Translations under genes and position numbers: made by a program
Part shown: positions 1-64,000 of the stretch, piece by piece
Layout: every line of letters begins with the position of its first letter
Numbering within the stretch: the first letter of the stretch is position 1
The notes under the pieces: generated by a model
The model's database searches: none
What the model saw: only the letters and a program-made list of their open reading frames with translations
What the model was told of the DNA's origin: nothing
Source of the DNA: Candidatus Saccharimonadales bacterium
GTDB lineage: Bacteria; Patescibacteriota; Saccharimonadia; UBA4664; SCTI01
DNA: 64,000 bases
Assembly: GCA_035479795.1 (NCBI GenBank)
Contig: DATIII010000002.1
Span: 7 to 64,006 of the forward strand
Direction of reading: 5' to 3'

Positions 1-135
1 AACTACACCTACACTCCCAGCCCAGCCTCCTGTGCTTCCGGTGCGTGTACTTCCTACACCCTGACATCCACCTTGGAAAACACCAAGGATCCGCAGGCTA
101 CCGGTGGTACCTACACCGTCAACTCTGCTAACTAA
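1..135 (+). CDS. C-terminal fragment (truncated by window start) of a secreted/pilin-like protein ending ...CASGACTSYTLTSTLENTKDPQATGGTYTVNSAN*
   Basis: Frame-1 translation is open from nt 1 to TAA at 133-135. Thr/Ser-rich tail with a Cys-X3-Cys pair resembles pilin/pseudopilin C-termini. Confidence 0.3.
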   Translation, partial: NYTYTPSPASCASGACTSYTLTSTLENTKDPQATGGTYTVNSAN

Positions 136-150
136 TAAGATCCAACTAAA

Positions 151-184
151 AAGGACCCCGACCGAAAGGAAGGAGTCCTTTTTA
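151..184. terminator. Putative bidirectional intrinsic terminator between convergent genes
   Basis: Stem AAGGAC(151-156)/GTCCTT(175-180) is preceded by an A-run and followed by TTTTAG. It lies between the end of the upstream + gene and the stop of the - gene at 182. Confidence 0.4.
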
Positions 185-1333
185 GTCGAGGTCGAAGCCC
201 AGCTGATTAGGGTTGGGCGGAGCGTCGGCGGCCGCCGTCACATTCGCCTTGCGAACATAGCGGAAGCCGCTGGCCAGATCTGCTGGCTCAATGATGTTAC
301 CTGTGAAGCCTTGTGGGCCGAGGCGCCTGTCATTTAGCTTGATTTCGCCCCACTTATAGTAGGGGCCGGCGGGTACATTCCAGTTGCAGGTAGTTGAAAA
401 GCGGCAGGTACCGCAGGCACGCAACCATTGGTTAATAGCCGCCGTTTGATCCCATAACAAGTCCTTTTTATACAGGACAGTTGAGCGGTTATCAAATTCG
501 CCTTCCTGACGCCATTCAGCCTCAGGGTTATCCGCGCACTTTGCCTTGGAGTACAGCCAAACAGCATTGCAAAGCTCTAATGGCTCCAGGCCGGCCTCCT
601 CAGCGCACCACAAGTAAAAGTTCCTAATCGCGTCCAGGACGGTATCCGTGTAGACATTACTATCCTGGTCGCCGTACACCTTCACTATTTCATTGGCCAA
701 GGTGACCCGAGCGACATGGATGTCCACGGGGATAGGGAAGTTGAACGGGCTAACGAAGCCCGCATCCATGAAGTAATAGATAATCATGCTGACCATCTTG
801 TGCTGGAAGCCCTTAAAGCCATTGCCGCGGTGGTCGTTGCGAATACGGCGCACGGCTTCATCCCAGGAATCCAGGCCGAGAAAAATATTGCCGGGGTCGG
901 CGTCGTAGCGCTCCACCAGCCGTCGGGCGTTCTCCACCCAGAATTGCGGGGTTTGGCTTTTGCGATAGTTAAGACCGACGGCCTGCAATGCCTGACTCAG
1001 GACCTCCGGGTCCAAGTTAATGGCGTACTCCGGCAGATAATACTCCGGATGCTCATCAAAGATCTTCGACATAGCCTTAACGGCCGTCACGGAGTCCACG
1101 CCGCCGCGCATGTAGTAGTTGATATGAAACAGCAGCAGGCGATGCAGGCGACTGCCAACTTCCAGTGTTTGCGGCATATGCCGAGGGTCCTGCGGCACAA
1201 CCGCGTCGGGCCGATCAAACGGATCGGCTCCCACTCGGTAGAGCTCAAGTATGTCGTACATGACCTCCAGACCCTTTTGCCAAAAGATCCGCGTGCGCAG
1301 CTTGGGTATATTGGTTTTCGAAATAGTTCTCAC
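182..1333 (-). CDS. HhH-GPD superfamily DNA glycosylase-like protein (endonuclease III-like helix-hairpin-helix) with a Cys-rich C-terminal segment
   Basis: 383-aa ORF. The segment FKGFQHKMVSMIIYYFMDAGFVSPFNFPIPVDIHVARV matches the Nth/MutY pattern LPGVG...FG.P.FPVDTHV.RV. C-terminus CGTCRFSTTC suggests a metal cluster. Start codon is GTG or lies downstream. Confidence 0.4.
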   Translation of the reverse strand: MRTISKTNIPKLRTRIFWQKGLEVMYDILELYRVGADPFDRPDAVVPQDPRHMPQTLEVGSRLHRLLLFHINYYMRGGVDSVTAVKAMSKIFDEHPEYYLPEYAINLDPEVLSQALQAVGLNYRKSQTPQFWVENARRLVERYDADPGNIFLGLDSWDEAVRRIRNDHRGNGFKGFQHKMVSMIIYYFMDAGFVSPFNFPIPVDIHVARVTLANEIVKVYGDQDSNVYTDTVLDAIRNFYLWCAEEAGLEPLELCNAVWLYSKAKCADNPEAEWRQEGEFDNRSTVLYKKDLLWDQTAAINQWLRACGTCRFSTTCNWNVPAGPYYKWGEIKLNDRRLGPQGFTGNIIEPADLASGFRYVRKANVTAAADAPPNPNQLGFDLD

Positions 1334-1421
1334 CTCCTCTCTATGTGAAGAGAGGGTGTCAAAGGGCTTAAACGCTACCGAGTATACCAGATATGGCCGG
1401 TGACCGTTATAATCAGATCTG

Positions 1422-1988
1422 ATGAAACGCTACCGATATCGCCGAATTTCAATTTGGACGCTAATTATCGCCATCTTGACCTTGCTGGGAGCCGGAGTCA
1501 CCCAAAAAGGGCAGGTAGTACTGCCGACTCTTTCGTCACAACCGGGTTTTTACCCAGTGACGCACGTGACTGATGGCGATACCATTGAGGTCAATTTAGC
1601 TGGGAAAAATGAGATCGTAAGGCTCATTGGGATCGACACGCCGGAGGAAAAAGATCCACGCAAGCCGGTTCAATGCTATGCCTTGGCCGCTGCCCAGCAT
1701 ATGCAGCAGCTAGCGGGAGACAAGAGTGTGCGCTTGGAAGCCGACCCGGATACCAGCGACCGTGATAAATATAACCGGCTACTTCGCTACGTCTATCTAT
1801 CCGACGGTACCTTTGTAAACCAGGCTCAAGTTCAGCAGGGCTACGGCTTTGCTTACACCATTTTCCCAAACTCCAAATTAGATCAGTTTCGAGCCTGGGA
1901 GCGCGAAGCCCGGGGGGCTAATCGTGGCCTGTGGGCCGGCTGCCAAATTCACTCCGAAGGTGAGAAAGAACAAACTAACGACCAATGA
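1422..1988 (+). CDS. Thermonuclease (staphylococcal nuclease / SNase homologue) with an N-terminal membrane anchor
   Basis: Motifs HVTDGDTIEV, RLIGIDTPEE and RLLRYVYL...GLW match the SNase fold and its Ca-binding residues. A transmembrane segment is at residues 10-28. Confidence 0.8.
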   Translation: MKRYRYRRISIWTLIIAILTLLGAGVTQKGQVVLPTLSSQPGFYPVTHVTDGDTIEVNLAGKNEIVRLIGIDTPEEKDPRKPVQCYALAAAQHMQQLAGDKSVRLEADPDTSDRDKYNRLLRYVYLSDGTFVNQAQVQQGYGFAYTIFPNSKLDQFRAWEREARGANRGLWAGCQIHSEGEKEQTNDQ

Positions 1989-1992
1989 TCGT

Positions 1993-2379
1993 CTAGGAGA
2001 TCGGGGCTTCGGGTTTGCCAATCTTGGCGCTAAGGATCACCTGACGCACCTCACCATCCTTATCCTTAATTTGAGTGTCCTGAGTTTCATTGTAATAAGC
2101 TACCAAATGATGGCTCATAATTTCGGCTAAGTCTTTTTGCTTAAATTTTAGCTCTTCGAGTTCAGAATTAACGGTTTGAAAATCACGATCAGCCTCCAGC
2201 AGTTTTTTTGCCTGCTGACGTTTGGCTGTTAGCTCCTTAATTTCTTCTTGAAGCTTCTGGTACTCCTGATTCTGCAGTAGCACATCTTTGAGATTATCGC
2301 GCATTACCTTGATTTGATTGCGGACCTCGTCCATCTCTTCCATTACGCGGTGTACGGCATCAACTGTCTTTTCGTCCAT
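1993..2379 (-). CDS. Hypothetical coiled-coil protein
   Basis: 128-aa ORF, highly charged with heptad-like KELTAKRQQAKKLLEADRDFQTVNSELEELKFKQKDL. No recognisable enzyme motif. Confidence 0.45.
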   Translation of the reverse strand: MDEKTVDAVHRVMEEMDEVRNQIKVMRDNLKDVLLQNQEYQKLQEEIKELTAKRQQAKKLLEADRDFQTVNSELEELKFKQKDLAEIMSHHLVAYYNETQDTQIKDKDGEVRQVILSAKIGKPEAPIS

Positions 2380-2433
2380 TTGTTTTCCCTTAATTCTTTA
2401 ACGAGTATAGCAAACAAAATGCGTCTAATTGCT

Positions 2434-2483
2434 TTGACTTTTATATCTGTCAGGTGTTAAATATCAAAACTGTTCCCTGACAA
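2434..2483 (+). promoter_or_regulatory. Sigma70-like promoter (TTGACT-18-TAAATA) overlapped by an inverted repeat CTGTCAGG...CCTGACAA; candidate operator for the 2492-3189 operon
   Basis: -35 TTGACT at 2434-2439, -10 TAAATA at 2458-2463. Inverted-repeat arms at 2447-2454 and 2476-2483 (7/8 complementary). SD-like aaaggaa precedes ATG 2492. Confidence 0.35.
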
Positions 2484-2491
2484 AGGAAATT

Positions 2492-2878
2492 ATGCCTGCA
2501 ACAAAGCTTCAGCACGGCTGCTACAGCCTAAGAAGCGCTTTCTCCATCATCCAGCACGCCCATGCCGGAGCACCGATGGGCTATATCGAGGCCTTGGAAG
2601 TCGCCGACGCGCCTGACGGCAAGCATCGGATTGTGCTTTGCCACTACAACGGCAACCGCGGCCACTACAGGTTCGTGGAGTTCGAGAGTGTTGAAGACAC
2701 GGTCCGTGAAGTCAATCGGCTGCAATGGGGCTCGCGGGCAGCCACGGACGAGGAGTTCTATGCTTCTCGCGACGGCTTTGTGCGCTTCGTGGCACTGGAA
2801 GAAAACCAGGCCCCGTGGTTCTACGCAGAAGACGTCACCAACGTGACAAGCGACTGCGATTTCGTGATCGAAACATGA
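2492..2878 (+). CDS. Hypothetical protein (128 aa), first gene of a two-gene high-GC operon
   Basis: ATG with upstream aaaggaa and balanced amino-acid composition. Stop TGA overlaps the next ATG (ATGA). No family recognised. Confidence 0.45.
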   Translation: MPATKLQHGCYSLRSAFSIIQHAHAGAPMGYIEALEVADAPDGKHRIVLCHYNGNRGHYRFVEFESVEDTVREVNRLQWGSRAATDEEFYASRDGFVRFVALEENQAPWFYAEDVTNVTSDCDFVIET

Positions 2879-3189
2879 GCGAGTCCAAACGCGCTCACTC
2901 AGGACGGACCATCAGCTTTCTGTTTCGCTCGAGGCGTAAAGAGAACAGCGATCGGGGCATGCTTGAGATCAACCGCAAAACCAGCGTTCTGGTCACAGTC
3001 ACAAATGTCGACGACGAGCAGGCTCGAGTCACGGTCCGAACCACGGTTAATGACCATGGAGGACCACTTGATCAAACCGGCTTTATTGCGCCCAGGACCA
3101 TGCCCAGATCTGAAGTCCACGCTTTTGTCAGCGGGGTGGCTGCACTATCGCTGGCATTTACCGGCCGCGAACCGGAGGTGAAGACTTAG
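2875..3189 (+). CDS. Hypothetical protein (104 aa), translationally coupled to the upstream gene
   Basis: ATG at 2875 overlaps the preceding stop by 4 bp (ATGA). Followed by an intrinsic terminator. No family recognised. Confidence 0.4.
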   Translation: MSESKRAHSGRTISFLFRSRRKENSDRGMLEINRKTSVLVTVTNVDDEQARVTVRTTVNDHGGPLDQTGFIAPRTMPRSEVHAFVSGVAALSLAFTGREPEVKT

Positions 3190-3194
3190 GCGGT

Positions 3195-3221
3195 GGCAGG
3201 GAAACCTGCTGCCGCTTTTTT
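3195..3221 (+). terminator. Intrinsic terminator of the 2492-3189 operon
   Basis: Stem GGCAG(3195-3199)/CTGCC(3209-3213) followed by TTTTTT (3216-3221). Confidence 0.55.
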
Positions 3222-3224
3222 AAT

Positions 3225-3264
3225 GAAAAACTGAGGCGCTCCGGTCGTATATGAACGGAGCGCC
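3225..3264 (-). terminator. Intrinsic terminator of the minus-strand gene 3289-3591
   Basis: Perfect 9-bp stem GGCGCTCCG(3235-3243)/CGGAGCGCC(3256-3264). On the minus strand it is followed by a U-run (complement of GAAAAA at 3225-3230). Confidence 0.55.
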
Positions 3265-3288
3265 TATTCGGCTGGATGCGACCAAGCG

Positions 3289-3591
3289 TCAGACTCGAGA
3301 CCTGGTCGCACCAAGGGCGGCAAGGGGCCCGCCCCAGCGCCGAAGATGATCGCGGGTCCTGTTGTAGAGGCGATCTTCAAGATCGCTGTCGGGTCGCTGC
3401 GACTCCTTTTCGAAGCGTTTGAGCGCCAACCCGGGGTTGTCGCCGGAGCTGACCATCCAGCTCACCGCCTCGAACTCGCCGGTCTCGCGGTCGTTGTGCG
3501 GATGACCGCTGGCTGCCTCGTATCGCTCTTTGGCTTCGGGGTAGGAGTTGCCCCGGCCGCGGAACAGGCCCATCGCACGCTTGAGCATCAA
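3289..3591 (-). CDS. Hypothetical small Ala/Glu-rich acidic protein (100 aa)
   Basis: Strong SD AAGGGAG 5 nt upstream of the ATG. A terminator lies downstream. It is convergent with the 2492-3189 operon. No family recognised. Confidence 0.5.
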   Translation of the reverse strand: MMLKRAMGLFRGRGNSYPEAKERYEAASGHPHNDRETGEFEAVSWMVSSGDNPGLALKRFEKESQRPDSDLEDRLYNRTRDHLRRWGGPLAALGATRSRV

Positions 3592-3652
3592 TGCTCCCTT
3601 CTTTCGGAGTGAACGTGCTTATGCCAAAAATACTCCCGCCACTTATTGGTTG

Positions 3653-4912
3653 TCAACCAATAATAAATAGGCGATTTTCGGCACGAGTTACGGCTGTATA
3701 GAGCCAGCGGCGCCAGTCTTCATCGCTCATATGCTTGTTACGCTCTTCAAACACAATCACCGTATCAGCCGACGATCCTTGGGCTTTGTGAACGGTCAGG
3801 GCATAGGCGAAGTCAAACAAGTCACCTTTAATTTTTTTATCAGGTGTCTTCGGTAATTCTTTAACTGTTTCGCGGGCCCCAAATTGTTCACGCAGTAGCA
3901 AACCTTCATACTCAAAATCATCGATTTTTAAGCCCACCTGCCACCACTTCTCCTCATCGTCAGCCTCGGCCTTGTTTATCCAGCGCACCGAACCAGTCAT
4001 GCCGTTGTACAGCTTGGCCCGACTATTATTGCGTAGACAGACAACATGATCGCCTGACACTGGATCGGCTGACTCAAACCCCATGCGGCCGCGTAGCGAC
4101 TCATTGAGCCGGACTCGAGTGTGGTTGTAGCCACACAACACCAGCCAATCCGGCCGCCACTGCTCGAGCAGCTCATCCATGACCACGCCAATATCATCCG
4201 CCCCACGATCAATCTTAATAACTTCGCTGCCATAGCTGCCAGCCGGAATCTCTCCGGTAGTGCGGGCCAATGTAGCTGCTTGCACGATCCCTGAGCCTGC
4301 AGCCTGTCGATAAACCGCTTCCAGACGCAGCTGCGGATCGGCCATCAGATTAAAGCTAGATCCAACAGGCGGCAGTTGGCCATGATCGCCAACCGCTAGA
4401 ATCGGAATGCCAAATGACAACAGGTCCTTCCAAATATCGGCGGTAACCATACTAGCCTCATCGACGATTATCAGATCAAATTCTAGCTCTTTCTTTTTGC
4501 GCCAACCGGTAATCCGGCCGCCGGAGTCGGTTTCGGTATGGTAGATCAGGCCATGAATGGTCGATATATTGTCAGACTTTTTGGCAATGCGATGGCTCTT
4601 TAGAGTCTTTTCCAGCACCCGCACGGCCTTACCGGTATAGGCACAAAAGGCGACCTTGGCATCCGGATCGTTCTGACGCAGCGCCTGGCGAACATAGGCT
4701 ATCAAGGTAGTTTTGCCCGTACCAGCGTACCCACCCAGCGTTATAAATGGCTCAGATTTGGTTCGGTACCACCGGCCAATTGTCTGGAGGGCTTCAATCT
4801 GTTGTCTTGATAACTCGTAACTCACAAAGCCAAGTGTACCAAACTCCAGCATCCAAAAAATCCAGACATTTTGCGCCAGGGCGTTGGAATTAGTGCTAAT
4901 GCTGAGTATCAA
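3653..4912 (-). CDS. SF1B ATP-dependent DNA helicase, phage T4 Dda/RecD-like (AAA_30 + UvrD_C_2 architecture)
   Basis: Walker A GGYAGTGKTT, Walker B IIVDEASMV, and motifs ILAVGDHGQLPPV and YALTVHKAQGSSADTV...YTAVTRA. Length about 420 aa, like Dda. Start is TTG at 4912 or an internal ATG. Confidence 0.8.
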   Translation of the reverse strand: MILSISTNSNALAQNVWIFWMLEFGTLGFVSYELSRQQIEALQTIGRWYRTKSEPFITLGGYAGTGKTTLIAYVRQALRQNDPDAKVAFCAYTGKAVRVLEKTLKSHRIAKKSDNISTIHGLIYHTETDSGGRITGWRKKKELEFDLIIVDEASMVTADIWKDLLSFGIPILAVGDHGQLPPVGSSFNLMADPQLRLEAVYRQAAGSGIVQAATLARTTGEIPAGSYGSEVIKIDRGADDIGVVMDELLEQWRPDWLVLCGYNHTRVRLNESLRGRMGFESADPVSGDHVVCLRNNSRAKLYNGMTGSVRWINKAEADDEEKWWQVGLKIDDFEYEGLLLREQFGARETVKELPKTPDKKIKGDLFDFAYALTVHKAQGSSADTVIVFEERNKHMSDEDWRRWLYTAVTRAENRLFIIG

Positions 4913-4955
4913 ATGAATGCCATAGGATAAATTTAATTAGCTGGGAGGGCTTAGT

Positions 4956-5177
4956 ATGGAAGGAACTGCCGAAAGGAGACACCGTTTGGCGCAGTGGGCC
5001 GCCAAGATCTTGGATTCGGATCTGGACGCCCTGGCCAAGGCGCGCAAACTAGTGGCGCTAGGTTATGACGACGCCGAGGCCGACGAGTTGGTAATGCGTA
5101 GTCAGTTTGCAGCGCAGCAGCCGGTCTACTATGAACAGCTGCCGAACGCCGACTATGCACCGGACAGTGACGAGTGA
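4956..5177 (+). CDS. Hypothetical small acidic protein (73 aa)
   Basis: SD GGGAGGG 7 nt upstream of the ATG. Balanced composition. Confidence 0.4.
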   Translation: MEGTAERRHRLAQWAAKILDSDLDALAKARKLVALGYDDAEADELVMRSQFAAQQPVYYEQLPNADYAPDSDE

Positions 5178-5260
5178 TCAGTTACAAGTAACAAGGATTT
5201 GGTTTCGAGCCGCTTGTCACGTGTTACATGCTACTTGTAACTTTCGTGTAAACTGTTGGC

Positions 5261-6055
5261 ATGAAGATTTATTCCTGGAATGTCAATGGCATTCGCGCCG
5301 TTCATAACAAAGGCTTGTTTTTACCATTTATCGAGCAACATCAGCCCGATATTTTGTGCTTGCAGGAGACCAAGGCAGCCCAACACCAGTCACCAGTAGA
5401 GGTGCCGGGCTATACCGAGCATTGGAATTCGGCCGAGAAACCGGGATATTCCGGCACGGCCATCTTTACCAAGCATCAGCCAGTGGCGGTTATTAATGGC
5501 TTTCCTGAAGATCTAATTGAAAAATACCACCTGACAGGTGATGTTTACGGCGACCCTAATAAAGAGGGACGGGTGGTGGCAGCCGAATTCGACAGCTTCT
5601 ACGTTGTCACCGTCTACACACCCAATGCCAAAGATGATTTATCGCGCATCCCGTTACGCCAAAAATGGGACCCGGCTTTTTTGGAATACTGCTTGCGGCT
5701 GGAAAAAACAAAGCCAGTAATTTTCTGCGGCGACCTTAACGTGGCCCATACCGAAGATGATCTGGCTCGCCCCAAGCCTAATAAAGGCAAGAAGGGTTTT
5801 ACCGAAGAAGAGCGCGGGGGATTCCAGAGCTTTTTAGACCATGGATTCGTTGACACCTTCCGGCTGTTCCACCAGGGCAACGGCCACTATACCTGGTGGA
5901 CTCACTGGGGAAATGCCAGGGCTAACAACGTCGGCTGGCGGATTGACTATTTGTTGGCCTCCAAAGCTCTGAAAGGCAAGATCGCCAAGGCCGAAATCCA
6001 TGCCGATGTCATGGGCTCCGACCATTGCCCAATCTCTCTGACACTTGAGGGCTAA
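5261..6055 (+). CDS. xth: Exodeoxyribonuclease III (AP endonuclease, EEP family)
   Basis: Motifs MKIYSWNVNGIRA, LCLQETK, the CGDLNVAH catalytic region, and C-terminal SDHCPI. Confidence 0.9.
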   Translation: MKIYSWNVNGIRAVHNKGLFLPFIEQHQPDILCLQETKAAQHQSPVEVPGYTEHWNSAEKPGYSGTAIFTKHQPVAVINGFPEDLIEKYHLTGDVYGDPNKEGRVVAAEFDSFYVVTVYTPNAKDDLSRIPLRQKWDPAFLEYCLRLEKTKPVIFCGDLNVAHTEDDLARPKPNKGKKGFTEEERGGFQSFLDHGFVDTFRLFHQGNGHYTWWTHWGNARANNVGWRIDYLLASKALKGKIAKAEIHADVMGSDHCPISLTLEG

Positions 6056-6907
6056 GTGAATTTCTTAAAGCAGGCGGAAGAGCCGCTTTTCCCGGACATC
6101 CTCTGGAATCGACCACTCGTCAAAAATCGGGGAGGCCGCCTGTTGGCTCTCGGTGGTCACTCACGCGGTTTTGCGGCCATCCAGGCGGTTTTCCAGTTGG
6201 CCGAAGCCGCCGGGATCGGCGAGTGCTTGATTGGTATTCCCGACAGTCTGGCCAAGTTAGTGGGTGATGCCCCCGAAATCATGGGCTTACCGGCCAGCCC
6301 ATCAGGATCCCTGGGCAAGGCGGCACTGGGCGAAGTTCTCCATACGGTGGCCGATTGCGATGGTCTACTAGTGGGTCTGGATTTAACCAACAATTCTGAA
6401 ACAGCCGTTTTAGTCGAATCCGTTCTGCAGAAGGCCGAAAAGCCAATCATGATGACCGAGGAAGCCCTGGATACTTTGCCTGGTTCGGCCCAGGTTATCA
6501 CTGAGAATGCAGAGGCTGTTTTGATTGGTAGTATGAATGCCATTATTGCCGTTGCCAATCGAAACAAGTTGGCCCTGCAACTTCGACCAGAGAAACAGCT
6601 AATTGGCCGGATTGAAGCCGTCCAGCAAATCGCAGACGCAGCTAAATGCGCTCTGGTAATAATTGGACGCGAGATTATTGTCTGTGCTGATGGCCAAACC
6701 AGCATCACGCCCCAGCGGGGTGATGCGTCGGACCATCCGGCCGTGCAAGCAGTGTTTGCTCCATTCTGGTTGCAAAATAAATCTAAACGCTTCGAAGCTC
6801 TGACCACGGCTGCCTTCGTTTTAAGCAAGTCACTACCCGCCGATCAAGATCTGACCTACGGCCAGATCGCGGGGAGTATTCGCACGGCCCTGCAGCATTT
6901 CAGTTAA
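6056..6907 (+). CDS. YjeF C-terminal-like / carbohydrate-kinase-fold protein (possible NAD(P)HX dehydratase-like, divergent)
   Basis: Spacing of GG....A...A..AA.G motifs, LLVGLDL, and DAL...P resembles Nnr2/YjeF_C. The canonical C-terminal GxGDxLxG is absent. Confidence 0.35.
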   Translation: MNFLKQAEEPLFPDILWNRPLVKNRGGRLLALGGHSRGFAAIQAVFQLAEAAGIGECLIGIPDSLAKLVGDAPEIMGLPASPSGSLGKAALGEVLHTVADCDGLLVGLDLTNNSETAVLVESVLQKAEKPIMMTEEALDTLPGSAQVITENAEAVLIGSMNAIIAVANRNKLALQLRPEKQLIGRIEAVQQIADAAKCALVIIGREIIVCADGQTSITPQRGDASDHPAVQAVFAPFWLQNKSKRFEALTTAAFVLSKSLPADQDLTYGQIAGSIRTALQHFS

Positions 6908-6940
6908 CCTCCGGCTGAAAAATGTTATGCTATAGAGGTA

Positions 6941-7960
6941 ATGCTTACCGCCAAGTCGGAAAGTCGTGGAGTTCGCAGCATGGATGGCCTTCGTCGATCG
7001 CGGCCGCTACTGCAGCCTGCCCAGTCTCTGGCAGGCCGACCGATCACTCTAGCTGGCACACCGCCACAAGAGCCAATTGAGCCAGCTGCTGTTTTGGCCA
7101 CGACCAACATTGTCGTACCTCGCCGTAATTTAAAGCCATACATCTTAACCGCTGCCTTTAGCGCGGCTGTGCTTTCGGTAACGCCAATTTACAATTACCT
7201 TCAGCAACCCAACGTGGCCTTTGATCAACTGGTTGTCAAAACCATTAACATCGTCCACCCCCAGCCTATAGTGACTGTCGAGTGGGCAAAAATTGATTCA
7301 AGTCTTCCAGCTCTAATTAACTCATCCTCTGGCCTAAAAATAGGGGTATCGGTTATTGATCTTTCAACTGGCAAGCAAAGCAGTTATGGCGAGACCGGGG
7401 CCTTTACTGGTGCCAGCACCACCAAGGTTGTAACCGCCATCGCCTTCTTGCAGATGGTGGAACAAGGGAAAGTCAGCCTATCTGAGAAGCTCGGGAGTAG
7501 TCCAGCAGATTACCAGCTACGCCAGATGATCCAACGCAGCAATAATGATTCATGGGCGCTCCTGAACGCGCGAGTGGGTACGGCCAGCCTACAAAAGCTG
7601 GCGCCAAGTTATGGGGCCAATTCTTATAAGTACATCGGCAATAAGATTTCCGCCGCCGATGATGCAACCATGCTTGCCAGACTATATCAGGGCAAGTTAC
7701 TCAATGCCGACCACACGCAGCTGCTGCTTTCGTACATGCAGAACACCAACAATGAGCAATTAATTGCCGGATCTGATTTGCCATCTGGCGCCACCGTTTA
7801 CCATAAATACGGCCAGCTTGACGAGAACCTGCATGACACCTCGATAATTAAAATTGACGGCCGGCCGCTTATCCTTTCCATCTACACCGCGGGAAGCGGG
7901 GACTATACCACGCGGACCAATCTCATACACCAAATTACCGATTTAGTCATAGCCAAATAG
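6941..7960 (+). CDS. Class A beta-lactamase-like serine hydrolase (penicillin-binding fold)
   Basis: SxxK as STTK, SxN as SNND, and a KTG-like KYG motif. N-terminal hydrophobic segment. Confidence 0.55.
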   Translation: MLTAKSESRGVRSMDGLRRSRPLLQPAQSLAGRPITLAGTPPQEPIEPAAVLATTNIVVPRRNLKPYILTAAFSAAVLSVTPIYNYLQQPNVAFDQLVVKTINIVHPQPIVTVEWAKIDSSLPALINSSSGLKIGVSVIDLSTGKQSSYGETGAFTGASTTKVVTAIAFLQMVEQGKVSLSEKLGSSPADYQLRQMIQRSNNDSWALLNARVGTASLQKLAPSYGANSYKYIGNKISAADDATMLARLYQGKLLNADHTQLLLSYMQNTNNEQLIAGSDLPSGATVYHKYGQLDENLHDTSIIKIDGRPLILSIYTAGSGDYTTRTNLIHQITDLVIAK

Positions 7961-7964
7961 TCCG

Positions 7965-8495
7965 ATGCCATCAGAAACCCCAGCCGATTTGCCCACCCAA
8001 GCAAACCAACTAGTAAGTAAAAGCACTGACACTTTCAAGATCGAAATAGTCCAATCAATAATTGCAAGGCGGAGGAACAGTGCTCGATGGGCCGTAGGGA
8101 TAGTTTTGGTGGTATTGTTTGGTTCCACTTATTTTGATAAACACTACGATGCCGAGGCGTTAATCATTGCGGGTTCCATTTTTGTTCCGTGGTTTACAAC
8201 GCTTTATTTCGTCAACGCCGCAAACTGCCTGCAGCCTAGGACATATTATCGGCATTGGAACAAGATTGTGTACTATTCTCTGGCCAAGTTGGCAGTATTT
8301 TTTAATATCATTGATACCACTGGTGATGCGAAAGGAATCTTCAACCCTTGGCACGGCTTAATGGATTCCACCGTGTCTTCTAGACCGACCTTATTAACGG
8401 ACATGGCAATTTCTGCCGGCACTGGCTACAAAATTCAAAGAAGCCTGAAGCCCGCTGAATATATCGAAGCATATTTCAAACAGCAGCTTGGGTGA
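7965..8495 (+). CDS. Hypothetical membrane protein
   Basis: 176-aa ORF with 3-4 predicted transmembrane segments. No family recognised. Confidence 0.35.
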   Translation: MPSETPADLPTQANQLVSKSTDTFKIEIVQSIIARRRNSARWAVGIVLVVLFGSTYFDKHYDAEALIIAGSIFVPWFTTLYFVNAANCLQPRTYYRHWNKIVYYSLAKLAVFFNIIDTTGDAKGIFNPWHGLMDSTVSSRPTLLTDMAISAGTGYKIQRSLKPAEYIEAYFKQQLG

Positions 8496-8559
8496 CTGCC
8501 ACCCCCTCCAGCTTTCGTTTCTCGGCCGATGGGCGGTAGAAAGCTGACTAAATAATTGC

Positions 8560-8646
8560 TGGTACCGCCGGTCGGGCTCGAACCGACATGAGGTTGCCCT
8601 CACGGGATTTTGAGTCCCGCGTGTCTACCAATTCCACCACGGCGGC
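8560..8646 (-). tRNA. tRNA-Leu (anticodon CAA), CCA encoded
   Basis: Reverse-complement folds as a cloverleaf: acceptor GCCGCCG/CGGCGGU, D-arm with GGAATTGGTAG, anticodon loop CUCAAAA, long variable arm, T-loop GGTTCGAGCCC, 3' ACCA. Confidence 0.85.
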
Positions 8647-8732
8647 GTGCTTCTTGAAACCCCTATTGTTTGGTTCCAGAACCTAAAAAGATTATCATAA
8701 AACAACACGGATATGAAAGATAAACCTAGCCC

Positions 8733-9758
8733 ATGAGCGAAGCCAAAATAGTCCATTTTCCGCACCACAAACGATCCGATTCTGCTAATAATCCGGATGC
8801 GGCCGAACACGCCCGAGCTCGGATCGCGGCTTTGCCCGATCAATACGCTAGCCACGCATCACCTCGCCCGGATCTGGCACGCAAAATCCCCCCCGCCAGC
8901 CCAGCCGCCCAAGATCAGCCACTCAGCTCGGAGATACCAGGTATCGATGATCTTACCGAAATCGGCCGCCAGCTAAAGGGTGGAAATTCACAAGAAGCTC
9001 CAGAAGGCCAGCCGTCAGAAAGCCCACAGGAAACGACAACTAAAAAACGTCGTTTACCAAGCCAGGCTAAGCCCCTGATTTCCGCGGCAGTTACCTTTGT
9101 CATTATCTTTATGGTTTTTAAGGCGCCTATCTTTCTGACCCAGCTGAGTTACGCCACCCAGAAACCTCCGGTAACCGCGCCTTCCAATAACTCTACTGCC
9201 GTTGGCCCCGACCCGGTGATCGATATTGCTAAAATCAACGTCCACGCGCCAATCGCCTTTGCGCACAGCAATACCGAAAGTGATATTCAAAAAGATCTCG
9301 AAGGGGGAGTGGTGCACTATGCCAACACGGCCCTTCCCGGGACCACCGGCAACAGCGTCATCTTTGGACACTCATCAAACGACTGGTGGGAGCCGGGAAA
9401 TTACAAGTTCGTCTTTGTGTTATTAGACAAACTAGCAGTGGGTGATACCTTTACAATCAATTACAACTCAAAGCAGTATCTTTACAAAGTTGCCGAAGTG
9501 AAGGTTGTCGAGCCCACGGATCTGAGCGTACTCAACCAAACCTCTGACGCCGAAGTAACCTTGATCACCTGCACTCCACCAGGTACCAGCTGGAAACGCT
9601 TAATCGTTCGTGCCAACCAAACCACACCGGTAACCCAAAAATCGGCTCCGGTCCAGCCGGAAAAGCACGGCATTTTGCCAAGTAACGCCCCCGGCATTGT
9701 AGACAGCCTCGGCCGCCTGTGGAACAGCGTGGTTAACTTGTTCTCAACCGATAAGTAG
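8733..9758 (+). CDS. Sortase-family transpeptidase with a Pro-rich N-terminal region and a transmembrane anchor
   Basis: Catalytic region FGHSS...TLITCTP (TLxTC motif) with the conserved His. N-terminal transmembrane segment. Confidence 0.7.
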   Translation: MSEAKIVHFPHHKRSDSANNPDAAEHARARIAALPDQYASHASPRPDLARKIPPASPAAQDQPLSSEIPGIDDLTEIGRQLKGGNSQEAPEGQPSESPQETTTKKRRLPSQAKPLISAAVTFVIIFMVFKAPIFLTQLSYATQKPPVTAPSNNSTAVGPDPVIDIAKINVHAPIAFAHSNTESDIQKDLEGGVVHYANTALPGTTGNSVIFGHSSNDWWEPGNYKFVFVLLDKLAVGDTFTINYNSKQYLYKVAEVKVVEPTDLSVLNQTSDAEVTLITCTPPGTSWKRLIVRANQTTPVTQKSAPVQPEKHGILPSNAPGIVDSLGRLWNSVVNLFSTDK

Positions 9759-11150
9759 TTATTTGCGAACCGTAATGGCCCGAATCTGAGCCTCCCCTGT
9801 AGATGTCGTCGCTACAGTTAAAGCACTCTTATTATCGGTTGAACTAAAGGCCGGTAGCGCACCCGCCTTAGTCAAAACATTGGAGTAATTACCATCAAAT
9901 TCAGTCATGACAATCAAGCCGCCACGATTGAGCAGGAGGTGATAATTGTCAAACCAATTAACACCGGTAGCACCATTATTCAAGTCACTAAAAGCGTAAT
10001 TCTTATCCCTCTCGACGTCATAAGTCCCCACTGCTGAGCTTGTGGATACTAAGAGAAAACGCCCATCACTATTGAATTTGGCGGTGTCTGCCGGGAGACC
10101 CACATCTATGCGCGTAATTTGGTTACCAAAGACGTTCCCGTAAATTACCGCTCGATGAGTATCATTGTTAACGACAGCCACCTGGGCACTCCCAATGTAA
10201 GTAGCAAAATCTAAACTGTAGTGCTCGCCCGCTGGCAGGGCAGATACCAACTGCTGCTTCTTGCCACCATGGTCCATTAACCAAAGTGAGTGAGTCGGCT
10301 TCGACCCATCGACATAAACAACCCTATCACCAGCGAAGCTGTAGGACATGACATGGTCAGCCAGCACGGGCGAGGTTGACCCAGCGGCAATGTCTAAACG
10401 CCGTAATTCACCGCCAGAAAGCAGATAAATCTCACGCCAGTTACTCGGGCTGATGTTGGCGACAGCCAGATCAACCTTAAACACATCAGTCAGATTAATA
10501 GGTGTATCGCCGCCTGAGCTCAGCATTAAATAGCGCACGGCGTCGCCAATCTGGCTGCGCACCATCAAATGGGTGGCATCATCTGACCAAGCCATAAGCT
10601 GGACACTTTCTGCGGACTGAGTGTCATTGGCCGGTGCCGAAGCAAAAATTTTTGTCTGTGCCCGTGAATTTGAGTCCACCCACCAAACTCCGGCATCTGG
10701 CCCGGTAGGGACGACATAGCCGATGCGTCGGTGATCACGACTGGCCATAAATTGGCTAATGGCCGCCCGATTGACCACCTCCTTGGCCTGGATATGCTGA
10801 GGCATAAGAATGACGTACTGAGCCAGGCTAACTTGAGCTGGAATCGCCTCAATGAGTTTGTGCCAGGTGCGATAGCCGTCCTTGGACACCACAAAGTCAT
10901 GTTGACCGCCAACAAAGGTGTTGCGGTAGGGGGTTTTCTGCTTAATCAACTTACCGTCTACGGTAATCTTGGCGCCACTGGGAATAGATTCGAGGATCAC
11001 TAAGCCACGATGCTGCAGTCGGCCGGATTTAAAATCGTAGCTATAGCCGTTGCCATAGGCAATCAATAAAACCGTTCCGCCAACAATCAAGAGGGCGGCC
11101 AGTAGGTAGCTAAGGATGACAAGCAATCTTTTAGGCATTGGATTCAGCAT
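9759..11150 (-). CDS. Membrane-anchored PEGA-domain protein with a C-terminal beta-propeller-like region
   Basis: N-terminal transmembrane segment. PEGA-like ESIPSGAKITVDGKLIKQKTPY. The remainder resembles TolB-like repeats. Confidence 0.5.
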   Translation of the reverse strand: MLNPMPKRLLVILSYLLAALLIVGGTVLLIAYGNGYSYDFKSGRLQHRGLVILESIPSGAKITVDGKLIKQKTPYRNTFVGGQHDFVVSKDGYRTWHKLIEAIPAQVSLAQYVILMPQHIQAKEVVNRAAISQFMASRDHRRIGYVVPTGPDAGVWWVDSNSRAQTKIFASAPANDTQSAESVQLMAWSDDATHLMVRSQIGDAVRYLMLSSGGDTPINLTDVFKVDLAVANISPSNWREIYLLSGGELRRLDIAAGSTSPVLADHVMSYSFAGDRVVYVDGSKPTHSLWLMDHGGKKQQLVSALPAGEHYSLDFATYIGSAQVAVVNNDTHRAVIYGNVFGNQITRIDVGLPADTAKFNSDGRFLLVSTSSAVGTYDVERDKNYAFSDLNNGATGVNWFDNYHLLLNRGGLIVMTEFDGNYSNVLTKAGALPAFSSTDNKSALTVATTSTGEAQIRAITVRK

Positions 11151-11215
11151 TCAGGATACAGGATTCGGAAAAAAGCTTCCAGATCTCAGGTTCGCACCCT
11201 AAAGCCTAAATCCTA

Positions 11216-11227
11216 TATAATGCCGTT
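11216..11227 (+). promoter_or_regulatory. -10 box TATAAT placed 6 nt before the mreB ATG (leaderless-type promoter)
   Basis: TATAAT at 11216-11221, ATG at 11228. No Shine-Dalgarno sequence is possible. Confidence 0.4.
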
Positions 11228-12235
11228 ATGTTTGGAAAACGCTTAGCCCTCGATCTGGGCACCTCAAATATCCTGGTGTACGTCCCGAAGCAAGGGATCG
11301 TCGTTAATGAACCAAGTGTGGTGGCCCTGAGCACTAGCGATTCCAGCGTTATGGCCATCGGTACGGATGCCAAGGAAATGCTGGGCCGTACACCGGATAG
11401 TATTGTGGCATCTCACCCTTTAAAGGATGGTGTAATTGCGGACTATCGGATAACTCAGGCCATGATCAAGCACTTTATTGGTAAGGTTCTAGGGGGCTTT
11501 CGACTAACTCGCCCAGATGTCATGGTGACCGTGCCGGCTGGAGCCACCTCCACTGAACGACGCGCCGTGGTTGATGCCACTTTAGCCGCTGGCGCCCGGG
11601 CGGCCTATATTATTCGTGAGCCGGTGGCGGCAGCCCTAGGTGCCGGCGTCCCAATCGCTTCGGCGGCCGGCAATATGGTAGTCGACATCGGCGGAGGCAC
11701 TACCGAGATTGCCATTCTCTCTTTAGGCGGAGTGGTAGCCCAAGCCTCGGTGCGGGTGGGCGGCAATAAGCTAGATGCCGCCATTGCCGAAGGCATCCGG
11801 CGCAGCCACGGTCTGGCTATTGGGCAACAAACCGCTGAAGAAATTAAACACACCCTTGGCAGCGCCTTAATCCTCAAACAGGACGAGCACATGGAAATAC
11901 GCGGTCGCGATGTGATAGCCGGCCTGCCAAAGACCATAACGATTTCATCGAATGAAATAACCCATACCATCGCCGACGAACTGGAAAAAATTATTCTGGC
12001 CATCAAATCGGTATTAGAACAAACACCCCCCGAGCTGTCCAGTGACATCATTGATCGCGGCATGGTGCTAACCGGTGGCGGAGCGCTCCTAAAAAATATT
12101 GATAAGCTCCTTACTAACGTCACAGGCGTGCCCTGCGTCGTTGCCAAAGACGCCCAGCTCTGCGTAGCCAAGGGTGCCGGTATTGCTTTGGATAATCTCG
12201 AAGAGTATAAACGTAGTCTGGCTGGTCTTAAGTGA
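11228..12235 (+). CDS. mreB: Rod shape-determining actin homologue MreB
   Basis: N-terminus LALDLGTSNILVY and motifs DIGGGTTEIA and LTGGGALL. Confidence 0.9.
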   Translation: MFGKRLALDLGTSNILVYVPKQGIVVNEPSVVALSTSDSSVMAIGTDAKEMLGRTPDSIVASHPLKDGVIADYRITQAMIKHFIGKVLGGFRLTRPDVMVTVPAGATSTERRAVVDATLAAGARAAYIIREPVAAALGAGVPIASAAGNMVVDIGGGTTEIAILSLGGVVAQASVRVGGNKLDAAIAEGIRRSHGLAIGQQTAEEIKHTLGSALILKQDEHMEIRGRDVIAGLPKTITISSNEITHTIADELEKIILAIKSVLEQTPPELSSDIIDRGMVLTGGGALLKNIDKLLTNVTGVPCVVAKDAQLCVAKGAGIALDNLEEYKRSLAGLK

Positions 12236-12248
12236 TCCTGGAGCCGTC

Positions 12249-13502
12249 TTGCTAGAATCTAAGCGTTTAATCAGATGGGGTTCTTTGGCTTTAATGGCCC
12301 TTATGCCCCTACATGCCTTTTTAAGTGTTTCGGCGGGTCATATCTTCGGTCACCAGGCAATGTGGCAGAGCTGGAAGGAAGGGTTGCTCGTCTTGATGAC
12401 CTTGGCGGCTATCAAGCTACTGGTTTCCGACCCGACCGCCTGGCGGCAATTCAAAAAACCACTCAATCTATCAATCATCATATTCGCAGCAGTGGCTCTC
12501 ATTGTAACCGCCATTACCCGGCCACCACTGGTCGCCACGCTTTTTGGGCTCAAGACTGATCTAGAATTTTTGCTGGTCTTCGGGCTTGTCCAGCTGACGG
12601 CTGATCGAGGGTTTCGCCATCTACTGACCAAAGTTCTCCTAATCAGCTCCGGAGTAGTGATAGGCTTTGGCCTTCTCCAAATCTACGTGCTACCAGCTGA
12701 TTTTCTGACCCAGCTTGGCTACGGCCCCACAACGGTCGCCGCCTTCCAGGATGTTGACCCGGCCATTCGATCGGTCCGCATTATCTCGACCCTGGGTGGG
12801 GCAAATCAACTAGGTAGCTTTTTAATCCTCCCGTTAGCCCTAGTTTTCTGGCGAATACTGAAACGCCCACGGCTCTGGCAGGTTTTATATCTCGCAAGCG
12901 GCTTAGTCGTGGAATGGCATACCTATTCGCGAAGCGCTTGGATTGGTACGGGCTTAGCCCTGGTAATCTTATTTGTGGCAGCATTGAGAAAAGCTTGGCG
13001 AGCCCCAGCGACGTTGATATTGGTCCTGAGCGCTGGCCTAATTATGCAGCTGCTCGTGAACTCAGCCGGACAGGATAATAAGTTGCAGTACTATCTTTTC
13101 CACCAAAGAGTATCCGACACTGGCTTCAAAGGCTCTACCGATTTACACTCGTTGGCCTTCGACGCTGGTCTGCGCGAAGCCACAGCCATGCCTCTGGGCG
13201 AGGGGCTGGGGTCGGCCGGCCCAGCCTCGTTCCATAATAACCGAACCTTAATTCCCGAAAGCTATTATCTACAGATCGCAATTGAAACCGGCATCCTCGG
13301 ACTCATGACCTATCTTGCCACCCAGTTACTCTTAGGCCTCAATTTATTCAAACGAGGAACTGGATGCAGTGTGGGATTACCGCTGCTGGCAACTCTGGCC
13401 GGCATGGCCGTCGTGAATCTATTTCTTCATGGCTGGGCCGATAGCTCCACGGCTTTAACGTTCTGGACACTGGCCAGTGCGGCTGTAGGGGAGAAGACCT
13501 AG
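12249..13502 (+). CDS. O-antigen ligase-like (Wzy_C family) polytopic membrane protein
   Basis: About 10 transmembrane segments with a central SRSAWIG loop, typical of the O-antigen ligase / polymerase fold. The ORF-track start at 12174 overlaps mreB; a TTG at 12249 or an ATG at 12288 is more likely. Confidence 0.45.
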   Translation: MLESKRLIRWGSLALMALMPLHAFLSVSAGHIFGHQAMWQSWKEGLLVLMTLAAIKLLVSDPTAWRQFKKPLNLSIIIFAAVALIVTAITRPPLVATLFGLKTDLEFLLVFGLVQLTADRGFRHLLTKVLLISSGVVIGFGLLQIYVLPADFLTQLGYGPTTVAAFQDVDPAIRSVRIISTLGGANQLGSFLILPLALVFWRILKRPRLWQVLYLASGLVVEWHTYSRSAWIGTGLALVILFVAALRKAWRAPATLILVLSAGLIMQLLVNSAGQDNKLQYYLFHQRVSDTGFKGSTDLHSLAFDAGLREATAMPLGEGLGSAGPASFHNNRTLIPESYYLQIAIETGILGLMTYLATQLLLGLNLFKRGTGCSVGLPLLATLAGMAVVNLFLHGWADSSTALTFWTLASAAVGEKT

Positions 13503-14359
13503 TGTCCAAGCAAGCCAAATATCCAAAAGTAAAGATTCTCGGTGTTGACATCGACGCCCTGAGCATGCGGGAGGCTTGTGATTATATCTTAGCCCTCAGC
13601 TCAAAAAAGTCGGCTTGCTACATAGCCAAGCCCTACGTTGAGTTTATGGATCGGGCGGCTAGCGACCGCCGTGTGCGACAATTATTGGCTGATAGTGAGT
13701 TGTGTTTGCCCGATGGAGTTTCCCTGCAATGGGCGGCCGCCTATAAACAGGGAAAAGGTGGACTGGGTCGAGCTCTCGGGTTGGCGGCAGCCATTGTTTT
13801 TCAGCCCTCACGCATTTCTGATCCGCTCCCGGAAAAGTTTGGTGGGACGGTCTTTACCTGGCAACTACTAGCGGCAGCGATGGAGGCTGGAAAATCGATT
13901 TATCTAATCGGATCGCCTGCCAACAACCCCATTGCTCACACCGCCAAGGTAATTAATAATGCCTTGCCAGATCTAACAATAGTAGGGCATTGGCCTGGTC
14001 GTCTAGCCGGAAAGTCAGGTGACAGTTTATATAAGGCACTGGCTAGCGGTCGGATTGAAGGAGAGCTGGTCGACGATATTCAGCAAAAGCAGCCGGACAT
14101 TATCTTGGTCGGTATGGGTTTTCCAATCCAAGAAGCACTTATGGCCAAGCTGACGCCCCAGCTGCATCACGGAGTTTTGATAGGCGAGGGTGGGACCTTC
14201 GATTACGACAGTTTTGGTGGCGGTCGGCGCAAGGCACCAGCCTGGCTTCAGCGATCGGGGCTGGAATGGTTTTGGCGGCTCATACTTGAACCTTCGCGAC
14301 TTAAGCGGCAGTTAGCCATACCGCGCTTTATGTGGAAAGTTTACAAAAGCAAAATTTAG
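13502..14359 (+). CDS. WecB/TagA/CpsF-family glycosyltransferase (UDP-ManNAc(A) transferase-like)
   Basis: ILGVDIDAL near the N-terminus and the C-terminal signature LEWFWRLILEPSRLKRQLAIPRF. GTG start overlaps the upstream stop (TAGTG). Confidence 0.7.
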   Translation: MSKQAKYPKVKILGVDIDALSMREACDYILALSSKKSACYIAKPYVEFMDRAASDRRVRQLLADSELCLPDGVSLQWAAAYKQGKGGLGRALGLAAAIVFQPSRISDPLPEKFGGTVFTWQLLAAAMEAGKSIYLIGSPANNPIAHTAKVINNALPDLTIVGHWPGRLAGKSGDSLYKALASGRIEGELVDDIQQKQPDIILVGMGFPIQEALMAKLTPQLHHGVLIGEGGTFDYDSFGGGRRKAPAWLQRSGLEWFWRLILEPSRLKRQLAIPRFMWKVYKSKI

Positions 14360-14425
14360 TGGCCTAGAAATACTGTTCAAACCACTGGCCTTGATGTAAC
14401 ATAAGCACAATAAGGGTAATCATCA

Positions 14426-15556
14426 ATGCAGTGTCCTAGCTGCGGCAAGACTGGATTCGTCACAATTGGAACTAAGCGCTACTGCAGCAACTGCGGTTGC
14501 TTGCTGTCGGGGGTTGCCACCCCGAGCTTGTCTGATATCAAAGTCGGCCCCAAGACCCCACTAGCTCCGGCGCCAAAAACAGCTTCGGAAATGCACGGCG
14601 CCCAAATTGGGCCCATTAAGACTAGCGGTGTACTCGATCTTCGCCAAGCAAAACCTAAGCCCGCTCCGCAACCAATTTCCGTTTTGCCCCCGGCCCTGGA
14701 AAAGCCCACCGAACCCGTCGCAGCGCCTCAACCGAAAGCCGTAGCACCACCTGCACCTGCACCTGCACCTGCACCTGCACCTGCACCTGCACCTAAAGTG
14801 TCGGCGCCGATAGCCTCGCCCACAAGCTCGATCCTGCCACCGCCTTCTACTAGCCCTCAGACCCAATTATCAGCCGATACTTCTCCGCGCAGTCCAATGT
14901 TCCGCAAATTCAATCCGCATCCGGCAGTCGCCAAGCCAGTCGGCCAGCCCTCAGTCGCTAAAGACATGCCAGCCCAAGTAGCAGCCCAAATAGACTCCAT
15001 GGGTGCCCTGGCCCAGTCCGCGCCTGAGCCTACTGCTGCAGAGCCGGTGAAACCAAAATCTCCAGAACTTGAGAAAGCCATTAATGCTGCTCGTCCAGGC
15101 CAGACCTTCACCCCTGCCCGCGCCGCCGCCGGTGTGGCAATTGTCGCCATCCTAGCCGGCTTTGTCTGGTTGCAGAATTCCCCCAAACTAGCCTTCCATG
15201 ATGCCGCCGCCAAGGCTGGAATTGAGGCCAGTCTACCAACCTACGTGCCTTCCAGCTATCGTCAAGCCGGGCCAGTAGAGGCGGGAAATGGTCAGGTGAG
15301 CCTACACTTTACCACTCCTGGCTCGGATGAAAAGTTAAATATAGTACAGAAGAAAACCGACTGGGACCCAGACTCATTGCGAGAAAATTATGTGGCTAAA
15401 CAGAGCGATAATTTTCTAGCTGTCCAAGGTCAGGGCTTAACGATTTATGTCTTCAACAATCAAGCCAACTGGGTCAACCACGGGATCTGGTATTCCATTA
15501 GTGGGACTTCAAAACTGTCACGCGAACAAGTCCTCAAAATCGCCTACGGCCTGTAA
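14426..15556 (+). CDS. Zinc-ribbon (CxxC-N13-CxxC), Pro/Ala-rich, single-pass membrane protein with a C-terminal extracytoplasmic domain
   Basis: N-terminal MQCPSCGK...CSNCGC. A long PA-rich linker including (AP)n. A transmembrane segment at about residue 230. Confidence 0.5.
   Translation: MQCPSCGKTGFVTIGTKRYCSNCGCLLSGVATPSLSDIKVGPKTPLAPAPKTASEMHGAQIGPIKTSGVLDLRQAKPKPAPQPISVLPPALEKPTEPVAAPQPKAVAPPAPAPAPAPAPAPAPKVSAPIASPTSSILPPPSTSPQTQLSADTSPRSPMFRKFNPHPAVAKPVGQPSVAKDMPAQVAAQIDSMGALAQSAPEPTAAEPVKPKSPELEKAINAARPGQTFTPARAAAGVAIVAILAGFVWLQNSPKLAFHDAAAKAGIEASLPTYVPSSYRQAGPVEAGNGQVSLHFTTPGSDEKLNIVQKKTDWDPDSLRENYVAKQSDNFLAVQGQGLTIYVFNNQANWVNHGIWYSISGTSKLSREQVLKIAYGL
14745..14788 (+). repeat. Hexanucleotide tandem repeat (ACCTGC)n, about 7 units, encoding (PA)n
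   Basis: Six perfect CTGCAC units at 14751-14786, plus partial flanking units. Confidence 0.9.
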
Positions 15557-15563
15557 CCCACCT

Positions 15564-15596
15564 GGATCCCGGATCCCGGATCCTGTATCCTGATTC
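15564..15596 (+). repeat. Heptad tandem repeat GGATCCC GGATCCC GGATCC TGTATCC TGATTC immediately upstream of the 15598 start
   Basis: Read directly from the sequence. It leaves no room for a Shine-Dalgarno site before ATG 15598. Confidence 0.7.
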
Positions 15597-15597
15597 T

Positions 15598-15933
15598 ATG
15601 AATGATTCCGCTTGGGAACGCCTAATTGATGCAGTTGATGCCACCTGCGGCATTGATAAACACAGTAAAAATATGCGGCCGCTGGATGACCGCCCCGACT
15701 TAAACGAAACCGTTGAAGTTTTTGAGTTCGAGCGCGGTGGCCAAGCTTACAAACTAGAGCGAGTCAGCGGCCCAGCTATTATTGACCGCAAAACCCACTT
15801 TACTCATCGCGCCGGGACGGCTAATCGCATCGAAAATATTTACGACGAACATGAACTGGGACATAAAGTCACCCTATATAAAAACGAGGCGGGGGACTGG
15901 CAGCCTCAAGATATGAGCGCCTTGTCGCTATGA
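15598..15933 (+). CDS. Hypothetical protein (111 aa)
   Basis: The ORF's stop overlaps the gltX ATG (ATGA), suggesting translational coupling. No family recognised. Confidence 0.45.
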   Translation: MNDSAWERLIDAVDATCGIDKHSKNMRPLDDRPDLNETVEVFEFERGGQAYKLERVSGPAIIDRKTHFTHRAGTANRIENIYDEHELGHKVTLYKNEAGDWQPQDMSALSL

Positions 15934-17327
15934 CTGAAAAACCGAAGGTTCGCGTTCGCTTTGCCCCGAGCCCAACCGGATACCTACACATCGGTAATCT
16001 GCGCTCCGCTTTATTTAGCTATCTGTATGCGCGCCACACCCAGGGCAGCTTTATCCTGAGAATAGAAGATACCGACCGCGCTCGACTGGTCGAGGACGCC
16101 GTCGATTACGTAAAAGAGAACTTACTTTGGTTGGGCCTCAACTGGGATGAGGGGATTGAGAAGGGTGGTGAGCATGGGCCCTATGTGCAGTCAGAGCGAC
16201 TAAATCTTTACGCCGAGCATGCCGAAGCGCTAGTCGAGCAGGGGAAGGCTTACCGTGATTACACGTCGTCCCAACGACTTGAGGGACTAAGACAACATGC
16301 CCAAAAGGCCAAACAGCCATTTAAATTCACTAAAGACATGGCTCAACTTGAGCCCGACCATAAAGATGATCCATTTGTGATCCGCTTTGAAATCAAGCCC
16401 GGTCCGAATGTCATCTGGAATGACGCCGTCTGGGGAGAGCAAACTTGGAAGCGCAAAGTATTGGATGACTTTGTCGCCCTTAAGTCGGATGGCTTCCCTA
16501 CTTACAACTTTGCTGTAGTAGTGGATGATCATCTCATGGAAATCAGTCATGTCTTGCGCGGGCAGGAGTTTCTTTCGACCACGCCAAAAAATATTTTGGT
16601 TTACGAAGCTTTTGACTGGCAGATACCTCAGTTCGTGCATCTTCCGCCAGTTCTAGGCCCGGACAAATCAAAGTTATCAAAGCGCCACGGCGCCAAGTCC
16701 GCTCTCGAGTACCGCGACGCCGGCTATTTGTCTGAAGCCGTTTTTAATTACCTCGCCAGCCTAGGTTTCAATGACGGCACTACTCAAGAAATCTACACTC
16801 CAGCCGAACTAGCCAAGGTTTTTAACCTGGGCAGAATCCAAGCCAGTCCAGCCATATTTGATCCGGACCGGCTAGATTGGATGAATGGCGTGCACATTCG
16901 GCAAATGACGACCAAGCAGCTGCTGGTCCGATCAGCTGAATTCTGGCCACCCGAAGCCAAAAAATTTGATGAAGCATACCGCTTGAAAGTACTCGAACTG
17001 ATTAAGGAACGTCTGAAGTATTTTGCTGAAATACCTGAGCTAACCAGCTTTTTCTTTACCGACCCAAAACTGAACATCAAGCCCGATTCGCAGCCAATGT
17101 TGCTAAAGGTTGTTAACAAACTTGAAGACAGTGACTTTAGTGAGAAAGATCTGGAAAACCGTCTCCGGGCCCTGGTAGCCGCCGAAGATCTAAAAACAGG
17201 CCAGGTGTTTGGCATCATCCGACTGGCAGTCACCGGGAAAACAGCCGCTCCGGGTTTATTCGAGACCCTCCACGTGCTTGGCAAAGAAACCAGCCTACGC
17301 CGACTCCGTCACGCCGCCGGAGCATAA
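15930..17327 (+). CDS. gltX: Glutamyl-tRNA synthetase
   Basis: Class I HIGH motif in RFAPSPTGYLHIGN and KMSKS as KLSKR. Typical length of 465 aa. Confidence 0.9.
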   Translation: MTEKPKVRVRFAPSPTGYLHIGNLRSALFSYLYARHTQGSFILRIEDTDRARLVEDAVDYVKENLLWLGLNWDEGIEKGGEHGPYVQSERLNLYAEHAEALVEQGKAYRDYTSSQRLEGLRQHAQKAKQPFKFTKDMAQLEPDHKDDPFVIRFEIKPGPNVIWNDAVWGEQTWKRKVLDDFVALKSDGFPTYNFAVVVDDHLMEISHVLRGQEFLSTTPKNILVYEAFDWQIPQFVHLPPVLGPDKSKLSKRHGAKSALEYRDAGYLSEAVFNYLASLGFNDGTTQEIYTPAELAKVFNLGRIQASPAIFDPDRLDWMNGVHIRQMTTKQLLVRSAEFWPPEAKKFDEAYRLKVLELIKERLKYFAEIPELTSFFFTDPKLNIKPDSQPMLLKVVNKLEDSDFSEKDLENRLRALVAAEDLKTGQVFGIIRLAVTGKTAAPGLFETLHVLGKETSLRRLRHAAGA

Positions 17328-17333
17328 CCTTTA

Positions 17334-17342
17334 TGCTATAAT
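17334..17342 (+). promoter_or_regulatory. Extended -10 TGcTATAAT, 6 nt upstream of ATG 17349 (leaderless-type)
   Basis: TG at 17334-17335, TATAAT at 17337-17342, ATG at 17349. Confidence 0.4.
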
Positions 17343-17348
17343 CCAGGT

Positions 17349-18503
17349 ATGAAAGATATCCAGATCGACGGTGATCGGTTTGAGACTTCAACGCCTGATC
17401 CAGCCAATAAAAAACCTAAGCCCGACTCCTCCAGCGAAGGGCGGTTTGGTCGTTTCAAGAATTGGTTGAAGACCCACCATACGCGCATTATTTTGGGGCT
17501 GGGAGTTTTTGTGGTGGCGCCAGTGGCTGTCTGGGCGTACCTAGAGTCAACCAAGCCGGTGGAGCAGGTTTCTCAGGACGTCCATGTCAAAAAAGCCGTA
17601 AAGCCGCAAACTGAAGCCTCACCCTTAACTGGTGTACAGGTTGACCCGGCCCTGGCCGCCCGGCCCATCACCGCCGCCGTTATAGAGAACCATACCGACG
17701 CCCGACCGCAATCGGGTTTATCGGAAGCCGGCGTCGTGTATGAAGCTTTGGCCGAAGGCGGCATTACACGTTTTGAAGCCTTCTACCTTGAGAACCGGCC
17801 CAAGGAGCTGGGCCCCATCCGCTCAGTTCGTACTTACTTTGTTGATTGGGCTCTGGAATTTAATGCCCCTCTGGCCCACGCCGGCGGCAATGCCGACGCC
17901 CTCGACATTATCGGCCCTCTCGGTATGAAGGACATGAATGAATTTGTTAATGGCGGTTATTTTTACCGATCCAAGGACCGCTTTGCGCCCCATAACCTCT
18001 ACACCTCAAGCGACCAACTCGATTCTCTAGAAGCCAGACTAGGATACAACAAGCCTTCAAGCTTTAAAGCGAGCCCCCGCAAAAAGGACACCAAGAGCGC
18101 CCAGCCGGCCCACCCCGACATCAATATCAATTACTCCTACAACGGCTACCAGGTTGAATATAAGTACAATGCCGACTGCAATTGCTATGATCGCTTCCTG
18201 GCCGGCGCTCCGCACATCGACCGCAACACCGGCAAGCAAATTCAAGTTAAAAACGTCGTCGTTCAATACATGCCCACCAGCTACGGCACTACTCGCATCG
18301 GCGAACAGACGGTTATCATGGGCACTCCAGGTAGCGGCAAGGCGATTGTCTTTACTGATGGTGGGGCAGTAGAGGGGACCTGGAGTAAAGCGGCTCACGG
18401 CGAGCGCACCAAGCTGCTCGACGCAGCCGGCAAAGACATCCCCTTAAATGCTGGCAATACCTGGTATAGCATTGTGCCGACCGACAAGACTGTCAGCTAT
18501 TAA
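17349..18503 (+). CDS. DUF3048-family (YerB-like) secreted/membrane-anchored protein
   Basis: IENHTDARPQSGLSEAGVVYEALAEGGITRFEAFY and PIRSVRTYFVDWA closely match the DUF3048 N-terminal signature. N-terminal transmembrane segment. Confidence 0.7.
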   Translation: MKDIQIDGDRFETSTPDPANKKPKPDSSSEGRFGRFKNWLKTHHTRIILGLGVFVVAPVAVWAYLESTKPVEQVSQDVHVKKAVKPQTEASPLTGVQVDPALAARPITAAVIENHTDARPQSGLSEAGVVYEALAEGGITRFEAFYLENRPKELGPIRSVRTYFVDWALEFNAPLAHAGGNADALDIIGPLGMKDMNEFVNGGYFYRSKDRFAPHNLYTSSDQLDSLEARLGYNKPSSFKASPRKKDTKSAQPAHPDININYSYNGYQVEYKYNADCNCYDRFLAGAPHIDRNTGKQIQVKNVVVQYMPTSYGTTRIGEQTVIMGTPGSGKAIVFTDGGAVEGTWSKAAHGERTKLLDAAGKDIPLNAGNTWYSIVPTDKTVSY

Positions 18504-18586
18504 CCAGCCGATTGATTCAGAGTTGAGGACGAATATTTTATACATAAGCATTATGGTATAATTACATTGTAATAACCGGCTTAGCC

Positions 18587-19150
18587 GTGAAAACCAAAAT
18601 CAAACCAAAAGCCAAATCTAAACCAACAAAACGAGCATTAATAAAAGAACTGCGGGCAAAAGCTGCGCGGCGGGCTGGTCATAATGCGCGCAGGTCAAAG
18701 AAGCTAGCCCACCAGAACTTGGCAATTGTGATGTTTACTGCCATCATCACCATATCTTTTGGTGGTGTGGCTTTTGCTATCAACTTACAGCTGATTCCGC
18801 CGCCCACGGCGTTTAGCAAATATCCTGATACTCAAGCAGTGCTGGATAATTACATAAAACATCCCAAGATCACTCCAGATGGTTACCCCGACCAGATAGG
18901 TAAGGCCTCTTGGTACGCCATCGGGTTGCCGGCACCCGACGCCCTAACCTGTGCTTCAACCACTTTCCCACGTGGGACTCACCTTAAAGTTAAGAATCTC
19001 CGCAATGGGCGTGAGGTGGTCTGCCTAGTTAACGATTATGGCCCTCAGGCTTGGACGGGCAAGGTGATCGACCTTTCGCGCGGCAGCTTTGTCCAAATTG
19101 ACTCACTGAATGCCGGAACCGCACCTGTCGAGATTCGCGTTCAAAAGTAG
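18587..19150 (+). CDS. RlpA-like double-psi beta-barrel (DPBB) domain protein, membrane-anchored
   Basis: ASWYAIG...TCASTTFPRGTHLKVKNLRNGREVVCLVNDYGP...GKVIDLSRGSF matches the RlpA/expansin-like DPBB pattern. Upstream extended -10 TGgTATAAT at about 18553-18561. Confidence 0.65.
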   Translation: MKTKIKPKAKSKPTKRALIKELRAKAARRAGHNARRSKKLAHQNLAIVMFTAIITISFGGVAFAINLQLIPPPTAFSKYPDTQAVLDNYIKHPKITPDGYPDQIGKASWYAIGLPAPDALTCASTTFPRGTHLKVKNLRNGREVVCLVNDYGPQAWTGKVIDLSRGSFVQIDSLNAGTAPVEIRVQK

Positions 19151-19216
19151 TTGCGCTCCTAGGTACTTTAGGCCATAATATCTGCCGTCTGGCAAATCCC
19201 CAACCTGAGGAGAGAC

Positions 19217-19546
19217 ATGACAGACAATAAACCCGAGGAGAAGGTGGAGACGAGGAAGCTGCGCGTCATGCGCGCTGTTTTCAATAAGGATGCACCTCCG
19301 CCTCGCGGCTGGAGAGGACTGTTCCACCGGGATGGAGATCTCATCAAGGCCCTGTGCGGCCAGTCGCTGCCGAATGACCTCACCAAGGCCACACCCTGCC
19401 AAATGGGCCTGGCCCGGCTGATCTGGGACTGGCTGGCAGCCAACACTGCCCTCGAAATCCAGGAAACGACAGCCAGCCGTATCAAAGTCGTCCGTCGGGC
19501 AGCTCAAGGCGACTCCGGGGCACTAGCCCTACTTGGCCTGGCCTAG
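19217..19546 (+). CDS. Hypothetical protein (109 aa) in a high-GC patch
   Basis: SD GAGGAG 5 nt upstream of the ATG. Overlapping minus-strand ORFs look like antisense artefacts. Confidence 0.35.
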   Translation: MTDNKPEEKVETRKLRVMRAVFNKDAPPPRGWRGLFHRDGDLIKALCGQSLPNDLTKATPCQMGLARLIWDWLAANTALEIQETTASRIKVVRRAAQGDSGALALLGLA

Positions 19547-19595
19547 ACAGCCTCACCCGGCCCTGGTGGCGCACCCGCGCTACCAGGGCTGTGTG

Positions 19596-20054
19596 CTACT
19601 CAACCTTCAATAATTCAATTTCAAAAATAAGTGTGGAGTTCGCTGGAATAGTCCCGGCTCCCGGGGAACCGTAACCGAGCTCCGGCGGAATAACCAGCTT
19701 ACGCTTGCCGCCAACCTTCATGCCGGCTACACCCTGGTCCCAGCCCTGAATTACCTGACCACCACCAAGCGTAAAGCTAAAGGGTTCATTCCGATCATAC
19801 GAGCTATCGAATTTATTACCATTAGTTAGCGTGCCGACATAATTAACCGTCACTTTTTTACCGGCAACAGCCTCATCTCCGGTGCCAATAACTTCATCAG
19901 TTTTTTGGAGGCCCTGCTGCGAGGCCTGAGGTTGATCTGTCACAGGTTGCTCCTTGGTTACTGGTTTAATGGTGGCTCGGGCAAAGATAAACCCGGCCAC
20001 TATCACCACGACGATAAAAAGGCTTAGTAAACCGATTATCTGACCACTTCTCAT
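19596..20054 (-). CDS. FKBP-type peptidyl-prolyl cis-trans isomerase, membrane-anchored
   Basis: Canonical FKBP domain [21 protein letters not shown]...[39 protein letters not shown]. Confidence 0.8.
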
Positions 20055-20101
20055 ATCAAAATTATAGCATGCCGACCCTTACGCGGGTCGACATTTTGGT
20101 G

Positions 20102-20683
20102 TTAGTAACAAGTATTGGGCCAGGGGCTGCAGCCCCGAGCCGCATAGGTCTCATGCGCCTTGGCGTCCTGTACCTCGGCTGGTGCGTCGGAGGCATGACG
20201 GTAGCCACCATAGCCGCCCCAGGTACCATCGTTGTACTGGTAGGCGCCGTAGTAACCGTTGCCGGTGTTAGTGGCGTAGTTGCCACCCGATTCCCGCGCG
20301 CGAATGCGGGCAAAGATGTCTCCGCTCGGCGCAGCTGTACTGACACGGTGCGAAGCAGCCTGGTGGTGCGTTACAGGCGCCGTAGCCGCTACCGGGGCCA
20401 CGGAACCATAGCCGTCAGGCAGGGGGCGATCGGTGGTTGGTTTGCTTGGAATGGTTAATTCTTGGTCGACGCTAATTACGTCGGGATTTGATAGTTGGGC
20501 GTTGGCATTCCAGATTGGACGCCAATTTTCTAACTGGTTGTCGGCCGCAATCGAAGACAGTGATTCTCCGGTAGCGACCTTATGTTTTTCTGGCTGGTCG
20601 GTTGATCCGCTAGCAGCATGAGCACTGCCGGAGGCCATACCAATTCCCGCCGCTATTGCTAGCAGCATAATGATTTTACGCAA
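20102..20683 (-). CDS. Secreted LysM-domain protein with a C-terminal Rpf-like transglycosylase-like domain
   Basis: Signal peptide. LysM GESLSSIAADNQL...ISVDQELTIP. C-terminus ESGGNYATNTGNGYYGAYQYNDGTWGGYGG...AEVQDAKAH...CSPWPNTC matches the Rpf/transglycosylase-like pattern. TTG start with SD AAGGAG. Confidence 0.7.
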   Translation of the reverse strand: MRKIIMLLAIAAGIGMASGSAHAASGSTDQPEKHKVATGESLSSIAADNQLENWRPIWNANAQLSNPDVISVDQELTIPSKPTTDRPLPDGYGSVAPVAATAPVTHHQAASHRVSTAAPSGDIFARIRARESGGNYATNTGNGYYGAYQYNDGTWGGYGGYRHASDAPAEVQDAKAHETYAARGCSPWPNTCY

Positions 20684-20925
20684 GTTTTCTCCTTGTTTTT
20701 ACTCTAATGGCGCCCTGTCGCATACAGCCATTTTTTGGCGTCTACTTCACCTCACACAGTGGCACAAGCATTTAGGCTAACAAAGACCTCGTTAACGGTC
20801 AATAGTGCAATTTAACAGTTTTTGACGAAATTGACACGCAGCTTAAGAGGCTGATAGGTTGAGATAATTACAAAAATTGGTGGGTGAGTCCCAGGAAAGG
20901 TTTCCACCTATCCTGGGACTCCCAT

Positions 20926-21873
20926 TTACTGGCCCTGGGCCAAGCGCAACCGCTTCACGTTGGCGCTGGCCTCGGCGGCCTGGGTAGAGGCCACTTCAGT
21001 CTCGTCGGCCTCGGTCATCCCGACACTGGTGGTGACCACCGGCGGGCCGAGCAAACTAGCCACCACGGCGGCCGGCGCGGTCAGCACCTTGTCATCGAGA
21101 AGTCCCACTCCCTTGTTCAGGGCGCAGGCACTGGCATCGGCCAGGGCCTCCCTGGATACGACGACCTCACCGTAACCAGTTGGCTGCTTGCACTTGAACC
21201 CAACGTCATCGACCCGAATCCCGGCAATTCCACCGATTTCCCGAGCCTTGGTAATGATGCGCTTGTCGAGCAACCCGCGGATCAACTGCCGGTAGGTGAT
21301 CTTGCCGGCGTCCGTCTGGATGACCTGAACGATGCCCTCGTAGAGGTAATCGCTCCAGCTCGACATTTCCAGCTGCTTCTTGGCGACGTCGACCACCTGG
21401 AAGTGGATGACGGGTGTGACCTTAAAGGCCACGCAGTCGCGGGTAACGATCTTGAGCTCTTGGCACTCGTGCTTCTGAGGCCGCATATCGGTGGGGGGCT
21501 GCTTGTGGATAAACGGCAGCTTGAACCACTGGCCGGCGGTCCGGATCATCAGCTGCTGCCGCCGGGCCGGGTCCCAGCCGATCGGGCAAGGCAGAATGAA
21601 CGGGCCGAAGGCGCGCAAGCCATACCGATCCCAGTACCACGTCCGCAGGTGGAGCGGCATGCCGAAACGGGTCATGACGGACTCGTGGCCGTAGGGCATG
21701 CGAAAACAGCTCTTCTTCCCATCGGCATCGTCCTTGGCCTTCTTGGCCGCAATGCCGAGAATTCCGCCGGTAGTGACACTACCCCCGACAAGTGAAGGAA
21801 CAATTGTTGCGAGACTGGGCATAAGCCCCCTCCATGGGACTCGAGATTTACAGGTAAAACGTACTCCTCGCAC
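20926..21873 (-). CDS. SPFH/band-7 (stomatin/prohibitin-like) domain membrane protein with an Ala/Val-rich C-terminal tail
   Basis: F.MPYGHESVMTRFG, WFKLPFI and QELKIVTRDCVAFKVTPVIHFQVVD match the SPFH N-terminal signature. The likely start is the internal Met MPSLATIV. Confidence 0.55.
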   Translation of the reverse strand: MRGVRFTCKSRVPWRGLMPSLATIVPSLVGGSVTTGGILGIAAKKAKDDADGKKSCFRMPYGHESVMTRFGMPLHLRTWYWDRYGLRAFGPFILPCPIGWDPARRQQLMIRTAGQWFKLPFIHKQPPTDMRPQKHECQELKIVTRDCVAFKVTPVIHFQVVDVAKKQLEMSSWSDYLYEGIVQVIQTDAGKITYRQLIRGLLDKRIITKAREIGGIAGIRVDDVGFKCKQPTGYGEVVVSREALADASACALNKGVGLLDDKVLTAPAAVVASLLGPPVVTTSVGMTEADETEVASTQAAEASANVKRLRLAQGQ

Positions 21874-21977
21874 CCCAATAAAACCACAAGCTCAATCAAT
21901 TGTTAATAAGATTTTTGGCAGAATGCTCAAATCGGATCTACTGCTTACAGCTACAATAGGACAAAAGGAGAGTAGCC

Positions 21978-22280
21978 ATGTGGCCGAAAGATCCAGGGTC
22001 GCGTTTGCAGGACAAAGACACAGAGATCGAGCAACTGAAAGAAAAACTGGCTGACATAAAGGCGAGTCGACGTCGCAAGCTGCCGCGACCACTCCGACGC
22101 CTTTTGATAGCGCTGGTAATCTGGGAAACGGCCTGGAAGGGTGCAGCCTTATGGCGAGCAGCCAGGCGTGGCCAGATCGGCTGGTTTATCGCCATATTAT
22201 TCTCTAATACTGCTGGCGCCCTGCCAATTACCTACCTAATGCGCGGCGAAGACAACAGAGAACCGGAATCTAACCCTTAA
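21978..22280 (+). CDS. Hypothetical small membrane protein (100 aa)
   Basis: Two predicted transmembrane segments. No family recognised. Confidence 0.4.
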   Translation: MWPKDPGSRLQDKDTEIEQLKEKLADIKASRRRKLPRPLRRLLIALVIWETAWKGAALWRAARRGQIGWFIAILFSNTAGALPITYLMRGEDNREPESNP

Positions 22281-22393
22281 GCCTCCTCTCAGGAGGGTAT
22301 GAGAAACCTAGAATTTGCCCCTATACCTAGATCCATCCTCACGCTCGAGCCATTTTCAGTTATTTCTCAGCTAAATCACAGTAGAATAGTGTT

Positions 22394-23074
22394 ATGAGAA
22401 TTCTGGTTGTCGAAGACGAGCACAAAATAGCTAATGCACTCAAGCAGGGTTTGGAACAGGAATCCTACGCTGTCGATCTGGCCTACGACGCCGATGAAGG
22501 ACTGAGCTCAGCCCTAACGGCCGAGCATGATCTAATTGTGCTCGATAGAATGCTCCCCGGCATGATCGAAGGCATTGAGATTGCCAAAGAGGTGCGGGCT
22601 AACAAGATTCATACGCCAATACTAATGCTGACTGCTAAAGATCAGATTCGCGATCGCGTGGCCGGGCTAAATGCCGGAGCTGATGATTATTTAGTGAAGC
22701 CTTTTGCTTTCGAGGAGCTGCTTGCACGCGTCAAAGCCTTGCTGCGACGGCCACAGGATAGCTTGGCCAACATCCTACAAATCCATGACCTGTCGCTCAA
22801 CACGCTGACCTACGAGGTCAAGCGCGCCGGCAAGGTAGTTGGCCTGACCAGCAAGGAATACGCCCTGTTGCACTACCTCATGCGTAATCAAAACCGAGTC
22901 TTGAGCAAAAACAGTATTATTAGCCATGTCTGGGATTTTGATGCCGACATCCTGCCTAACACCGTGGAAGTTTATATGGGCTACTTGCGTAATAAAATCG
23001 AGCGACCATTTAAAGGCCCAGCTTTAATCCACACCATGCGAGGCTTTGGCTACAAGATAGGGGTGGAGGAATGA
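22394..23074 (+). CDS. OmpR/PhoB-family two-component response regulator
   Basis: Receiver motifs (VVEDE ... D at about position 54) and a winged-helix C-terminus GFGYKI. Confidence 0.9.
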   Translation: MRILVVEDEHKIANALKQGLEQESYAVDLAYDADEGLSSALTAEHDLIVLDRMLPGMIEGIEIAKEVRANKIHTPILMLTAKDQIRDRVAGLNAGADDYLVKPFAFEELLARVKALLRRPQDSLANILQIHDLSLNTLTYEVKRAGKVVGLTSKEYALLHYLMRNQNRVLSKNSIISHVWDFDADILPNTVEVYMGYLRNKIERPFKGPALIHTMRGFGYKIGVEE

Positions 23075-24090
23075 GAGAAGTGCGTCGGTGGTGGCAAAGT
23101 TTGGACCCAGCCATTCGGCTGACAGGATCATACCTGCTCATCATTATGCTGATCAGCTTCTTTTTCAGTGTGGTGCTGTACTACATGGCGGCCGGGCAAC
23201 TTTCCGAGGGCCTGCGCCATCAGTATTTGCGCTTCGGCTGCGGACCGGGCTGCGACCCGCAGGGTCCGGTGGGCTTAATTGTCCGAGAAGAACTAGCCAT
23301 CGAAAAGGGCAGACTAATAGCCCAGCTAGCCTATTTTAATATCCTCATCCTAATAATGGCCGCCGCCTCGAGCTTGTGGTTGGCCAGGCGGACCCTCAGA
23401 CCGATCGAAGCCGCCCTAGAAGCTCAGAGCCGCTTTTCTTCGGACGCCTCTCACGAACTCCGCACACCTTTATCGGCCATGCAGGCCGAAATCGAAGTCG
23501 CCCTGCGCAATAAGAAGCTTTCGAAAGATGAGGCCATCAATGTGTTAAAAAGCAATCTGGAGGAAGTTATCAAACTGCGCGGTCTTTCTGACTCGCTACT
23601 ACGCCTGGCCCGCGAAAACGGCCTGGATTATACCGCTGTCGATTTGAAAATAGCTACAGCCGAGGCTGTCAGCCGGTTGCAAGTTTTAGCGGACAAAAAG
23701 CACATTAAAATCGTGGACCAAACAGATTCAGCAATTGTCTCCGGTGATTATATTAGCTTAGTCGATCTAATATCTATCCTGATCGACAATGCCGTCAAAT
23801 ATAGTCCTGAGAATAGTCAGATTACGATTCTTTCCGACACATCCAGCCGTTTCGCTAGTCTGACTGTCAAAGATAACGGCCCGGGCATTGGCAATACGCA
23901 CCTAACACGTATATTTGAACGATTTTACCGGGCTGACGTCTCGCGCACGGGTAGTGGCGGATACGGATTAGGGCTCTCTATAGCCAAAAAGCTGGCTGAT
24001 CTACATCAAGGTAAAATTGAGGTTAAGAGCCAGGCAGGCAAAGGCTCAGAATTTACCTTAAAAATACCTGTTCTAAAGCAGGGGGCTTAA
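23071..24090 (+). CDS. Sensor histidine kinase (HisKA + HATPase_c), 2 transmembrane segments
   Basis: H-box SHELRTPLSAM and G-boxes DNGPGI / GYGLGLSI. ATG overlaps the response-regulator stop (ATGA). Confidence 0.85.
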   Translation: MREVRRWWQSLDPAIRLTGSYLLIIMLISFFFSVVLYYMAAGQLSEGLRHQYLRFGCGPGCDPQGPVGLIVREELAIEKGRLIAQLAYFNILILIMAAASSLWLARRTLRPIEAALEAQSRFSSDASHELRTPLSAMQAEIEVALRNKKLSKDEAINVLKSNLEEVIKLRGLSDSLLRLARENGLDYTAVDLKIATAEAVSRLQVLADKKHIKIVDQTDSAIVSGDYISLVDLISILIDNAVKYSPENSQITILSDTSSRFASLTVKDNGPGIGNTHLTRIFERFYRADVSRTGSGGYGLGLSIAKKLADLHQGKIEVKSQAGKGSEFTLKIPVLKQGA

Positions 24091-25559
24091 TACTCCTCAA
24101 AAAATAGAGTTAGGCCAAGCTTTGTAGCCTCCGCCTCTAGCTTTTCCTTACCGACTGAGTCAATGGTTGATTGGTCAACTCGTACGATCACCTCAATATG
24201 CGGGTATTCCCGAGCAATAGTAGTCGCTAGCTCTCGACCGGTGTTGAAAGGTAGCGACACCGATTCGATGTCTTCCACGCCAACGCCACCCAATATCTGG
24301 GCCTCCACATAATATGGATCACGCCCTCTCTCACCCTCATACTCGCGTCGTAGAAGCTCGGCCTCTACCGCGTCATCAACGGTGAGAATATTTTCCGCCC
24401 CAGACAGCAGTGGAGCAGAACCGTCCCTAAGCGAGTCCCCATACGAAAATGTTGTCCTTGTCTCGACAACCTCCGGTTTGATCGTGACCGCGCATTCACC
24501 GTAACGATTGTCGCCCAAGCCGACTGCCTTAGAATCCGGCCCCGCGGCTAACGCACCATAAACTATTCGGCTTTCAAGCACGTCGTCTTTTTCCCGACGA
24601 CCAGTCCGACTCTCCATATTTTGGCGTCGAGTTGAATCAGGTGTGCCACCAGAGGTTTCAATTTCACCGTAACCGAGCAGTCGATGACTATCAAATAAAA
24701 CCCGTGCCAAGACTTCTGGCTTGGTATGAACCACCCCAGCTCGCTCGGCGGCTTGGGCCTCTTCGTGTACCTTTTCGGCAGTGCCTTGGTCAAGATGGAG
24801 TCGAGCATAGACGGCGGCCAGAGCGGCTGGACTTTTTTCTTCGGCAGCCGCCACACGCTCCTGAGCCGGGACATGGTTCTCCTGAATGCTTTTCAATATC
24901 TGCTCTAGTTCGTGGCTTGAAATCAACTCCAGAGCCATTGCAGCCTCCTCAGGCCGCGCCACATACTTGTGCTCAAAAAACTTCCAGGCCTCGACAGCTA
25001 ACAGGTCACGTTCCGAGGATTCAGGTAGGTGCCTGAGCAGGGGAATAATCATATCGGCTTCGGCCTTGGCAGCTTCTCGAGTTGCGGTTCGTGTATCCTG
25101 GTCATGCCGGAACCGAAAGGGGTCAGTAATTTCGGCTAACGCCTGGATACGCTCCTGAGCAAGTCCTACATTCAGCCCAGCCAGGTCAGCTTGGTTTAGT
25201 GGAATAGGCTCACGGATGACGCGCTCGGATTTACCAATTTTTGAGTATGAATTATATAGGCCTTTCACCTCTGAACGCCGAAACTCTCGGGACAATCTAG
25301 AAACTACCTCAGCCACCTGGCCTGAATCGGCTGGCTGTTCACGCTCTAAGGCACTAGTAACCCCCTCAAAGCAATCTTTGAGCTTTTCTGGGTCTCGCAA
25401 ATCCTTAGCTTGCTCGACCCTGCGAACATCATGGCTGGTAATTTCCGACCGGGCAACCTTTAAAGCCTCTTCCAGACCGGGGGTAGCACTTGTTTCCGAA
25501 GCCTTGGAATGAAATTCTTCTGCTTCTGGTGTGGCGACTTCGCTCATAAGCGCTAGCAT
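24087..25559 (-). CDS. Large orphan protein (490 aa): Ala/Glu-rich helical N-terminal half plus a globular C-terminal domain
   Basis: Long ORF with good coding statistics, convergent with the kinase. No recognisable motifs; not a match to any family I can name. Confidence 0.5.
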   Translation of the reverse strand: MLALMSEVATPEAEEFHSKASETSATPGLEEALKVARSEITSHDVRRVEQAKDLRDPEKLKDCFEGVTSALEREQPADSGQVAEVVSRLSREFRRSEVKGLYNSYSKIGKSERVIREPIPLNQADLAGLNVGLAQERIQALAEITDPFRFRHDQDTRTATREAAKAEADMIIPLLRHLPESSERDLLAVEAWKFFEHKYVARPEEAAMALELISSHELEQILKSIQENHVPAQERVAAAEEKSPAALAAVYARLHLDQGTAEKVHEEAQAAERAGVVHTKPEVLARVLFDSHRLLGYGEIETSGGTPDSTRRQNMESRTGRREKDDVLESRIVYGALAAGPDSKAVGLGDNRYGECAVTIKPEVVETRTTFSYGDSLRDGSAPLLSGAENILTVDDAVEAELLRREYEGERGRDPYYVEAQILGGVGVEDIESVSLPFNTGRELATTIAREYPHIEVIVRVDQSTIDSVGKEKLEAEATKLGLTLFFEEY

Positions 25560-25684
25560 AGACTATAGACCTGTAAACTGCTATAGTGGTCGGGTTCAAT
25601 CCAGGCATTGCCACTTCTCCATACATTGCGTATCACGCCATCGCTCGGAATATACTTGTGCCAAAAAAGTGCATTCCTCGCTCT

Positions 25685-25760
25685 GGCCCCATCGTCTAGA
25701 GGCCTAGGACGCCGGGTTCTCAGTCCGGTAACAGGGGTTCGAATCCCCTTGGGGCTACCA
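25685..25760 (+). tRNA. tRNA-Glu (anticodon CUC), CCA encoded
   Basis: Cloverleaf: acceptor GGCCCCA/UGGGGCU, anticodon stem CCGGG/UCCGG with loop UUCUCAG, T-loop GGTTCGAATCC, 3' ACCA. Confidence 0.85.
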
Positions 25761-25766
25761 AAAAGT

Positions 25767-25793
25767 GTCCGACTTTCATGTCGGGCATTTTTT
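25767..25793 (+). terminator. Intrinsic terminator after tRNA-Glu
   Basis: 7-bp stem GTCCGAC/GTCGGGC (one G-U pair) followed by ATTTTTT. Confidence 0.6.
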
Positions 25794-25926
25794 AGTAAGC
25801 TTTTCTCGGTTTTATATGATATTAGTGCTTTTTGAGAGGCCAACATCCTTGTTAACCTCTCAAGTGGATCACACCAGAGTCCGGCCCATGATGGTGTCGA
25901 GCGATGCCGCCATGACCACACGCTCC

Positions 25927-26073
25927 TTATGGTCGGCATAGTGGGCGATCTCCGTGTACCTCATAGACACGACGAATCGTATCGAACATCTTGTTAAAAG
26001 CAATCTGGTCTTCAGGGAGGAGCTCCATGAAGCCGCTCAGGATGCGAGGCGTAACTCGCTGGGGATCCGACAT
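25927..26073 (-). pseudogene. hisS: N-terminal remnant (48 codons) of a histidyl-tRNA synthetase-like gene
   Basis: Translation MSDPQRVTPRILSGFMELLPEDQIAFNKMFDTIRRVYEVHGDRPLCRP* matches the HisRS N-terminal pattern (..DFLPEE.....FDTI..VFE.HGF.PLETP). A stop codon comes where motif 1 should continue, and no continuation exists in other frames. Confidence 0.35.
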
Positions 26074-26268
26074 TCCGGAGTCCTTTCTTAATAGGTTTAG
26101 CCCTGTTGTCGAGGTACTGGCCCTTGAGCCACCTCAATCCAAAAGCTAGTTATATCCTTTTACCATTAATACTATAGAATGACAAGGCTTTATATCGAGC
26201 TAATTAACCTAAAATCCTTGGCTTTTTAAGCTAATAACGGCATAATAAAACAAAACATAAGAGGTTTC

Positions 26269-28074
26269 GTGCAGCTAGCAAGTCGCCGTTTTTCAATCCT
26301 GGCTAATATCCAGATAGCGCTAGGCGCCGTTATTGGTGCGGCGATTTTTGCAACCTATTATCTTGACCCTACCTCGCTGCGTCAGGCCAGCCTGGGGGTG
26401 GCGGTTGGTGGCCTGGGGGCGGTCACTGCCATCTACGGCCTAACCGGCCACCAATTACTCAAAAAAAACCAGATGAAGACTTCGGTGACAATCCTAAGCG
26501 TTCTGTCTGGCGCCAACATATTACTGGTAATTCTAGCCAGTGGCGGCCTAGATTCGCCTTATTACTCCTTGTGGCTGCTTGGCATTGTAGTGGCCGGTTT
26601 TTTTGGTTCTATTGCCACCCTGGTGACTCTGGCAGTTACGGCAGGCTACTTTGTCTATGATTTTTGGGTGCACGGCTTTGCCTCGAGCTATATCACGGGG
26701 CACATTGGCCAGCTGGCTATCAGCCTGACAACCGGCGGGATTGCCGAATGGATTCACTTGAGTCTGGGGAGGGGGTCTATGCAGCATGCCCAGGTGGCTT
26801 CCTTGTCCGGTAAACTTAGTCAGGAGCAACTCAAGGCCGATGTCTTGATGCAAAGTGTGGGTGAAGGTGTGCTGGTGGTAAATGCCAACCGCCAGATTCA
26901 ACTCTTTAATCCAGCGGCCGCCCGCATTACCGGCTGGGATGAGCCCAGCGCGCAGGGTATTGATTACCGGCTGGTGTTAAACCTGCACGATGCCAAGGGG
27001 AATAAGATTGAAGACCGCGATGATCCCTTCACGGCGAGCTGGCGTGAGGGCAAGAGCACGGTCCATACTGATCTGACAATGGAAACTAAGGGCGGTCACA
27101 AGATTGCCATCGAGCTGTCATTGTCACCGATTTTTGATGCCAACCACAAGGTAAGCGGCGGTATCGCTCTGTTTCGTGACATTAGTGCCGAAAAAGAGAT
27201 TGAGCGCCAACGCGCCGAGTTTATTTCGACGGCCTCCCACGAAATGCGTACTCCCGTCGCCGCCGTCGAAGGCTATCTGTCGCTAGCCATGAATGCGGCT
27301 GTGGCAACTGTGGATGACCGCGCCAAGGGATACCTGGAAAAAGCCCACGCCTCGACCCAGCACCTGGGTGAATTATTTCGGGACCTGCTATCGGTTACCA
27401 AGCTAGAAGATTCCGGCAAAAGCGACGCTATGGAGGTCTTCGACCTGACAAAGTTGGTAAAAGATTCCTCAGCCGACATGGCCTTTACCGCCGAAAAGAA
27501 GGGCTTGGAAGTGCAGTTTTCGGCCGCCGAGCAGAGCGTTCGTAGCGAACGGGCCGTACTGCCCATTTACGCGGTGCGAGCAAACCCCCAGCGGATCCGC
27601 GAGGTCGTAATGAATCTCATAGAAAATGCCGTCAAGTTCACTAGCCAAGGCAGCATCCACATTACCATCGGCGGCACTGCTGATACCGTGACCGTTAGCG
27701 TGACGGATACGGGGATTGGTATCTCGCCAGAAGACGCTTCGCACTTATTCCAAAAATTCTACCGAGTTGATAATTCGGCTACCCGCACCATTGGTGGTAC
27801 TGGACTGGGACTCTACCTCTGCCGCACCATTATCGAAATCGCCGGGGGCCGTATCTGGGTGGAAAGTAAACCCGGAGAAGGCAGCGCTTTTAGATTTAGC
27901 TTGCCGCGAGTGGCTAGCCAGGCAGTGGGAGCCGTGCCTAACCCAGCGACAGCCTCCCCAGTTAAACCAGCCTCGCCCACCCCCCAGCCAGTGCCGATAG
28001 CGGTTACATCAACGCTAGCGGCAAAGGCCAACCCGCCCCAGGTTTCCAGCACACCACCGGTTGGGGTAAAATAA
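26269..28074 (+). CDS. Sensor histidine kinase with a multi-TM N-terminus, a PAS domain and a Pro-rich C-terminal tail
   Basis: About 5 transmembrane helices. PAS-like region. H-box SHEMRTPVAAV. HATPase motifs DTGIGI and GGTGLGL. GTG start with SD AAGAGG. Confidence 0.85.
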   Translation: MQLASRRFSILANIQIALGAVIGAAIFATYYLDPTSLRQASLGVAVGGLGAVTAIYGLTGHQLLKKNQMKTSVTILSVLSGANILLVILASGGLDSPYYSLWLLGIVVAGFFGSIATLVTLAVTAGYFVYDFWVHGFASSYITGHIGQLAISLTTGGIAEWIHLSLGRGSMQHAQVASLSGKLSQEQLKADVLMQSVGEGVLVVNANRQIQLFNPAAARITGWDEPSAQGIDYRLVLNLHDAKGNKIEDRDDPFTASWREGKSTVHTDLTMETKGGHKIAIELSLSPIFDANHKVSGGIALFRDISAEKEIERQRAEFISTASHEMRTPVAAVEGYLSLAMNAAVATVDDRAKGYLEKAHASTQHLGELFRDLLSVTKLEDSGKSDAMEVFDLTKLVKDSSADMAFTAEKKGLEVQFSAAEQSVRSERAVLPIYAVRANPQRIREVVMNLIENAVKFTSQGSIHITIGGTADTVTVSVTDTGIGISPEDASHLFQKFYRVDNSATRTIGGTGLGLYLCRTIIEIAGGRIWVESKPGEGSAFRFSLPRVASQAVGAVPNPATASPVKPASPTPQPVPIAVTSTLAAKANPPQVSSTPPVGVK

Positions 28075-28106
28075 TTGCGAAGCGGGTTTATGCTTGTTAT
28101 GCTTAA

Positions 28107-28631
28107 ATGGAACGGGAGACCCTAGTGGCAAAGGTATTATTGGTAGAAGACGACTTTAGTTTGCGCGATATTTATAGTGCTCGTTTTCAAGCTGAGGGTT
28201 ACGCTGTGGTTACCGCTTCGGATGGCGAAGAAGCCCTGGCCGTAGCTGTACGTGAGCGCCCAGACCTGATCGTACTTGATGTTATGATGCCCAAAATCAG
28301 CGGCTTTGATGTGCTGGACATCCTCCGCTCGACGCCCGAAACTAAGGAAACCAAGGTTATTATGATGACCGCTCTGAGTCAAGATGCTGATCGCGAGCGG
28401 GGTGAATCGTTGGGAGTTAACAAATACTTGGTAAAGTCACAGGTGACCCTTGAGGACGTAGTAGTTGCTGTTAAGCAAGCCCTGGAGGGAGCCCCAGCTC
28501 CGGTTGCACCAGCCACCCCAGGTGCTGCTCCAGCCACACCTCAGCCACAGGCCGCCGCTCCACCAGCCGAAGCAACCACCCAAACGCTACCGCCCCCGCC
28601 AGCTGGCGAAGAGCCACCAGCGGCTACCTAA
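28107..28631 (+). CDS. Single-domain (CheY-like) response regulator with a Pro/Ala-rich C-terminal tail
   Basis: Receiver motifs LLVEDD and the phospho-acceptor D in LIVLDVMMP. No output domain. Confidence 0.75.
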   Translation: MERETLVAKVLLVEDDFSLRDIYSARFQAEGYAVVTASDGEEALAVAVRERPDLIVLDVMMPKISGFDVLDILRSTPETKETKVIMMTALSQDADRERGESLGVNKYLVKSQVTLEDVVVAVKQALEGAPAPVAPATPGAAPATPQPQAAAPPAEATTQTLPPPPAGEEPPAAT

Positions 28632-28642
28632 AGGCAGCGCAC

Positions 28643-29293
28643 ATGCGCATTAACCAATATATTGCCCGAGCCACGGGCATGTCGCGCCGCCAAGCCGACG
28701 AGATGGTAGCCGGTGGACGAGTAATGATTAACCATATCTCCGCAGCGGCCGGACAACAGGTGGCCGATGGCGACGTCGTAATGCTAGATGACAAAGCGCT
28801 ATCCATTACCGCCGATAGAACCATCATGATTAACAAACCGGTAGGCTACTTGGTTAGCCGTACCGCCCAGGGTGCGCCCACCATCTACGAGTTACTCCCT
28901 CCTGATATGGCTGGCTTAAAGCCAGCTGGCAGACTGGACAAGGATTCGTCTGGCTTACTGGTTATGAGTAATAATGGTCAAGTGATTCATAAATTTAGCC
29001 ACCCTTCTAAAAACCTGTGGAAGGTTTATCAAGTGACTCTAGACCGCCCTCTGAAACTTGACCACGCAAAACAGCTAGAAAAGGGCGTTAGCTTAGAAGA
29101 TGGGATAAGCCGATTACGGATTGAGATCCAGCCTAACCATTTAACCGTGCAATTGCAGGAAGGCCGCAATCGGCAGATCCGGCGAAGCTTTGCGGCACTC
29201 GGTTATGAGGTTAAGACTTTGCACCGCACAGCCATCGGCAATCTCAAGTTAGCAGACCTGGCTTCAGGCCGGTACCAGGAGATCAGGGCGTGA
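28643..29293 (+). CDS. RsuA/RluB-family pseudouridine synthase (S4 RNA-binding domain + catalytic domain)
   Basis: N-terminal S4 motif RINQYIARATGMSRRQADEMV and catalytic GRLDKDSSGLL. Confidence 0.8.
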   Translation: MRINQYIARATGMSRRQADEMVAGGRVMINHISAAAGQQVADGDVVMLDDKALSITADRTIMINKPVGYLVSRTAQGAPTIYELLPPDMAGLKPAGRLDKDSSGLLVMSNNGQVIHKFSHPSKNLWKVYQVTLDRPLKLDHAKQLEKGVSLEDGISRLRIEIQPNHLTVQLQEGRNRQIRRSFAALGYEVKTLHRTAIGNLKLADLASGRYQEIRA

Positions 29294-30198
29294 GCTGGAT
29301 AGCCACCTTATCGCTGGTTTTACTCAGCCTGCTCCCGTGGCAGCCAGCTGGATTAACCAAAACATTGGAGAGCTGGAGCATCGAGCCTGCTGGAGCCGAG
29401 GTAAATTTGAATCAAGCCCCTCCGCTACCAAAAGTCCAAATCCCGATCCGTCGTAGTAACCCGAATCTAAATCTGCAAGCTGCCAGCGCCTACGCTATTG
29501 ACGTAGAAACAGCTCAGCCACTTTACGAACAGAATGCTAACACCCAGCAACCGATCGCTTCGGTTACGAAACTGATCACGACCCTGGTGATTCTCCAGGA
29601 CCACCCGCTGTCAGATAAAATTACCGTTCCCACACTGCCAGCCTATACTCCGGCCGATGATCTGCTGGGCTTAACTCCAGGCGAGGTATTCAGCGTCAGT
29701 GATCTGCTGCAGGCAGCCTTGGTTCATTCGGCCAATGACGCCGCCGATGCCTTAGCAATTGCCGATAGCGGCTCACGCGAAGCCTTCGCCACCAAGATGA
29801 ACGCCTACGTCGCCAAATGGGGAATTGAAGGAACTCAGTTTTCTAATCCAACCGGGTTAACCGACGCTGGCAACAGCGCCACGGCTATGGCCCTGGGCAA
29901 ACTATCTCTTCTGGCACTGCAGCGGCCTGCCATTCGCCAATTTGGCAACCAAGGCGGGGGCGTGGTAGCTGATGCTGCGGGTCGTAAATTTGCGCTCCGA
30001 CCCACCGACGATTTATTGTCAACCGGCCGGTTTCATGGTATAAAAACAGGGTACACAGCTGCCGCCGGCGGCTGTTTTGTTGGGCTGACCACCATTAACG
30101 GACACGAGATTATTACTGTTGTTCTTGGCAGCCCCGACCGCTTCGGCGAAACCGTACAACTGGCTAATTGGATCCAAGCAAACTACATATGGCTGTAA
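29290..30198 (+). CDS. D-alanyl-D-alanine carboxypeptidase (PBP5/6, S11 peptidase family)
   Basis: SxxK as SVTK, SxN as SAND, KTG as KTGYT. Signal peptide. GTG start overlaps the upstream stop (GTGA). Confidence 0.8.
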   Translation: MSWIATLSLVLLSLLPWQPAGLTKTLESWSIEPAGAEVNLNQAPPLPKVQIPIRRSNPNLNLQAASAYAIDVETAQPLYEQNANTQQPIASVTKLITTLVILQDHPLSDKITVPTLPAYTPADDLLGLTPGEVFSVSDLLQAALVHSANDAADALAIADSGSREAFATKMNAYVAKWGIEGTQFSNPTGLTDAGNSATAMALGKLSLLALQRPAIRQFGNQGGGVVADAAGRKFALRPTDDLLSTGRFHGIKTGYTAAAGGCFVGLTTINGHEIITVVLGSPDRFGETVQLANWIQANYIWL

Positions 30199-31499
30199 CG
30201 CCCCTCATCGCAATCGTCGGCCGACCTAATGTCGGGAAATCAAGTCTGTTCAACAGGTTGGTTGGCGTGCGCCAAGCCATTACTCACGAAACTGCCGGCA
30301 CCACCCGCGATGCCAATTACGGGGCCCTAACCTGGAATAAGAAGCACTTTATCTTAGTCGATACCGCCGGCATCCACCGCGCCGATGGCGAATTAGACCT
30401 GGCCGTTCAAGACCAAGTGAAGGAAGTGGCCAAGCTAGCCGACATTATTGTAGTCGTCGTCGACGCCGGGAACATAATTACGGATGAAGACCGCGAAGCC
30501 GCTACCTTGGCTCTCAAAACCCGCAAACCAGTTATTTTAGTGACTAATAAGATAGATACGGTTCGGGCCGGTAAAGCCGATTCCTTTGAGCGACTGGGGG
30601 TAAAGGAAATAATCGAGACTTCGGCCATCCACGGCAGCGGATCTGGAGATTTACTAGACGCGGTCGCCAGCCAGATAGCCGAAGACACTGCGCCGGCTGA
30701 AAAAGAAGACGTAATCACCCTAGCTTTCCTCGGTCGTCCCAACGTCGGCAAATCCAGCCTATATAACTCACTGGTAGGGAAGCAACAAGCTATCGTTAGC
30801 CAGATCGCTGGCACCACGCGGGATATTGGCTCGACTGACCTGAAATATCATGGTCAAACCATTCGGCTTCTCGATACTGCCGGTTTGCGGCGGCGGGGCA
30901 AGATCGAAGCTGGGGTGGAGAAGTATTCCAGCCTGCGAACCTTGGCCGCCGTGGCGCAAGCCGACATTTGCGTAGTGGTTATTGATGCCACGGAGTTGAG
31001 CGTGGCCGGCGACCAACACATTGCCGGACTGGCTGCCGAGGCTGGCAAGGGAATAATTTTGGTGGTAAACAAATGGGACCTGATTGAGCGGGACGACAAA
31101 ACCCAGGCTCGCTACACCCGCCGGCTAGTTAGCGACTTTGCCTTCATCCACTGGGCCCCTTTGGTTTATACCTCGGCCATTCAGGGACTTAATGTTGCAC
31201 GGCTATTTGAGTTAACTCGTCAGATCGCCGAGACCCGTAGAATCACTATCCCAACCGGCAAACTCAATTCTTTGATTGAGAAAATGGTGGCCAAGCAGCC
31301 GCCGGCCGGCCTAAAAGGTCGGCAGCCCAAGATTAAATACGCCACCCAAACTGGTACCAACCCGCCAACTTTCAGAATTTTTGCCAGTTACCCCTCCTTA
31401 GTCCACTTTTCCTACCAGCGTTACTTAGAAAACGGCCTCCGCGACGCCTATGAGTTTATTGGAACGCCGATTAAACTAGAGTTTAAGGCCAAATCTTAA
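30189..31499 (+). CDS. der: Ribosome-associated GTPase Der/EngA (tandem GTPase domains + KH-like C-terminus)
   Basis: Two G1 motifs, GRPNVGKSS at residues 10 and 190, with DTAG after each. Start taken at the internal Met MAVTP. Confidence 0.9.
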   Translation: MAVTPLIAIVGRPNVGKSSLFNRLVGVRQAITHETAGTTRDANYGALTWNKKHFILVDTAGIHRADGELDLAVQDQVKEVAKLADIIVVVVDAGNIITDEDREAATLALKTRKPVILVTNKIDTVRAGKADSFERLGVKEIIETSAIHGSGSGDLLDAVASQIAEDTAPAEKEDVITLAFLGRPNVGKSSLYNSLVGKQQAIVSQIAGTTRDIGSTDLKYHGQTIRLLDTAGLRRRGKIEAGVEKYSSLRTLAAVAQADICVVVIDATELSVAGDQHIAGLAAEAGKGIILVVNKWDLIERDDKTQARYTRRLVSDFAFIHWAPLVYTSAIQGLNVARLFELTRQIAETRRITIPTGKLNSLIEKMVAKQPPAGLKGRQPKIKYATQTGTNPPTFRIFASYPSLVHFSYQRYLENGLRDAYEFIGTPIKLEFKAKS

Positions 31500-31631
31500 T
31501 ACTACGAAAGAATTTTTTATGTTAGTAGAGTTCAAGGAAGAAACGAGCAGGGCAAACGAGACGTACAAAACGTACGGCGAGTGCGCAGCGCAGCTTGTGA
31601 CGATGAAATGTGCTGACAGAGGAAATTCTCT

Positions 31632-32198
31632 ATGAAATTAATTATCGGACTCGGAAACGTCGGCAAACAATACCACGCAACCCGCCATAATCTGGGGTTT
31701 GCGGTTGTCGACGTGTTGGCCATTACTTTTGGCCAACCAGGAGGCTTCAAAAAGCATTCCAGGGCGGCGTCTGATATTTTAGACCTCAAAGCCAGCCACG
31801 GCTGCATTTTGGCCAAACCAACAACCATGATGAACCTTAGTGGCCAGGCGGTAGGGGAATTATTGCGCTTTTATAAGGTCGAACCTAAAGATGTTTGGGT
31901 TATTTACGATGATTTGGATCTGCAGTTCGGCCAAATGCGCGTGCGCGTAGGAGGCGGTAGCGCTGGGCATAATGGGGTAAAGTCCATTATTCAACACATC
32001 AGCGAAGACTTCTGGCGCGTGCGGCTAGGGATTCAGAATCAATACCTGGCCACCACTCCCACCGATAAGTTCGTATTAGATCCCTTCACAGCCGAAGAGG
32101 CCCCTAAAGTCCCTGCCATTGTCGAATCGGCTGCTAATGAAGTCGAATCCGCCTTACTCAAAGGTGAACTGACCGATCACACTCTTAACCTGATTTAG
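31632..32198 (+). CDS. pth: Peptidyl-tRNA hydrolase
   Basis: N-terminus MKLIIGLGNVGKQYHATRHNLGF and motif GHNGVKS. Confidence 0.9.
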   Translation: MKLIIGLGNVGKQYHATRHNLGFAVVDVLAITFGQPGGFKKHSRAASDILDLKASHGCILAKPTTMMNLSGQAVGELLRFYKVEPKDVWVIYDDLDLQFGQMRVRVGGGSAGHNGVKSIIQHISEDFWRVRLGIQNQYLATTPTDKFVLDPFTAEEAPKVPAIVESAANEVESALLKGELTDHTLNLI

Positions 32199-32203
32199 GC
32201 AAG

Positions 32204-32227
32204 AAAAAGCCCCACATAATGTGGGGC
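32204..32227 (-). terminator. Intrinsic terminator downstream of minus-strand gene 32269-32766
   Basis: 8-bp stem GCCCCACA/TGTGGGGC with loop TAA. On the minus strand it is followed by a U-run (A-run at 32204-32208 on plus). Confidence 0.55.
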
Positions 32228-32268
32228 GGGTGGGCGGCCACCGGTTTGCGACCGCCCCTGAACTGGTA

Positions 32269-32766
32269 CTACGAGCCGGGAGCCTCCTTGACGCTAGCAG
32301 GAACATCCTGAGGACTCTGGAAGGCCGGACCGTGAGTCGCCGCCCACCAGGTGCATCCACGAGGCCAGGGCTTGGGCCGCTTGCCCTCACGAACCTGGGT
32401 AACCAGGCGAGAGCACTTCTTGGCCGAAAGCCGGGTGATGGTTTCGCTGCCGCTGACGGCCGCGATCCGGCAATGCCTTGGCAGGCTACCCACGTCAAAC
32501 CCCGTTGCGGAGCTACCCAGAGGCTTTGCCTTCTTGCATGAGTCAAGGAAGGGGATGTCCCTCCTGAACTCAGCCACCTTGCTGCGCTGAACGCAGTAGA
32601 TCGTGTCATCGACCTGGATCGAGACACAGCCAGAGGCCGTTGTGGGTGCCTGTGCCGGCTGAGCTGCCGTCTGCCGATCAGAAGAACCACAGGCGGAGAC
32701 GAGGAGAGCGAGGACCAACCCCGCCATAATCGTCGTGAAACGAATGATGCGGGCGAAGTGGCCCAT
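32269..32766 (-). CDS. Cys-rich putative lipoprotein (165 aa), high-GC
   Basis: Signal peptide with lipobox LVSAC and 8 Cys residues. No family recognised. Consensus promoter upstream. Confidence 0.5.
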   Translation of the reverse strand: MGHFARIIRFTTIMAGLVLALLVSACGSSDRQTAAQPAQAPTTASGCVSIQVDDTIYCVQRSKVAEFRRDIPFLDSCKKAKPLGSSATGFDVGSLPRHCRIAAVSGSETITRLSAKKCSRLVTQVREGKRPKPWPRGCTWWAATHGPAFQSPQDVPASVKEAPGS

Positions 32767-32883
32767 GATTACCGTCCAAGGGTGAGTAGTGTTTTCAAAT
32801 TCCTGGACCAGGATGCGATTTGCTCGCTTCCTGGTTGAGAACCTGACCCTACAAAGTGCGTCTCACCTCTGAGATTGTTAACT

Positions 32884-32912
32884 ATAATAGCATAGTGGTT
32901 ACGTTTTGTCAA
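32884..32912 (-). promoter_or_regulatory. Consensus sigma70-type promoter cassette (TTGACA-17-TGcTATTAT) for 32269-32766
   Basis: Minus-strand -35 TTGACA (plus 32907-32912), 17-bp spacer, -10 TATTAT (plus 32884-32889) with TG at -15/-14. Confidence 0.6.
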
Positions 32913-32936
32913 GAAGATCCAATTTTCTAGACATGG

Positions 32937-32960
32937 AAAAGCCGGCCGCGAACGACCGGC
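32937..32960 (-). terminator. Intrinsic terminator downstream of minus-strand gene 32980-33528
   Basis: Stem GCCGG(32941-32945)/CCGGC(32956-32960). On the minus strand it is followed by UUUU. Confidence 0.5.
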
Positions 32961-32979
32961 TAAACCAGAACTTCAACTT

Positions 32980-33528
32980 CTACTTCTTGAGATGGCAACC
33001 TTTGGGCCGTACCACCTTGCCGACGTATGGCTTGTTCTTAGGAGTTGGGCGCATGTACTCGCGCCACTCCGAACACGTCAACTTCACGATGCGAACCGGG
33101 CCTTTCTTCATCGGATACGGGTTCGCCTTCTGCCGTAGCTCCGGGCAGTCCTCGTAGAGGTGGGGCGGGTCCGCCTCGGGGTTCTTCGGCACTGGAGATT
33201 CTTGCTCCTGCTCGTAGGCCTTGCAGTCGACCTTGGGCCGCTGCTTCGGGATCTTGCAGTAGTCGAACGGCTCACCATCGGGGCTGGTCTGACCATTGGG
33301 GTCTTCGGCCCCCAAGGGGCTGTTCGACTCGTAGCCGGGCTGCCTGCTGTAATACTGTTGATCCTTAACCCACCACTTGGGCGGATCGCACTTCTGGACG
33401 AAGGCCTGCGGCTCCGAGTAGTCGGGAAAATCCCGGTCGTACTGGATCTGCTGGCCAATGACCATGCCGACCAGGAGAGCAACAAGACCGCAAACGACAG
33501 CAGCCCAAACGACGTCGGACTTCTTCAT
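32980..33528 (-). CDS. Membrane-anchored Cys/Pro-rich secreted protein (182 aa), high-GC
   Basis: N-terminal transmembrane anchor. SD GGGAGGG. 8 Cys residues, Pro/Lys-rich. No family recognised. Confidence 0.5.
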   Translation of the reverse strand: MKKSDVVWAAVVCGLVALLVGMVIGQQIQYDRDFPDYSEPQAFVQKCDPPKWWVKDQQYYSRQPGYESNSPLGAEDPNGQTSPDGEPFDYCKIPKQRPKVDCKAYEQEQESPVPKNPEADPPHLYEDCPELRQKANPYPMKKGPVRIVKLTCSEWREYMRPTPKNKPYVGKVVRPKGCHLKK

Positions 33529-33591
33529 GACACCCTCCCGGGTAGTAGACAGATTGTGTATGTTCTGGACCGGTAAAAACCGATAAGTACT

Positions 33592-33620
33592 ATAATAGCA
33601 TTATTCTTATGTTTTGTCAA
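33592..33620 (-). promoter_or_regulatory. Consensus promoter cassette (TTGACA-17-TGcTATTAT) for 32980-33528
   Basis: Minus-strand -35 (plus 33615-33620), 17-bp spacer, -10 (plus 33592-33597). Near-identical to the cassette at 32884-32912. Confidence 0.6.
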
Positions 33621-34022
33621 TATATATGCAGGATAGGACTAGACTTAAATATCCTTCGACGTAGTTTGCCCTGAGCGAAGCCGAAGGGCTGAAGCCGAAG
33701 GGCTCAGGATGACAAATCCGACAAGTAGTCTAGATATAAATAAAACCCCATGCAAGGGACAGGGTGGCCTGCCACGGGCATCGGGTTTTATTGCACCCTC
33801 CAATACCTGCCCAGGGGCATTTTCGCGATCTGGCAAATGTGAGGAGATCGGGTATTCGAGGGACTGAACTACCTGCTGGCGAATCTAAAGGAGGGTGCAT
33901 TCAGACTCCCCTAGCAGGCAGGTCAGTAGGGTTTACTGGTTGAAAGTACCACCTCAAAAAGGTATGATTGGGATAGTAACATTAAATGTTATAAATGTCA
34001 ATCGAATTTATGTAAACTGACT

Positions 34023-34874
34023 GTGCAACCCTCTAAAATTACTTATGCTAATTCCCAATATCCAGATGCGCTTCGTGAGATAGCGGCGGCCCCGAAGCAG
34101 CTTTACGTACTGGGTGACTTGAAGGCCGGGCCGTTGGTCGCGGTTGTCGGGTCACGCCGCCCTACAGATTATGGCAAACAGGTGACCCATCAGTTGGCAA
34201 CCGACTTGGCCCGAGCCGGGGTGGGGATTGTATCTGGGCTGGCCCTGGGTATTGATACGATAGCTCATCAAGCGGCTGTGGAGGCCGGGGGTTATACCAT
34301 TGCCGTCCAAGGTAATGGGCTTGATAAGGTCTACCCTCATAGTAATCGCGGATTAGGCATTAAGATTCTTGAATCAGGCGGAGCCATTATTAGCGAATAC
34401 GACCCGGGTATGCCGGCTTTAAAACAGAACTTTCCAGCCCGCAACCGCATTATTTCGGGCTTAAGTTTGGCGGTGATTGTGACCGAAGCGGATGCCTCCA
34501 GCGGCTCGCTGATTACTGCCAATTTTGCGGTTCAGCAGAACCGGCAGGTTTTAGCAGTACCGGGCAACATTACCAGCCAGCGCTCGGCCGGACCAAATAA
34601 CCTGCTTAAACTCGGCGCCATACCAGTCACCAGCGCCAGCGATGTGCTGGCCGCGCTCGACCTGGAATCCCGGGCCTTAAAGGCTCGGCCAGCCATTGCA
34701 CAGAGTGCTGAGGAGGCCAAGTTACTCGAACTTATGGATACTGGCACCACCCAAAGCCAGCAACTGATTGAAGGCGCTGATATGACGGCAAGTCAGTTTG
34801 CCTACGTGATTAGCTTGATGGAGATCACCGGCAAGGTGCGCAACCTAGGCGCCGGTATTTGGGTGCGCCGCTAG
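34023..34874 (+). CDS. dprA: DNA processing protein A (DprA/Smf)
   Basis: Rossmann-like core VAVVGSRRPTDYG...GVGIVSGLALGIDTIAHQAAV. GTG start. Confidence 0.85.
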   Translation: MQPSKITYANSQYPDALREIAAAPKQLYVLGDLKAGPLVAVVGSRRPTDYGKQVTHQLATDLARAGVGIVSGLALGIDTIAHQAAVEAGGYTIAVQGNGLDKVYPHSNRGLGIKILESGGAIISEYDPGMPALKQNFPARNRIISGLSLAVIVTEADASSGSLITANFAVQQNRQVLAVPGNITSQRSAGPNNLLKLGAIPVTSASDVLAALDLESRALKARPAIAQSAEEAKLLELMDTGTTQSQQLIEGADMTASQFAYVISLMEITGKVRNLGAGIWVRR

Positions 34875-35882
34875 CTTCAGCCGCTCTTGGCTTATCGTAA
34901 TATCCAGACCAATATATAGCAGCAATTGGAAAACAAACACGGGAATATCGCGAAACTCGTGTAGATAAAAGCCCACGAATTGGACTACAAATAGGTTTAC
35001 CAGTACAGCCGATTTGAACATTTCCAAGGCGCTTAGCCGCATCACCGGGTTGCTCAGATTACGAGCTGCCCGAATCATGAGTAGCAAAGAGATCAACAAG
35101 GCTGTTAATTGGGCGTAACTAGCATAGGCCAAGTCAGCAGATAGCGGCTTTTCCCAACCCAAGCCGGGTGGCACTAAAGACCACGCGCTTAAGATCGCAA
35201 ACAGTGTGGCTTGGGCAATAAGAAAGAAGGAGATAGATCTGTTTACCGCTGGCTTGGCGGCTAGCTTGGTGTAGAAACGCAGCAGGCCGGCCTTGAACCG
35301 ACGCCAAGACAATTGGCGCCGGATTGGCAGAGGCTTTATATCGTCAATAATGCTCAGTAGCGCCTTGGCGGTGGGGTTATTGCCGGCCTTGAATAATAAG
35401 AACTCGGTGCGTTTTTTCTCGGCCTCATCCAAATCATTCAATACCACTTCTTCCATCTGATGCAAGGCATTTAGGAGGTACTCAGTAGACGAAAGCTCCT
35501 GGTTGCGTGCAATGCGGCGGAATAGGAAGAACAGGGCTAAAAATAAGGCATATAAAATAGCAGCTGTTGGCCGAAAAAAGTAATTGTTGTCGCGGGTTAT
35601 AAACTTGCCCAGCTCATCTATAAAGATGCCGAAACCAATCCCACCAAGGATAGCCGAAAGCCGCCGGGTGCGTTCGGTTAGGTAAATCAGCGTGAGCACA
35701 ATTGCGGCTGCCATAAGCAGTCCGCCATAAAGCATATGGGCAATATGCAGACGCCCACCTATCTGGGGATAGCCGGTTACGAAGAGGTAGAACCGCATTA
35801 ATAGTAGGCTAGCAATGGCCGTAACCATGAAGGTTTCTAGCAGTTCGCCAGCGTGAATATTGCGTTGTAACATGCGACTCAT
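34845..35882 (-). CDS. Hypothetical polytopic membrane protein (345 aa)
   Basis: About 8 transmembrane helices. Overlaps the dprA 3' end by 30 nt. No family recognised. Confidence 0.45.
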   Translation of the reverse strand: MSRMLQRNIHAGELLETFMVTAIASLLLMRFYLFVTGYPQIGGRLHIAHMLYGGLLMAAAIVLTLIYLTERTRRLSAILGGIGFGIFIDELGKFITRDNNYFFRPTAAILYALFLALFFLFRRIARNQELSSTEYLLNALHQMEEVVLNDLDEAEKKRTEFLLFKAGNNPTAKALLSIIDDIKPLPIRRQLSWRRFKAGLLRFYTKLAAKPAVNRSISFFLIAQATLFAILSAWSLVPPGLGWEKPLSADLAYASYAQLTALLISLLLMIRAARNLSNPVMRLSALEMFKSAVLVNLFVVQFVGFYLHEFRDIPVFVFQLLLYIGLDITISQERLKLAAHPNTGA

Positions 35883-35950
35883 GCTTATATCCTAGCTGTC
35901 ATCTCGAGCCCAGTCGAGAGATCTATTTGAAAGATGTCTCGAATACCTCG

Positions 35951-35994
35951 ACATGACAATAAAAAAGCCCCGGAGGGACCCCGCACCTGGTGAG
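35951..35994 (-). terminator. GC-rich hairpin plus U-run downstream of gene 36021-36533
   Basis: 10-bp stem CCCCGCACCT(35969-35978)/AGGTGCGGGG(35985-35994). The U-run is 12 nt beyond the stem on the minus strand. Confidence 0.4.
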
Positions 35995-36020
35995 AGGTGC
36001 GGGGTATCGCGGGGGTGTGG

Positions 36021-36533
36021 CTAGAGGACCTCACCTTCGAGGTATTTCCAGCCGGGGCGCCGCTCCTTGCAGGCCTGAATCGGCCGTAAGGCTGCGTCGG
36101 TGCGGAGGTGGATGACATGGTCGACCACCCTGCAGAAGACCCACCAGTCGGACTCCTCCTTGAGTCCCGATGCACCACCGGTGTAGTCCCGGTAGGTGCC
36201 AGCGCCAGCCCAGGGGAAGTCCCCAGGCTCGACCAGATCGGGTCGGAGCGCCGCCTCGGAGGATGGGAGGCCGGTGCGAAGAACGAACCTGAGCTTGTGG
36301 TCGACGTTGTCGGTCAGACCCTCCTCCGCGCTGATTCGGGTCTCGTCGCCAACGCTCACGAAGTAGAGGCCGGTGGAGCAGGGATCCGAAGGATCCGGCA
36401 CCCTTGCCGGGTCCAAGATCACCACAGAGACTTCCACATCGTCGCCGTACTTCTGTTGAAGGTTCGGGACCATCACTTGATGGAACCAAGTATCCAGCTG
36501 CCGCTGGATGAGGAGGCCGAATCGCTCGGACAC
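36021..36533 (-). CDS. Hypothetical protein (170 aa), high-GC, cytoplasmic
   Basis: GTG start with SD AAAGGAA. Chosen over two overlapping Arg/Gly-rich frames. No family recognised. Confidence 0.45.
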   Translation of the reverse strand: MSERFGLLIQRQLDTWFHQVMVPNLQQKYGDDVEVSVVILDPARVPDPSDPCSTGLYFVSVGDETRISAEEGLTDNVDHKLRFVLRTGLPSSEAALRPDLVEPGDFPWAGAGTYRDYTGGASGLKEESDWWVFCRVVDHVIHLRTDAALRPIQACKERRPGWKYLEGEVL

Positions 36534-36580
36534 GGGTTTCCTTTCGTAGTAGGGGCTACCTCAAAAAAGGCATGAGTACT

Positions 36581-36609
36581 AGAATAGCATAAGAAGCTTA
36601 TTTTGTCAA
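36581..36609 (-). promoter_or_regulatory. Consensus promoter cassette (TTGACA-17-TGcTATTCT) for 36021-36533
   Basis: Minus-strand -35 (plus 36604-36609), 17-bp spacer, -10 (plus 36581-36586). Confidence 0.55.
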
Positions 36610-36632
36610 GATTCTAACAGATGGGATATAAT
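36603..36632 (+). promoter_or_regulatory. Divergent plus-strand promoter TTGTCA-18-TATAAT for the dihydrouridine synthase gene, sharing its -35 region with the minus-strand cassette
   Basis: TTGTCA at 36603-36608, TATAAT at 36627-36632 overlapping the ORF-track ATG. The first ATG after it is 36643. Confidence 0.45.
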
Positions 36633-36642
36633 GCTGTTTAAG

Positions 36643-37653
36643 ATGAAAAACTTCTGGAAAGACCTACCAAAGCCGTTCTTTTGCCTCGCCCCCCTTGATG
36701 ACGTCTCCGACACCGTCTTTCGCGAGGTGGTTATCCGCGCCTGCCTGTCCGGTAGGCAGGCTGGCGCGCCGAACGCCGTGTTTACCGAGTTTGCGAATAC
36801 CGATGGCTACTTACACCCAAAGGGTCGTATTAGCGTTCAGCGAAAGCTAGATGTGAATGACAGTGAACGAGAGCTGGGTGTGCCGTTAATTGCCCAGATA
36901 TGGGGCGCTAATCCAGATCATTACTACCAAACTGCCAAAGAGCTGGCGTCTACCGGAATGTATGCCGGAATTGATATAAATATGGGCTGTCCAGAAAAGG
37001 GCATTGTTAAGCGTGGCTGCTGCGGGGGGCTGATTAAAGAAGAGAATTGGGATAACGCCGCCGCCATTATCCAGGCTGTCAAAAAGGGCGGCGACGATCT
37101 GCCGGTCAGTGTTAAAACCCGGATTGGGGTTAATAAGATTATTACTGAGGATTGGATCAGTCATATCCTCAAGCAAGATATTGCCCTCTTAACCGTGCAC
37201 GGTCGCACAGTGAAGGAAATGAGCAAAGTACCGGCCCACTGGGAAGAGATCGGCAAAGCCGTGAAGCTACGGGACCAGATTGCACCGCACACGCTAATTG
37301 TTGGCAATGGCGACGTGGAGTCGCGTGAGCAAGGGGAGGAACTGGCTGCCAAATACGGCTTGGATGGCATTATGATCGGCCGCGGCGTGTTTCATAACCT
37401 GTTTGTCTTTAATAAGGAGCAAACCGATCACACACCTGAGGAGATGCTAAAAATCCTCCTTAACCATGTTGATCTGTATGGGCGCACCTGGGGGAGCGAT
37501 AAGAGCTACCAGCCGCTCAAGAAGTTCTTCAAAATCTACGTTTCCGGTTTTCCGAATGCGGCGGAACTGCGCGCCCAGCTGATGGGGACTAAGACTCCAG
37601 ACGAAGCCCGCGAGATCGTTAATTCTTATCTGAAACAACCTATAACTGCATAA
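36643..37653 (+). CDS. tRNA-dihydrouridine synthase (Dus family, TIM barrel)
   Basis: FCLAPLDDVSD, NMGCPEKGIVKRGCCGGL and VSVKTRIG motifs. Start moved to ATG 36643 because the -10 box overlaps the upstream ATG. Confidence 0.8.
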   Translation: MKNFWKDLPKPFFCLAPLDDVSDTVFREVVIRACLSGRQAGAPNAVFTEFANTDGYLHPKGRISVQRKLDVNDSERELGVPLIAQIWGANPDHYYQTAKELASTGMYAGIDINMGCPEKGIVKRGCCGGLIKEENWDNAAAIIQAVKKGGDDLPVSVKTRIGVNKIITEDWISHILKQDIALLTVHGRTVKEMSKVPAHWEEIGKAVKLRDQIAPHTLIVGNGDVESREQGEELAAKYGLDGIMIGRGVFHNLFVFNKEQTDHTPEEMLKILLNHVDLYGRTWGSDKSYQPLKKFFKIYVSGFPNAAELRAQLMGTKTPDEAREIVNSYLKQPITA

Positions 37654-37686
37654 CAAAACGCTCCCGGTAAAGGGAGCGTTTTGCGT

Positions 37687-38232
37687 TTACAACAGGCCTA
37701 ATTTACGGGCACAGGCAGGCCACGGGCGCCAGCCGCGAACGGCTTGGTCGGCGTGGGCCTTAGTATCCTGGACCTCGGCCGGGGCTAAGTCCGGACGGGC
37801 ATAGCCACCGTAGTTGTTCCAGGTACCCAGACTGTACTGGTAGGCGCCGAAGTAACCGTTACCCGAGTTACGGGTGTAGGTACTACCGGACTCACACAGA
37901 CGAATCTGGTAAAAGGCATCATCGCCAGCCGGGGCAACTACCTTAGTGGTAGCAACCTTAACAGCGGCGCGGCGGGCGGCCAATTTGGCAGCCTTAGTAG
38001 CCTCTTGCTTGGCCTTCAGCGGGGCAATCACGTCGGTATCGAAGTTAGGCTTCGGAGCGACGACAACTGTCACCGGTTGGACCTGTAGGGTATCGAGTTT
38101 GATCTCGTAAGGTGCGGGGGTCTCAACACTGGCCTGAGCCGTTGCTGAGGCGGTTATCAGACCGGTAAACGGGCTGATGACCTGGGCCGTTAGTGACAGA
38201 TGTGCCACCAACGTATGTAGATAGTTACGCAT
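37687..38232 (-). CDS. Secreted Rpf-like (resuscitation-promoting-factor / transglycosylase-like domain) protein
   Basis: C-terminus CESGSTYTRNSGNGYFGAYQYSLGTWNNYGG...AEVQDTKAH...WRPWPACA matches the Rpf domain pattern (CESGGNW..NTGNGYYGGLQ...TW...GG...WP.C). Start taken at ATG 38232 because the ORF-track ATG lies inside the promoter spacer. Signal peptide follows. Confidence 0.65.
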   Translation of the reverse strand: MRNYLHTLVAHLSLTAQVISPFTGLITASATAQASVETPAPYEIKLDTLQVQPVTVVVAPKPNFDTDVIAPLKAKQEATKAAKLAARRAAVKVATTKVVAPAGDDAFYQIRLCESGSTYTRNSGNGYFGAYQYSLGTWNNYGGYARPDLAPAEVQDTKAHADQAVRGWRPWPACARKLGLL

Positions 38233-38290
38233 AGCGCAGTTCGTAAAACGAGCTGTGATACGTCCTTTCTGGTTAGTGGTGCTGCCCAAT

Positions 38291-38320
38291 AAAAAGGACC
38301 TCGCATTGAGGTCTTTTATC
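38291..38320 (-). terminator. Intrinsic-terminator-like hairpin + U5 in the 5' leader of the Rpf-like gene
   Basis: 7-bp stem GGACCTC/GAGGTCT. On the minus strand it is followed by UUUUUAUU. It lies between the -10 at 38332-38337 and the start codon at 38232. Confidence 0.5.
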
Positions 38321-38331
38321 GAACGCGGAAT

Positions 38332-38360
38332 ATAATAAACCATAAGTGGTATTTTGTCAA
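38332..38360 (-). promoter_or_regulatory. Consensus promoter cassette (TTGACA-17-TATTAT) for the Rpf-like gene
   Basis: Minus-strand -35 (plus 38355-38360), 17-bp spacer, -10 (plus 38332-38337). Confidence 0.55.
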
Positions 38361-38461
38361 TACTTAACAGGTGGCTAGGTTTTCCCTACATCTGTAGAAT
38401 CAACTTAAGCATTCTCTCAGGTCATAGGGCTAGGCTATGATCAGTAAAAGGAATTACACCT

Positions 38462-38974
38462 ATGAAAGTTCGTAAATCATTAATTGTGGCCTGTGCGGCG
38501 GGTAGCCTTGGTCTGGCCAGTGTAGGCGCACTGGCTGCCACTAGCACAAACTCTTCCGGCAGTTTAGTGGATGATGTAACCAACCATTTCCATCTAAACA
38601 AATCAGAGGTCCAGCAGGTATTTGATAATCATCGAAAAACCGAGAAGGCCAATCACGAGCAGAAATATGAAGATAGGCTAAACCAGGCCGTCAAGGATGG
38701 CAAGCTGACATCGGATCAGAAAGATAAAATTCTGGCCAAGCACAAAGAGATGATCAGCTTTATGGAGTCACTAAAGGATAAGACGCCACAAGAGCGCCAC
38801 GACGCTATGAAGACTAAGATGGACGAGCTAAAAACCTGGGAGAAAGATAATAACATCCCAGTGGGTTACCTGGGCGGACCGGGAATGGGGCATCATGGTT
38901 TCGGACACGGGCCGAAAGGTGATGGACCAGGTGAGGGGATAGGCATGCGCATGATGGACGGCGAGCCTCGATAA
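38462..38974 (+). CDS. Secreted LTxxQ-motif (Spy/CpxP-like) protein with a His/Gly-rich C-terminal tail
   Basis: Signal peptide. Helical, charged core with LTSDQKDKI. C-terminus GGPGMGHHGFGHGPKGDGPGEG suggests metal binding. Confidence 0.4.
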   Translation: MKVRKSLIVACAAGSLGLASVGALAATSTNSSGSLVDDVTNHFHLNKSEVQQVFDNHRKTEKANHEQKYEDRLNQAVKDGKLTSDQKDKILAKHKEMISFMESLKDKTPQERHDAMKTKMDELKTWEKDNNIPVGYLGGPGMGHHGFGHGPKGDGPGEGIGMRMMDGEPR

Positions 38975-38998
38975 ATATAATAAATAAAGACTTGTCTC

Positions 38999-39028
38999 GG
39001 AGGCCGGCGATATTGCCGGCCTCCTTTT
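38999..39028 (+). terminator. Intrinsic terminator (10-bp GC stem + TTTT), usable by both convergent genes
   Basis: GGAGGCCGGC(38999-39008)/GCCGGCCTCC(39015-39024), then TTTTGG. A/T-rich on the other side as well. Confidence 0.6.
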
Positions 39029-39035
39029 GGTATGA

Positions 39036-39533
39036 CTAGCTGCCCCAGCAGGTCTGGCAACCACCCCAGTCACGCCTGGTTAGCCCATCGCTACGAAAAG
39101 CAGATACGGCCGGAGGCGATACCGCACTCTCAGGCGGCGGCACAGCCCACATCTCCGGATCGAACTTGATGCCGTGGTCCTGCATGAACGCGACGGTCGA
39201 CGTCACGTCGCGAGCCGTTATCTGCGCAGACGGGTCATCGTTAGGCTCATGGTGAATGAACCGTCGAGCCACCTGGTGGAAGAACACGGTGTAGTTGGTG
39301 GTGTAAAGCAAAAAGGCGTGCCAGCCGATGTCAATCTTCCCGGATGGTGTAAAGGCCTCGTCGGGATGATCGCCACACAGCTTGAGGAAGCCGAGAGTGG
39401 CGTCCATGATCCGTTCGGCCTCCCTGACGCTGGTTCCGTGATCTTTACAGATCCGACCGGTCAGTCGCAGCCAGAGGATGGAGTCGATCAGGTCCCGATA
39501 AAGGAACTGTCGAGGTTCGGCGCGAGTGGGCAT
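39036..39533 (-). CDS. Hypothetical protein (165 aa), high-GC
   Basis: Contains IDIGWHAFLLYTTNYTVFFHQVARRFIHHEP, which has a weak resemblance to the glycine-rich-domain / DUF1399-like WH...L..Y...HH.P pattern. Consensus promoter upstream. Confidence 0.45.
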   Translation of the reverse strand: MPTRAEPRQFLYRDLIDSILWLRLTGRICKDHGTSVREAERIMDATLGFLKLCGDHPDEAFTPSGKIDIGWHAFLLYTTNYTVFFHQVARRFIHHEPNDDPSAQITARDVTSTVAFMQDHGIKFDPEMWAVPPPESAVSPPAVSAFRSDGLTRRDWGGCQTCWGS

Positions 39534-39567
39534 AACAACTCACTTTCGTCGTTTGATGCGCGACAAA

Positions 39568-39596
39568 TTTATACCACTATGTACCCAAGGCGTCAA
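39568..39596 (-). promoter_or_regulatory. Promoter cassette (TTGACG-17-TGgTATAAA) for 39036-39533
   Basis: Minus-strand -35 (plus 39591-39596), 17-bp spacer, extended -10 (plus 39568-39573). Confidence 0.5.
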
Positions 39597-39628
39597 TGTG
39601 AGATAATTGAAATCAAAAGGAGAATACA

Positions 39629-39799
39629 ATGAGAAAAAGTGCATTTGGTGGTGGATTTTACTTCCTAGTATTCATAGGAGCTTCAGTCTATTACCTCGAA
39701 AACGCCCACAGCTTTGGTCAAGGCTTTATTGGCTTGGTAAAGGCATTATTTTGGCCGGCCGTGGTGGCCTTCCAAGCCTTTACTCTGATGCATATGTAA
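39629..39799 (+). CDS. Small two-TM membrane protein (56 aa) not in the ORF track
   Basis: ATG 39629 is preceded by SD AAAGGAG at a 7-nt spacing. Translation: MRKSAFGGGFYFLVFIGASVYYLENAHSFGQGFIGLVKALFWPAVVAFQAFTLMHM*. Preferred over the overlapping 72-aa Trp-rich frame. Confidence 0.45.
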   Translation: MRKSAFGGGFYFLVFIGASVYYLENAHSFGQGFIGLVKALFWPAVVAFQAFTLMHM

Positions 39800-39816
39800 T
39801 TTTGCCCTCTTGGAGC

Positions 39817-39828
39817 TATAATTAAGCC
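39817..39828 (+). promoter_or_regulatory. -10 TATAAT 6 nt before the ku ATG (leaderless-type)
   Basis: TATAAT at 39817-39822, ATG at 39829. Confidence 0.4.
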
Positions 39829-40617
39829 ATGAGAGCTCTCTGGACTGGGTCCCTTAGCTTTGGCTTAATCAACATCCCCGTACGGCTATATTCGGGTAGT
39901 GAGTCACGGGGTGGTATTGAGCTGACCATGCTTCATAAAAAGGACCTTTCACCAATCCGTTATGCCCGAATTTGCCGCGCCGACGGCAAGGAAATTCCGT
40001 TCGACCAGATTGTAAAGGGCTACGAGTACCAGGAAGGTGACTACGTGGTGCTAACCGATGACGATCTGAAAAAGGCCAATGCCCGGCGGACCAAGAGCAT
40101 TGATATCGAAGAGTTTGTGCACGAGGATGAGATTGATGTGCGCTACTACGAAAAGCCATACTATCTAGAACCTGATAAAAATGCGGCCAAACCTTACGCT
40201 CTGCTACGAGAGGCTTTGAATAAAAGCGGACGCGTGGCGATTGCCAAGTTTGTGCTGCGCAATAAGGAGCATTTAGCCGCCGTTAAACCGGTTGGCAAGG
40301 TATTGGTTCTGGAGCAAATGCGCTTTCCATCAGATCTGCGAGCGCCATCCAAGCTAGATATCCCGGAAGCCTCAGCCGCCACCAAAAAGGAGATTGATAT
40401 GGCCCTGGCGCTGATTGATCAACTGAGTGCGCCATTTATACCTGAAGATTTTCACGACACCTATACCGAGGAACTCGAAGCACTGATTGAAGCCAAAGCT
40501 AAAGGCAAAAAGCCCAAAGCCGCTGGACCAGCACCCAAGGCCACACCGAGTAAAGACCTAATGAGCATGCTCAAGGCCAGCCTAGAGAAGGAGCGCGACA
40601 AAGCCGCGTCCAAATAA
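39829..40617 (+). CDS. ku: Non-homologous end-joining protein Ku
   Basis: N-terminus MRALWTGSLSFGLINIPVRLYSG and the Ku core. Lys-rich C-terminus. Confidence 0.9.
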   Translation: MRALWTGSLSFGLINIPVRLYSGSESRGGIELTMLHKKDLSPIRYARICRADGKEIPFDQIVKGYEYQEGDYVVLTDDDLKKANARRTKSIDIEEFVHEDEIDVRYYEKPYYLEPDKNAAKPYALLREALNKSGRVAIAKFVLRNKEHLAAVKPVGKVLVLEQMRFPSDLRAPSKLDIPEASAATKKEIDMALALIDQLSAPFIPEDFHDTYTEELEALIEAKAKGKKPKAAGPAPKATPSKDLMSMLKASLEKERDKAASK

Positions 40618-43062
40618 ATGGCCCTGGCCGAATATAAAAAGAAGCGGACATTCAAGAGTAGTCCTGAACCGGCTGGCAAATTACATAAGCCGGAAAAGCA
40701 CTTGCGATTTGTGGTCCAAAAACACCACGCCAGCCAGCTCCATTATGATTTTCGACTAGAGCTCGATGGCGTCTTAAAGAGCTGGGCGGTGCCCAAGGGC
40801 CCCTCTTTAAATCCAGATGACAAGCGACTAGCTATGATGGTCGAAGATCACCCCTATGAGTACCGGGATTTCGAAGGGGTTATTCCGAAAGGCAATTATG
40901 GCGCCGGCAAGGTGATCGTATGGGACGAGGGTACTTATGAAGATTACGAGCAATCAAAAGATCTAAAAACTCAGATTAAAAATCTTCGCGCGGGACTAAA
41001 GAAAGGCGACTTTAAGTTTGTGCTGCATGGCCAAAAGCTGAATGGGGCCTACGTGTTGGCTAAGATGCAGGGTCGGGGTGAAAATAATTGGCTACTGATC
41101 AAGAAAAAGGACGATTTTGCCACCGCTGAGGATGTGACCAAACAAGGCGAATCTGTAAAATCCGGCCTGGACGTAGAAGCGGTCGGTGATGTTCCGGGCA
41201 AAAAATGGCTCAAGACGCCGAAGTTAAATCTGAAAGACGCTCCTAAGGCCACCCAACCAGGCAAGCTAGAACCGATGCTGGCGACATTATCAAAGGAAGC
41301 ATTTGACGGTCCGGACTGGCTGTATGAGATCAAGTGGGACGGCTACCGAATATTGGCGCATCTGGGAGACGGTGAGGTGAAACTACTTAGCCGCAATGGC
41401 AAAGACTACACCGAAGTGTTCGCGCCGATTGCAACGGAGCTATCAAGCTTGAAATTAAATGCCATCTTGGACGGCGAGATCGTGGTCTTGGACAAGGATG
41501 GCAAAAGTGACTTTGGGGCCCTCCAGGATTACCAAAAAACGGGTGCGGGCCATCTGGTATACGAGGTTTTTGACGCTCCTTTTGCAGATGGTCACGACCT
41601 TCGCGAACTCTCATTGACTAAGCGAAAGGAGATCGTCGCCGAAGCCATAGAGGATCTGGAAAACGTCCGCTATAGCGACCACATTACCGGAGGCGGCAAG
41701 GCCTTCTTCGCCCAGGCCGAAAAGCTGGGCTTGGAAGGCATAATGGCTAAACAAAATGACAGCCAATACTTAAATGGCAAACGGGGACAAAGTTGGCTGA
41801 AGATTAAGACCCACCAACGGCAGGAGGTGGTGGTTGGCGGCTGGACAGAGCCGCGCGGCGGTCGCAAAGGTATGGGCGCCCTTATTGTTGGCGTTTATGA
41901 GGAGAAGAGTCTACGCTACGTCGGTAATGTTGGTGGCGGATTTACTGAAAAGAGCATTGATGACATTTTGGTAAAATTGAAGCTCTTGGAGCGCAGGACA
42001 TCACCCTTTAGCGGGCCAGTCAAAAATGATACTGCCATCCATTGGGTGAAGCCCGATCTGTTAGCCGAGGTAAAGTTTGCCGAATGGACAGGGGACGGCC
42101 ATCTGCGGCAGCCGATATTCTTGGGACTGCGTGAAGATAAGGAGGCCCAGAAGGTGCAAAAGGAAGAAGCCATCGAACCAGGTGGGAAGTTTACACCGAC
42201 TCATCGCGATAAGGTATTTTGGCCCAAGGAAAAATACACCAAGGGTGACGTGATTGATTATTACGATGCCGTATCTGCCACCATCCTGCCGCACCTGGTT
42301 TATCGGCCGCAGTCAATGAATCGTCATCCGAACGGCATTAAGGGGGCTAGCTTCTTTCAGAAGGATGTCGAAAAACACCCTGATTGGGTCAAAACCAAAC
42401 CGATTTACTCAGAGTCAAACGATGGGGATATTAACTGGCTGATCTGTAACGACCGCGACACACTGTTATACATGGCCAATTTGGGCTGTATTGAGCTCAA
42501 CCCCTGGCACTCGCGCACCGCTAGCTTGGATAAGCCAGATTACTGTTTGATCGACCTTGATGCCAAGACCACCAAATTTGAAGTCGTTGTCGAAGTGGCC
42601 AAAGCGGCTAAGAAGCTACTAGATGAGATTAGCGCCGATTGCTTTGTAAAAACTTCTGGAAAAACTGGCATGCACATATTGATACCGCTAGGTGCTAAAT
42701 ATTCCTATGAACAATCCCGGCAATTTGCACAATTAATTGTTGGCAAATTGAATGAAAGATTGCCGAAGATAACCAGCGTGGAGCGCAATCCAGATAAACG
42801 TCGCGGTAAGATCTATCTGGATTACCTACAAAACCGCAAAGGCCAGACGATGGCAGCCGCCTACTGCCTGCGACCCGTCGAAGGCGCCCCCGTTAGCGCC
42901 CCTCTTAAATGGAGCGAAGTTAAGAAGGGCCTTGATCCCCGAAAATTCAACATAAAAACTATGCCAGCTCGTATCAAGAAAGTCGGTGATCTTCATAATG
43001 GCCTTACTGGTCACAGAGGCATTGATATGATGAAATGCCTCAAAAATCTCGAAAAGTCTTAA
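40618..43062 (+). CDS. ligD: Multidomain ATP-dependent DNA ligase LigD (3'-phosphoesterase, ligase and polymerase/primase domains)
   Basis: PE domain HYDFRLELDG...WAVPKGPS. Ligase KxDG as EIKWDGYR. C-terminal LigD polymerase domain. 814 aa. Immediately follows ku. Confidence 0.9.
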   Translation: MALAEYKKKRTFKSSPEPAGKLHKPEKHLRFVVQKHHASQLHYDFRLELDGVLKSWAVPKGPSLNPDDKRLAMMVEDHPYEYRDFEGVIPKGNYGAGKVIVWDEGTYEDYEQSKDLKTQIKNLRAGLKKGDFKFVLHGQKLNGAYVLAKMQGRGENNWLLIKKKDDFATAEDVTKQGESVKSGLDVEAVGDVPGKKWLKTPKLNLKDAPKATQPGKLEPMLATLSKEAFDGPDWLYEIKWDGYRILAHLGDGEVKLLSRNGKDYTEVFAPIATELSSLKLNAILDGEIVVLDKDGKSDFGALQDYQKTGAGHLVYEVFDAPFADGHDLRELSLTKRKEIVAEAIEDLENVRYSDHITGGGKAFFAQAEKLGLEGIMAKQNDSQYLNGKRGQSWLKIKTHQRQEVVVGGWTEPRGGRKGMGALIVGVYEEKSLRYVGNVGGGFTEKSIDDILVKLKLLERRTSPFSGPVKNDTAIHWVKPDLLAEVKFAEWTGDGHLRQPIFLGLREDKEAQKVQKEEAIEPGGKFTPTHRDKVFWPKEKYTKGDVIDYYDAVSATILPHLVYRPQSMNRHPNGIKGASFFQKDVEKHPDWVKTKPIYSESNDGDINWLICNDRDTLLYMANLGCIELNPWHSRTASLDKPDYCLIDLDAKTTKFEVVVEVAKAAKKLLDEISADCFVKTSGKTGMHILIPLGAKYSYEQSRQFAQLIVGKLNERLPKITSVERNPDKRRGKIYLDYLQNRKGQTMAAAYCLRPVEGAPVSAPLKWSEVKKGLDPRKFNIKTMPARIKKVGDLHNGLTGHRGIDMMKCLKNLEKS

Positions 43063-43125
43063 TAAATAGATGTGGAGAAAAATAGGGTTGCGCCGCGATG
43101 ACTCTTTATTTAATGTATAGCGGAT

Positions 43126-45423
43126 ATGGCCAAGAATCTAGTAATAGTTGAGTCACCAGCCAAGGCAGCAACCGTTCAAAAGTTCCTAAATAAGGATACA
43201 TATGAGGTAGCGGCCAGTGTTGGTCATGTCCGTGATTTGCCCAAAAAGGGCATGTCCATCGACATCGATCACGGCTTTGCCCCAACGTACGAAATTAACG
43301 CCGATAAGAAAAAGGTAGTATCGGAGCTCAAGAAGAAGGCCAAAGCAGCTGATCATGTCTGGCTGGCCAGCGATCCCGATCGCGAAGGAGAGGCTATAGC
43401 CTGGCATCTTAGCCAGGCGCTGGCGCTCAAGCCTGATCAAACCAAACGCGTGGTGTTTCGCGAGTTCACTCAATCAGCTGTGAAGTCGGCTATGGACTCG
43501 CCTCGAGCCGTCGATGAGCATCTGGTAGACGCCCAACAAGCCCGGCGAGTACTGGACCGTTTGGTCGGTTATGAGTTATCGCCGATTCTCTGGAAGAAGA
43601 TTCAGACCGGCCTAAGTGCCGGACGCGTGCAATCGGTGGCAGTACGATTGATTGTAGAGCGCGAGCGCGAGATTGAAAATTTTGAAGCCAAATCGTCATT
43701 TAAGGTTATAGGCCTATTTGACGCCGATGGTGCCAGGCTTAAGGCTGAACTGACCAAAAAATTGGCCACCGAAGATGAAGCTCGCAAAGTATTAGAAGCA
43801 CTTGCTAATGACAGTTTTAAAGTAACGGCACTGGATCAAAAGCCGGCCACGCGCAACCCGGCCCCTCCGTTTACCACTTCGACCTTACAGCAGGAGGCCA
43901 GCCGCAAGCTATCATTTAGCGTTCGTCAGACAATGAGCGTAGCCCAAAAACTTTACGAGCAGGGTTTTATTACTTATATGCGTACTGATTCAGTCAATCT
44001 TTCTGCAACGGCTATTAACGCCGCACTGAAGGTTATTGAAAAAGAGTACGGCAAGGAATATGCCAAACAGCGCACCTACACCACCAAAACGGCCGGCGCC
44101 CAGGAGGCCCATGAAGCCATCCGGCCAACCGACTTTAGCCGGCAAACGATTAGTGGCGATCGCAACCAGGAGAGGTTGTACGAGCTAATTTGGAAGCGAG
44201 CGATTGCCACACAGATGGCGGAAGCAAAATTGGAAAAGACGATTGTCACCGTCAGCGGCACACCCAGCGGTAGTGAATTTAAGGCGCAGGCTGAAACCAT
44301 CCAGTTTGATGGATTTCTCAAAGTTTATATGGAGGGCCGCGACGAGGAGGACGAGACCGAAGAAAACTTGCTACCAGCTCTCAAGCCTAGCCAAGACCTG
44401 CCCCTCCTAGAGGCCTCCGCCAAGCAGACCTACGACCGCCCAAAGCCCCGTTACTCGGAAGCTATGCTGGTGCGCAAACTGGAAGAAATGGGCATTGGTC
44501 GGCCGTCTACCTATGCACCCACGATCTCGACCATTCAAGATAGAGGCTATGTTGAAAAAGCCGACATTGAGGGCAAGGAACGCTCCAGCATCGAGCTGAA
44601 ACTGACTGACGGCAAAATCGATCGCCAAGAAGTAACCGAAACTTACGGCGCCGATCGAGCCAAACTGCTACCAACGGCCGTTGCCATGTTGGTTACCGAC
44701 TTTCTTGTTAAGTATTTCCCTAACATTGTCGACTTTGACTTCACGGCGAAGGCCGAGGGGGAGTTCGATGAAATCGCTGATGGTAAGAAGGCTTGGAATG
44801 CTATGATTGCCGAATTTTACGGCCCATTTCATGAAACCGTCGTGGCCGCCGAAGGTGTCAGCCGGCAAGAAGCCTCACAGGCCAGGGAACTGGGTACCGA
44901 CCCCAAAACCGGCAAGCCCGTAATAGCACGTTTGGGTCGATTCGGCCCAATGGTACAACTGGGGCGCGCTGAGGATGAAGAAAAACCAGTTTTTGCAGCT
45001 CTGCCAGCTGGCAAGCAGCTCCATACCGTTACTATGGAGGAGGCCATGGAGTTGCTGAGCCTGCCGCGGCTGGTCGGCCAGACTGAAGACGGCCAGGATA
45101 TCCAAGCCAACTTCGGCCGCTTTGGCCCTTATATTAAGGTCGGCACCACCTTTGTCTCAATTAAACCGGATGACCCCTTTAATATCACTCTCGAACGAGC
45201 TCGAGAACTGTGGACGGAAAAGCAATCAGCCGATGCTGCCAAAAACATCAATGAATTTCCTGGTGGAGTGAAGGTGCTTAATGGGCGGTTTGGGCCCTAT
45301 GTTACTGACGGCAAGAAGAATGCTAAAATTCCTAAAGGAACTGACCCTGCCAGCATTTCTGAGCAAGAAGCCAAGGCTTTACTGACGGCCGCAAAGCCAG
45401 CCAGACCCCGGCGGCGACGTTAA
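43126..45423 (+). CDS. topA: DNA topoisomerase I
   Basis: Toprim N-terminus LVIVESPAKA. Active-site region. C-terminal repeats with RFGPY motifs. Lys/Arg tail. Confidence 0.9.
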   Translation: MAKNLVIVESPAKAATVQKFLNKDTYEVAASVGHVRDLPKKGMSIDIDHGFAPTYEINADKKKVVSELKKKAKAADHVWLASDPDREGEAIAWHLSQALALKPDQTKRVVFREFTQSAVKSAMDSPRAVDEHLVDAQQARRVLDRLVGYELSPILWKKIQTGLSAGRVQSVAVRLIVEREREIENFEAKSSFKVIGLFDADGARLKAELTKKLATEDEARKVLEALANDSFKVTALDQKPATRNPAPPFTTSTLQQEASRKLSFSVRQTMSVAQKLYEQGFITYMRTDSVNLSATAINAALKVIEKEYGKEYAKQRTYTTKTAGAQEAHEAIRPTDFSRQTISGDRNQERLYELIWKRAIATQMAEAKLEKTIVTVSGTPSGSEFKAQAETIQFDGFLKVYMEGRDEEDETEENLLPALKPSQDLPLLEASAKQTYDRPKPRYSEAMLVRKLEEMGIGRPSTYAPTISTIQDRGYVEKADIEGKERSSIELKLTDGKIDRQEVTETYGADRAKLLPTAVAMLVTDFLVKYFPNIVDFDFTAKAEGEFDEIADGKKAWNAMIAEFYGPFHETVVAAEGVSRQEASQARELGTDPKTGKPVIARLGRFGPMVQLGRAEDEEKPVFAALPAGKQLHTVTMEEAMELLSLPRLVGQTEDGQDIQANFGRFGPYIKVGTTFVSIKPDDPFNITLERARELWTEKQSADAAKNINEFPGGVKVLNGRFGPYVTDGKKNAKIPKGTDPASISEQEAKALLTAAKPARPRRRR

Positions 45424-45556
45424 TTCCTATCTTGTAAATCTGTACAATTGGTTGTACGCTAATTTGTGAAATCGTCTAAAGTCTGGTTGTTACAAGCTAG
45501 TCTTGTTGACCGAAAACTAATGTAATTACTAGAGGCGAGGAGTCGTTAGAAAAACT

Positions 45557-47890
45557 ATGGCAAAGCGACGCAAAAAAAAGCGGTCATTCTATAAAACGCG
45601 AAAGCCAGCGGTCGTTTTGGCAAGCCCTGAAATTATGCTACACATCCCGGCTGTTGTCCCCACGGGATGGGCCCTTATTAAATATGATGCCCCGGCCGTA
45701 ATACACGACATCGCCGAGCAGATCCGGCGAATACAACGAGCGCTTTGGAGTGTGCCCGCCAAGGCCGTTTATTACCTCGGTGCCATAACGGTCGGATTTG
45801 GCACCTTAGGGTTTGGAGCCGTAACCGCCTATGATACCCTCCAGCACTACGGACCAACTCTTAATAATCCAGCGGTAATAATGAATACCAAAAACACCGG
45901 CACGACCATTCTCGATCGCAATGGTGAGGTTTTATATCAGGGCTATGGAGCCGTCTTGCGTCACAATATACCGTACGAGGAAATGCCGACCAGTCTGAAG
46001 CAAGCCACCCTGGCGGCCGAAGATCCTGATTTTTACAAGCACCAGGGGTTCTCCTGGAAGGGAACGGCCCGAGCAGTCTACCAGGATGCTATTCATACCG
46101 GGAAGATCCAGGGCGGTTCGACCATTACCCAGCAGCTCGTCAAAAATACTCTGTTGTCATCCGAGAAGTCGTTTACGCGCAAGTACAAAGAAATCATTTT
46201 GTCGATACAGCTAGAGCACAATTACAGCAAAGACCAGATAATGCAGATGTATCTAAATACCATTTATTTCGGCCAAGGTGCCTATGGGGTAGAGTCGGCG
46301 GCTGAAACCTACTTCCATAAGTCACCCAAAAATTTAACTCTAGAAGAGAGCGCCCTCCTAGCGGGCCTACCGCAAAGTCCCAGTGTTTATGATCCGAACA
46401 TAAACCCTGATGGTGCCTTGGAAAGACGGAATTATGTGCTGCAGCGGATGCAAGAGCTTGGCTATATTTCTCCTCAGACAGCCAAAATAGCGGTAACCAG
46501 TGCCGTCCAAGCCGGGATTCGTGACTACACCATCAAAGCCCCTCATTTTGTTTTTTATGTACTGGACCAGCTGCGCAGCCAGTACGGATCGGAGATGGTC
46601 GAAAAGGGCGGTATTGTGGTCCACACTTCGCTGGACTATGCCAAGCAGCAGAAGGCCGAGGAGATAGTTAAAACCCAGGTCACGAAGCTAGCCGGGCATC
46701 ATGCCACCAACGGTGGGCTCGTATCGATTGATACCCATAATGGTGACATCCTGGCAATGGTCGGCAGTGCCAACTACGACAACCCCAACTTTGGGGCCGT
46801 CAATGTGACTTTGGCCCAATTGCAGCCAGGATCAAGCTTCAAACCCATCGCCTACGTAACGGCCTTTGCAAAGGGTTGGAATGGTGCAACTAAGGTGGAT
46901 GACAAACCAATCAAGCTGCCCCAGGGTGACGGTACGATTTATGCGCCCCAAAACTACGACCAGAAGTTCCGCGGGCCAGTAACTCTGCGCCGAGCACTGG
47001 CTAACTCACTCAATATCCCGGCCGTCGAAGTTCTTCAATATGCTGGGATTCACGACACGATTAACACTGCCCACGCGCTCGGTATTCAGGCTCCCAGCCT
47101 GACCGACGAAAGCCGGTATGGGATGAGCTTGGTGCTGGGGGGTGGGGAGGTCCGGCCGATCGATATGGCAGGAGTTTATGCCACCTTTGCTAACAAAGGG
47201 GTTTCGGTTCAACCGCGAGCCATTACCCGAGTTGAAGATCGATTTGGTAACAACATTACTCAGCCAAGGCATCAAAAGGCCAATCAAGCCGTTGATGGTC
47301 GGCTGGCCTACATGATTACTAATATTTTAAGCGACAATGGCGCCAGAACTGAAGAATTTGGGGCTAATTCACCCCTGAAGCTGAGCCGTCCAGCAGCCGC
47401 CAAGACGGGTACCACCAATGACTTTCGGGACAACTGGACTGTGGGTTACACGCCAGATATAGCCACAGCCGTCTGGGTAGGTAATAATGACCACACGCCT
47501 ATGCAGAATGTGGACGGCATTACTGGCGCCGCTCCAATTTGGCATGATTATATGGAAATGGCTCTCGCCGGTACTCCAGTAAATAACTTTGCTATACCAT
47601 CCGGCTTAGTCACGGCCAAGGTCTGTGCCACCGACGGCGGACTAGTCGACGACAACGATACTAAAGGCGTAACAGAAGTCTTCCTGGCTGAGGCTAAACC
47701 AACCCAGCACTGTGGCTGGTCCAGCCCGAAGCCCAAGCCAGTTTTGGTTCAGGCCGAAACACCGGCCGCTGCGCCGGCCCAAGTGGCGTCTGCGCCCGAG
47801 GAGGGGGGGAGAGGTGGAGGTGATCCGAGCCAGGATCAAAATCCTCCTACCCCGAATCCAGGGAATGTTCCGACGCCCCGAAAACCCTAA
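45557..47890 (+). CDS. Bifunctional class A penicillin-binding protein (PBP1A: GT51 transglycosylase + transpeptidase)
   Basis: GT motif EDPDFYKHQGF. TP motifs SSFKP, SLN and KTGT. N-terminal transmembrane segment. Pro-rich C-terminus. Confidence 0.85.
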   Translation: MAKRRKKKRSFYKTRKPAVVLASPEIMLHIPAVVPTGWALIKYDAPAVIHDIAEQIRRIQRALWSVPAKAVYYLGAITVGFGTLGFGAVTAYDTLQHYGPTLNNPAVIMNTKNTGTTILDRNGEVLYQGYGAVLRHNIPYEEMPTSLKQATLAAEDPDFYKHQGFSWKGTARAVYQDAIHTGKIQGGSTITQQLVKNTLLSSEKSFTRKYKEIILSIQLEHNYSKDQIMQMYLNTIYFGQGAYGVESAAETYFHKSPKNLTLEESALLAGLPQSPSVYDPNINPDGALERRNYVLQRMQELGYISPQTAKIAVTSAVQAGIRDYTIKAPHFVFYVLDQLRSQYGSEMVEKGGIVVHTSLDYAKQQKAEEIVKTQVTKLAGHHATNGGLVSIDTHNGDILAMVGSANYDNPNFGAVNVTLAQLQPGSSFKPIAYVTAFAKGWNGATKVDDKPIKLPQGDGTIYAPQNYDQKFRGPVTLRRALANSLNIPAVEVLQYAGIHDTINTAHALGIQAPSLTDESRYGMSLVLGGGEVRPIDMAGVYATFANKGVSVQPRAITRVEDRFGNNITQPRHQKANQAVDGRLAYMITNILSDNGARTEEFGANSPLKLSRPAAAKTGTTNDFRDNWTVGYTPDIATAVWVGNNDHTPMQNVDGITGAAPIWHDYMEMALAGTPVNNFAIPSGLVTAKVCATDGGLVDDNDTKGVTEVFLAEAKPTQHCGWSSPKPKPVLVQAETPAAAPAQVASAPEEGGRGGGDPSQDQNPPTPNPGNVPTPRKP

Positions 47891-47962
47891 ACAATCATTT
47901 ACTTTACCTCAATCCTGGATTCCGTGTTCTTAAATCCCCAAATCCTGCTCCTAAATCCTTAA

Positions 47963-47991
47963 TTGACACCTTTTGGGACATATTTTATAAT
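47963..47991 (+). promoter_or_regulatory. Perfect consensus sigma70 promoter TTGACA-17-TATAAT giving an essentially leaderless GTG start at 48001
   Basis: TTGACA at 47963-47968, TATAAT at 47986-47991. Preceded by the palindrome AATCCtGGATT (47911-47921) and three AAATCC repeats (47932-47958). Confidence 0.6.
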
Positions 47992-48000
47992 GTATCTAAC

Positions 48001-49032
48001 GTGGAAACCGATACACTCACAGCCGGGAAGGCAATTGATTATCGAAAAACCGCCGAGGCTATCCTCAGCGTCCTCAAGCAGGAACGCGATCGCGAGATAG
48101 TAGCCCGGCGTTTTGGGCTGGGAATTGACCGCCGCCACACTCTCGAGAAGATTGGTCAAGCCTTCGGTATTACCAGAGAACGAGTCCGTCAGATTGAAAA
48201 ATCGGCGACCGCCAAACTGATGGCTAGCCAGCACCAGCATATTAAGGACGTGGATGCCATTCTTAGTCAGCACCTGGCTCGAGTCGGGCACATTGCCCCC
48301 TTACGCGAGGTCACCGAGGCCATTGGAGCCAAAACTCCAGCCGAACGAGCCTATGTGACCTTCCTAGCCACTCTGGCGCCGTCGATCGAGGTAATTGATG
48401 AAAATGATTACTTCCATGCAGCCATCGCCAGTCTTCCCCAGTTTGACCGTATGAAGCTGTCCATCGCCACTAGTAAAATTAAGGCCCAGCTCGACAAACA
48501 TGGTCAGCCGGAAAGCCTGGCCCGGCTACATAAACTAACAACTCCTGATCTGCCCCGAGAATCAGTCGAAAACATTGCCAAGATTTCGAAGACGCTGGCT
48601 GAGCTTGATGGGAAGTGGGGACTGGTTCATTGGCCTCAAGTTAATCCTCGGTCAATTCGCGACAAGACCTTCTTGATTTTAAACAAGCATAATCAGCCCA
48701 TGCACTTCACCGACATTGCCGGCCGCATTACTGATCTGGGACAGCGCCGGCGCGAAGTAACTGTTCAGGCGGTTCACAACGAACTAATCAAAGACCCTCG
48801 GTTTGTACTGGTAGGGCGGGGGATTTATGCCCTCAGCGACTGGGGCTACACTCCCGGAACTGTGGCCGACATTATCACCGAAGTCCTGAAGCAGCAGTCA
48901 CCATTACATAAAGATGAGATCGTAAAACGAGTGCTGCAGAAGCGCCAGGTGAAAACCACCACCATCGTCTTAAACTTACAAGAAAAAGACCAGTTTGTGC
49001 GGGTGGCGAAGGCTACCTACGGTTTGAGGTAA
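48001..49032 (+). CDS. DNA-binding protein with an N-terminal sigma-70 region-4-like HTH and a C-terminal HARE-HTH / RpoE-delta-like winged helix
   Basis: EIVARRFGL...TLEKIGQAFGITRERVRQIEKSA matches sigma70 region 4. C-terminus FVLVGRGIYALSDWGY matches the HARE-HTH signature. Confidence 0.6.
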   Translation: METDTLTAGKAIDYRKTAEAILSVLKQERDREIVARRFGLGIDRRHTLEKIGQAFGITRERVRQIEKSATAKLMASQHQHIKDVDAILSQHLARVGHIAPLREVTEAIGAKTPAERAYVTFLATLAPSIEVIDENDYFHAAIASLPQFDRMKLSIATSKIKAQLDKHGQPESLARLHKLTTPDLPRESVENIAKISKTLAELDGKWGLVHWPQVNPRSIRDKTFLILNKHNQPMHFTDIAGRITDLGQRRREVTVQAVHNELIKDPRFVLVGRGIYALSDWGYTPGTVADIITEVLKQQSPLHKDEIVKRVLQKRQVKTTTIVLNLQEKDQFVRVAKATYGLR

Positions 49033-49033
49033 C

Positions 49034-51736
49034 ATGGGCGTACTCGGAGGGATTGTTTCAGCCATTCTGCAAATCCTCGGCATCATGCTGTTTAAACTTT
49101 ACGGCTGGGTGGTTATTGTCGCTATCTTGGGATACCTAATCTGGCAGAATCGCCGCCGCGAGCAGTGGGTCACCCAGACCGATCATATCCTGCTGCTAGT
49201 AGAAGTCCCTAAAGATAATGAAAAAAAGGAACTGTCGGCCGAGCAAATGTTTGCCAGCCTTCACGGCATCTTACGGCCGAAGTCTGAGCTGCGCCGCGAG
49301 GGTTCGCTCCAGGAGCACATCAGCTTGGAACTGGCGGCCCGTGACAATCAAATCCAGTTTTATGTTTGGACACCCAAGCACCTGAAGGATTTTGTGGAAG
49401 GCCAGATTTACGCTCAGTATCCATCGGTGCGTATCCGAGAGGGGGTGGAAGACTACACCACGATCGAAAAGGGGGCGCGGGAAGTTTACACGACCGAGCT
49501 ATCTCTCACTAAGGACGACGTATTGCCGATCAAAACCTTCCAGACCTTTGAAGTCGACCCGTTGGCCGGTATTACCGCCGTCTTGGCCAAGCTCGAGGAG
49601 ACAGGCGAGGAAATGTGGATTCAAATCCTGGCGCGACCAATTGACGATTCCTGGCAAGATGATGGGCATAAGTACATTGAAGACATTAAAAATGGCCGGA
49701 CGCCCCATTTTCGCCGAGCCTTGCTTGATCAACTGATTGCCATACCTCTACATGTCGTAGCTAATTTTGTAACAGCCTTGGCATCGCCGCCGGAGTCGGC
49801 GGACAAGAAGGGCGGGGAAGTTAAACTCTCAACCGGACAGCAAGCCGTCATAAAGGCGGTGGAGAGCAAGGTAGCCAAGCTGGGTTATCAGGTTAAAATT
49901 CGGATTACTTATCTTGGGAGTGACGCCGATCGAGCTAAACAACGGGTTCAAGCCATTGTGGGCGGTTTTAAGCAGTTTAATACCACCAGTCTCAATGGCT
50001 TTACAACTAGGCACAGTCTGGTAGGGGACGCCGGGCTAGCAGAATATCAGGCCCGGCTATTCATGGGCGAAGGGTCGACCTTAAATATTGAAGAGCTGGC
50101 CAGTGTTTACCACCTACCGCACAAGAGCGTCGAAACTCCCAATATGGTATGGACCACCGTTAAAACCTCCGAGCCGCCGTCTAGTCTACCAGCCGAAGGG
50201 GCGGTCGCGCCCGAAGACGTCAGCTTGTTTGGTCAAACCAACTTCCGCGGGCATCAAATTAAGTTCGGCATTAAGCGTCGCGACCGTGACCGTCATATGT
50301 ACATCATCGGCCAAACCGGTACGGGTAAGTCGAAGCTATTAAACCTCCTGACCCTGTCTGACATCTATCACGACATCGGATTGGCGATTGTCGACCCGCA
50401 CGGCGACTTCGCCACAGATATGCTGCAGTATATACCCGAGCATCGGCTAAAAGATGTGATCTACTTTAACCCGACCGACCGCGACTTTCCGATCGCCTTT
50501 AACCCCCTTGAGGTCTACGATCCGGCCTTTAAAAACGATATTAGTTCGGAAATGATTGGCGTCTTAAAGCGGATGTTCGACTCCTGGGGGCCCAGATTGG
50601 AGTACATTCTGCGATACACCATCTTGGCGCTGCTCGATTATCCGGATTCGACCATGCTAGGGATTACCCGCATGCTGACCGAAAAGGAATTCCGTAAAAA
50701 GGTGATCCGCGAGATCAAAGATCCGGTGGTGAAGAATTTCTGGGTTAACGAATTTGCTAGTTGGAATGATAAATTTGCCAACGAAGCAGTGGCCCCGGTG
50801 CTGAACAAGGTCGGTGCTTTTACCGCTAACCCGCTGATCCGTAATATCATTGGCCAGCCCAAGAGCAAGTTGGATCTACGGGGCATAATGGACGAAGGCA
50901 AGATCCTAATTGTTAACCTCAGCCGCGGCCAGATTGGCGAGGATAATGCCAGTATCCTGGGCGCTCTAATGGTCACTAAGATTCAGCTAGCCGCCATGAG
51001 CCGAGCTAACATCCCGCTCGAGCAGCGCCGGCCATTCTATCTATATGTCGACGAGTTCCAAAACTTTGCTACCGATTCGTTCGCGACCATTCTGTCCGAG
51101 GCCCGCAAATACCAACTAAATCTGACCGTCGCTAACCAGTATATTGCCCAGATGCCCGAACAGGTGAGAGACGCCGTGTTTGGCAACGTTGGGACCATGG
51201 TAAGCTTCCGTGTGGGCGCGGGCGACGGGCAAGTGATTGGTAAATACTTTACTCCAGCCTTCGAGCCTGAAGATCTCATAAAGTTAAATAATCAGCATAT
51301 TGTACTCGACATGACTATTGACGGCGAAAAGAACATCCCGTTCTCGGCTACCACTCTGCGCATGCCGGAGCCAGAGCGTAACTACACACCCGAAATGATC
51401 GCTTACACACGCAGCCACTACGCCAGTGCCAGGGGCGATGTAGAGCGCGAAATCTCGGAGTGGACACTTGGTCAAAGCGCTGCCGAAAAGGCCACTGATG
51501 AGCAAGCCACTCCCGAAGAACAAAAACCGAACACGTTTTTAGGCAATCTCAAAAATCCCAATCCGCCAGCAGCCAGCCACTCAAGCCACGGAAATTCTAA
51601 TCGAAACCGTAATCGAAATCGGAAATCAACAGGTGGCCAAACCAGAGAAAGCCAGCACAGAGGCCAACAGGAGTCTCGATCTGGTGAACGGGAAAGGGCG
51701 TCTGTTGGCGCTCAAAACAGCCAAAAACAGGATTAA
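49034..51736 (+). CDS. Membrane-anchored P-loop ATPase of the FtsK/HerA-TraD/VirD4 (T4SS coupling-protein-like, AAA_10/DUF87) class with an Arg/Asn/Gln-rich tail
   Basis: N-terminal transmembrane helices. Walker A IIGQTGTGKSK followed by IVDPHGDF. Walker B-like LYVDEFQNF. 900 aa. Confidence 0.55.
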   Translation: MGVLGGIVSAILQILGIMLFKLYGWVVIVAILGYLIWQNRRREQWVTQTDHILLLVEVPKDNEKKELSAEQMFASLHGILRPKSELRREGSLQEHISLELAARDNQIQFYVWTPKHLKDFVEGQIYAQYPSVRIREGVEDYTTIEKGAREVYTTELSLTKDDVLPIKTFQTFEVDPLAGITAVLAKLEETGEEMWIQILARPIDDSWQDDGHKYIEDIKNGRTPHFRRALLDQLIAIPLHVVANFVTALASPPESADKKGGEVKLSTGQQAVIKAVESKVAKLGYQVKIRITYLGSDADRAKQRVQAIVGGFKQFNTTSLNGFTTRHSLVGDAGLAEYQARLFMGEGSTLNIEELASVYHLPHKSVETPNMVWTTVKTSEPPSSLPAEGAVAPEDVSLFGQTNFRGHQIKFGIKRRDRDRHMYIIGQTGTGKSKLLNLLTLSDIYHDIGLAIVDPHGDFATDMLQYIPEHRLKDVIYFNPTDRDFPIAFNPLEVYDPAFKNDISSEMIGVLKRMFDSWGPRLEYILRYTILALLDYPDSTMLGITRMLTEKEFRKKVIREIKDPVVKNFWVNEFASWNDKFANEAVAPVLNKVGAFTANPLIRNIIGQPKSKLDLRGIMDEGKILIVNLSRGQIGEDNASILGALMVTKIQLAAMSRANIPLEQRRPFYLYVDEFQNFATDSFATILSEARKYQLNLTVANQYIAQMPEQVRDAVFGNVGTMVSFRVGAGDGQVIGKYFTPAFEPEDLIKLNNQHIVLDMTIDGEKNIPFSATTLRMPEPERNYTPEMIAYTRSHYASARGDVEREISEWTLGQSAAEKATDEQATPEEQKPNTFLGNLKNPNPPAASHSSHGNSNRNRNRNRKSTGGQTRESQHRGQQESRSGERERASVGAQNSQKQD

Positions 51737-52176
51737 ATACATAGGCAGTAGTAGCGGATAGTCGGCGCAGGGAAGAGCAGGAAATAATTCTCGCCACCGA
51801 CATGATATTAGACCGGGCGAGCGTGAAGTAATGAAGAATGAAGCAATGTGTGATAGCGTCGCACAATGTATATTTTGCGACATACATCTATCTGTGAAAC
51901 CGGTGTATGGTTGAACCTTGAAAGATAGCAGCTAACAGGTATAAATGCCTTTATGGAGCTATTATTCTCTCTGCTAATGGGATGTAATGCCATTAACGGC
52001 CCTATTGTAAAAACTACATTCACTTGGGTGTTCGGTTAATATTCAGCGGGTCTCTACTCCACCCTACCCTGTTACTGCTAATGTTTATTAACAATGATTT
52101 ATTTACCGCCAACAACGTACTAACTACGCCGGTGAACGAAAACCGAACATGGGGGAGAGAAGAGAGTTATCCTCTT

Positions 52177-52983
52177 TTATTTATAGTAGGCTTTGTGCTC
52201 GACCCGAAGATCAATATACTCACTAGGCGACTTCCTGCTTCGTGCTAACTCGCTCATCACGGCTGCTAAGTCCCCCAGTTCCTCCCCCGCCGGGCGAGTG
52301 GTATCCACCTTTAGTAAAAATCCTTTATCAGTTTTTACATAAAGCTCACTAGTGCTTTGGCTGACCGACGATTCCCCTGCCTTCAAACCAGTCTTAGTCG
52401 TCAATCCATTTAAAAACTCGTTGCAGAATGACACGAAGGCAGAAGATACGGCGGATTTACCCGGTTTTACCGGTACGTTACTAGCGTCGATGACCACCGG
52501 TAACCTGGAATAAATGCCCTTAGTCGGTGCGATGACCGTGCCATCAACATCTAAAAGATAGGTAGTGTCGCCAGTTCTCCAATTTAGTCCAGGCTGTCGC
52601 TCAACCACCTTTATCTTTAGTCTTCCTGGTAGTGATCTCTCAATAGCGACATCTTTTAGAGCTGGCTCGGCCTGTTCGAGATAGTTAGCCAAGGTCCCCG
52701 TGTCCGCCAGAACAGTATTACGACCAAAGATTTGTTTATGAAGCCCGTCATTCGCAAGAGCAGTCACCCGTTCTTTGGGAAGGGCCGTATTTCCCGAAAC
52801 ACTGATCGACTTTAGGGCTGTCCACCGAGATATAACGACCAACAAGACAAGGATGGCTACACCGACACCTGCTAGCCGGATCCATGATGATGGAATACTA
52901 ATATCACGACGGGGCTTTGATCGACGCGGTGGCCGTCGATCAAAGTTGGGTCGACCAACTCGGTTGACTTGGCGTGGTGGCAT
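52177..52983 (-). CDS. ftsQ: Cell division protein FtsQ/DivIB-like (POTRA domain)
   Basis: Single transmembrane segment followed by a POTRA-like region ISVSGNTALPKERV. Located after murG in the dcw order. ATG overlaps the murG stop (TAATG). Confidence 0.6.
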   Translation of the reverse strand: MPPRQVNRVGRPNFDRRPPRRSKPRRDISIPSSWIRLAGVGVAILVLLVVISRWTALKSISVSGNTALPKERVTALANDGLHKQIFGRNTVLADTGTLANYLEQAEPALKDVAIERSLPGRLKIKVVERQPGLNWRTGDTTYLLDVDGTVIAPTKGIYSRLPVVIDASNVPVKPGKSAVSSAFVSFCNEFLNGLTTKTGLKAGESSVSQSTSELYVKTDKGFLLKVDTTRPAGEELGDLAAVMSELARSRKSPSEYIDLRVEHKAYYK

Positions 52984-54098
52984 TATCGATCGCCCCCGGC
53001 TTGCAAGATCACCTGGGCCAATTTATCAGCGGCATCTTTCGCCCCAAATTGTTTTATATTGTGGCTCAACTCGGCTCGCTTTGAAGGGTTATTAACTATA
53101 TCCAGAATGGTGTCTAAAAACTGCGCTGATGATAGCTTGGCCTCATTCAGCACAACGGCGGCACCCGCTTGGTCTAAACGGCGGGCATTACCAACTTGGT
53201 GGGCGGCCATCTGTCGATTAGGGATTATGATACTGGGTTTGGCCAGCGTCGCCAGCTCAGCGATGGTATTGGCGCCAGCTCGGCTCACCACCACGTCGGC
53301 CGCTGCATAGGCCAATGCGAAATCATCCTTTAGATAGGAAGCTACAAAGTAGCGATCCCCTCCCCTTTTCCTAATTTCTCCGTATTCTGCTGGGCCGGTA
53401 ACATGAATTACCTGGCAGCCCCGAGTCAACTCATCAATGATAGTTTCGACCAACTGGTTAATATTATGAGCTCCCTGGCTCCCCCCGATTACTAAAACTG
53501 TCGGCAGATCACGATCAAAGCCAAAGTGATCAAGACCGGCTAGGCGCTTGGCCTTCATTAGTTCGGGTCTGACTGGAGTGCCCGTAAATATCAGGTGGCG
53601 GTGCCAGAAACGATAAACCTCTACTGGGAAGCCGACTGCAACCTGAGCGGCCCACTTGGCTAGAATTTTGTTATTTAGACCAGGAGTGGAATCTGGTTCG
53701 TGAATAACCATGGGTACCCGTAGAGCCCACGCGGCAAGACCAACGGGAAGTCCAACAGTTCCAGCTTTGTTAAAAATAACATCGGGCCGAAACCACAGGA
53801 TGTGCCACATTGCTTGAAAAGCCGCTAAAAATACCAAAATAATATCCCGTAGGTTCAAGACGAGGTTGGTAAGACCAAGGTTGCCCAGTACACCACGCCC
53901 GGGCAAACGCCGGAACTTTCCTCCAAGTACAGGTCTGAAAGGCAGCTTGGCTGCCCTAACCAATCCTGCCTCGATACCAGAGGCCCGACCAATATATAAA
54001 AACTGGACCGATTTATCGCGACGTTTGAGGGCGTCGGCGACTGCCAACACCGGCGAGACGTGGCCGGCTGTTCCCCCACCGCTCAGCAGAATTCGCAT
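52983..54098 (-). CDS. murG: UDP-GlcNAc:undecaprenyl-PP-MurNAc-pentapeptide GlcNAc transferase MurG
   Basis: N-terminus MRILLSGGGTAGHVSP and C-terminal GT-B motifs. Confidence 0.9.
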   Translation of the reverse strand: MRILLSGGGTAGHVSPVLAVADALKRRDKSVQFLYIGRASGIEAGLVRAAKLPFRPVLGGKFRRLPGRGVLGNLGLTNLVLNLRDIILVFLAAFQAMWHILWFRPDVIFNKAGTVGLPVGLAAWALRVPMVIHEPDSTPGLNNKILAKWAAQVAVGFPVEVYRFWHRHLIFTGTPVRPELMKAKRLAGLDHFGFDRDLPTVLVIGGSQGAHNINQLVETIIDELTRGCQVIHVTGPAEYGEIRKRGGDRYFVASYLKDDFALAYAAADVVVSRAGANTIAELATLAKPSIIIPNRQMAAHQVGNARRLDQAGAAVVLNEAKLSSAQFLDTILDIVNNPSKRAELSHNIKQFGAKDAADKLAQVILQAGGDR

Positions 54099-55218
54099 TT
54101 TCTACCTCTTTTACCGTGTACTTAGAAATATTTAGTAGCATTCCGACAGCGAACATCATGATAACCAGGCTCGACCCACCATAGCTTATAAACGGCAGCG
54201 GGATGCCCGTTAGGGGCACTAGCGAAACCATGGCGGCAATATTAATGAAGGCCTGGAAAAACAGCACGAGCGTCAATCCTCCGGCTACTAGGCGAGCAAA
54301 CATATCCGGCGCAGTTTGAGCGATTTTAATCCCCCGCCAAACTAAAACACCAAACAAACCAATGATTAGCAGCGCTCCAATTAGCCCAAATTCTTCGCCA
54401 ATTACTGCAAATATCGAGTCATTAGACGCCTCTGGTAGATACCCATAGATCTGGATGCTTTTGCCCAAACCTGCTCCCAAGATCCCCCCACTGCCAATCG
54501 CAATCAGAGCTTGGTTTACGTGATAACCTCCTCCACTGGCATCTTTACTCGGGTCTAAAAAGGTAGCCAAACGGCTCAGGCGATGCGGGAAGCTAACGAT
54601 CGCCATCCAACCAGCCACTACGGCTCCAGAGACTAAGATTCCCAGATCACGCAAACGAATTCCCGCTAGGTAAAACATGCCCATTGCCGACATTGCGACA
54701 ACCAGCATTGTTCCCATGTCACGCTGAAAAACAACCACTATGACACTCATAATCCCCAGCATGATCGCGAAGGGCACCACTCCGTCCCAAAAGCTTTTAA
54801 CCTCGGCTTGGCGCTTTTCAAACCAGGCCCCCAGATATACGACCATGGAAAGCTTGAGCAGCTCCGCCGGCTGGAAGGACACAGGACCCAGATTGAGCCA
54901 TCTGGTGGCTCCGTTTTTGGAGAAGCTTAAACCTGGCACCCAGAGAGCCAACAGAGCGATCACCGAGATTACCAAAAAGAGCAAGGCGTAGCGTCGCCAA
55001 ACCTTATAATATATGCTCGAGGCAATCATGAATGAAATCACCCCGGCAGCAATATTGATCAGCTGACCCTTAAAGTAGTAACCAGCATCAACGCGTCCAA
55101 GGAGCTTTTGGCTAAGTGCCGGGTTAATGTTATACATCATTATCAGCCCAAAAGTTAAAAGAACGCTGACAATAACCGTCAGCATGTAGTCCGGCCGATG
55201 CGCCCGGGCCGTGTTCAC
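54013..55218 (-). CDS. ftsW: SEDS-family peptidoglycan polymerase FtsW
   Basis: 10 transmembrane segments and SEDS motifs. Lies between mraY and murG. The 3' end overlaps the murG start by 86 nt in the ORF track. Confidence 0.85.
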   Translation of the reverse strand: MNTARAHRPDYMLTVIVSVLLTFGLIMMYNINPALSQKLLGRVDAGYYFKGQLINIAAGVISFMIASSIYYKVWRRYALLFLVISVIALLALWVPGLSFSKNGATRWLNLGPVSFQPAELLKLSMVVYLGAWFEKRQAEVKSFWDGVVPFAIMLGIMSVIVVVFQRDMGTMLVVAMSAMGMFYLAGIRLRDLGILVSGAVVAGWMAIVSFPHRLSRLATFLDPSKDASGGGYHVNQALIAIGSGGILGAGLGKSIQIYGYLPEASNDSIFAVIGEEFGLIGALLIIGLFGVLVWRGIKIAQTAPDMFARLVAGGLTLVLFFQAFINIAAMVSLVPLTGIPLPFISYGGSSLVIMMFAVGMLLNISKYTVKEVENANSAERWGNSRPRLAGVGSRRRPQTSR

Positions 55219-56252
55219 AAACTATGATTTCCGAGTAAGCCAATCACCAAACCAATCGCGCCAACCACCTGGCCAACCACCCAGAATCGCATAGTAACCT
55301 TGGTTTCCGGCCAACCAATAGCTTCAAAATGATGATGGATGGGCGCTGATAGGAAAATCTTTCGCTTAAATAGCTTCTTTGACATTATTTGTAGCGCACT
55401 TGAACCGGCTTCCACCACAAACACGGCCCCAATAATCGGTAGGACCACGATCGAATTGGTCAGCACAGCGATAACACCCAGAGTCGTTCCCATGGCAAAG
55501 GCACCTGAATCCCCCATCAGAAAGCGCATCGGGTAAATACTAAACCAGGTGTAAGCCAGCATTATCCCCACCAAGGTCGCACAAAAAGCGGCTATGCCAA
55601 AGTTTCCCTGGAAATACGCGATTACGGCGTAAGCTGCAAAAGCGGTAGACAGCAATCCCCCGGCAAGGCCGTCGAGACCATCTGTTATGTTAACCGCATT
55701 GGCAGTCGATACTACCACGGCCACGAACAGTGGAATATACAGCCAACCAATAGAAAAATCACCAACGGCGGGTATATGAATAAGATGATAGCCCAGCTTA
55801 AAGTAAAAATAGAGCGAACCGAGAATCGCGATGATTAAAATGAGATTGAATTTAAGCTTCGCTCTCAGGCCTCCGGCCAGGTTGGATGATCCTCTGATGT
55901 TGATATAGTCATCGAGTAACCCAACTAGCCCAGCCGCAACTAGTACAAACAAAGGCAGATAGGTTTGACTCCGACTCAAGTTCAGCAGCAGCGTGACGAC
56001 TACCGCCGTAATAATCATGATCATGCCCCCCATTGTCGGGATGTCACGTTTATGTTTAGCTGCCTGCAGACTATGAACAATCGGAGCCGCCTCACCCGTT
56101 GTGGCGTGAGTACGGGCCTTCTTCCACCACTTGAATCTAAACGCTAGTGTGGTGTACACGGGCGTCAGCAGCATGGCCAAAGCGAAGCCAGCTGCGCCTA
56201 GCAAAAAGACGTGCGAAAGCGGAACTATTTGTGATTCGTGGACGAAGGTCAT
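55215..56252 (-). CDS. mraY: Phospho-N-acetylmuramoyl-pentapeptide transferase MraY
   Basis: Polytopic. Motifs TMGG and NAVNITDGLDGLA. Confidence 0.9.
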   Translation of the reverse strand: MTFVHESQIVPLSHVFLLGAAGFALAMLLTPVYTTLAFRFKWWKKARTHATTGEAAPIVHSLQAAKHKRDIPTMGGMIMIITAVVVTLLLNLSRSQTYLPLFVLVAAGLVGLLDDYINIRGSSNLAGGLRAKLKFNLILIIAILGSLYFYFKLGYHLIHIPAVGDFSIGWLYIPLFVAVVVSTANAVNITDGLDGLAGGLLSTAFAAYAVIAYFQGNFGIAAFCATLVGIMLAYTWFSIYPMRFLMGDSGAFAMGTTLGVIAVLTNSIVVLPIIGAVFVVEAGSSALQIMSKKLFKRKIFLSAPIHHHFEAIGWPETKVTMRFWVVGQVVGAIGLVIGLLGNHSL

Positions 56253-56281
56253 TGCTCTAACATTACCATTTTCTCATCTGT

Positions 56282-58015
56282 TTATCCAGATGGCGGCACC
56301 GCATAATATTGCAGCAACCAGCGCGTTAAATTAGCAAAAATCGGCACCGTAGTACTTTCGGCAAAGCCAGCTACCTTGGGTTTATTGACCCGCACCATAA
56401 CCACGAACTTGGGATCTTCAATCGGCGCAAACCCAGCGAATGATCCAATGTTGACGCCCTCGATATATCCTGGGCCGTTCGGGTTAGGAATCTGGGCCGT
56501 ACCGGTTTTACCAGCAATTTTGTAGCCCGGGGTAAAGGCGCGATAGCCAGACCCATGATGCACCACCACCTCCATCATATTACCCAAGTCGGTAGCCGTC
56601 TGCTTAGAAATGACCTTGGGGTTAATTACTTTTGGAGCAGTTTTTTGCACCGATCCATCAGCCTTATCTCGCTCGGCTACCACATATGGCTGGTAGAGTT
56701 TACCTCCATTGGCTATGGCGCCGACGGCGGCAGCCACTTGAATCATGGTGGTTGAGATTCCCTGCCCGAATGACATATTGGCGAAGGTGACGTCACTGCT
56801 CGTCGGAGGTGGCACGTAGCCGCTGGCCTCGCCCTGTTGTTCAATTCCGGTGCGTTTGCCGAACTTGAAATGATCAGTTATGAAGCTTCGAAATGACTGC
56901 TTTGAGGTAGAGGTTATCTTGTTCGGATCAGTCCCTAATAATTTAAGTATGTACATGACACCGGTATTCAGCGAGTCTCGCAGAACCACTGTCATCGTCG
57001 TATTGGGGCCTTCATGATGGTTCTCGGCATTACAGACCTTGTAGCCACTTACCTGCTCACAACCATTATCGGTATAGGTGCTATCTGGCTTAACTTTACC
57101 CAAATCGAGGCCGGCAGCCATGGTAAAGACCTTGAAAACAGAGCCTGGCTCAAATTGGTTTGTTACCACGCTGTTGGAAAATGTGGTGTAATCCGCGACC
57201 TTTGTGTAATCGTTAGGGTCGTAGGTTGGATAATTGGCCATGGCTTTTACGGCACCAGTGTCCGGATCAAGCACTACTACACTACCCGATTCCGCCTTAA
57301 CCTCCTCCACCCCCTGTTTTAAGAAAGTTTCGGCTTGGGATTGAATGTTTCGATCAAGCGTTAAAACCAAACCAGTGCCATCAGTTGGCTGTTTAATTAC
57401 GTTGTCGGTGGTAGCAATCGGCACACCATTAGTGTCAGTTTTGGCATTCAACTGACCAGGGTTCCCTTTGAGTTCGGTGTTGAGAAAACCCTCCACTCCA
57501 TACTGTCCATCGCCGTCATTATTTACAAAACCTAGCGCCTGGCTGGCCAATGAGCCCTCCGGATAAGTACGATAATCTTGATTAACCATACCAACTCCGC
57601 GCAAATGAAGACTAGTAATGGCGGCTGCCATCTTTTCATCAACGCGCGTCTTTAAAACCGCATATTCATGGCCTTTGTTTAAGGCGTCGAGCAGTTTGTC
57701 GGCTGGATCGCCAGTTACAGCTGCCAATTTTGTGGCGGCCGACGCCTTGTCCTCCATGATGCTGGGGTCGGCGTAAACCAGCTTTAGGGTTTGATTGAGC
57801 GCTAAGGGGACTTTGTTGTCACCATCTTTGACATAAATTTGGCCTCGAGCGGCCGGAATCTCATATTTGCGTTGATGTTCGCTGAATGCTAGCTGCCGGT
57901 AATGGCTATATTGAATAATTTGTAAATCAACCAGCCGGCTGACAATTAAGACACCTAAAACAACCACGACAAACTTTAAGCTGCTAACCCGCAGATTTTG
58001 TCCGAGCGACTGCAT
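56282..58015 (-). CDS. ftsI: Class B penicillin-binding protein FtsI (PBP dimerisation + transpeptidase domains)
   Basis: N-terminal transmembrane segment. SxxK as SVFK, SxN, and KTG as KTGTA. Confidence 0.85.
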   Translation of the reverse strand: MQSLGQNLRVSSLKFVVVVLGVLIVSRLVDLQIIQYSHYRQLAFSEHQRKYEIPAARGQIYVKDGDNKVPLALNQTLKLVYADPSIMEDKASAATKLAAVTGDPADKLLDALNKGHEYAVLKTRVDEKMAAAITSLHLRGVGMVNQDYRTYPEGSLASQALGFVNNDGDGQYGVEGFLNTELKGNPGQLNAKTDTNGVPIATTDNVIKQPTDGTGLVLTLDRNIQSQAETFLKQGVEEVKAESGSVVVLDPDTGAVKAMANYPTYDPNDYTKVADYTTFSNSVVTNQFEPGSVFKVFTMAAGLDLGKVKPDSTYTDNGCEQVSGYKVCNAENHHEGPNTTMTVVLRDSLNTGVMYILKLLGTDPNKITSTSKQSFRSFITDHFKFGKRTGIEQQGEASGYVPPPTSSDVTFANMSFGQGISTTMIQVAAAVGAIANGGKLYQPYVVAERDKADGSVQKTAPKVINPKVISKQTATDLGNMMEVVVHHGSGYRAFTPGYKIAGKTGTAQIPNPNGPGYIEGVNIGSFAGFAPIEDPKFVVMVRVNKPKVAGFAESTTVPIFANLTRWLLQYYAVPPSG

Positions 58016-58018
58016 CGG

Positions 58019-58399
58019 CTACTTAGCGTAGGTAACTTGGGTGGTTGGTACCAAGCCTTTGACCGCTTGGGAGTTTTGAATTTGCTGAATTGAAGTTAAC
58101 CTGGCGGCCTCAACTTCCAAGGCTTGCTTTGATTGCAAGGCCTGCTTCTGCTGTGCTTGCAGAGCTGATAGCTGATAGCCAAAGACACTAGATTTGGTTA
58201 TTTGGTTGAGATACAAGAGCGCTAGAACTGTGATGGTCAAGATCATCACGACCGTAGCCGATACCGGACCAAGTTTAAGTTCGGTCCCGGTCCGGGCCAG
58301 GTTCTGGTTGCGCCGCATAGCATAGGTTGCGGTCGACATGTGTAAGGCTTCCTTTTTGGTTTTGGTTTTTGGTGCTTTATACGGGTTGGCGGTGCTCAT
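58019..58399 (-). CDS. ftsL: FtsL-like division protein (single TM + coiled coil)
   Basis: Position between rsmH and ftsI. Transmembrane segment then QAQQKQALQSKQALEVE coiled coil. Real start is probably the internal Met. Confidence 0.5.
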   Translation of the reverse strand: MSTANPYKAPKTKTKKEALHMSTATYAMRRNQNLARTGTELKLGPVSATVVMILTITVLALLYLNQITKSSVFGYQLSALQAQQKQALQSKQALEVEAARLTSIQQIQNSQAVKGLVPTTQVTYAK

Positions 58400-58511
58400 C
58401 TCGCCCGACTTTTACATCGGGCCACCGCCAACCCTGGGGTTGTCGGTCGTTATTTAACGACGCGGACTTTGATGCGCTGAGCGCGTTGCGGGGCTACTTT
58501 GATGACTAAAG

Positions 58512-59435
58512 TCACTTTGGCTCCTTTTGGTTTTTTATTTTCACTGCGGCTCGAAGTTTTGCGCTGCGAGCACGCGGGTTAAAAGCATCTTCGGTCCCGG
58601 AAACTGCCTTTCGAGTCAGTTTCTTCAAGGATGCCACATGGTCGCAAACACATATCGGTTGCTCGGATGGGCAGATACAGTCCCGGGATTCTTGGTTAAT
58701 AAACTCTTTAACAATTCTGTCTTCTAACGAGTGGAAGCTAATAACAGCCAGTCGTCCTTCAACATTCAAGATGTCGACAAGAATCGGTAGAGCTGACGTG
58801 AGTTGCTCGAGCTCGCTGTTTACAGCTATGCGGAGAGCTTGGAAGGTACGGGTTGCTGGATGAATGTCTTCGCGGTAGCCAATAGTTTTGCCGATTAGAT
58901 CCGCCAGCGCTTTGGTGCTACTAAGCGGTCGGGCGGCAACAATGGCCCCCGCGATACGACGTGATTTTCGTTCCTCTCCGAACTTGTATATTAAGTTCGC
59001 CAGCCGTTGCTCATCGTAATGGTTAACGATATCAGCAGCTGTCAGATTACCCACGGCGTCCATACGCATGTCGAGTGGCCCATCGGTTCGAAAACTAAAG
59101 CCTCTTTCTGGCGTGTCCAGCTGTGGTGACGAAACCCCTAAATCGAGCAGTACCATGTCTATCTGAGTGCCTCGCTCTTTTAAATCTTGAGCGGCTTCCA
59201 GATAGTTTTCATGGATAATCTCTACCCTATTTGCAAACTTCTGCTGCAGACTTTTAACTGCTTCGGAGTCGCGATCAACCAGTATGGCTTCTCCGCTTTC
59301 GCCGATAATTTCGATTATGGCTGCAGCGTGCCCGCCGTAACCCGCAGTACCGTCAAAGTAAGTCTCACCAGCCTTAGGGGCTAGCAGCTCAACGACTTTG
59401 TCGCGCAGTACAGGAATGTGTGGTTGGGTGGTCAT
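58512..59435 (-). CDS. rsmH: 16S rRNA (cytosine1402-N4)-methyltransferase RsmH (MraW)
   Basis: N-terminus HIPVL and SAM motifs DGTAGYGGH and DLGVSS. Confidence 0.9.
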   Translation of the reverse strand: MTTQPHIPVLRDKVVELLAPKAGETYFDGTAGYGGHAAAIIEIIGESGEAILVDRDSEAVKSLQQKFANRVEIIHENYLEAAQDLKERGTQIDMVLLDLGVSSPQLDTPERGFSFRTDGPLDMRMDAVGNLTAADIVNHYDEQRLANLIYKFGEERKSRRIAGAIVAARPLSSTKALADLIGKTIGYREDIHPATRTFQALRIAVNSELEQLTSALPILVDILNVEGRLAVISFHSLEDRIVKEFINQESRDCICPSEQPICVCDHVASLKKLTRKAVSGTEDAFNPRARSAKLRAAVKIKNQKEPK

Positions 59436-59725
59436 TTCAAGGTCACCTATTTAGCAGCCAGCTTTTGTTTGAAGTTTTTGTTTTTGTAGAGTTTTTCCGC
59501 CGAAGGCGGAAGTTAGTCTCTAAAGCGAGACTAGATGTGGTAAGGAATTTCTCATAATTCCATGTGGAAGTGTGGGTCATTCCTTAAAACGAAAAGTGTG
59601 TGAGGTGGAGTTTTTTGTTGGTAGGAGCCAGGGCGTTTGCGGTATCCCTAAGGACCGTTGCGCTGACTGCCAAGTAGTTGGTCTTGAATTTTTGTTTTTG
59701 TATTTTCAAAGAGCGGGTGTGGTTT

Positions 59726-60115
59726 TTAGCTACGAGGAGTTTTCAGTCTCCAGTAATCCCCTGGCAGCTTAGTAGCGACTACTTCACGGTTTTTGTCGAA
59801 CCCGCCGTAAGCCAGCAATTCCTTATCGATGATGATACGGCCCTGCTTGGTATCCATGGTTGTCTCGCTCAGTCCTTCGATGATTCGATCAGCCATATCG
59901 GCTAGATCTTCGTCGAAAAGAATGGGCATGGCCCCGCCTCCGCGACCTTTGGTGGCCGCTTCGAACTGAGTATTCCAGACGTTCTCCGGGTAGAGATGTA
60001 AGTAGTCTTTAAAGCCTTTAGTGATAACAATCTTCCCCCCTGCAAACTCGTCATGGAGCTCGGCTGGAATTGTCAGCCGGTTCTTGTCATCGAGTTTGCG
60101 TCGGAAGTATCTCAC
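59726..60115 (-). CDS. mraZ: Transcriptional regulator MraZ
   Basis: Tandem MraZ half-domains with DxxxR as DDKNRLTIP and DKELL. Confidence 0.8.
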   Translation of the reverse strand: MRYFRRKLDDKNRLTIPAELHDEFAGGKIVITKGFKDYLHLYPENVWNTQFEAATKGRGGGAMPILFDEDLADMADRIIEGLSETTMDTKQGRIIIDKELLAYGGFDKNREVVATKLPGDYWRLKTPRS

Positions 60116-60176
60116 TTATGCTCCTTTTCAACCCTCTTGAATTACCCTCTTTTGTAATTCACTGTCATCAGTTTAT

Positions 60177-60214
60177 CACCCACTTTTACCCACTGTCAAC
60201 AACATTTACCCACT
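60177..60214 (-). promoter_or_regulatory. Putative MraZ operator: three direct repeats AAGTGGGT (minus-strand reading), 10 and 20 bp apart, upstream of mraZ
   Basis: Plus-strand ACCCACT at 60178, 60188 and 60208. The reverse-complement contains AAAGTGGG, matching the GTGGG / AAAGTG[GT]G repeats reported for MraZ boxes. Confidence 0.45.
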
Positions 60215-60290
60215 TTCTTCCAGTATTTTACATCTAAAAAAATAATGGCTCTGCGGAGCCATTATTTGTTAAACTTAGCTATTTTGACTG

Positions 60291-61685
60291 CTAGTTAGCT
60301 GGGGAGTTAAACCCTTCCAGCTGTTTCCAAACCTCTACCTGCAGGTTCTCAATCGGTACTCTCACCTGTTCCAGGGTGTCACGGTGACGGATAGTTACCT
60401 GCTTATCATCGAGTGATTCGAAATCCACGGTCACGCACAGCGGCGTACCAATTTCATCCTGGCGGCGGTAACGGCGGCCGATTGACTGGGTCTCGTCATA
60501 TTCAGTGCGGTATTTATCGCTGAGCTGGTCAAAAACTTCGTGCGCGAGCTTAGACAGCTCCGGTTTTTTAGAAAGTGGAAGAACAGCTACCTTAATTGGG
60601 GCTACCTCCGGCGTAAACTTCAGCACCACCCGCTTTTCTCCATTCACCTCCTCCTCATGGTAGGCGCTGTGGAGTAGGGCTAACATGAGCCGTCCAACGC
60701 CGACTGAAGGCTCAATGACATTTGGAGTATAGCGATTGCCACTAGCCTCATCGAAATAGCTAAGATCTTTCCCACTCCCCTCGCTCTGGGCCTTGAGATC
60801 AAAGTCGGTACGGTTAGCGATGCCCCACAGCTCTTTCTTGCCAAAGGGATAGGCGTATTGGATGTCAGTGCTAGCCGCCGCGTAGTGTGCTCGCTCATCT
60901 TTATCGTGATCATACCAACTGATGTTGTCTTTTTTTAAACCGATCCTGAGCAACCAGTCCCAGCAGTACTGTTTCCAGCGCTCATATTCAGTTTTTTGGT
61001 CATCCGGGTGAATGAAGAACTCAAGCTCCATCTGTTCAAGTTCGCGAACTCTAAAGATAAAGTCTCCGGGTGTTATTTCATTACGAAAGGCCTTGCCTAT
61101 CTGAGCAATACCAAAGGGAATGCGCTGGCGGCTAGTCTCCATCACATTGGCAAACTGGGCAAAGATGCCACCAGCCGTTTCGGGACGCAGGTAGGCTAAA
61201 TTGGCATCATCTTGAACCGGGCCGACATAGGTCTTAAACATCATTTGAAAAGTTCGAGTTGGAGTAAAGGTACCTTTCTTCCCGCAATTAGGACATGCCA
61301 TGTCTTCAAGAGCCTTATCGTATTGCTTTAGATCTTTGGTCTCAATCCCAGCAATGTGATCCGCCCGAAAGCGATGTTTGCAATTTTTGCAGTCCACCAT
61401 CGGATCTACAAAGGTCTCAACATGACCGCTGGCCTGCCACATTTTGGGGTTCTGAATAATGGTTGAATCCAAGCCAACTACGTTGTCATGCTTCCAGACA
61501 AAGGCCTTCCACCAGGCATCACGGATATTTTTAGCCAACTCGGTGCCGTAAGGGCCATAATCCCAAAACCCGGCCAGGCCCCCGTAAATTTCACTGGCCT
61601 GAAACACAAAGCCCCGCCGCTTGGTCAGCGAAACGAGCTCTTCCATGCTTGGGCCATTAAGTTTTTGAGTTTTTGCCATTACCAC
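60291..61685 (-). CDS. glyQS: Glycyl-tRNA synthetase, dimeric class II type
   Basis: Class II motifs FRNEITPGDFIFRVRE and GVGRLML. Typical insertion and anticodon-binding domain. 464 aa. Confidence 0.9.
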   Translation of the reverse strand: MVMAKTQKLNGPSMEELVSLTKRRGFVFQASEIYGGLAGFWDYGPYGTELAKNIRDAWWKAFVWKHDNVVGLDSTIIQNPKMWQASGHVETFVDPMVDCKNCKHRFRADHIAGIETKDLKQYDKALEDMACPNCGKKGTFTPTRTFQMMFKTYVGPVQDDANLAYLRPETAGGIFAQFANVMETSRQRIPFGIAQIGKAFRNEITPGDFIFRVRELEQMELEFFIHPDDQKTEYERWKQYCWDWLLRIGLKKDNISWYDHDKDERAHYAAASTDIQYAYPFGKKELWGIANRTDFDLKAQSEGSGKDLSYFDEASGNRYTPNVIEPSVGVGRLMLALLHSAYHEEEVNGEKRVVLKFTPEVAPIKVAVLPLSKKPELSKLAHEVFDQLSDKYRTEYDETQSIGRRYRRQDEIGTPLCVTVDFESLDDKQVTIRHRDTLEQVRVPIENLQVEVWKQLEGFNSPAN

Positions 61686-61713
61686 TAATTATATGTTCAG
61701 ATCAACCCCTGGC

Positions 61714-62442
61714 TCAAGCTAAAACCTGCTCGCTCCTGAAGCGTTTGCCGAAAGTATAGTCGTAAAAGGCGTTACAAATGACTAGACCCTCTGATGACAG
61801 CTTGGCAATGTCGGCAATCTCTCGAATTGTTTCCGGAGGTCGGCTGAGCATTATCCGCCACAGTTTAATCTGGGTTTGATCCATCGGCAAATTGCCGGCG
61901 GTCGAGCAGCCATCATCAACAATCCCCCCGAGCTCCAAATTAAACCGGTAACCTCGCTGATCATCGCTGGCTTTGCAAATCATACAACCCTCTAAAGCCG
62001 GCCGATAGCCCAACTTATCAAGCAGCCCCAGCTTAAACCACAGCTCTAAAGTCGGGCCAGCCTGCCCTCTATCCAACTCTGCCAGCGAAGTAGCCAATAG
62101 CTCGTATAGCCCGTCATGATGCTGATTTTCGCCTCCAAGCTTGGCCACAATTTCGCTAAATAAATAAGCCTGACGCAACTGTTCGTAATCGCCAACTAAG
62201 GTTGCTGGGAGTTTTACCAGACGAGCTGAAGTTAGAACATCCATACTCTTGCCTTTGACGAGCATTAATTCGCTTTCGTTAAACGGTTCCAGATGACCAG
62301 CCAGTTTGCTTTTGGCCCGACGCAGGCCTTTCCCGACCACGCGTATCATCCCTCGGTCCCTGGTTAGAATCGTCAGAATTCGATCGGCTTCGCCCAGGTT
62401 CGTACGGCTTAAAATTATGCCGGTAGTTTTATAGCTACGCAT
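61714..62442 (-). CDS. recO: DNA repair protein RecO
   Basis: N-terminal OB-fold MRSYKTTGIILSRTNLGEADRILTILT and a C-terminal Cys cluster CMICKASDD. Confidence 0.7.
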   Translation of the reverse strand: MRSYKTTGIILSRTNLGEADRILTILTRDRGMIRVVGKGLRRAKSKLAGHLEPFNESELMLVKGKSMDVLTSARLVKLPATLVGDYEQLRQAYLFSEIVAKLGGENQHHDGLYELLATSLAELDRGQAGPTLELWFKLGLLDKLGYRPALEGCMICKASDDQRGYRFNLELGGIVDDGCSTAGNLPMDQTQIKLWRIMLSRPPETIREIADIAKLSSEGLVICNAFYDYTFGKRFRSEQVLA

Positions 62443-62516
62443 GGTTTTAGTATCTAGGATTTAGGATGTAGGATCTAGAGTCCTTTTGGTCTAAACCTCA
62501 ATTCTAAATTCTGAAT

Positions 62517-62891
62517 CTAACTGAGTGCTTTCATCACTTTTGTGACAACTTCGTCTGGAGTGTGATGGGATTTGATTAGATAATCGTTAACGCCCAGCGC
62601 CCGAGCCAGCTCTTGGTTCATATCGACTTCTTGCTCACCTAGATTTGTTAACAAAATGACTGGCAGATTACGTAGATTCGGCTTTTTCTTAATCTCTTTC
62701 AAGACATGAAAGCCGTTGAGTTTGGGCATAAGAATATCCAGCAAAATAATATCGGGCAGATAGTCCTCTAGAAGATCCAGACACTCTTGACCATTGGTGG
62801 CCACCACAATATCGTGGCCTTCAAGTTCAAACTTTGCCTGATACATTTCAACCAAAATGGCATCATCTTCCACCAGCATTATCTTGGCCAT
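62517..62891 (-). CDS. Single-domain CheY-like response regulator
   Basis: Receiver motifs MLVEDD, IILLDILMP and a conserved Lys. Confidence 0.8.
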   Translation of the reverse strand: MAKIMLVEDDAILVEMYQAKFELEGHDIVVATNGQECLDLLEDYLPDIILLDILMPKLNGFHVLKEIKKKPNLRNLPVILLTNLGEQEVDMNQELARALGVNDYLIKSHHTPDEVVTKVMKALS

Positions 62892-62928
62892 ATTTGATTA
62901 CTCCTTTTCGTATCCCAGTATTATACAC

Positions 62929-64000
62929 CTACTGCAGAAGCGGCAACTGCTTGGCTATGGGCATGGTAAAACTAAACTTAGATCCCTTGTGCTCGCGACT
63001 GGTAGCCCAGATGCGCCCGCCATGAGATTCCACTAAATTCTTCACGATGTACAGCCCCAGACCGCTGCCCCCCGCCTGCATACTCATGGGGTTATAAATG
63101 CGACCAAACTTTTGAAACAACTGGTCAACATTGGCAGCCGTAATGCCCACCCCCTGGTCGGTAATACTGGTCACCAGCTCATTACCTTGGACCTTAAAGT
63201 CGATATTGACCTCACTTTTGGGCAACGAATATTTGATAGCGTTATCAACTAAATTCAGTAGGATCTGTCTAAGTCTGGTCTCGTCGGCCAAGACTAATGG
63301 CAGTTTCTGGCGGCGATTTATTTTAATCATGATTTGCCGCTCAAAACCCTTCGAGGCCAGCTCGCTAACCACGTCACTAATTAACGGCTCAACCGCTAGC
63401 GGCGCTACCTTAAGCCGAATCTTGCCGCTTTCGATATAGCTGGCATCAAGCAGGTCTTCGACCAAGTTGATCATGCGCTGATTAGTTTGGTACACCCTAG
63501 TCAGAAAATGAAACTGCTTCTCGGAAAGTTCACCAAAATCCTTTTTGATGAGCATAGATAAGAAGCCTTTGATAGCACTCAGGGGTGTCCGCAGCTCATG
63601 CGAGACAATGGAAATAAAGTCGCTTTTGACCGCCTCAATTTCGCGCTCCTTTTGCACATTCGAAATTACCGCGATGCCACTAATAACCACGCCAGCGCTA
63701 TCAAAGATTGGCGAGTAACTGATTTCTGTCCAAATATGTTGGCCGTTTTTGGCCTGGAGCAGCGCCTCTCGCTTGGTTACCACTTCACCCTCACCCAGAA
63801 CATGTTTAATTGGCGACAAGGCCGACAGATTAAAGCCCTCAGGTGAAATCGTCCGCACCACATCCGTAAACAGCCGACCAACCACCTCCCCGCTATTGAA
63901 ACCGGTGAGCTTGCAGGCTGCTGGGTTGAAGCCAACAATCCGGCCATTCTTATCGAAGATCACAATGCCTTCTTCGGCAAACTGAAAGACCGCCTCCCAT
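62929..64000 (-). CDS. PAS-domain sensor histidine kinase (5' end beyond window)
   Basis: H-box SHELRTPLSAIKGF and HATPase motifs DQGVGI and GGSGLGL. The ORF is still open at the window end. Confidence 0.8.
   Translation of the reverse strand, partial: WEAVFQFAEEGIVIFDKNGRIVGFNPAACKLTGFNSGEVVGRLFTDVVRTISPEGFNLSALSPIKHVLGEGEVVTKREALLQAKNGQHIWTEISYSPIFDSAGVVISGIAVISNVQKEREIEAVKSDFISIVSHELRTPLSAIKGFLSMLIKKDFGELSEKQFHFLTRVYQTNQRMINLVEDLLDASYIESGKIRLKVAPLAVEPLISDVVSELASKGFERQIMIKINRRQKLPLVLADETRLRQILLNLVDNAIKYSLPKSEVNIDFKVQGNELVTSITDQGVGITAANVDQLFQKFGRIYNPMSMQAGGSGLGLYIVKNLVESHGGRIWATSREHKGSKFSFTMPIAKQLPLLQ

Follow-up and report, generated by a model that had tools for sequence, protein, structure and literature searches.

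A three-part module conserved across Patescibacteria is represented in the analyzed window, 64 kb of chromosomal DNA from a Candidatus Saccharimonadales bacterium, by a two-gene operon at positions 47963-51736. The upstream gene encodes a protein with several helix-turn-helix domains (the HTH protein), and the downstream gene encodes a 900-aa ATPase with a membrane anchor, DUF8128, a P-loop domain, and a tail. Our best guess is that the ATPase is a membrane translocase whose partner, the HTH protein, serves as a sigma-4/delta-like DNA adaptor. The preliminary description of this DNA interpreted the pair as a DNA-translocation or secretion device under dedicated transcriptional control, an interpretation that is partly supported by the present analysis; all sequence features that it listed were confirmed. 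The features of the locus, in window coordinates, are as follows.

47911-47958, no strand assigned: palindrome AATCCTGGATT (47911-47921) and three AAATCC direct repeats (at 47932, 47940, and 47953), 5' of the -35 hexamer
47963-47991, + strand: sigma-A-type consensus promoter TTGACA-17-TATAAT, 12/12 match (-35 TTGACA 47963-47968, 17-nt spacer, -10 TATAAT 47986-47991)
48001-49032, + strand: multi-HTH protein, 343 aa, by Pfam Sigma70_r4 and HARE-HTH
48040-48225, + strand: sigma region 4 of the HTH protein (residues 14-75)
48169-48201, + strand: recognition helix ITRERVRQIEK within sigma region 4
about residues 96-200 of the HTH protein, + strand: middle helical/winged region
48652-48843, + strand: HARE-HTH of the HTH protein (residues 218-281)
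48856-49029, + strand: C-terminal winged helix of the HTH protein (residues 286-343)
49026-49029, + strand: GAGG Shine-Dalgarno sequence of the ATPase gene, within the 3'-terminal coding sequence of the HTH gene
49034-49147, + strand: N-terminal membrane anchor of the ATPase (residues 1-38), by hydropathy; NRRRE follows
49181-50113, + strand: DUF8128 (PF26449) alpha/beta domain (about residues 50-360), by Pfam
50219-51433, + strand: P-loop nucleotide-binding domain of the type IV coupling protein (T4CP) class (residues 396-800), by Pfam and model
50309-50332, + strand: Walker A, GQTGTGKS
50522-50851, + strand: all-alpha insertion in the ATPase model (residues 497-606)
51035-51058, + strand: Walker B, FYLYVDEF
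51485-51733, + strand: disordered, polar, slightly basic C-terminal tail (residues 818-900), pLDDT below 50
51847-51885, + strand: terminator-like hairpin GTCGCA-N12-TGCGAC, 3' of the ATPase gene

Genomic context and conservation of the module

The stop codon of the HTH gene (TAA 49030-49032) and the ATG of the ATPase gene (49034) are separated by 1 nt, as previously described, and this layout implies that the two genes are probably co-transcribed and translationally coupled. The hairpin downstream of the ATPase gene is a probable terminator between convergent operons; compared with a related locus (L083), it forms a conserved island in an otherwise diverged spacer. The pair is flanked by TopA and the dcw (cell-division/cell-wall) cluster, PBP1A is also encoded nearby, and the GC content is flat across the locus (0.48-0.53). 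In agreement with the preliminary description, no other T4SS domains were found among the window genes scanned, and neither VirB4/VirB6 genes nor a relaxase gene occur in the 64 kb. The pair is chromosomal and lies outside any T4SS or mobile element.

Among 74 assessable Saccharimonadia species loci, the HTH gene is located upstream of the ATPase gene on the same strand in 61, being directly adjacent in 55. TopA is found upstream in 51 of these 61 syntenic loci, and dcw genes are convergent downstream in 44. The other 13 loci contain the ATPase gene without an HTH neighbor; in some of them (L076 and L078), the ATPase homolog appears to lack the N-terminal anchor, as judged from ORF translations. 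In L076 and L078, visual inspection also placed a putative MurJ-like gene near the ATPase gene.

The gene pair recurs in Parcubacteria, where all four loci contain a three-gene operon encoding, in order, the HTH protein, a membrane protein with DUF8128, and the ATPase. This operon is directly downstream of secD-secF in each case, and secA is nearby in two loci. In both classes, the module lies among housekeeping genes. In BLASTP comparison with one of these loci (L087), residues 12-388 of the window ATPase matched the second gene product (E 6e-53) and residues 394-825 matched the third (54% identity, E 4e-170), and the window HTH protein aligned with its Parcubacteria ortholog over the full length (38% identity, E 1e-76). 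Given the three-gene form, the window ATPase is a fusion of two genes: the anchor-DUF8128 and ATPase parts are fused (roughly 900 aa) in Saccharimonadia and encoded by separate adjacent genes in Parcubacteria.

No VirB or relaxase genes were seen in the flanks of nine loci with Pfam/ORF annotation (L001, L002, and L083-L089) and of eight loci inspected by eye; the flanks of the remaining loci were screened for TopA, PBP1A, HTH, and dcw genes only. Since the module never adjoins VirB or relaxase genes in the examined loci, the ATPase is an 'orphan' T4CP-like motor. Just 148 of 5,713 Patescibacteria T4CP homologs are located near virB4, and the study reporting this raises exaptation (Quinonero-Coronel et al. 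2025, PMC12102498).

Membrane ATPase

The membrane anchor was called from Kyte-Doolittle hydropathy and a structure model of moderate confidence (pLDDT 74): residues 1-37 are hydrophobic, hydropathy exceeds 1.6 in every 19-residue window starting at residues 1-19, and the model contains a helix at residues 2-48. PF26449 is a precomputed Pfam match for the exact ATPase protein, and a search with residues 40-400 retrieved 2326 representative clusters. In the P-loop domain, Pfam DUF87 and TrwB_AAD_bind exceed their cut-offs and FtsK_SpoIIIE stays below, so the protein is not a housekeeping FtsK. As the pair is also syntenic in relatives, neither of the two outcomes named in advance as counting against the preliminary description was observed.

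T4CPs (VirD4/TrwB/TraD/Cagbeta/DotL) are the best sequence and structural matches of the ATPase, Cagbeta, DotL, and TrwB being the closest in structure comparison. The ATPase shares with them (i) the N-terminal membrane anchor, (ii) the FtsK/HerA-superfamily P-loop domain with an all-alpha insertion, and (iii) the Walker A context RH(L/M)Y..G.TG.GKS and the RK.GL motif. Both Walker motifs are intact. In the model, the insertion consists of seven helices between strands 475-478 and 624-628, a region spanned by the TrwB_AAD_bind match. In contrast to T4CPs, the window ATPase carries DUF8128, of roughly 310 residues, between the anchor and the P-loop domain, is a core chromosomal gene product unlinked to VirB4/VirB6 or a relaxase, and is partnered by a sigma-4/HARE protein rather than by an RHH or TraM-type protein. 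It also misses the NCBIfam TraD/VirD4 cut-offs (SXT_TraD, 37.8 vs 366 bits; conju_CD1115, 35.4 vs 250).

DUF87 is also the central domain of the HerA helicase. Assignment to HerA was rejected: the N-terminal part is a transmembrane segment plus the alpha/beta DUF8128, with no HAS-barrel in the model, and no NurA-type neighbor was found. DUF8128 resembles EccE of ESX/type VII systems in structure only, in a moderate-confidence model; no other T7SS components (EccB, EccD, or Esx substrates) were seen with the module, and the EccC ATPase has three P-loop domains whereas the window ATPase has a single, T4CP-like one.

The NRNRNRNRK stretch noted earlier in the tail is present; its coding DNA is an imperfect repeat of the hexamer AATCGA (51599-51627, TRF). 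A tail of 75-264 aa, about 50% polar and with a median net charge of +4, is found in 48/48 homologs, while its sequence is unconserved. The Parcubacteria ATPase has a C-terminal treble-clef zinc finger (zf_Tbcl_2). The basic polar tail in one class and the zinc finger in the other suggest that the ATPase may contact nucleic acids.

HTH protein

Pfam confirms the predicted combination of domains in the GTG-initiated HTH protein: Sigma70_r4 matches residues 28-73 (E 3e-12) and HARE-HTH matches residues 218-281 (E 2e-12). The N-terminus set by the GTG start agrees with homologs of 337-354 aa. Sigma region 4 is 35-42% identical to that of the primary sigma factors RpoD/SigA over about 60-85 residues and retains their TRERxRQIE recognition helix and RFG motif; when aligned to B. 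subtilis and S. aureus SigA, the protein shows RFGL...TLE.IG..FGITRERVRQIE. Residues R29, R37, R59, E60, R61, R63, and Q64 are invariant among 48 orthologs, and we take these positions to be the -35-contacting residues of sigma-70, as in sigma-4/-35 DNA structures.

Unlike a primary sigma factor, the HTH protein has sigma region 4 fused to three winged-helix domains. Sigma70_r2 and Sigma70_r3 have no Pfam match in it, and sigma NCBIfam models are covered only in their C-terminal 60-70 profile positions, far below cut-offs. Lacking regions 1-3, the protein has neither -10 recognition nor the main core-binding domain, and thus cannot be a sigma factor. The delta subunit of Firmicutes RNA polymerase (RpoE) was rejected as well: the protein scores 30.8 bits against a family cut-off of 42, its HARE-HTH is internal whereas that of RpoE is N-terminal, and it has no acidic disordered C-terminal tail. 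The domains of the HTH protein, a primary-sigma region 4 and an RNA-polymerase-delta-like HARE-HTH, are modules associated with RNA polymerase, unlike those of a typical operon regulator.

Promoter and upstream repeats

The perfect TTGACA-17-TATAAT promoter reported upstream of the HTH gene is the single 12/12 occurrence on both strands of the 64-kb window, and four other sites match at 11/12. Of the loci, 69% have a promoter of at least 11/12 in front of the HTH ortholog, compared with 6% of 477 other upstream regions of the same loci. The four Parcubacteria loci also have promoter-like matches (9-11 of 12) 5' of the HTH gene, the -35 hexamer being exactly TTGACA in three and TTGACT in one (L088). 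The near-consensus promoter of the HTH gene is conserved across relatives.

The described palindrome and AAATCC repeats are likewise present. They form the only cluster in the window with at least five AATCC/GGATT copies per 60 nt, a density that one of 200 first-order Markov simulations attained; thus, the clustering exceeds chance. The AATCC repeats, absent in two relatives whose ATPases are 78% and 72% identical (L084 and L085), are a candidate operator specific to the lineage. The earliest possible in-frame start is the GTG at 48001, and the -10 hexamer ends 9 nt upstream of it, so the HTH mRNA is predicted to be leaderless or to have a 2-3 nt leader. The leaderless layout proposed earlier is, like the AATCC repeats, lineage-specific and not conserved beyond close relatives.

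Tn-seq data for the presumed orthologs

Southlakia epibionticum ML1 encodes a pair with the same domain content, adjacency, and TopA neighborhood, SEML1_0293 (ATPase, 921 aa) and SEML1_0294 (HTH protein, 349 aa), which we presume to be orthologous to the window pair. Downstream of the pair lie a GNAT gene and CRISPR-Cas9 in S. epibionticum, and the dcw cluster in the window. In Tn-seq, SEML1_0294 was called essential (ES/ES/ES) and SEML1_0293 nonessential (NE/NE/NE), with normalized reads of the latter falling from 5817 to 2940 to 1372 (Wang et al. 2023, PMC10633639, Table S1). Both were flagged as core, Patescibacteria-enriched families (Wang et al. 2023, PMC10633639); previously, they appeared only in the supplementary tables of that work and were not discussed as a module. 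The essentiality data represent one species, whose ATPase is about 55-60% identical to that of the window (an estimate made without alignment).

Because the downstream ATPase gene is dispensable, essentiality of the HTH gene does not result from polar effects, and the role of the HTH protein goes beyond regulation of the ATPase. This argues against the dedicated transcriptional control assumed in the preliminary description.

Proposed function and alternative interpretations

We consider it reasonably probable that, jointly, the ATPase is an orphan T4CP-like membrane motor and the HTH protein is its substrate adaptor with a second, essential role at RNA polymerase or promoters. The ATPase would form a hexameric ring at the cytoplasmic face of the membrane, held by the anchor and DUF8128. 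Its substrate, a nucleic acid or a nucleoprotein, would be threaded or remodeled at the expense of ATP. The HTH protein, with its multiple winged helices, would recognize this substrate and deliver it, like the wHTH/RHH accessory proteins of conjugative T4CPs; the pairing recalls TraM-TraD, TrwA-TrwB, and TcpK-TcpA, in which a T4CP is paired with a small DNA-binding accessory protein. The second role of the HTH protein, independent of the ATPase, would be that of an abundant RNA-polymerase- or promoter-associated factor. Since its sigma region 4 keeps the TRERxRQ helix that reads TTGACA, the protein could, in addition, sit on the -35 hexamer upstream of its own gene. A bolder version, in which the HTH protein is an unrecognized essential Patescibacteria-specific RNA polymerase factor coupling promoter DNA or transcribing polymerase to a T4CP-derived membrane motor, seems rather unlikely. 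On that bolder version, the module would define a pathway not previously described for handling DNA or nucleoprotein at the membrane of these ultra-small epibionts, with relaxase-independent DNA export or import and membrane tethering or clearing of transcription complexes as candidate roles.

The ATPase might instead be the missing coupling protein of the Patescibacteria T4SS, encoded away from virB4, with the HTH protein as its substrate or DNA adaptor. The T4CP-class fold, anchor, and all-alpha insertion fit such a function; T4SS is universal in Saccharibacteria, the S. epibionticum T4SS cluster has no recognizable coupling protein, and t4cp genes are often far from virB4. We nevertheless regard this as unlikely, because T4SS genes are essential for epibiotic growth of S. 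epibionticum and the ATPase ortholog is dispensable there. DUF8128 and the conserved sigma-4/HARE partner are also foreign to known T4CPs, the ATPase domains of the two classes, at 54% identity, are judged unusually similar for an accessory T4CP, and the scarcity of T4CP homologs near virB4 (148/5,713, PMC12102498) is a further argument against it.

The substrate of the ATPase could be protein instead of DNA: Cagbeta and DotL, its top two structural matches, are T4CPs for effector proteins, DUF8128 is EccE-like, and secDF adjoins the Parcubacteria module (4/4 loci). With the envelope-gene neighbors in Saccharimonadia (PBP1A, dcw, and the putative MurJ-like gene in L076/L078), these features would also agree with a type VII-like ATPase for protein export or membrane-protein handling, composed of an EccE-like domain and an FtsK/HerA motor, with the HTH protein as a regulator or passenger. 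This interpretation is improbable, since the EccE similarity has no sequence support, further T7SS components were not seen, the strictly conserved partner is a nucleic-acid-binding protein, and the tail and zf_Tbcl_2 point to nucleic-acid contact.

That the HTH protein acts solely as a transcription factor switching on the ATPase gene for conjugation or DNA uptake is quite improbable. The DNA-binding domains, the adjacent and probably co-transcribed ATPase gene, and the repeats upstream of the promoter favor this interpretation; however, the HTH protein is essential whereas the ATPase, its presumed target, can be lost, its own gene is the first in the operon behind a promoter of at least 11/12 in 69% of loci, the repeats are unconserved in L084 and L085, and sigma region 4 with delta-like domains indicates association with RNA polymerase. 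Conjugation itself is unlikely at a core chromosomal locus of flat GC with no relaxase, VirB, or other mating-pore genes nearby in the examined loci.

A housekeeping FtsK/SpoIIIE-type chromosome-segregation translocase, suggested by the adjoining dcw cluster and TopA and by membership in the FtsK/HerA superfamily, is highly improbable and effectively refuted: FtsK_SpoIIIE scores 17.8 bits against a 24-bit cut-off, the 4TM, alpha, and gamma domains are missing, dcw adjacency is lost in Parcubacteria, and the full set of FtsK domains is found in another S. epibionticum protein, SEML1_0096, a canonical and essential FtsK. That the pair belongs to a mobile element, or to a MADS-, Dnd-, or HerA-type system of anti-phage defence, is barely credible, as matches to such systems are limited to the generic P-loop domain, partner defence genes are absent, and the locus is core, flat in GC, and syntenic across species and classes.

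Genomic organization of the operon

The gene pair was shown to be a core chromosomal operon, in which an orphan membrane ATPase of the type IV coupling protein (T4CP) class, fused to a DUF8128 domain, is preceded by an essential multi-HTH protein that resembles sigma region 4 and the delta subunit and stands behind a conserved strong promoter. The features of the locus are as follows:

39829-43062, +: Ku, then full-length LigD (ligase and primase-polymerase, 814 aa), directly before TopA
43126-45423, +: TopA
45557-47890, +: class A PBP, between TopA and the HTH gene
47911-47921: palindrome AATCCTGGATT
47932, 47940 and 47953: three AAATCC repeats
47963-47991: promoter, TTGACA-17-TATAAT
48001-49032, +: HTH gene, 343 aa
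49034-51736, +: ATPase gene, 900 aa
51737-52176: spacer of 440 nt between the ATPase gene and convergent FtsQ
52177-52983, -: FtsQ of the cell-division and cell-wall (dcw) cluster, with MurG, FtsW, MraY, FtsI, FtsL, RsmH and MraZ, convergent with the operon

Ku and LigD form a complete NHEJ pair in this reduced Saccharimonadales genome. GC content is flat over 40-58 kb of the window (0.48-0.53), and neither the HTH gene nor the ATPase gene has a paralogue elsewhere in the window. The preliminary description had seen no other component of a type IV secretion system (T4SS) here, and the window genes scanned indeed contain no T4SS-type Pfam domain.

Both the palindrome and the repeats reported earlier are present, and the promoter is the sole 12/12 match on both strands of the 64 kb. 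Initiation at the GTG codon is upheld: position 48001 is the earliest possible start in frame, and the resulting N-terminus fits homologues of 337-354 aa. The HTH gene ends with TAA at 49030-49032, and the ATPase ATG at 49034 follows after the described 1-nt gap, with GAGG ahead of it at 49026-49029. This layout would fit co-transcription and translational coupling of the two genes.

Conservation of the pair and its promoter in Saccharimonadia

Each of the two proteins has thousands of homologues, and those with a named source are nearly all from Saccharimonadia or other Patescibacteria. Synteny was analyzed in 80 species-representative loci with an ATPase homologue at 51-70% identity, 74 of which were assessable. 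The pair proved syntenic: a co-oriented HTH gene precedes the ATPase gene in 61 of the 74 loci and is directly adjacent in 55, typically at a gap of 15-90 nt compared with 1 nt in the window. TopA lies upstream in 51 of these 61 loci, and the dcw genes are convergent downstream in 44. The remaining 13 loci contain the ATPase without an HTH neighbour.

These 13 loci include several unusual arrangements. Two Saccharimonadales loci, L076 and L078, show the order TilS-FtsH-ATPase-MurJ-LepA (~7000-16900; read from ORF translations, the fourth being MurJ-like); in the same translations the N-terminal membrane anchor seems to be missing from their ATPase homologue, which may belong to a soluble or differently anchored subfamily. 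A Candidatus Berkelbacteria MAG (L082) encodes tandem T4CP-like paralogues of 834 and 971 aa at 6850-12835, both with a TM/DUF8128-like beginning by eye, separated by a 170-aa ORF without a Pfam match; no HTH gene was found within 10 kb of them.

In 69% of loci the HTH gene is preceded by a promoter matching at least 11 of 12 consensus positions, versus 6% of 477 other upstream regions of the same loci; for a 12/12 promoter the shares are 27% and 1%. Matches containing TTGACA (9-11 of 12; TTGACT in L088) also precede the HTH gene in four Parcubacteria loci, some with TG immediately before the -10 hexamer. The promoter/start junction itself gave no match in an exact-pattern scan of metagenome contigs.

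The leaderless layout suggested for this promoter is likely for the window but is not a conserved trait. With 9 nt between the -10 hexamer and the GTG, a leader of 0-3 nt would be expected here, and the predicted transcription start is A47998 or A47999. Leaders of 40-65 nt are the rule among orthologues, and the near-leaderless layout is common only to the window, its closest relative L083 (85% ATPase identity) and L003. AATCC/GGATT occurs five times per 60 nt, a density unique in the window and equalled in 1 of 200 Markov simulations. As a conserved operator these repeats were rejected: they are statistically unusual in the window but missing in L084 and L085 (72-78% ATPase identity), while the L083 contig stops just short of the repeat region. 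Conservation upstream of the HTH gene thus lies in a very strong promoter and extends neither to the repeats nor to the lack of a leader.

Many Saccharimonadia loci (L016-L018, L021, L023, L026, L027, L032, L034, L038, L039 and L041) carry the conserved motif GGTG(A/T)GGCAGAGAGGA about 15-25 nt 5' of the start of the HTH gene. The leaderless window does not have this motif, which could serve as an extended ribosome-binding site or as a regulatory element of the leader.

Domain composition of the two proteins

Pfam confirmed the described combination of a sigma-r4-like HTH with a HARE-HTH: Sigma70_r4 (residues 28-73) and HARE-HTH (residues 218-281) both exceed the cut-offs. The best PDB sequence matches of the HTH protein are region 4 of primary sigma factors (E down to 3e-14), with alignments showing RFGL..R.TLE.IG..FGITRERVRQIE. 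Residues R29, R37, R59, E60, R61, R63 and Q64 are invariant among 48 orthologues; we take them to correspond to the sigma-70 residues that touch the -35 hexamer in sigma-4/-35 DNA structures. Unlike a sigma factor, the protein has region 4 without region 2 or 3, and unlike the delta subunit it has no acidic tail, as judged from sequence, Pfam and NCBIfam; it is therefore neither. On its domain content, it is a chimera of two RNA polymerase-associated DNA-binding modules with further winged helices.

The ATPase begins with 37 hydrophobic residues followed by NRRRE. Its structure model (pLDDT 74) comprises the following parts:

residues 2-48: N-terminal helix
residues ~50-360: alpha/beta region, corresponding to PF26449 (DUF8128) in Pfam
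between DUF8128 and the P-loop domain: disordered linker
residues 396-800: P-loop domain
residues 497-606: seven-helix insertion in the P-loop domain
from residue 818: disordered tail

The tail contains the reported NRNRNRNRK motif; its coding sequence is an imperfect hexamer repeat, and the model shows this segment as disordered. In agreement with the TraD/VirD4-like class first proposed, TrwB_AAD_bind and DUF87 pass the Pfam cut-offs, FtsK_SpoIIIE fails, and the best PDB sequence match is TrwB. All 48 homologues compared share the same Walker A and B residues. Structural comparison ranked Cagbeta (16.5) before DotL (15.2), VirB4 (15.0), DptH (14.6), TrwB (13.7), HerA (12.5) and FtsK (8.4).

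A three-part module in Parcubacteria

Searching 1.84 billion representatives with DUF8128 alone (ATPase residues 40-400, E<=1e-3) yielded 2326 matches. Many are ~420-550 aa long and terminate exactly at the linker motif EELA..YH.P...PP.LP; such standalone TM + DUF8128 proteins are frequent in Parcubacteria. All four Parcubacteria contexts examined (L086-L089) show the order SecD-SecF, Sigma70_r4/HARE-HTH protein (355-364 aa), TM + DUF8128 protein (390-430 aa) and TrwB_AAD_bind/DUF87 ATPase (575-626 aa). The C-terminus of this ATPase is a treble-clef zinc finger (zf_Tbcl_2), replacing the polar tail of Saccharimonadia. Convergent EF-P lies downstream in three of the four loci, and L086 has different next genes. 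The secD-secF genes immediately precede the module in three loci, with three intervening genes in L086. L087 and L088 additionally have SecA close upstream.

By BLASTP, residues 21-342 of the window HTH protein, nearly its full length, match the L087 HTH gene (38% identity, E 1e-76), ATPase residues 12-388 match the L087 DUF8128 gene (30% identity, E 6e-53) and residues 394-825 match the L087 ATPase gene (54% identity, E 4e-170). These matches of the two halves to distinct genes indicate that the 900-aa protein arises from the fusion of genes found apart in other genomes. The module is kept between distant classes while its flanks differ, which we take as strong evidence that the three parts are functionally coupled.

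Genetic data and functional interpretation

The presumed orthologues in Southlakia epibionticum ML1 are listed by Wang et al. 2023 (PMC10633639). The HTH orthologue SEML1_0294 (349 aa; Sigma70_r4 27-72, HARE-HTH 225-283; Tables S1, S2), divided by DPAM into one sigma-like and three winged domains, was scored ES/ES/ES by Tn-seq, insertions dropping from 24 in the input to 1 at T0. The ATPase orthologue SEML1_0293 (921 aa; TrwB_AAD_bind, TraG-D_C, DUF87) was NE/NE/NE; its normalised reads decreased from 5817 to 2940 to 1372, which we interpret as a slight loss of fitness. Polar effects cannot account for essentiality of the HTH gene, since the ATPase gene downstream of it can be lost. Both families are marked as core and enriched in Patescibacteria, with TopA two genes upstream (PMC10633639).

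On the favoured reading, the ATPase is a membrane-held hexameric motor working on DNA or nucleoprotein, with the HTH protein as its substrate adaptor, by analogy with the wHTH/RHH accessory proteins of conjugative T4CPs. The HTH protein would also be essential for a task independent of the ATPase, probably one at RNA polymerase or promoters, and may sit on its own -35 hexamer.

A plausible alternative is that the ATPase acts in trans as the coupling protein of the Patescibacteria T4SS. The S. epibionticum T4SS cluster SEML1_0006-0019 has no recognisable coupling protein (PMC10633639, main text). Against this alternative, only 148 of 5,713 VirD4-type homologues in 2,918 Patescibacteria genomes are near virB4 (Quinonero-Coronel et al. 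2025, PMC12102498). The same authors noted that the S. epibionticum homologue is not essential and raised exaptation as a possibility; the mismatch in essentiality weakens the in-trans coupling reading. A protein-export ATPase is suggested by SecDF adjacency, the matches to effector T4CPs and a modelled EccE-like domain; in a profile search of PDB sequences, the similarity of DUF8128 to EccE found no support. Dedicated transcriptional control by the HTH protein, as the preliminary description proposed, is disfavoured, the HTH orthologue being essential and the ATPase orthologue dispensable. An FtsK identity was rejected, as FtsK_SpoIIIE is below cut-off and S. epibionticum has a separate, essential canonical FtsK, SEML1_0096 (PMC10633639). 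Flat GC, core synteny and PADLOC matches confined to the P-loop domain led to rejection of a mobile element or defence system.

Both genes already carry database annotations, and earlier work has commented on the orphan T4CP. No description of the HTH-DUF8128-ATPase module was found in the searchable literature, including Meheust et al. 2019; no paper was found under the name DUF8128. Judged against that literature, the new elements are the three-part module, the relation between its fused and split forms, conservation of the consensus promoter, and the tie of module and promoter to essentiality of the sigma-4/HARE partner.

A large part of bacterial diversity belongs to the Patescibacteria, for most of whose lineage-specific core genes no role is known. 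One gene of this pair is essential in the sole genetically tractable member, and the 'orphan T4CP' belongs to a conserved three-part module whose essential partner protein stems from sigma region 4 and the delta subunit. Recognition of the module replaces a vague annotation with a defined unit that can be tested, and bears on (i) the role of thousands of T4SS-unlinked T4CP homologues in Patescibacteria and (ii) the organisation of transcription in organisms with so few regulators. Deletion, depletion and ChIP are feasible now, because S. epibionticum is transformable.

Other features of the window

Three islands of the spacer 3' of the operon are kept with L083, the rest having diverged:

51853-51885: conserved hairpin GTCGCA-N12-TGCGAC
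~52000-52018: conserved island CCCtATTGTAAAAACTACA
~52134-52155: conserved island GAACGAAAACCGAACAtGGGG

Rfam gave no match at E<=1 in 47700-52300, which includes the spacer. The NCBI-annotated 96-aa ORF at 51597-51887 (-), which runs into the 3' end of the ATPase gene, is probably an artefact.

Only four other near-consensus (11/12) sigma-A-type promoters occur in the window, at 32884-32912, 33592-33620 and 38332-38360 (-), with TTGACA-17-TATTAT in common, and at 36603-36632 (+). Two minus-strand ORFs have no significant Pfam domain: a 490-aa ORF between two-component system genes (24087-25559) and a 345-aa ORF (34845-35882) adjoining DprA (34023-34874).
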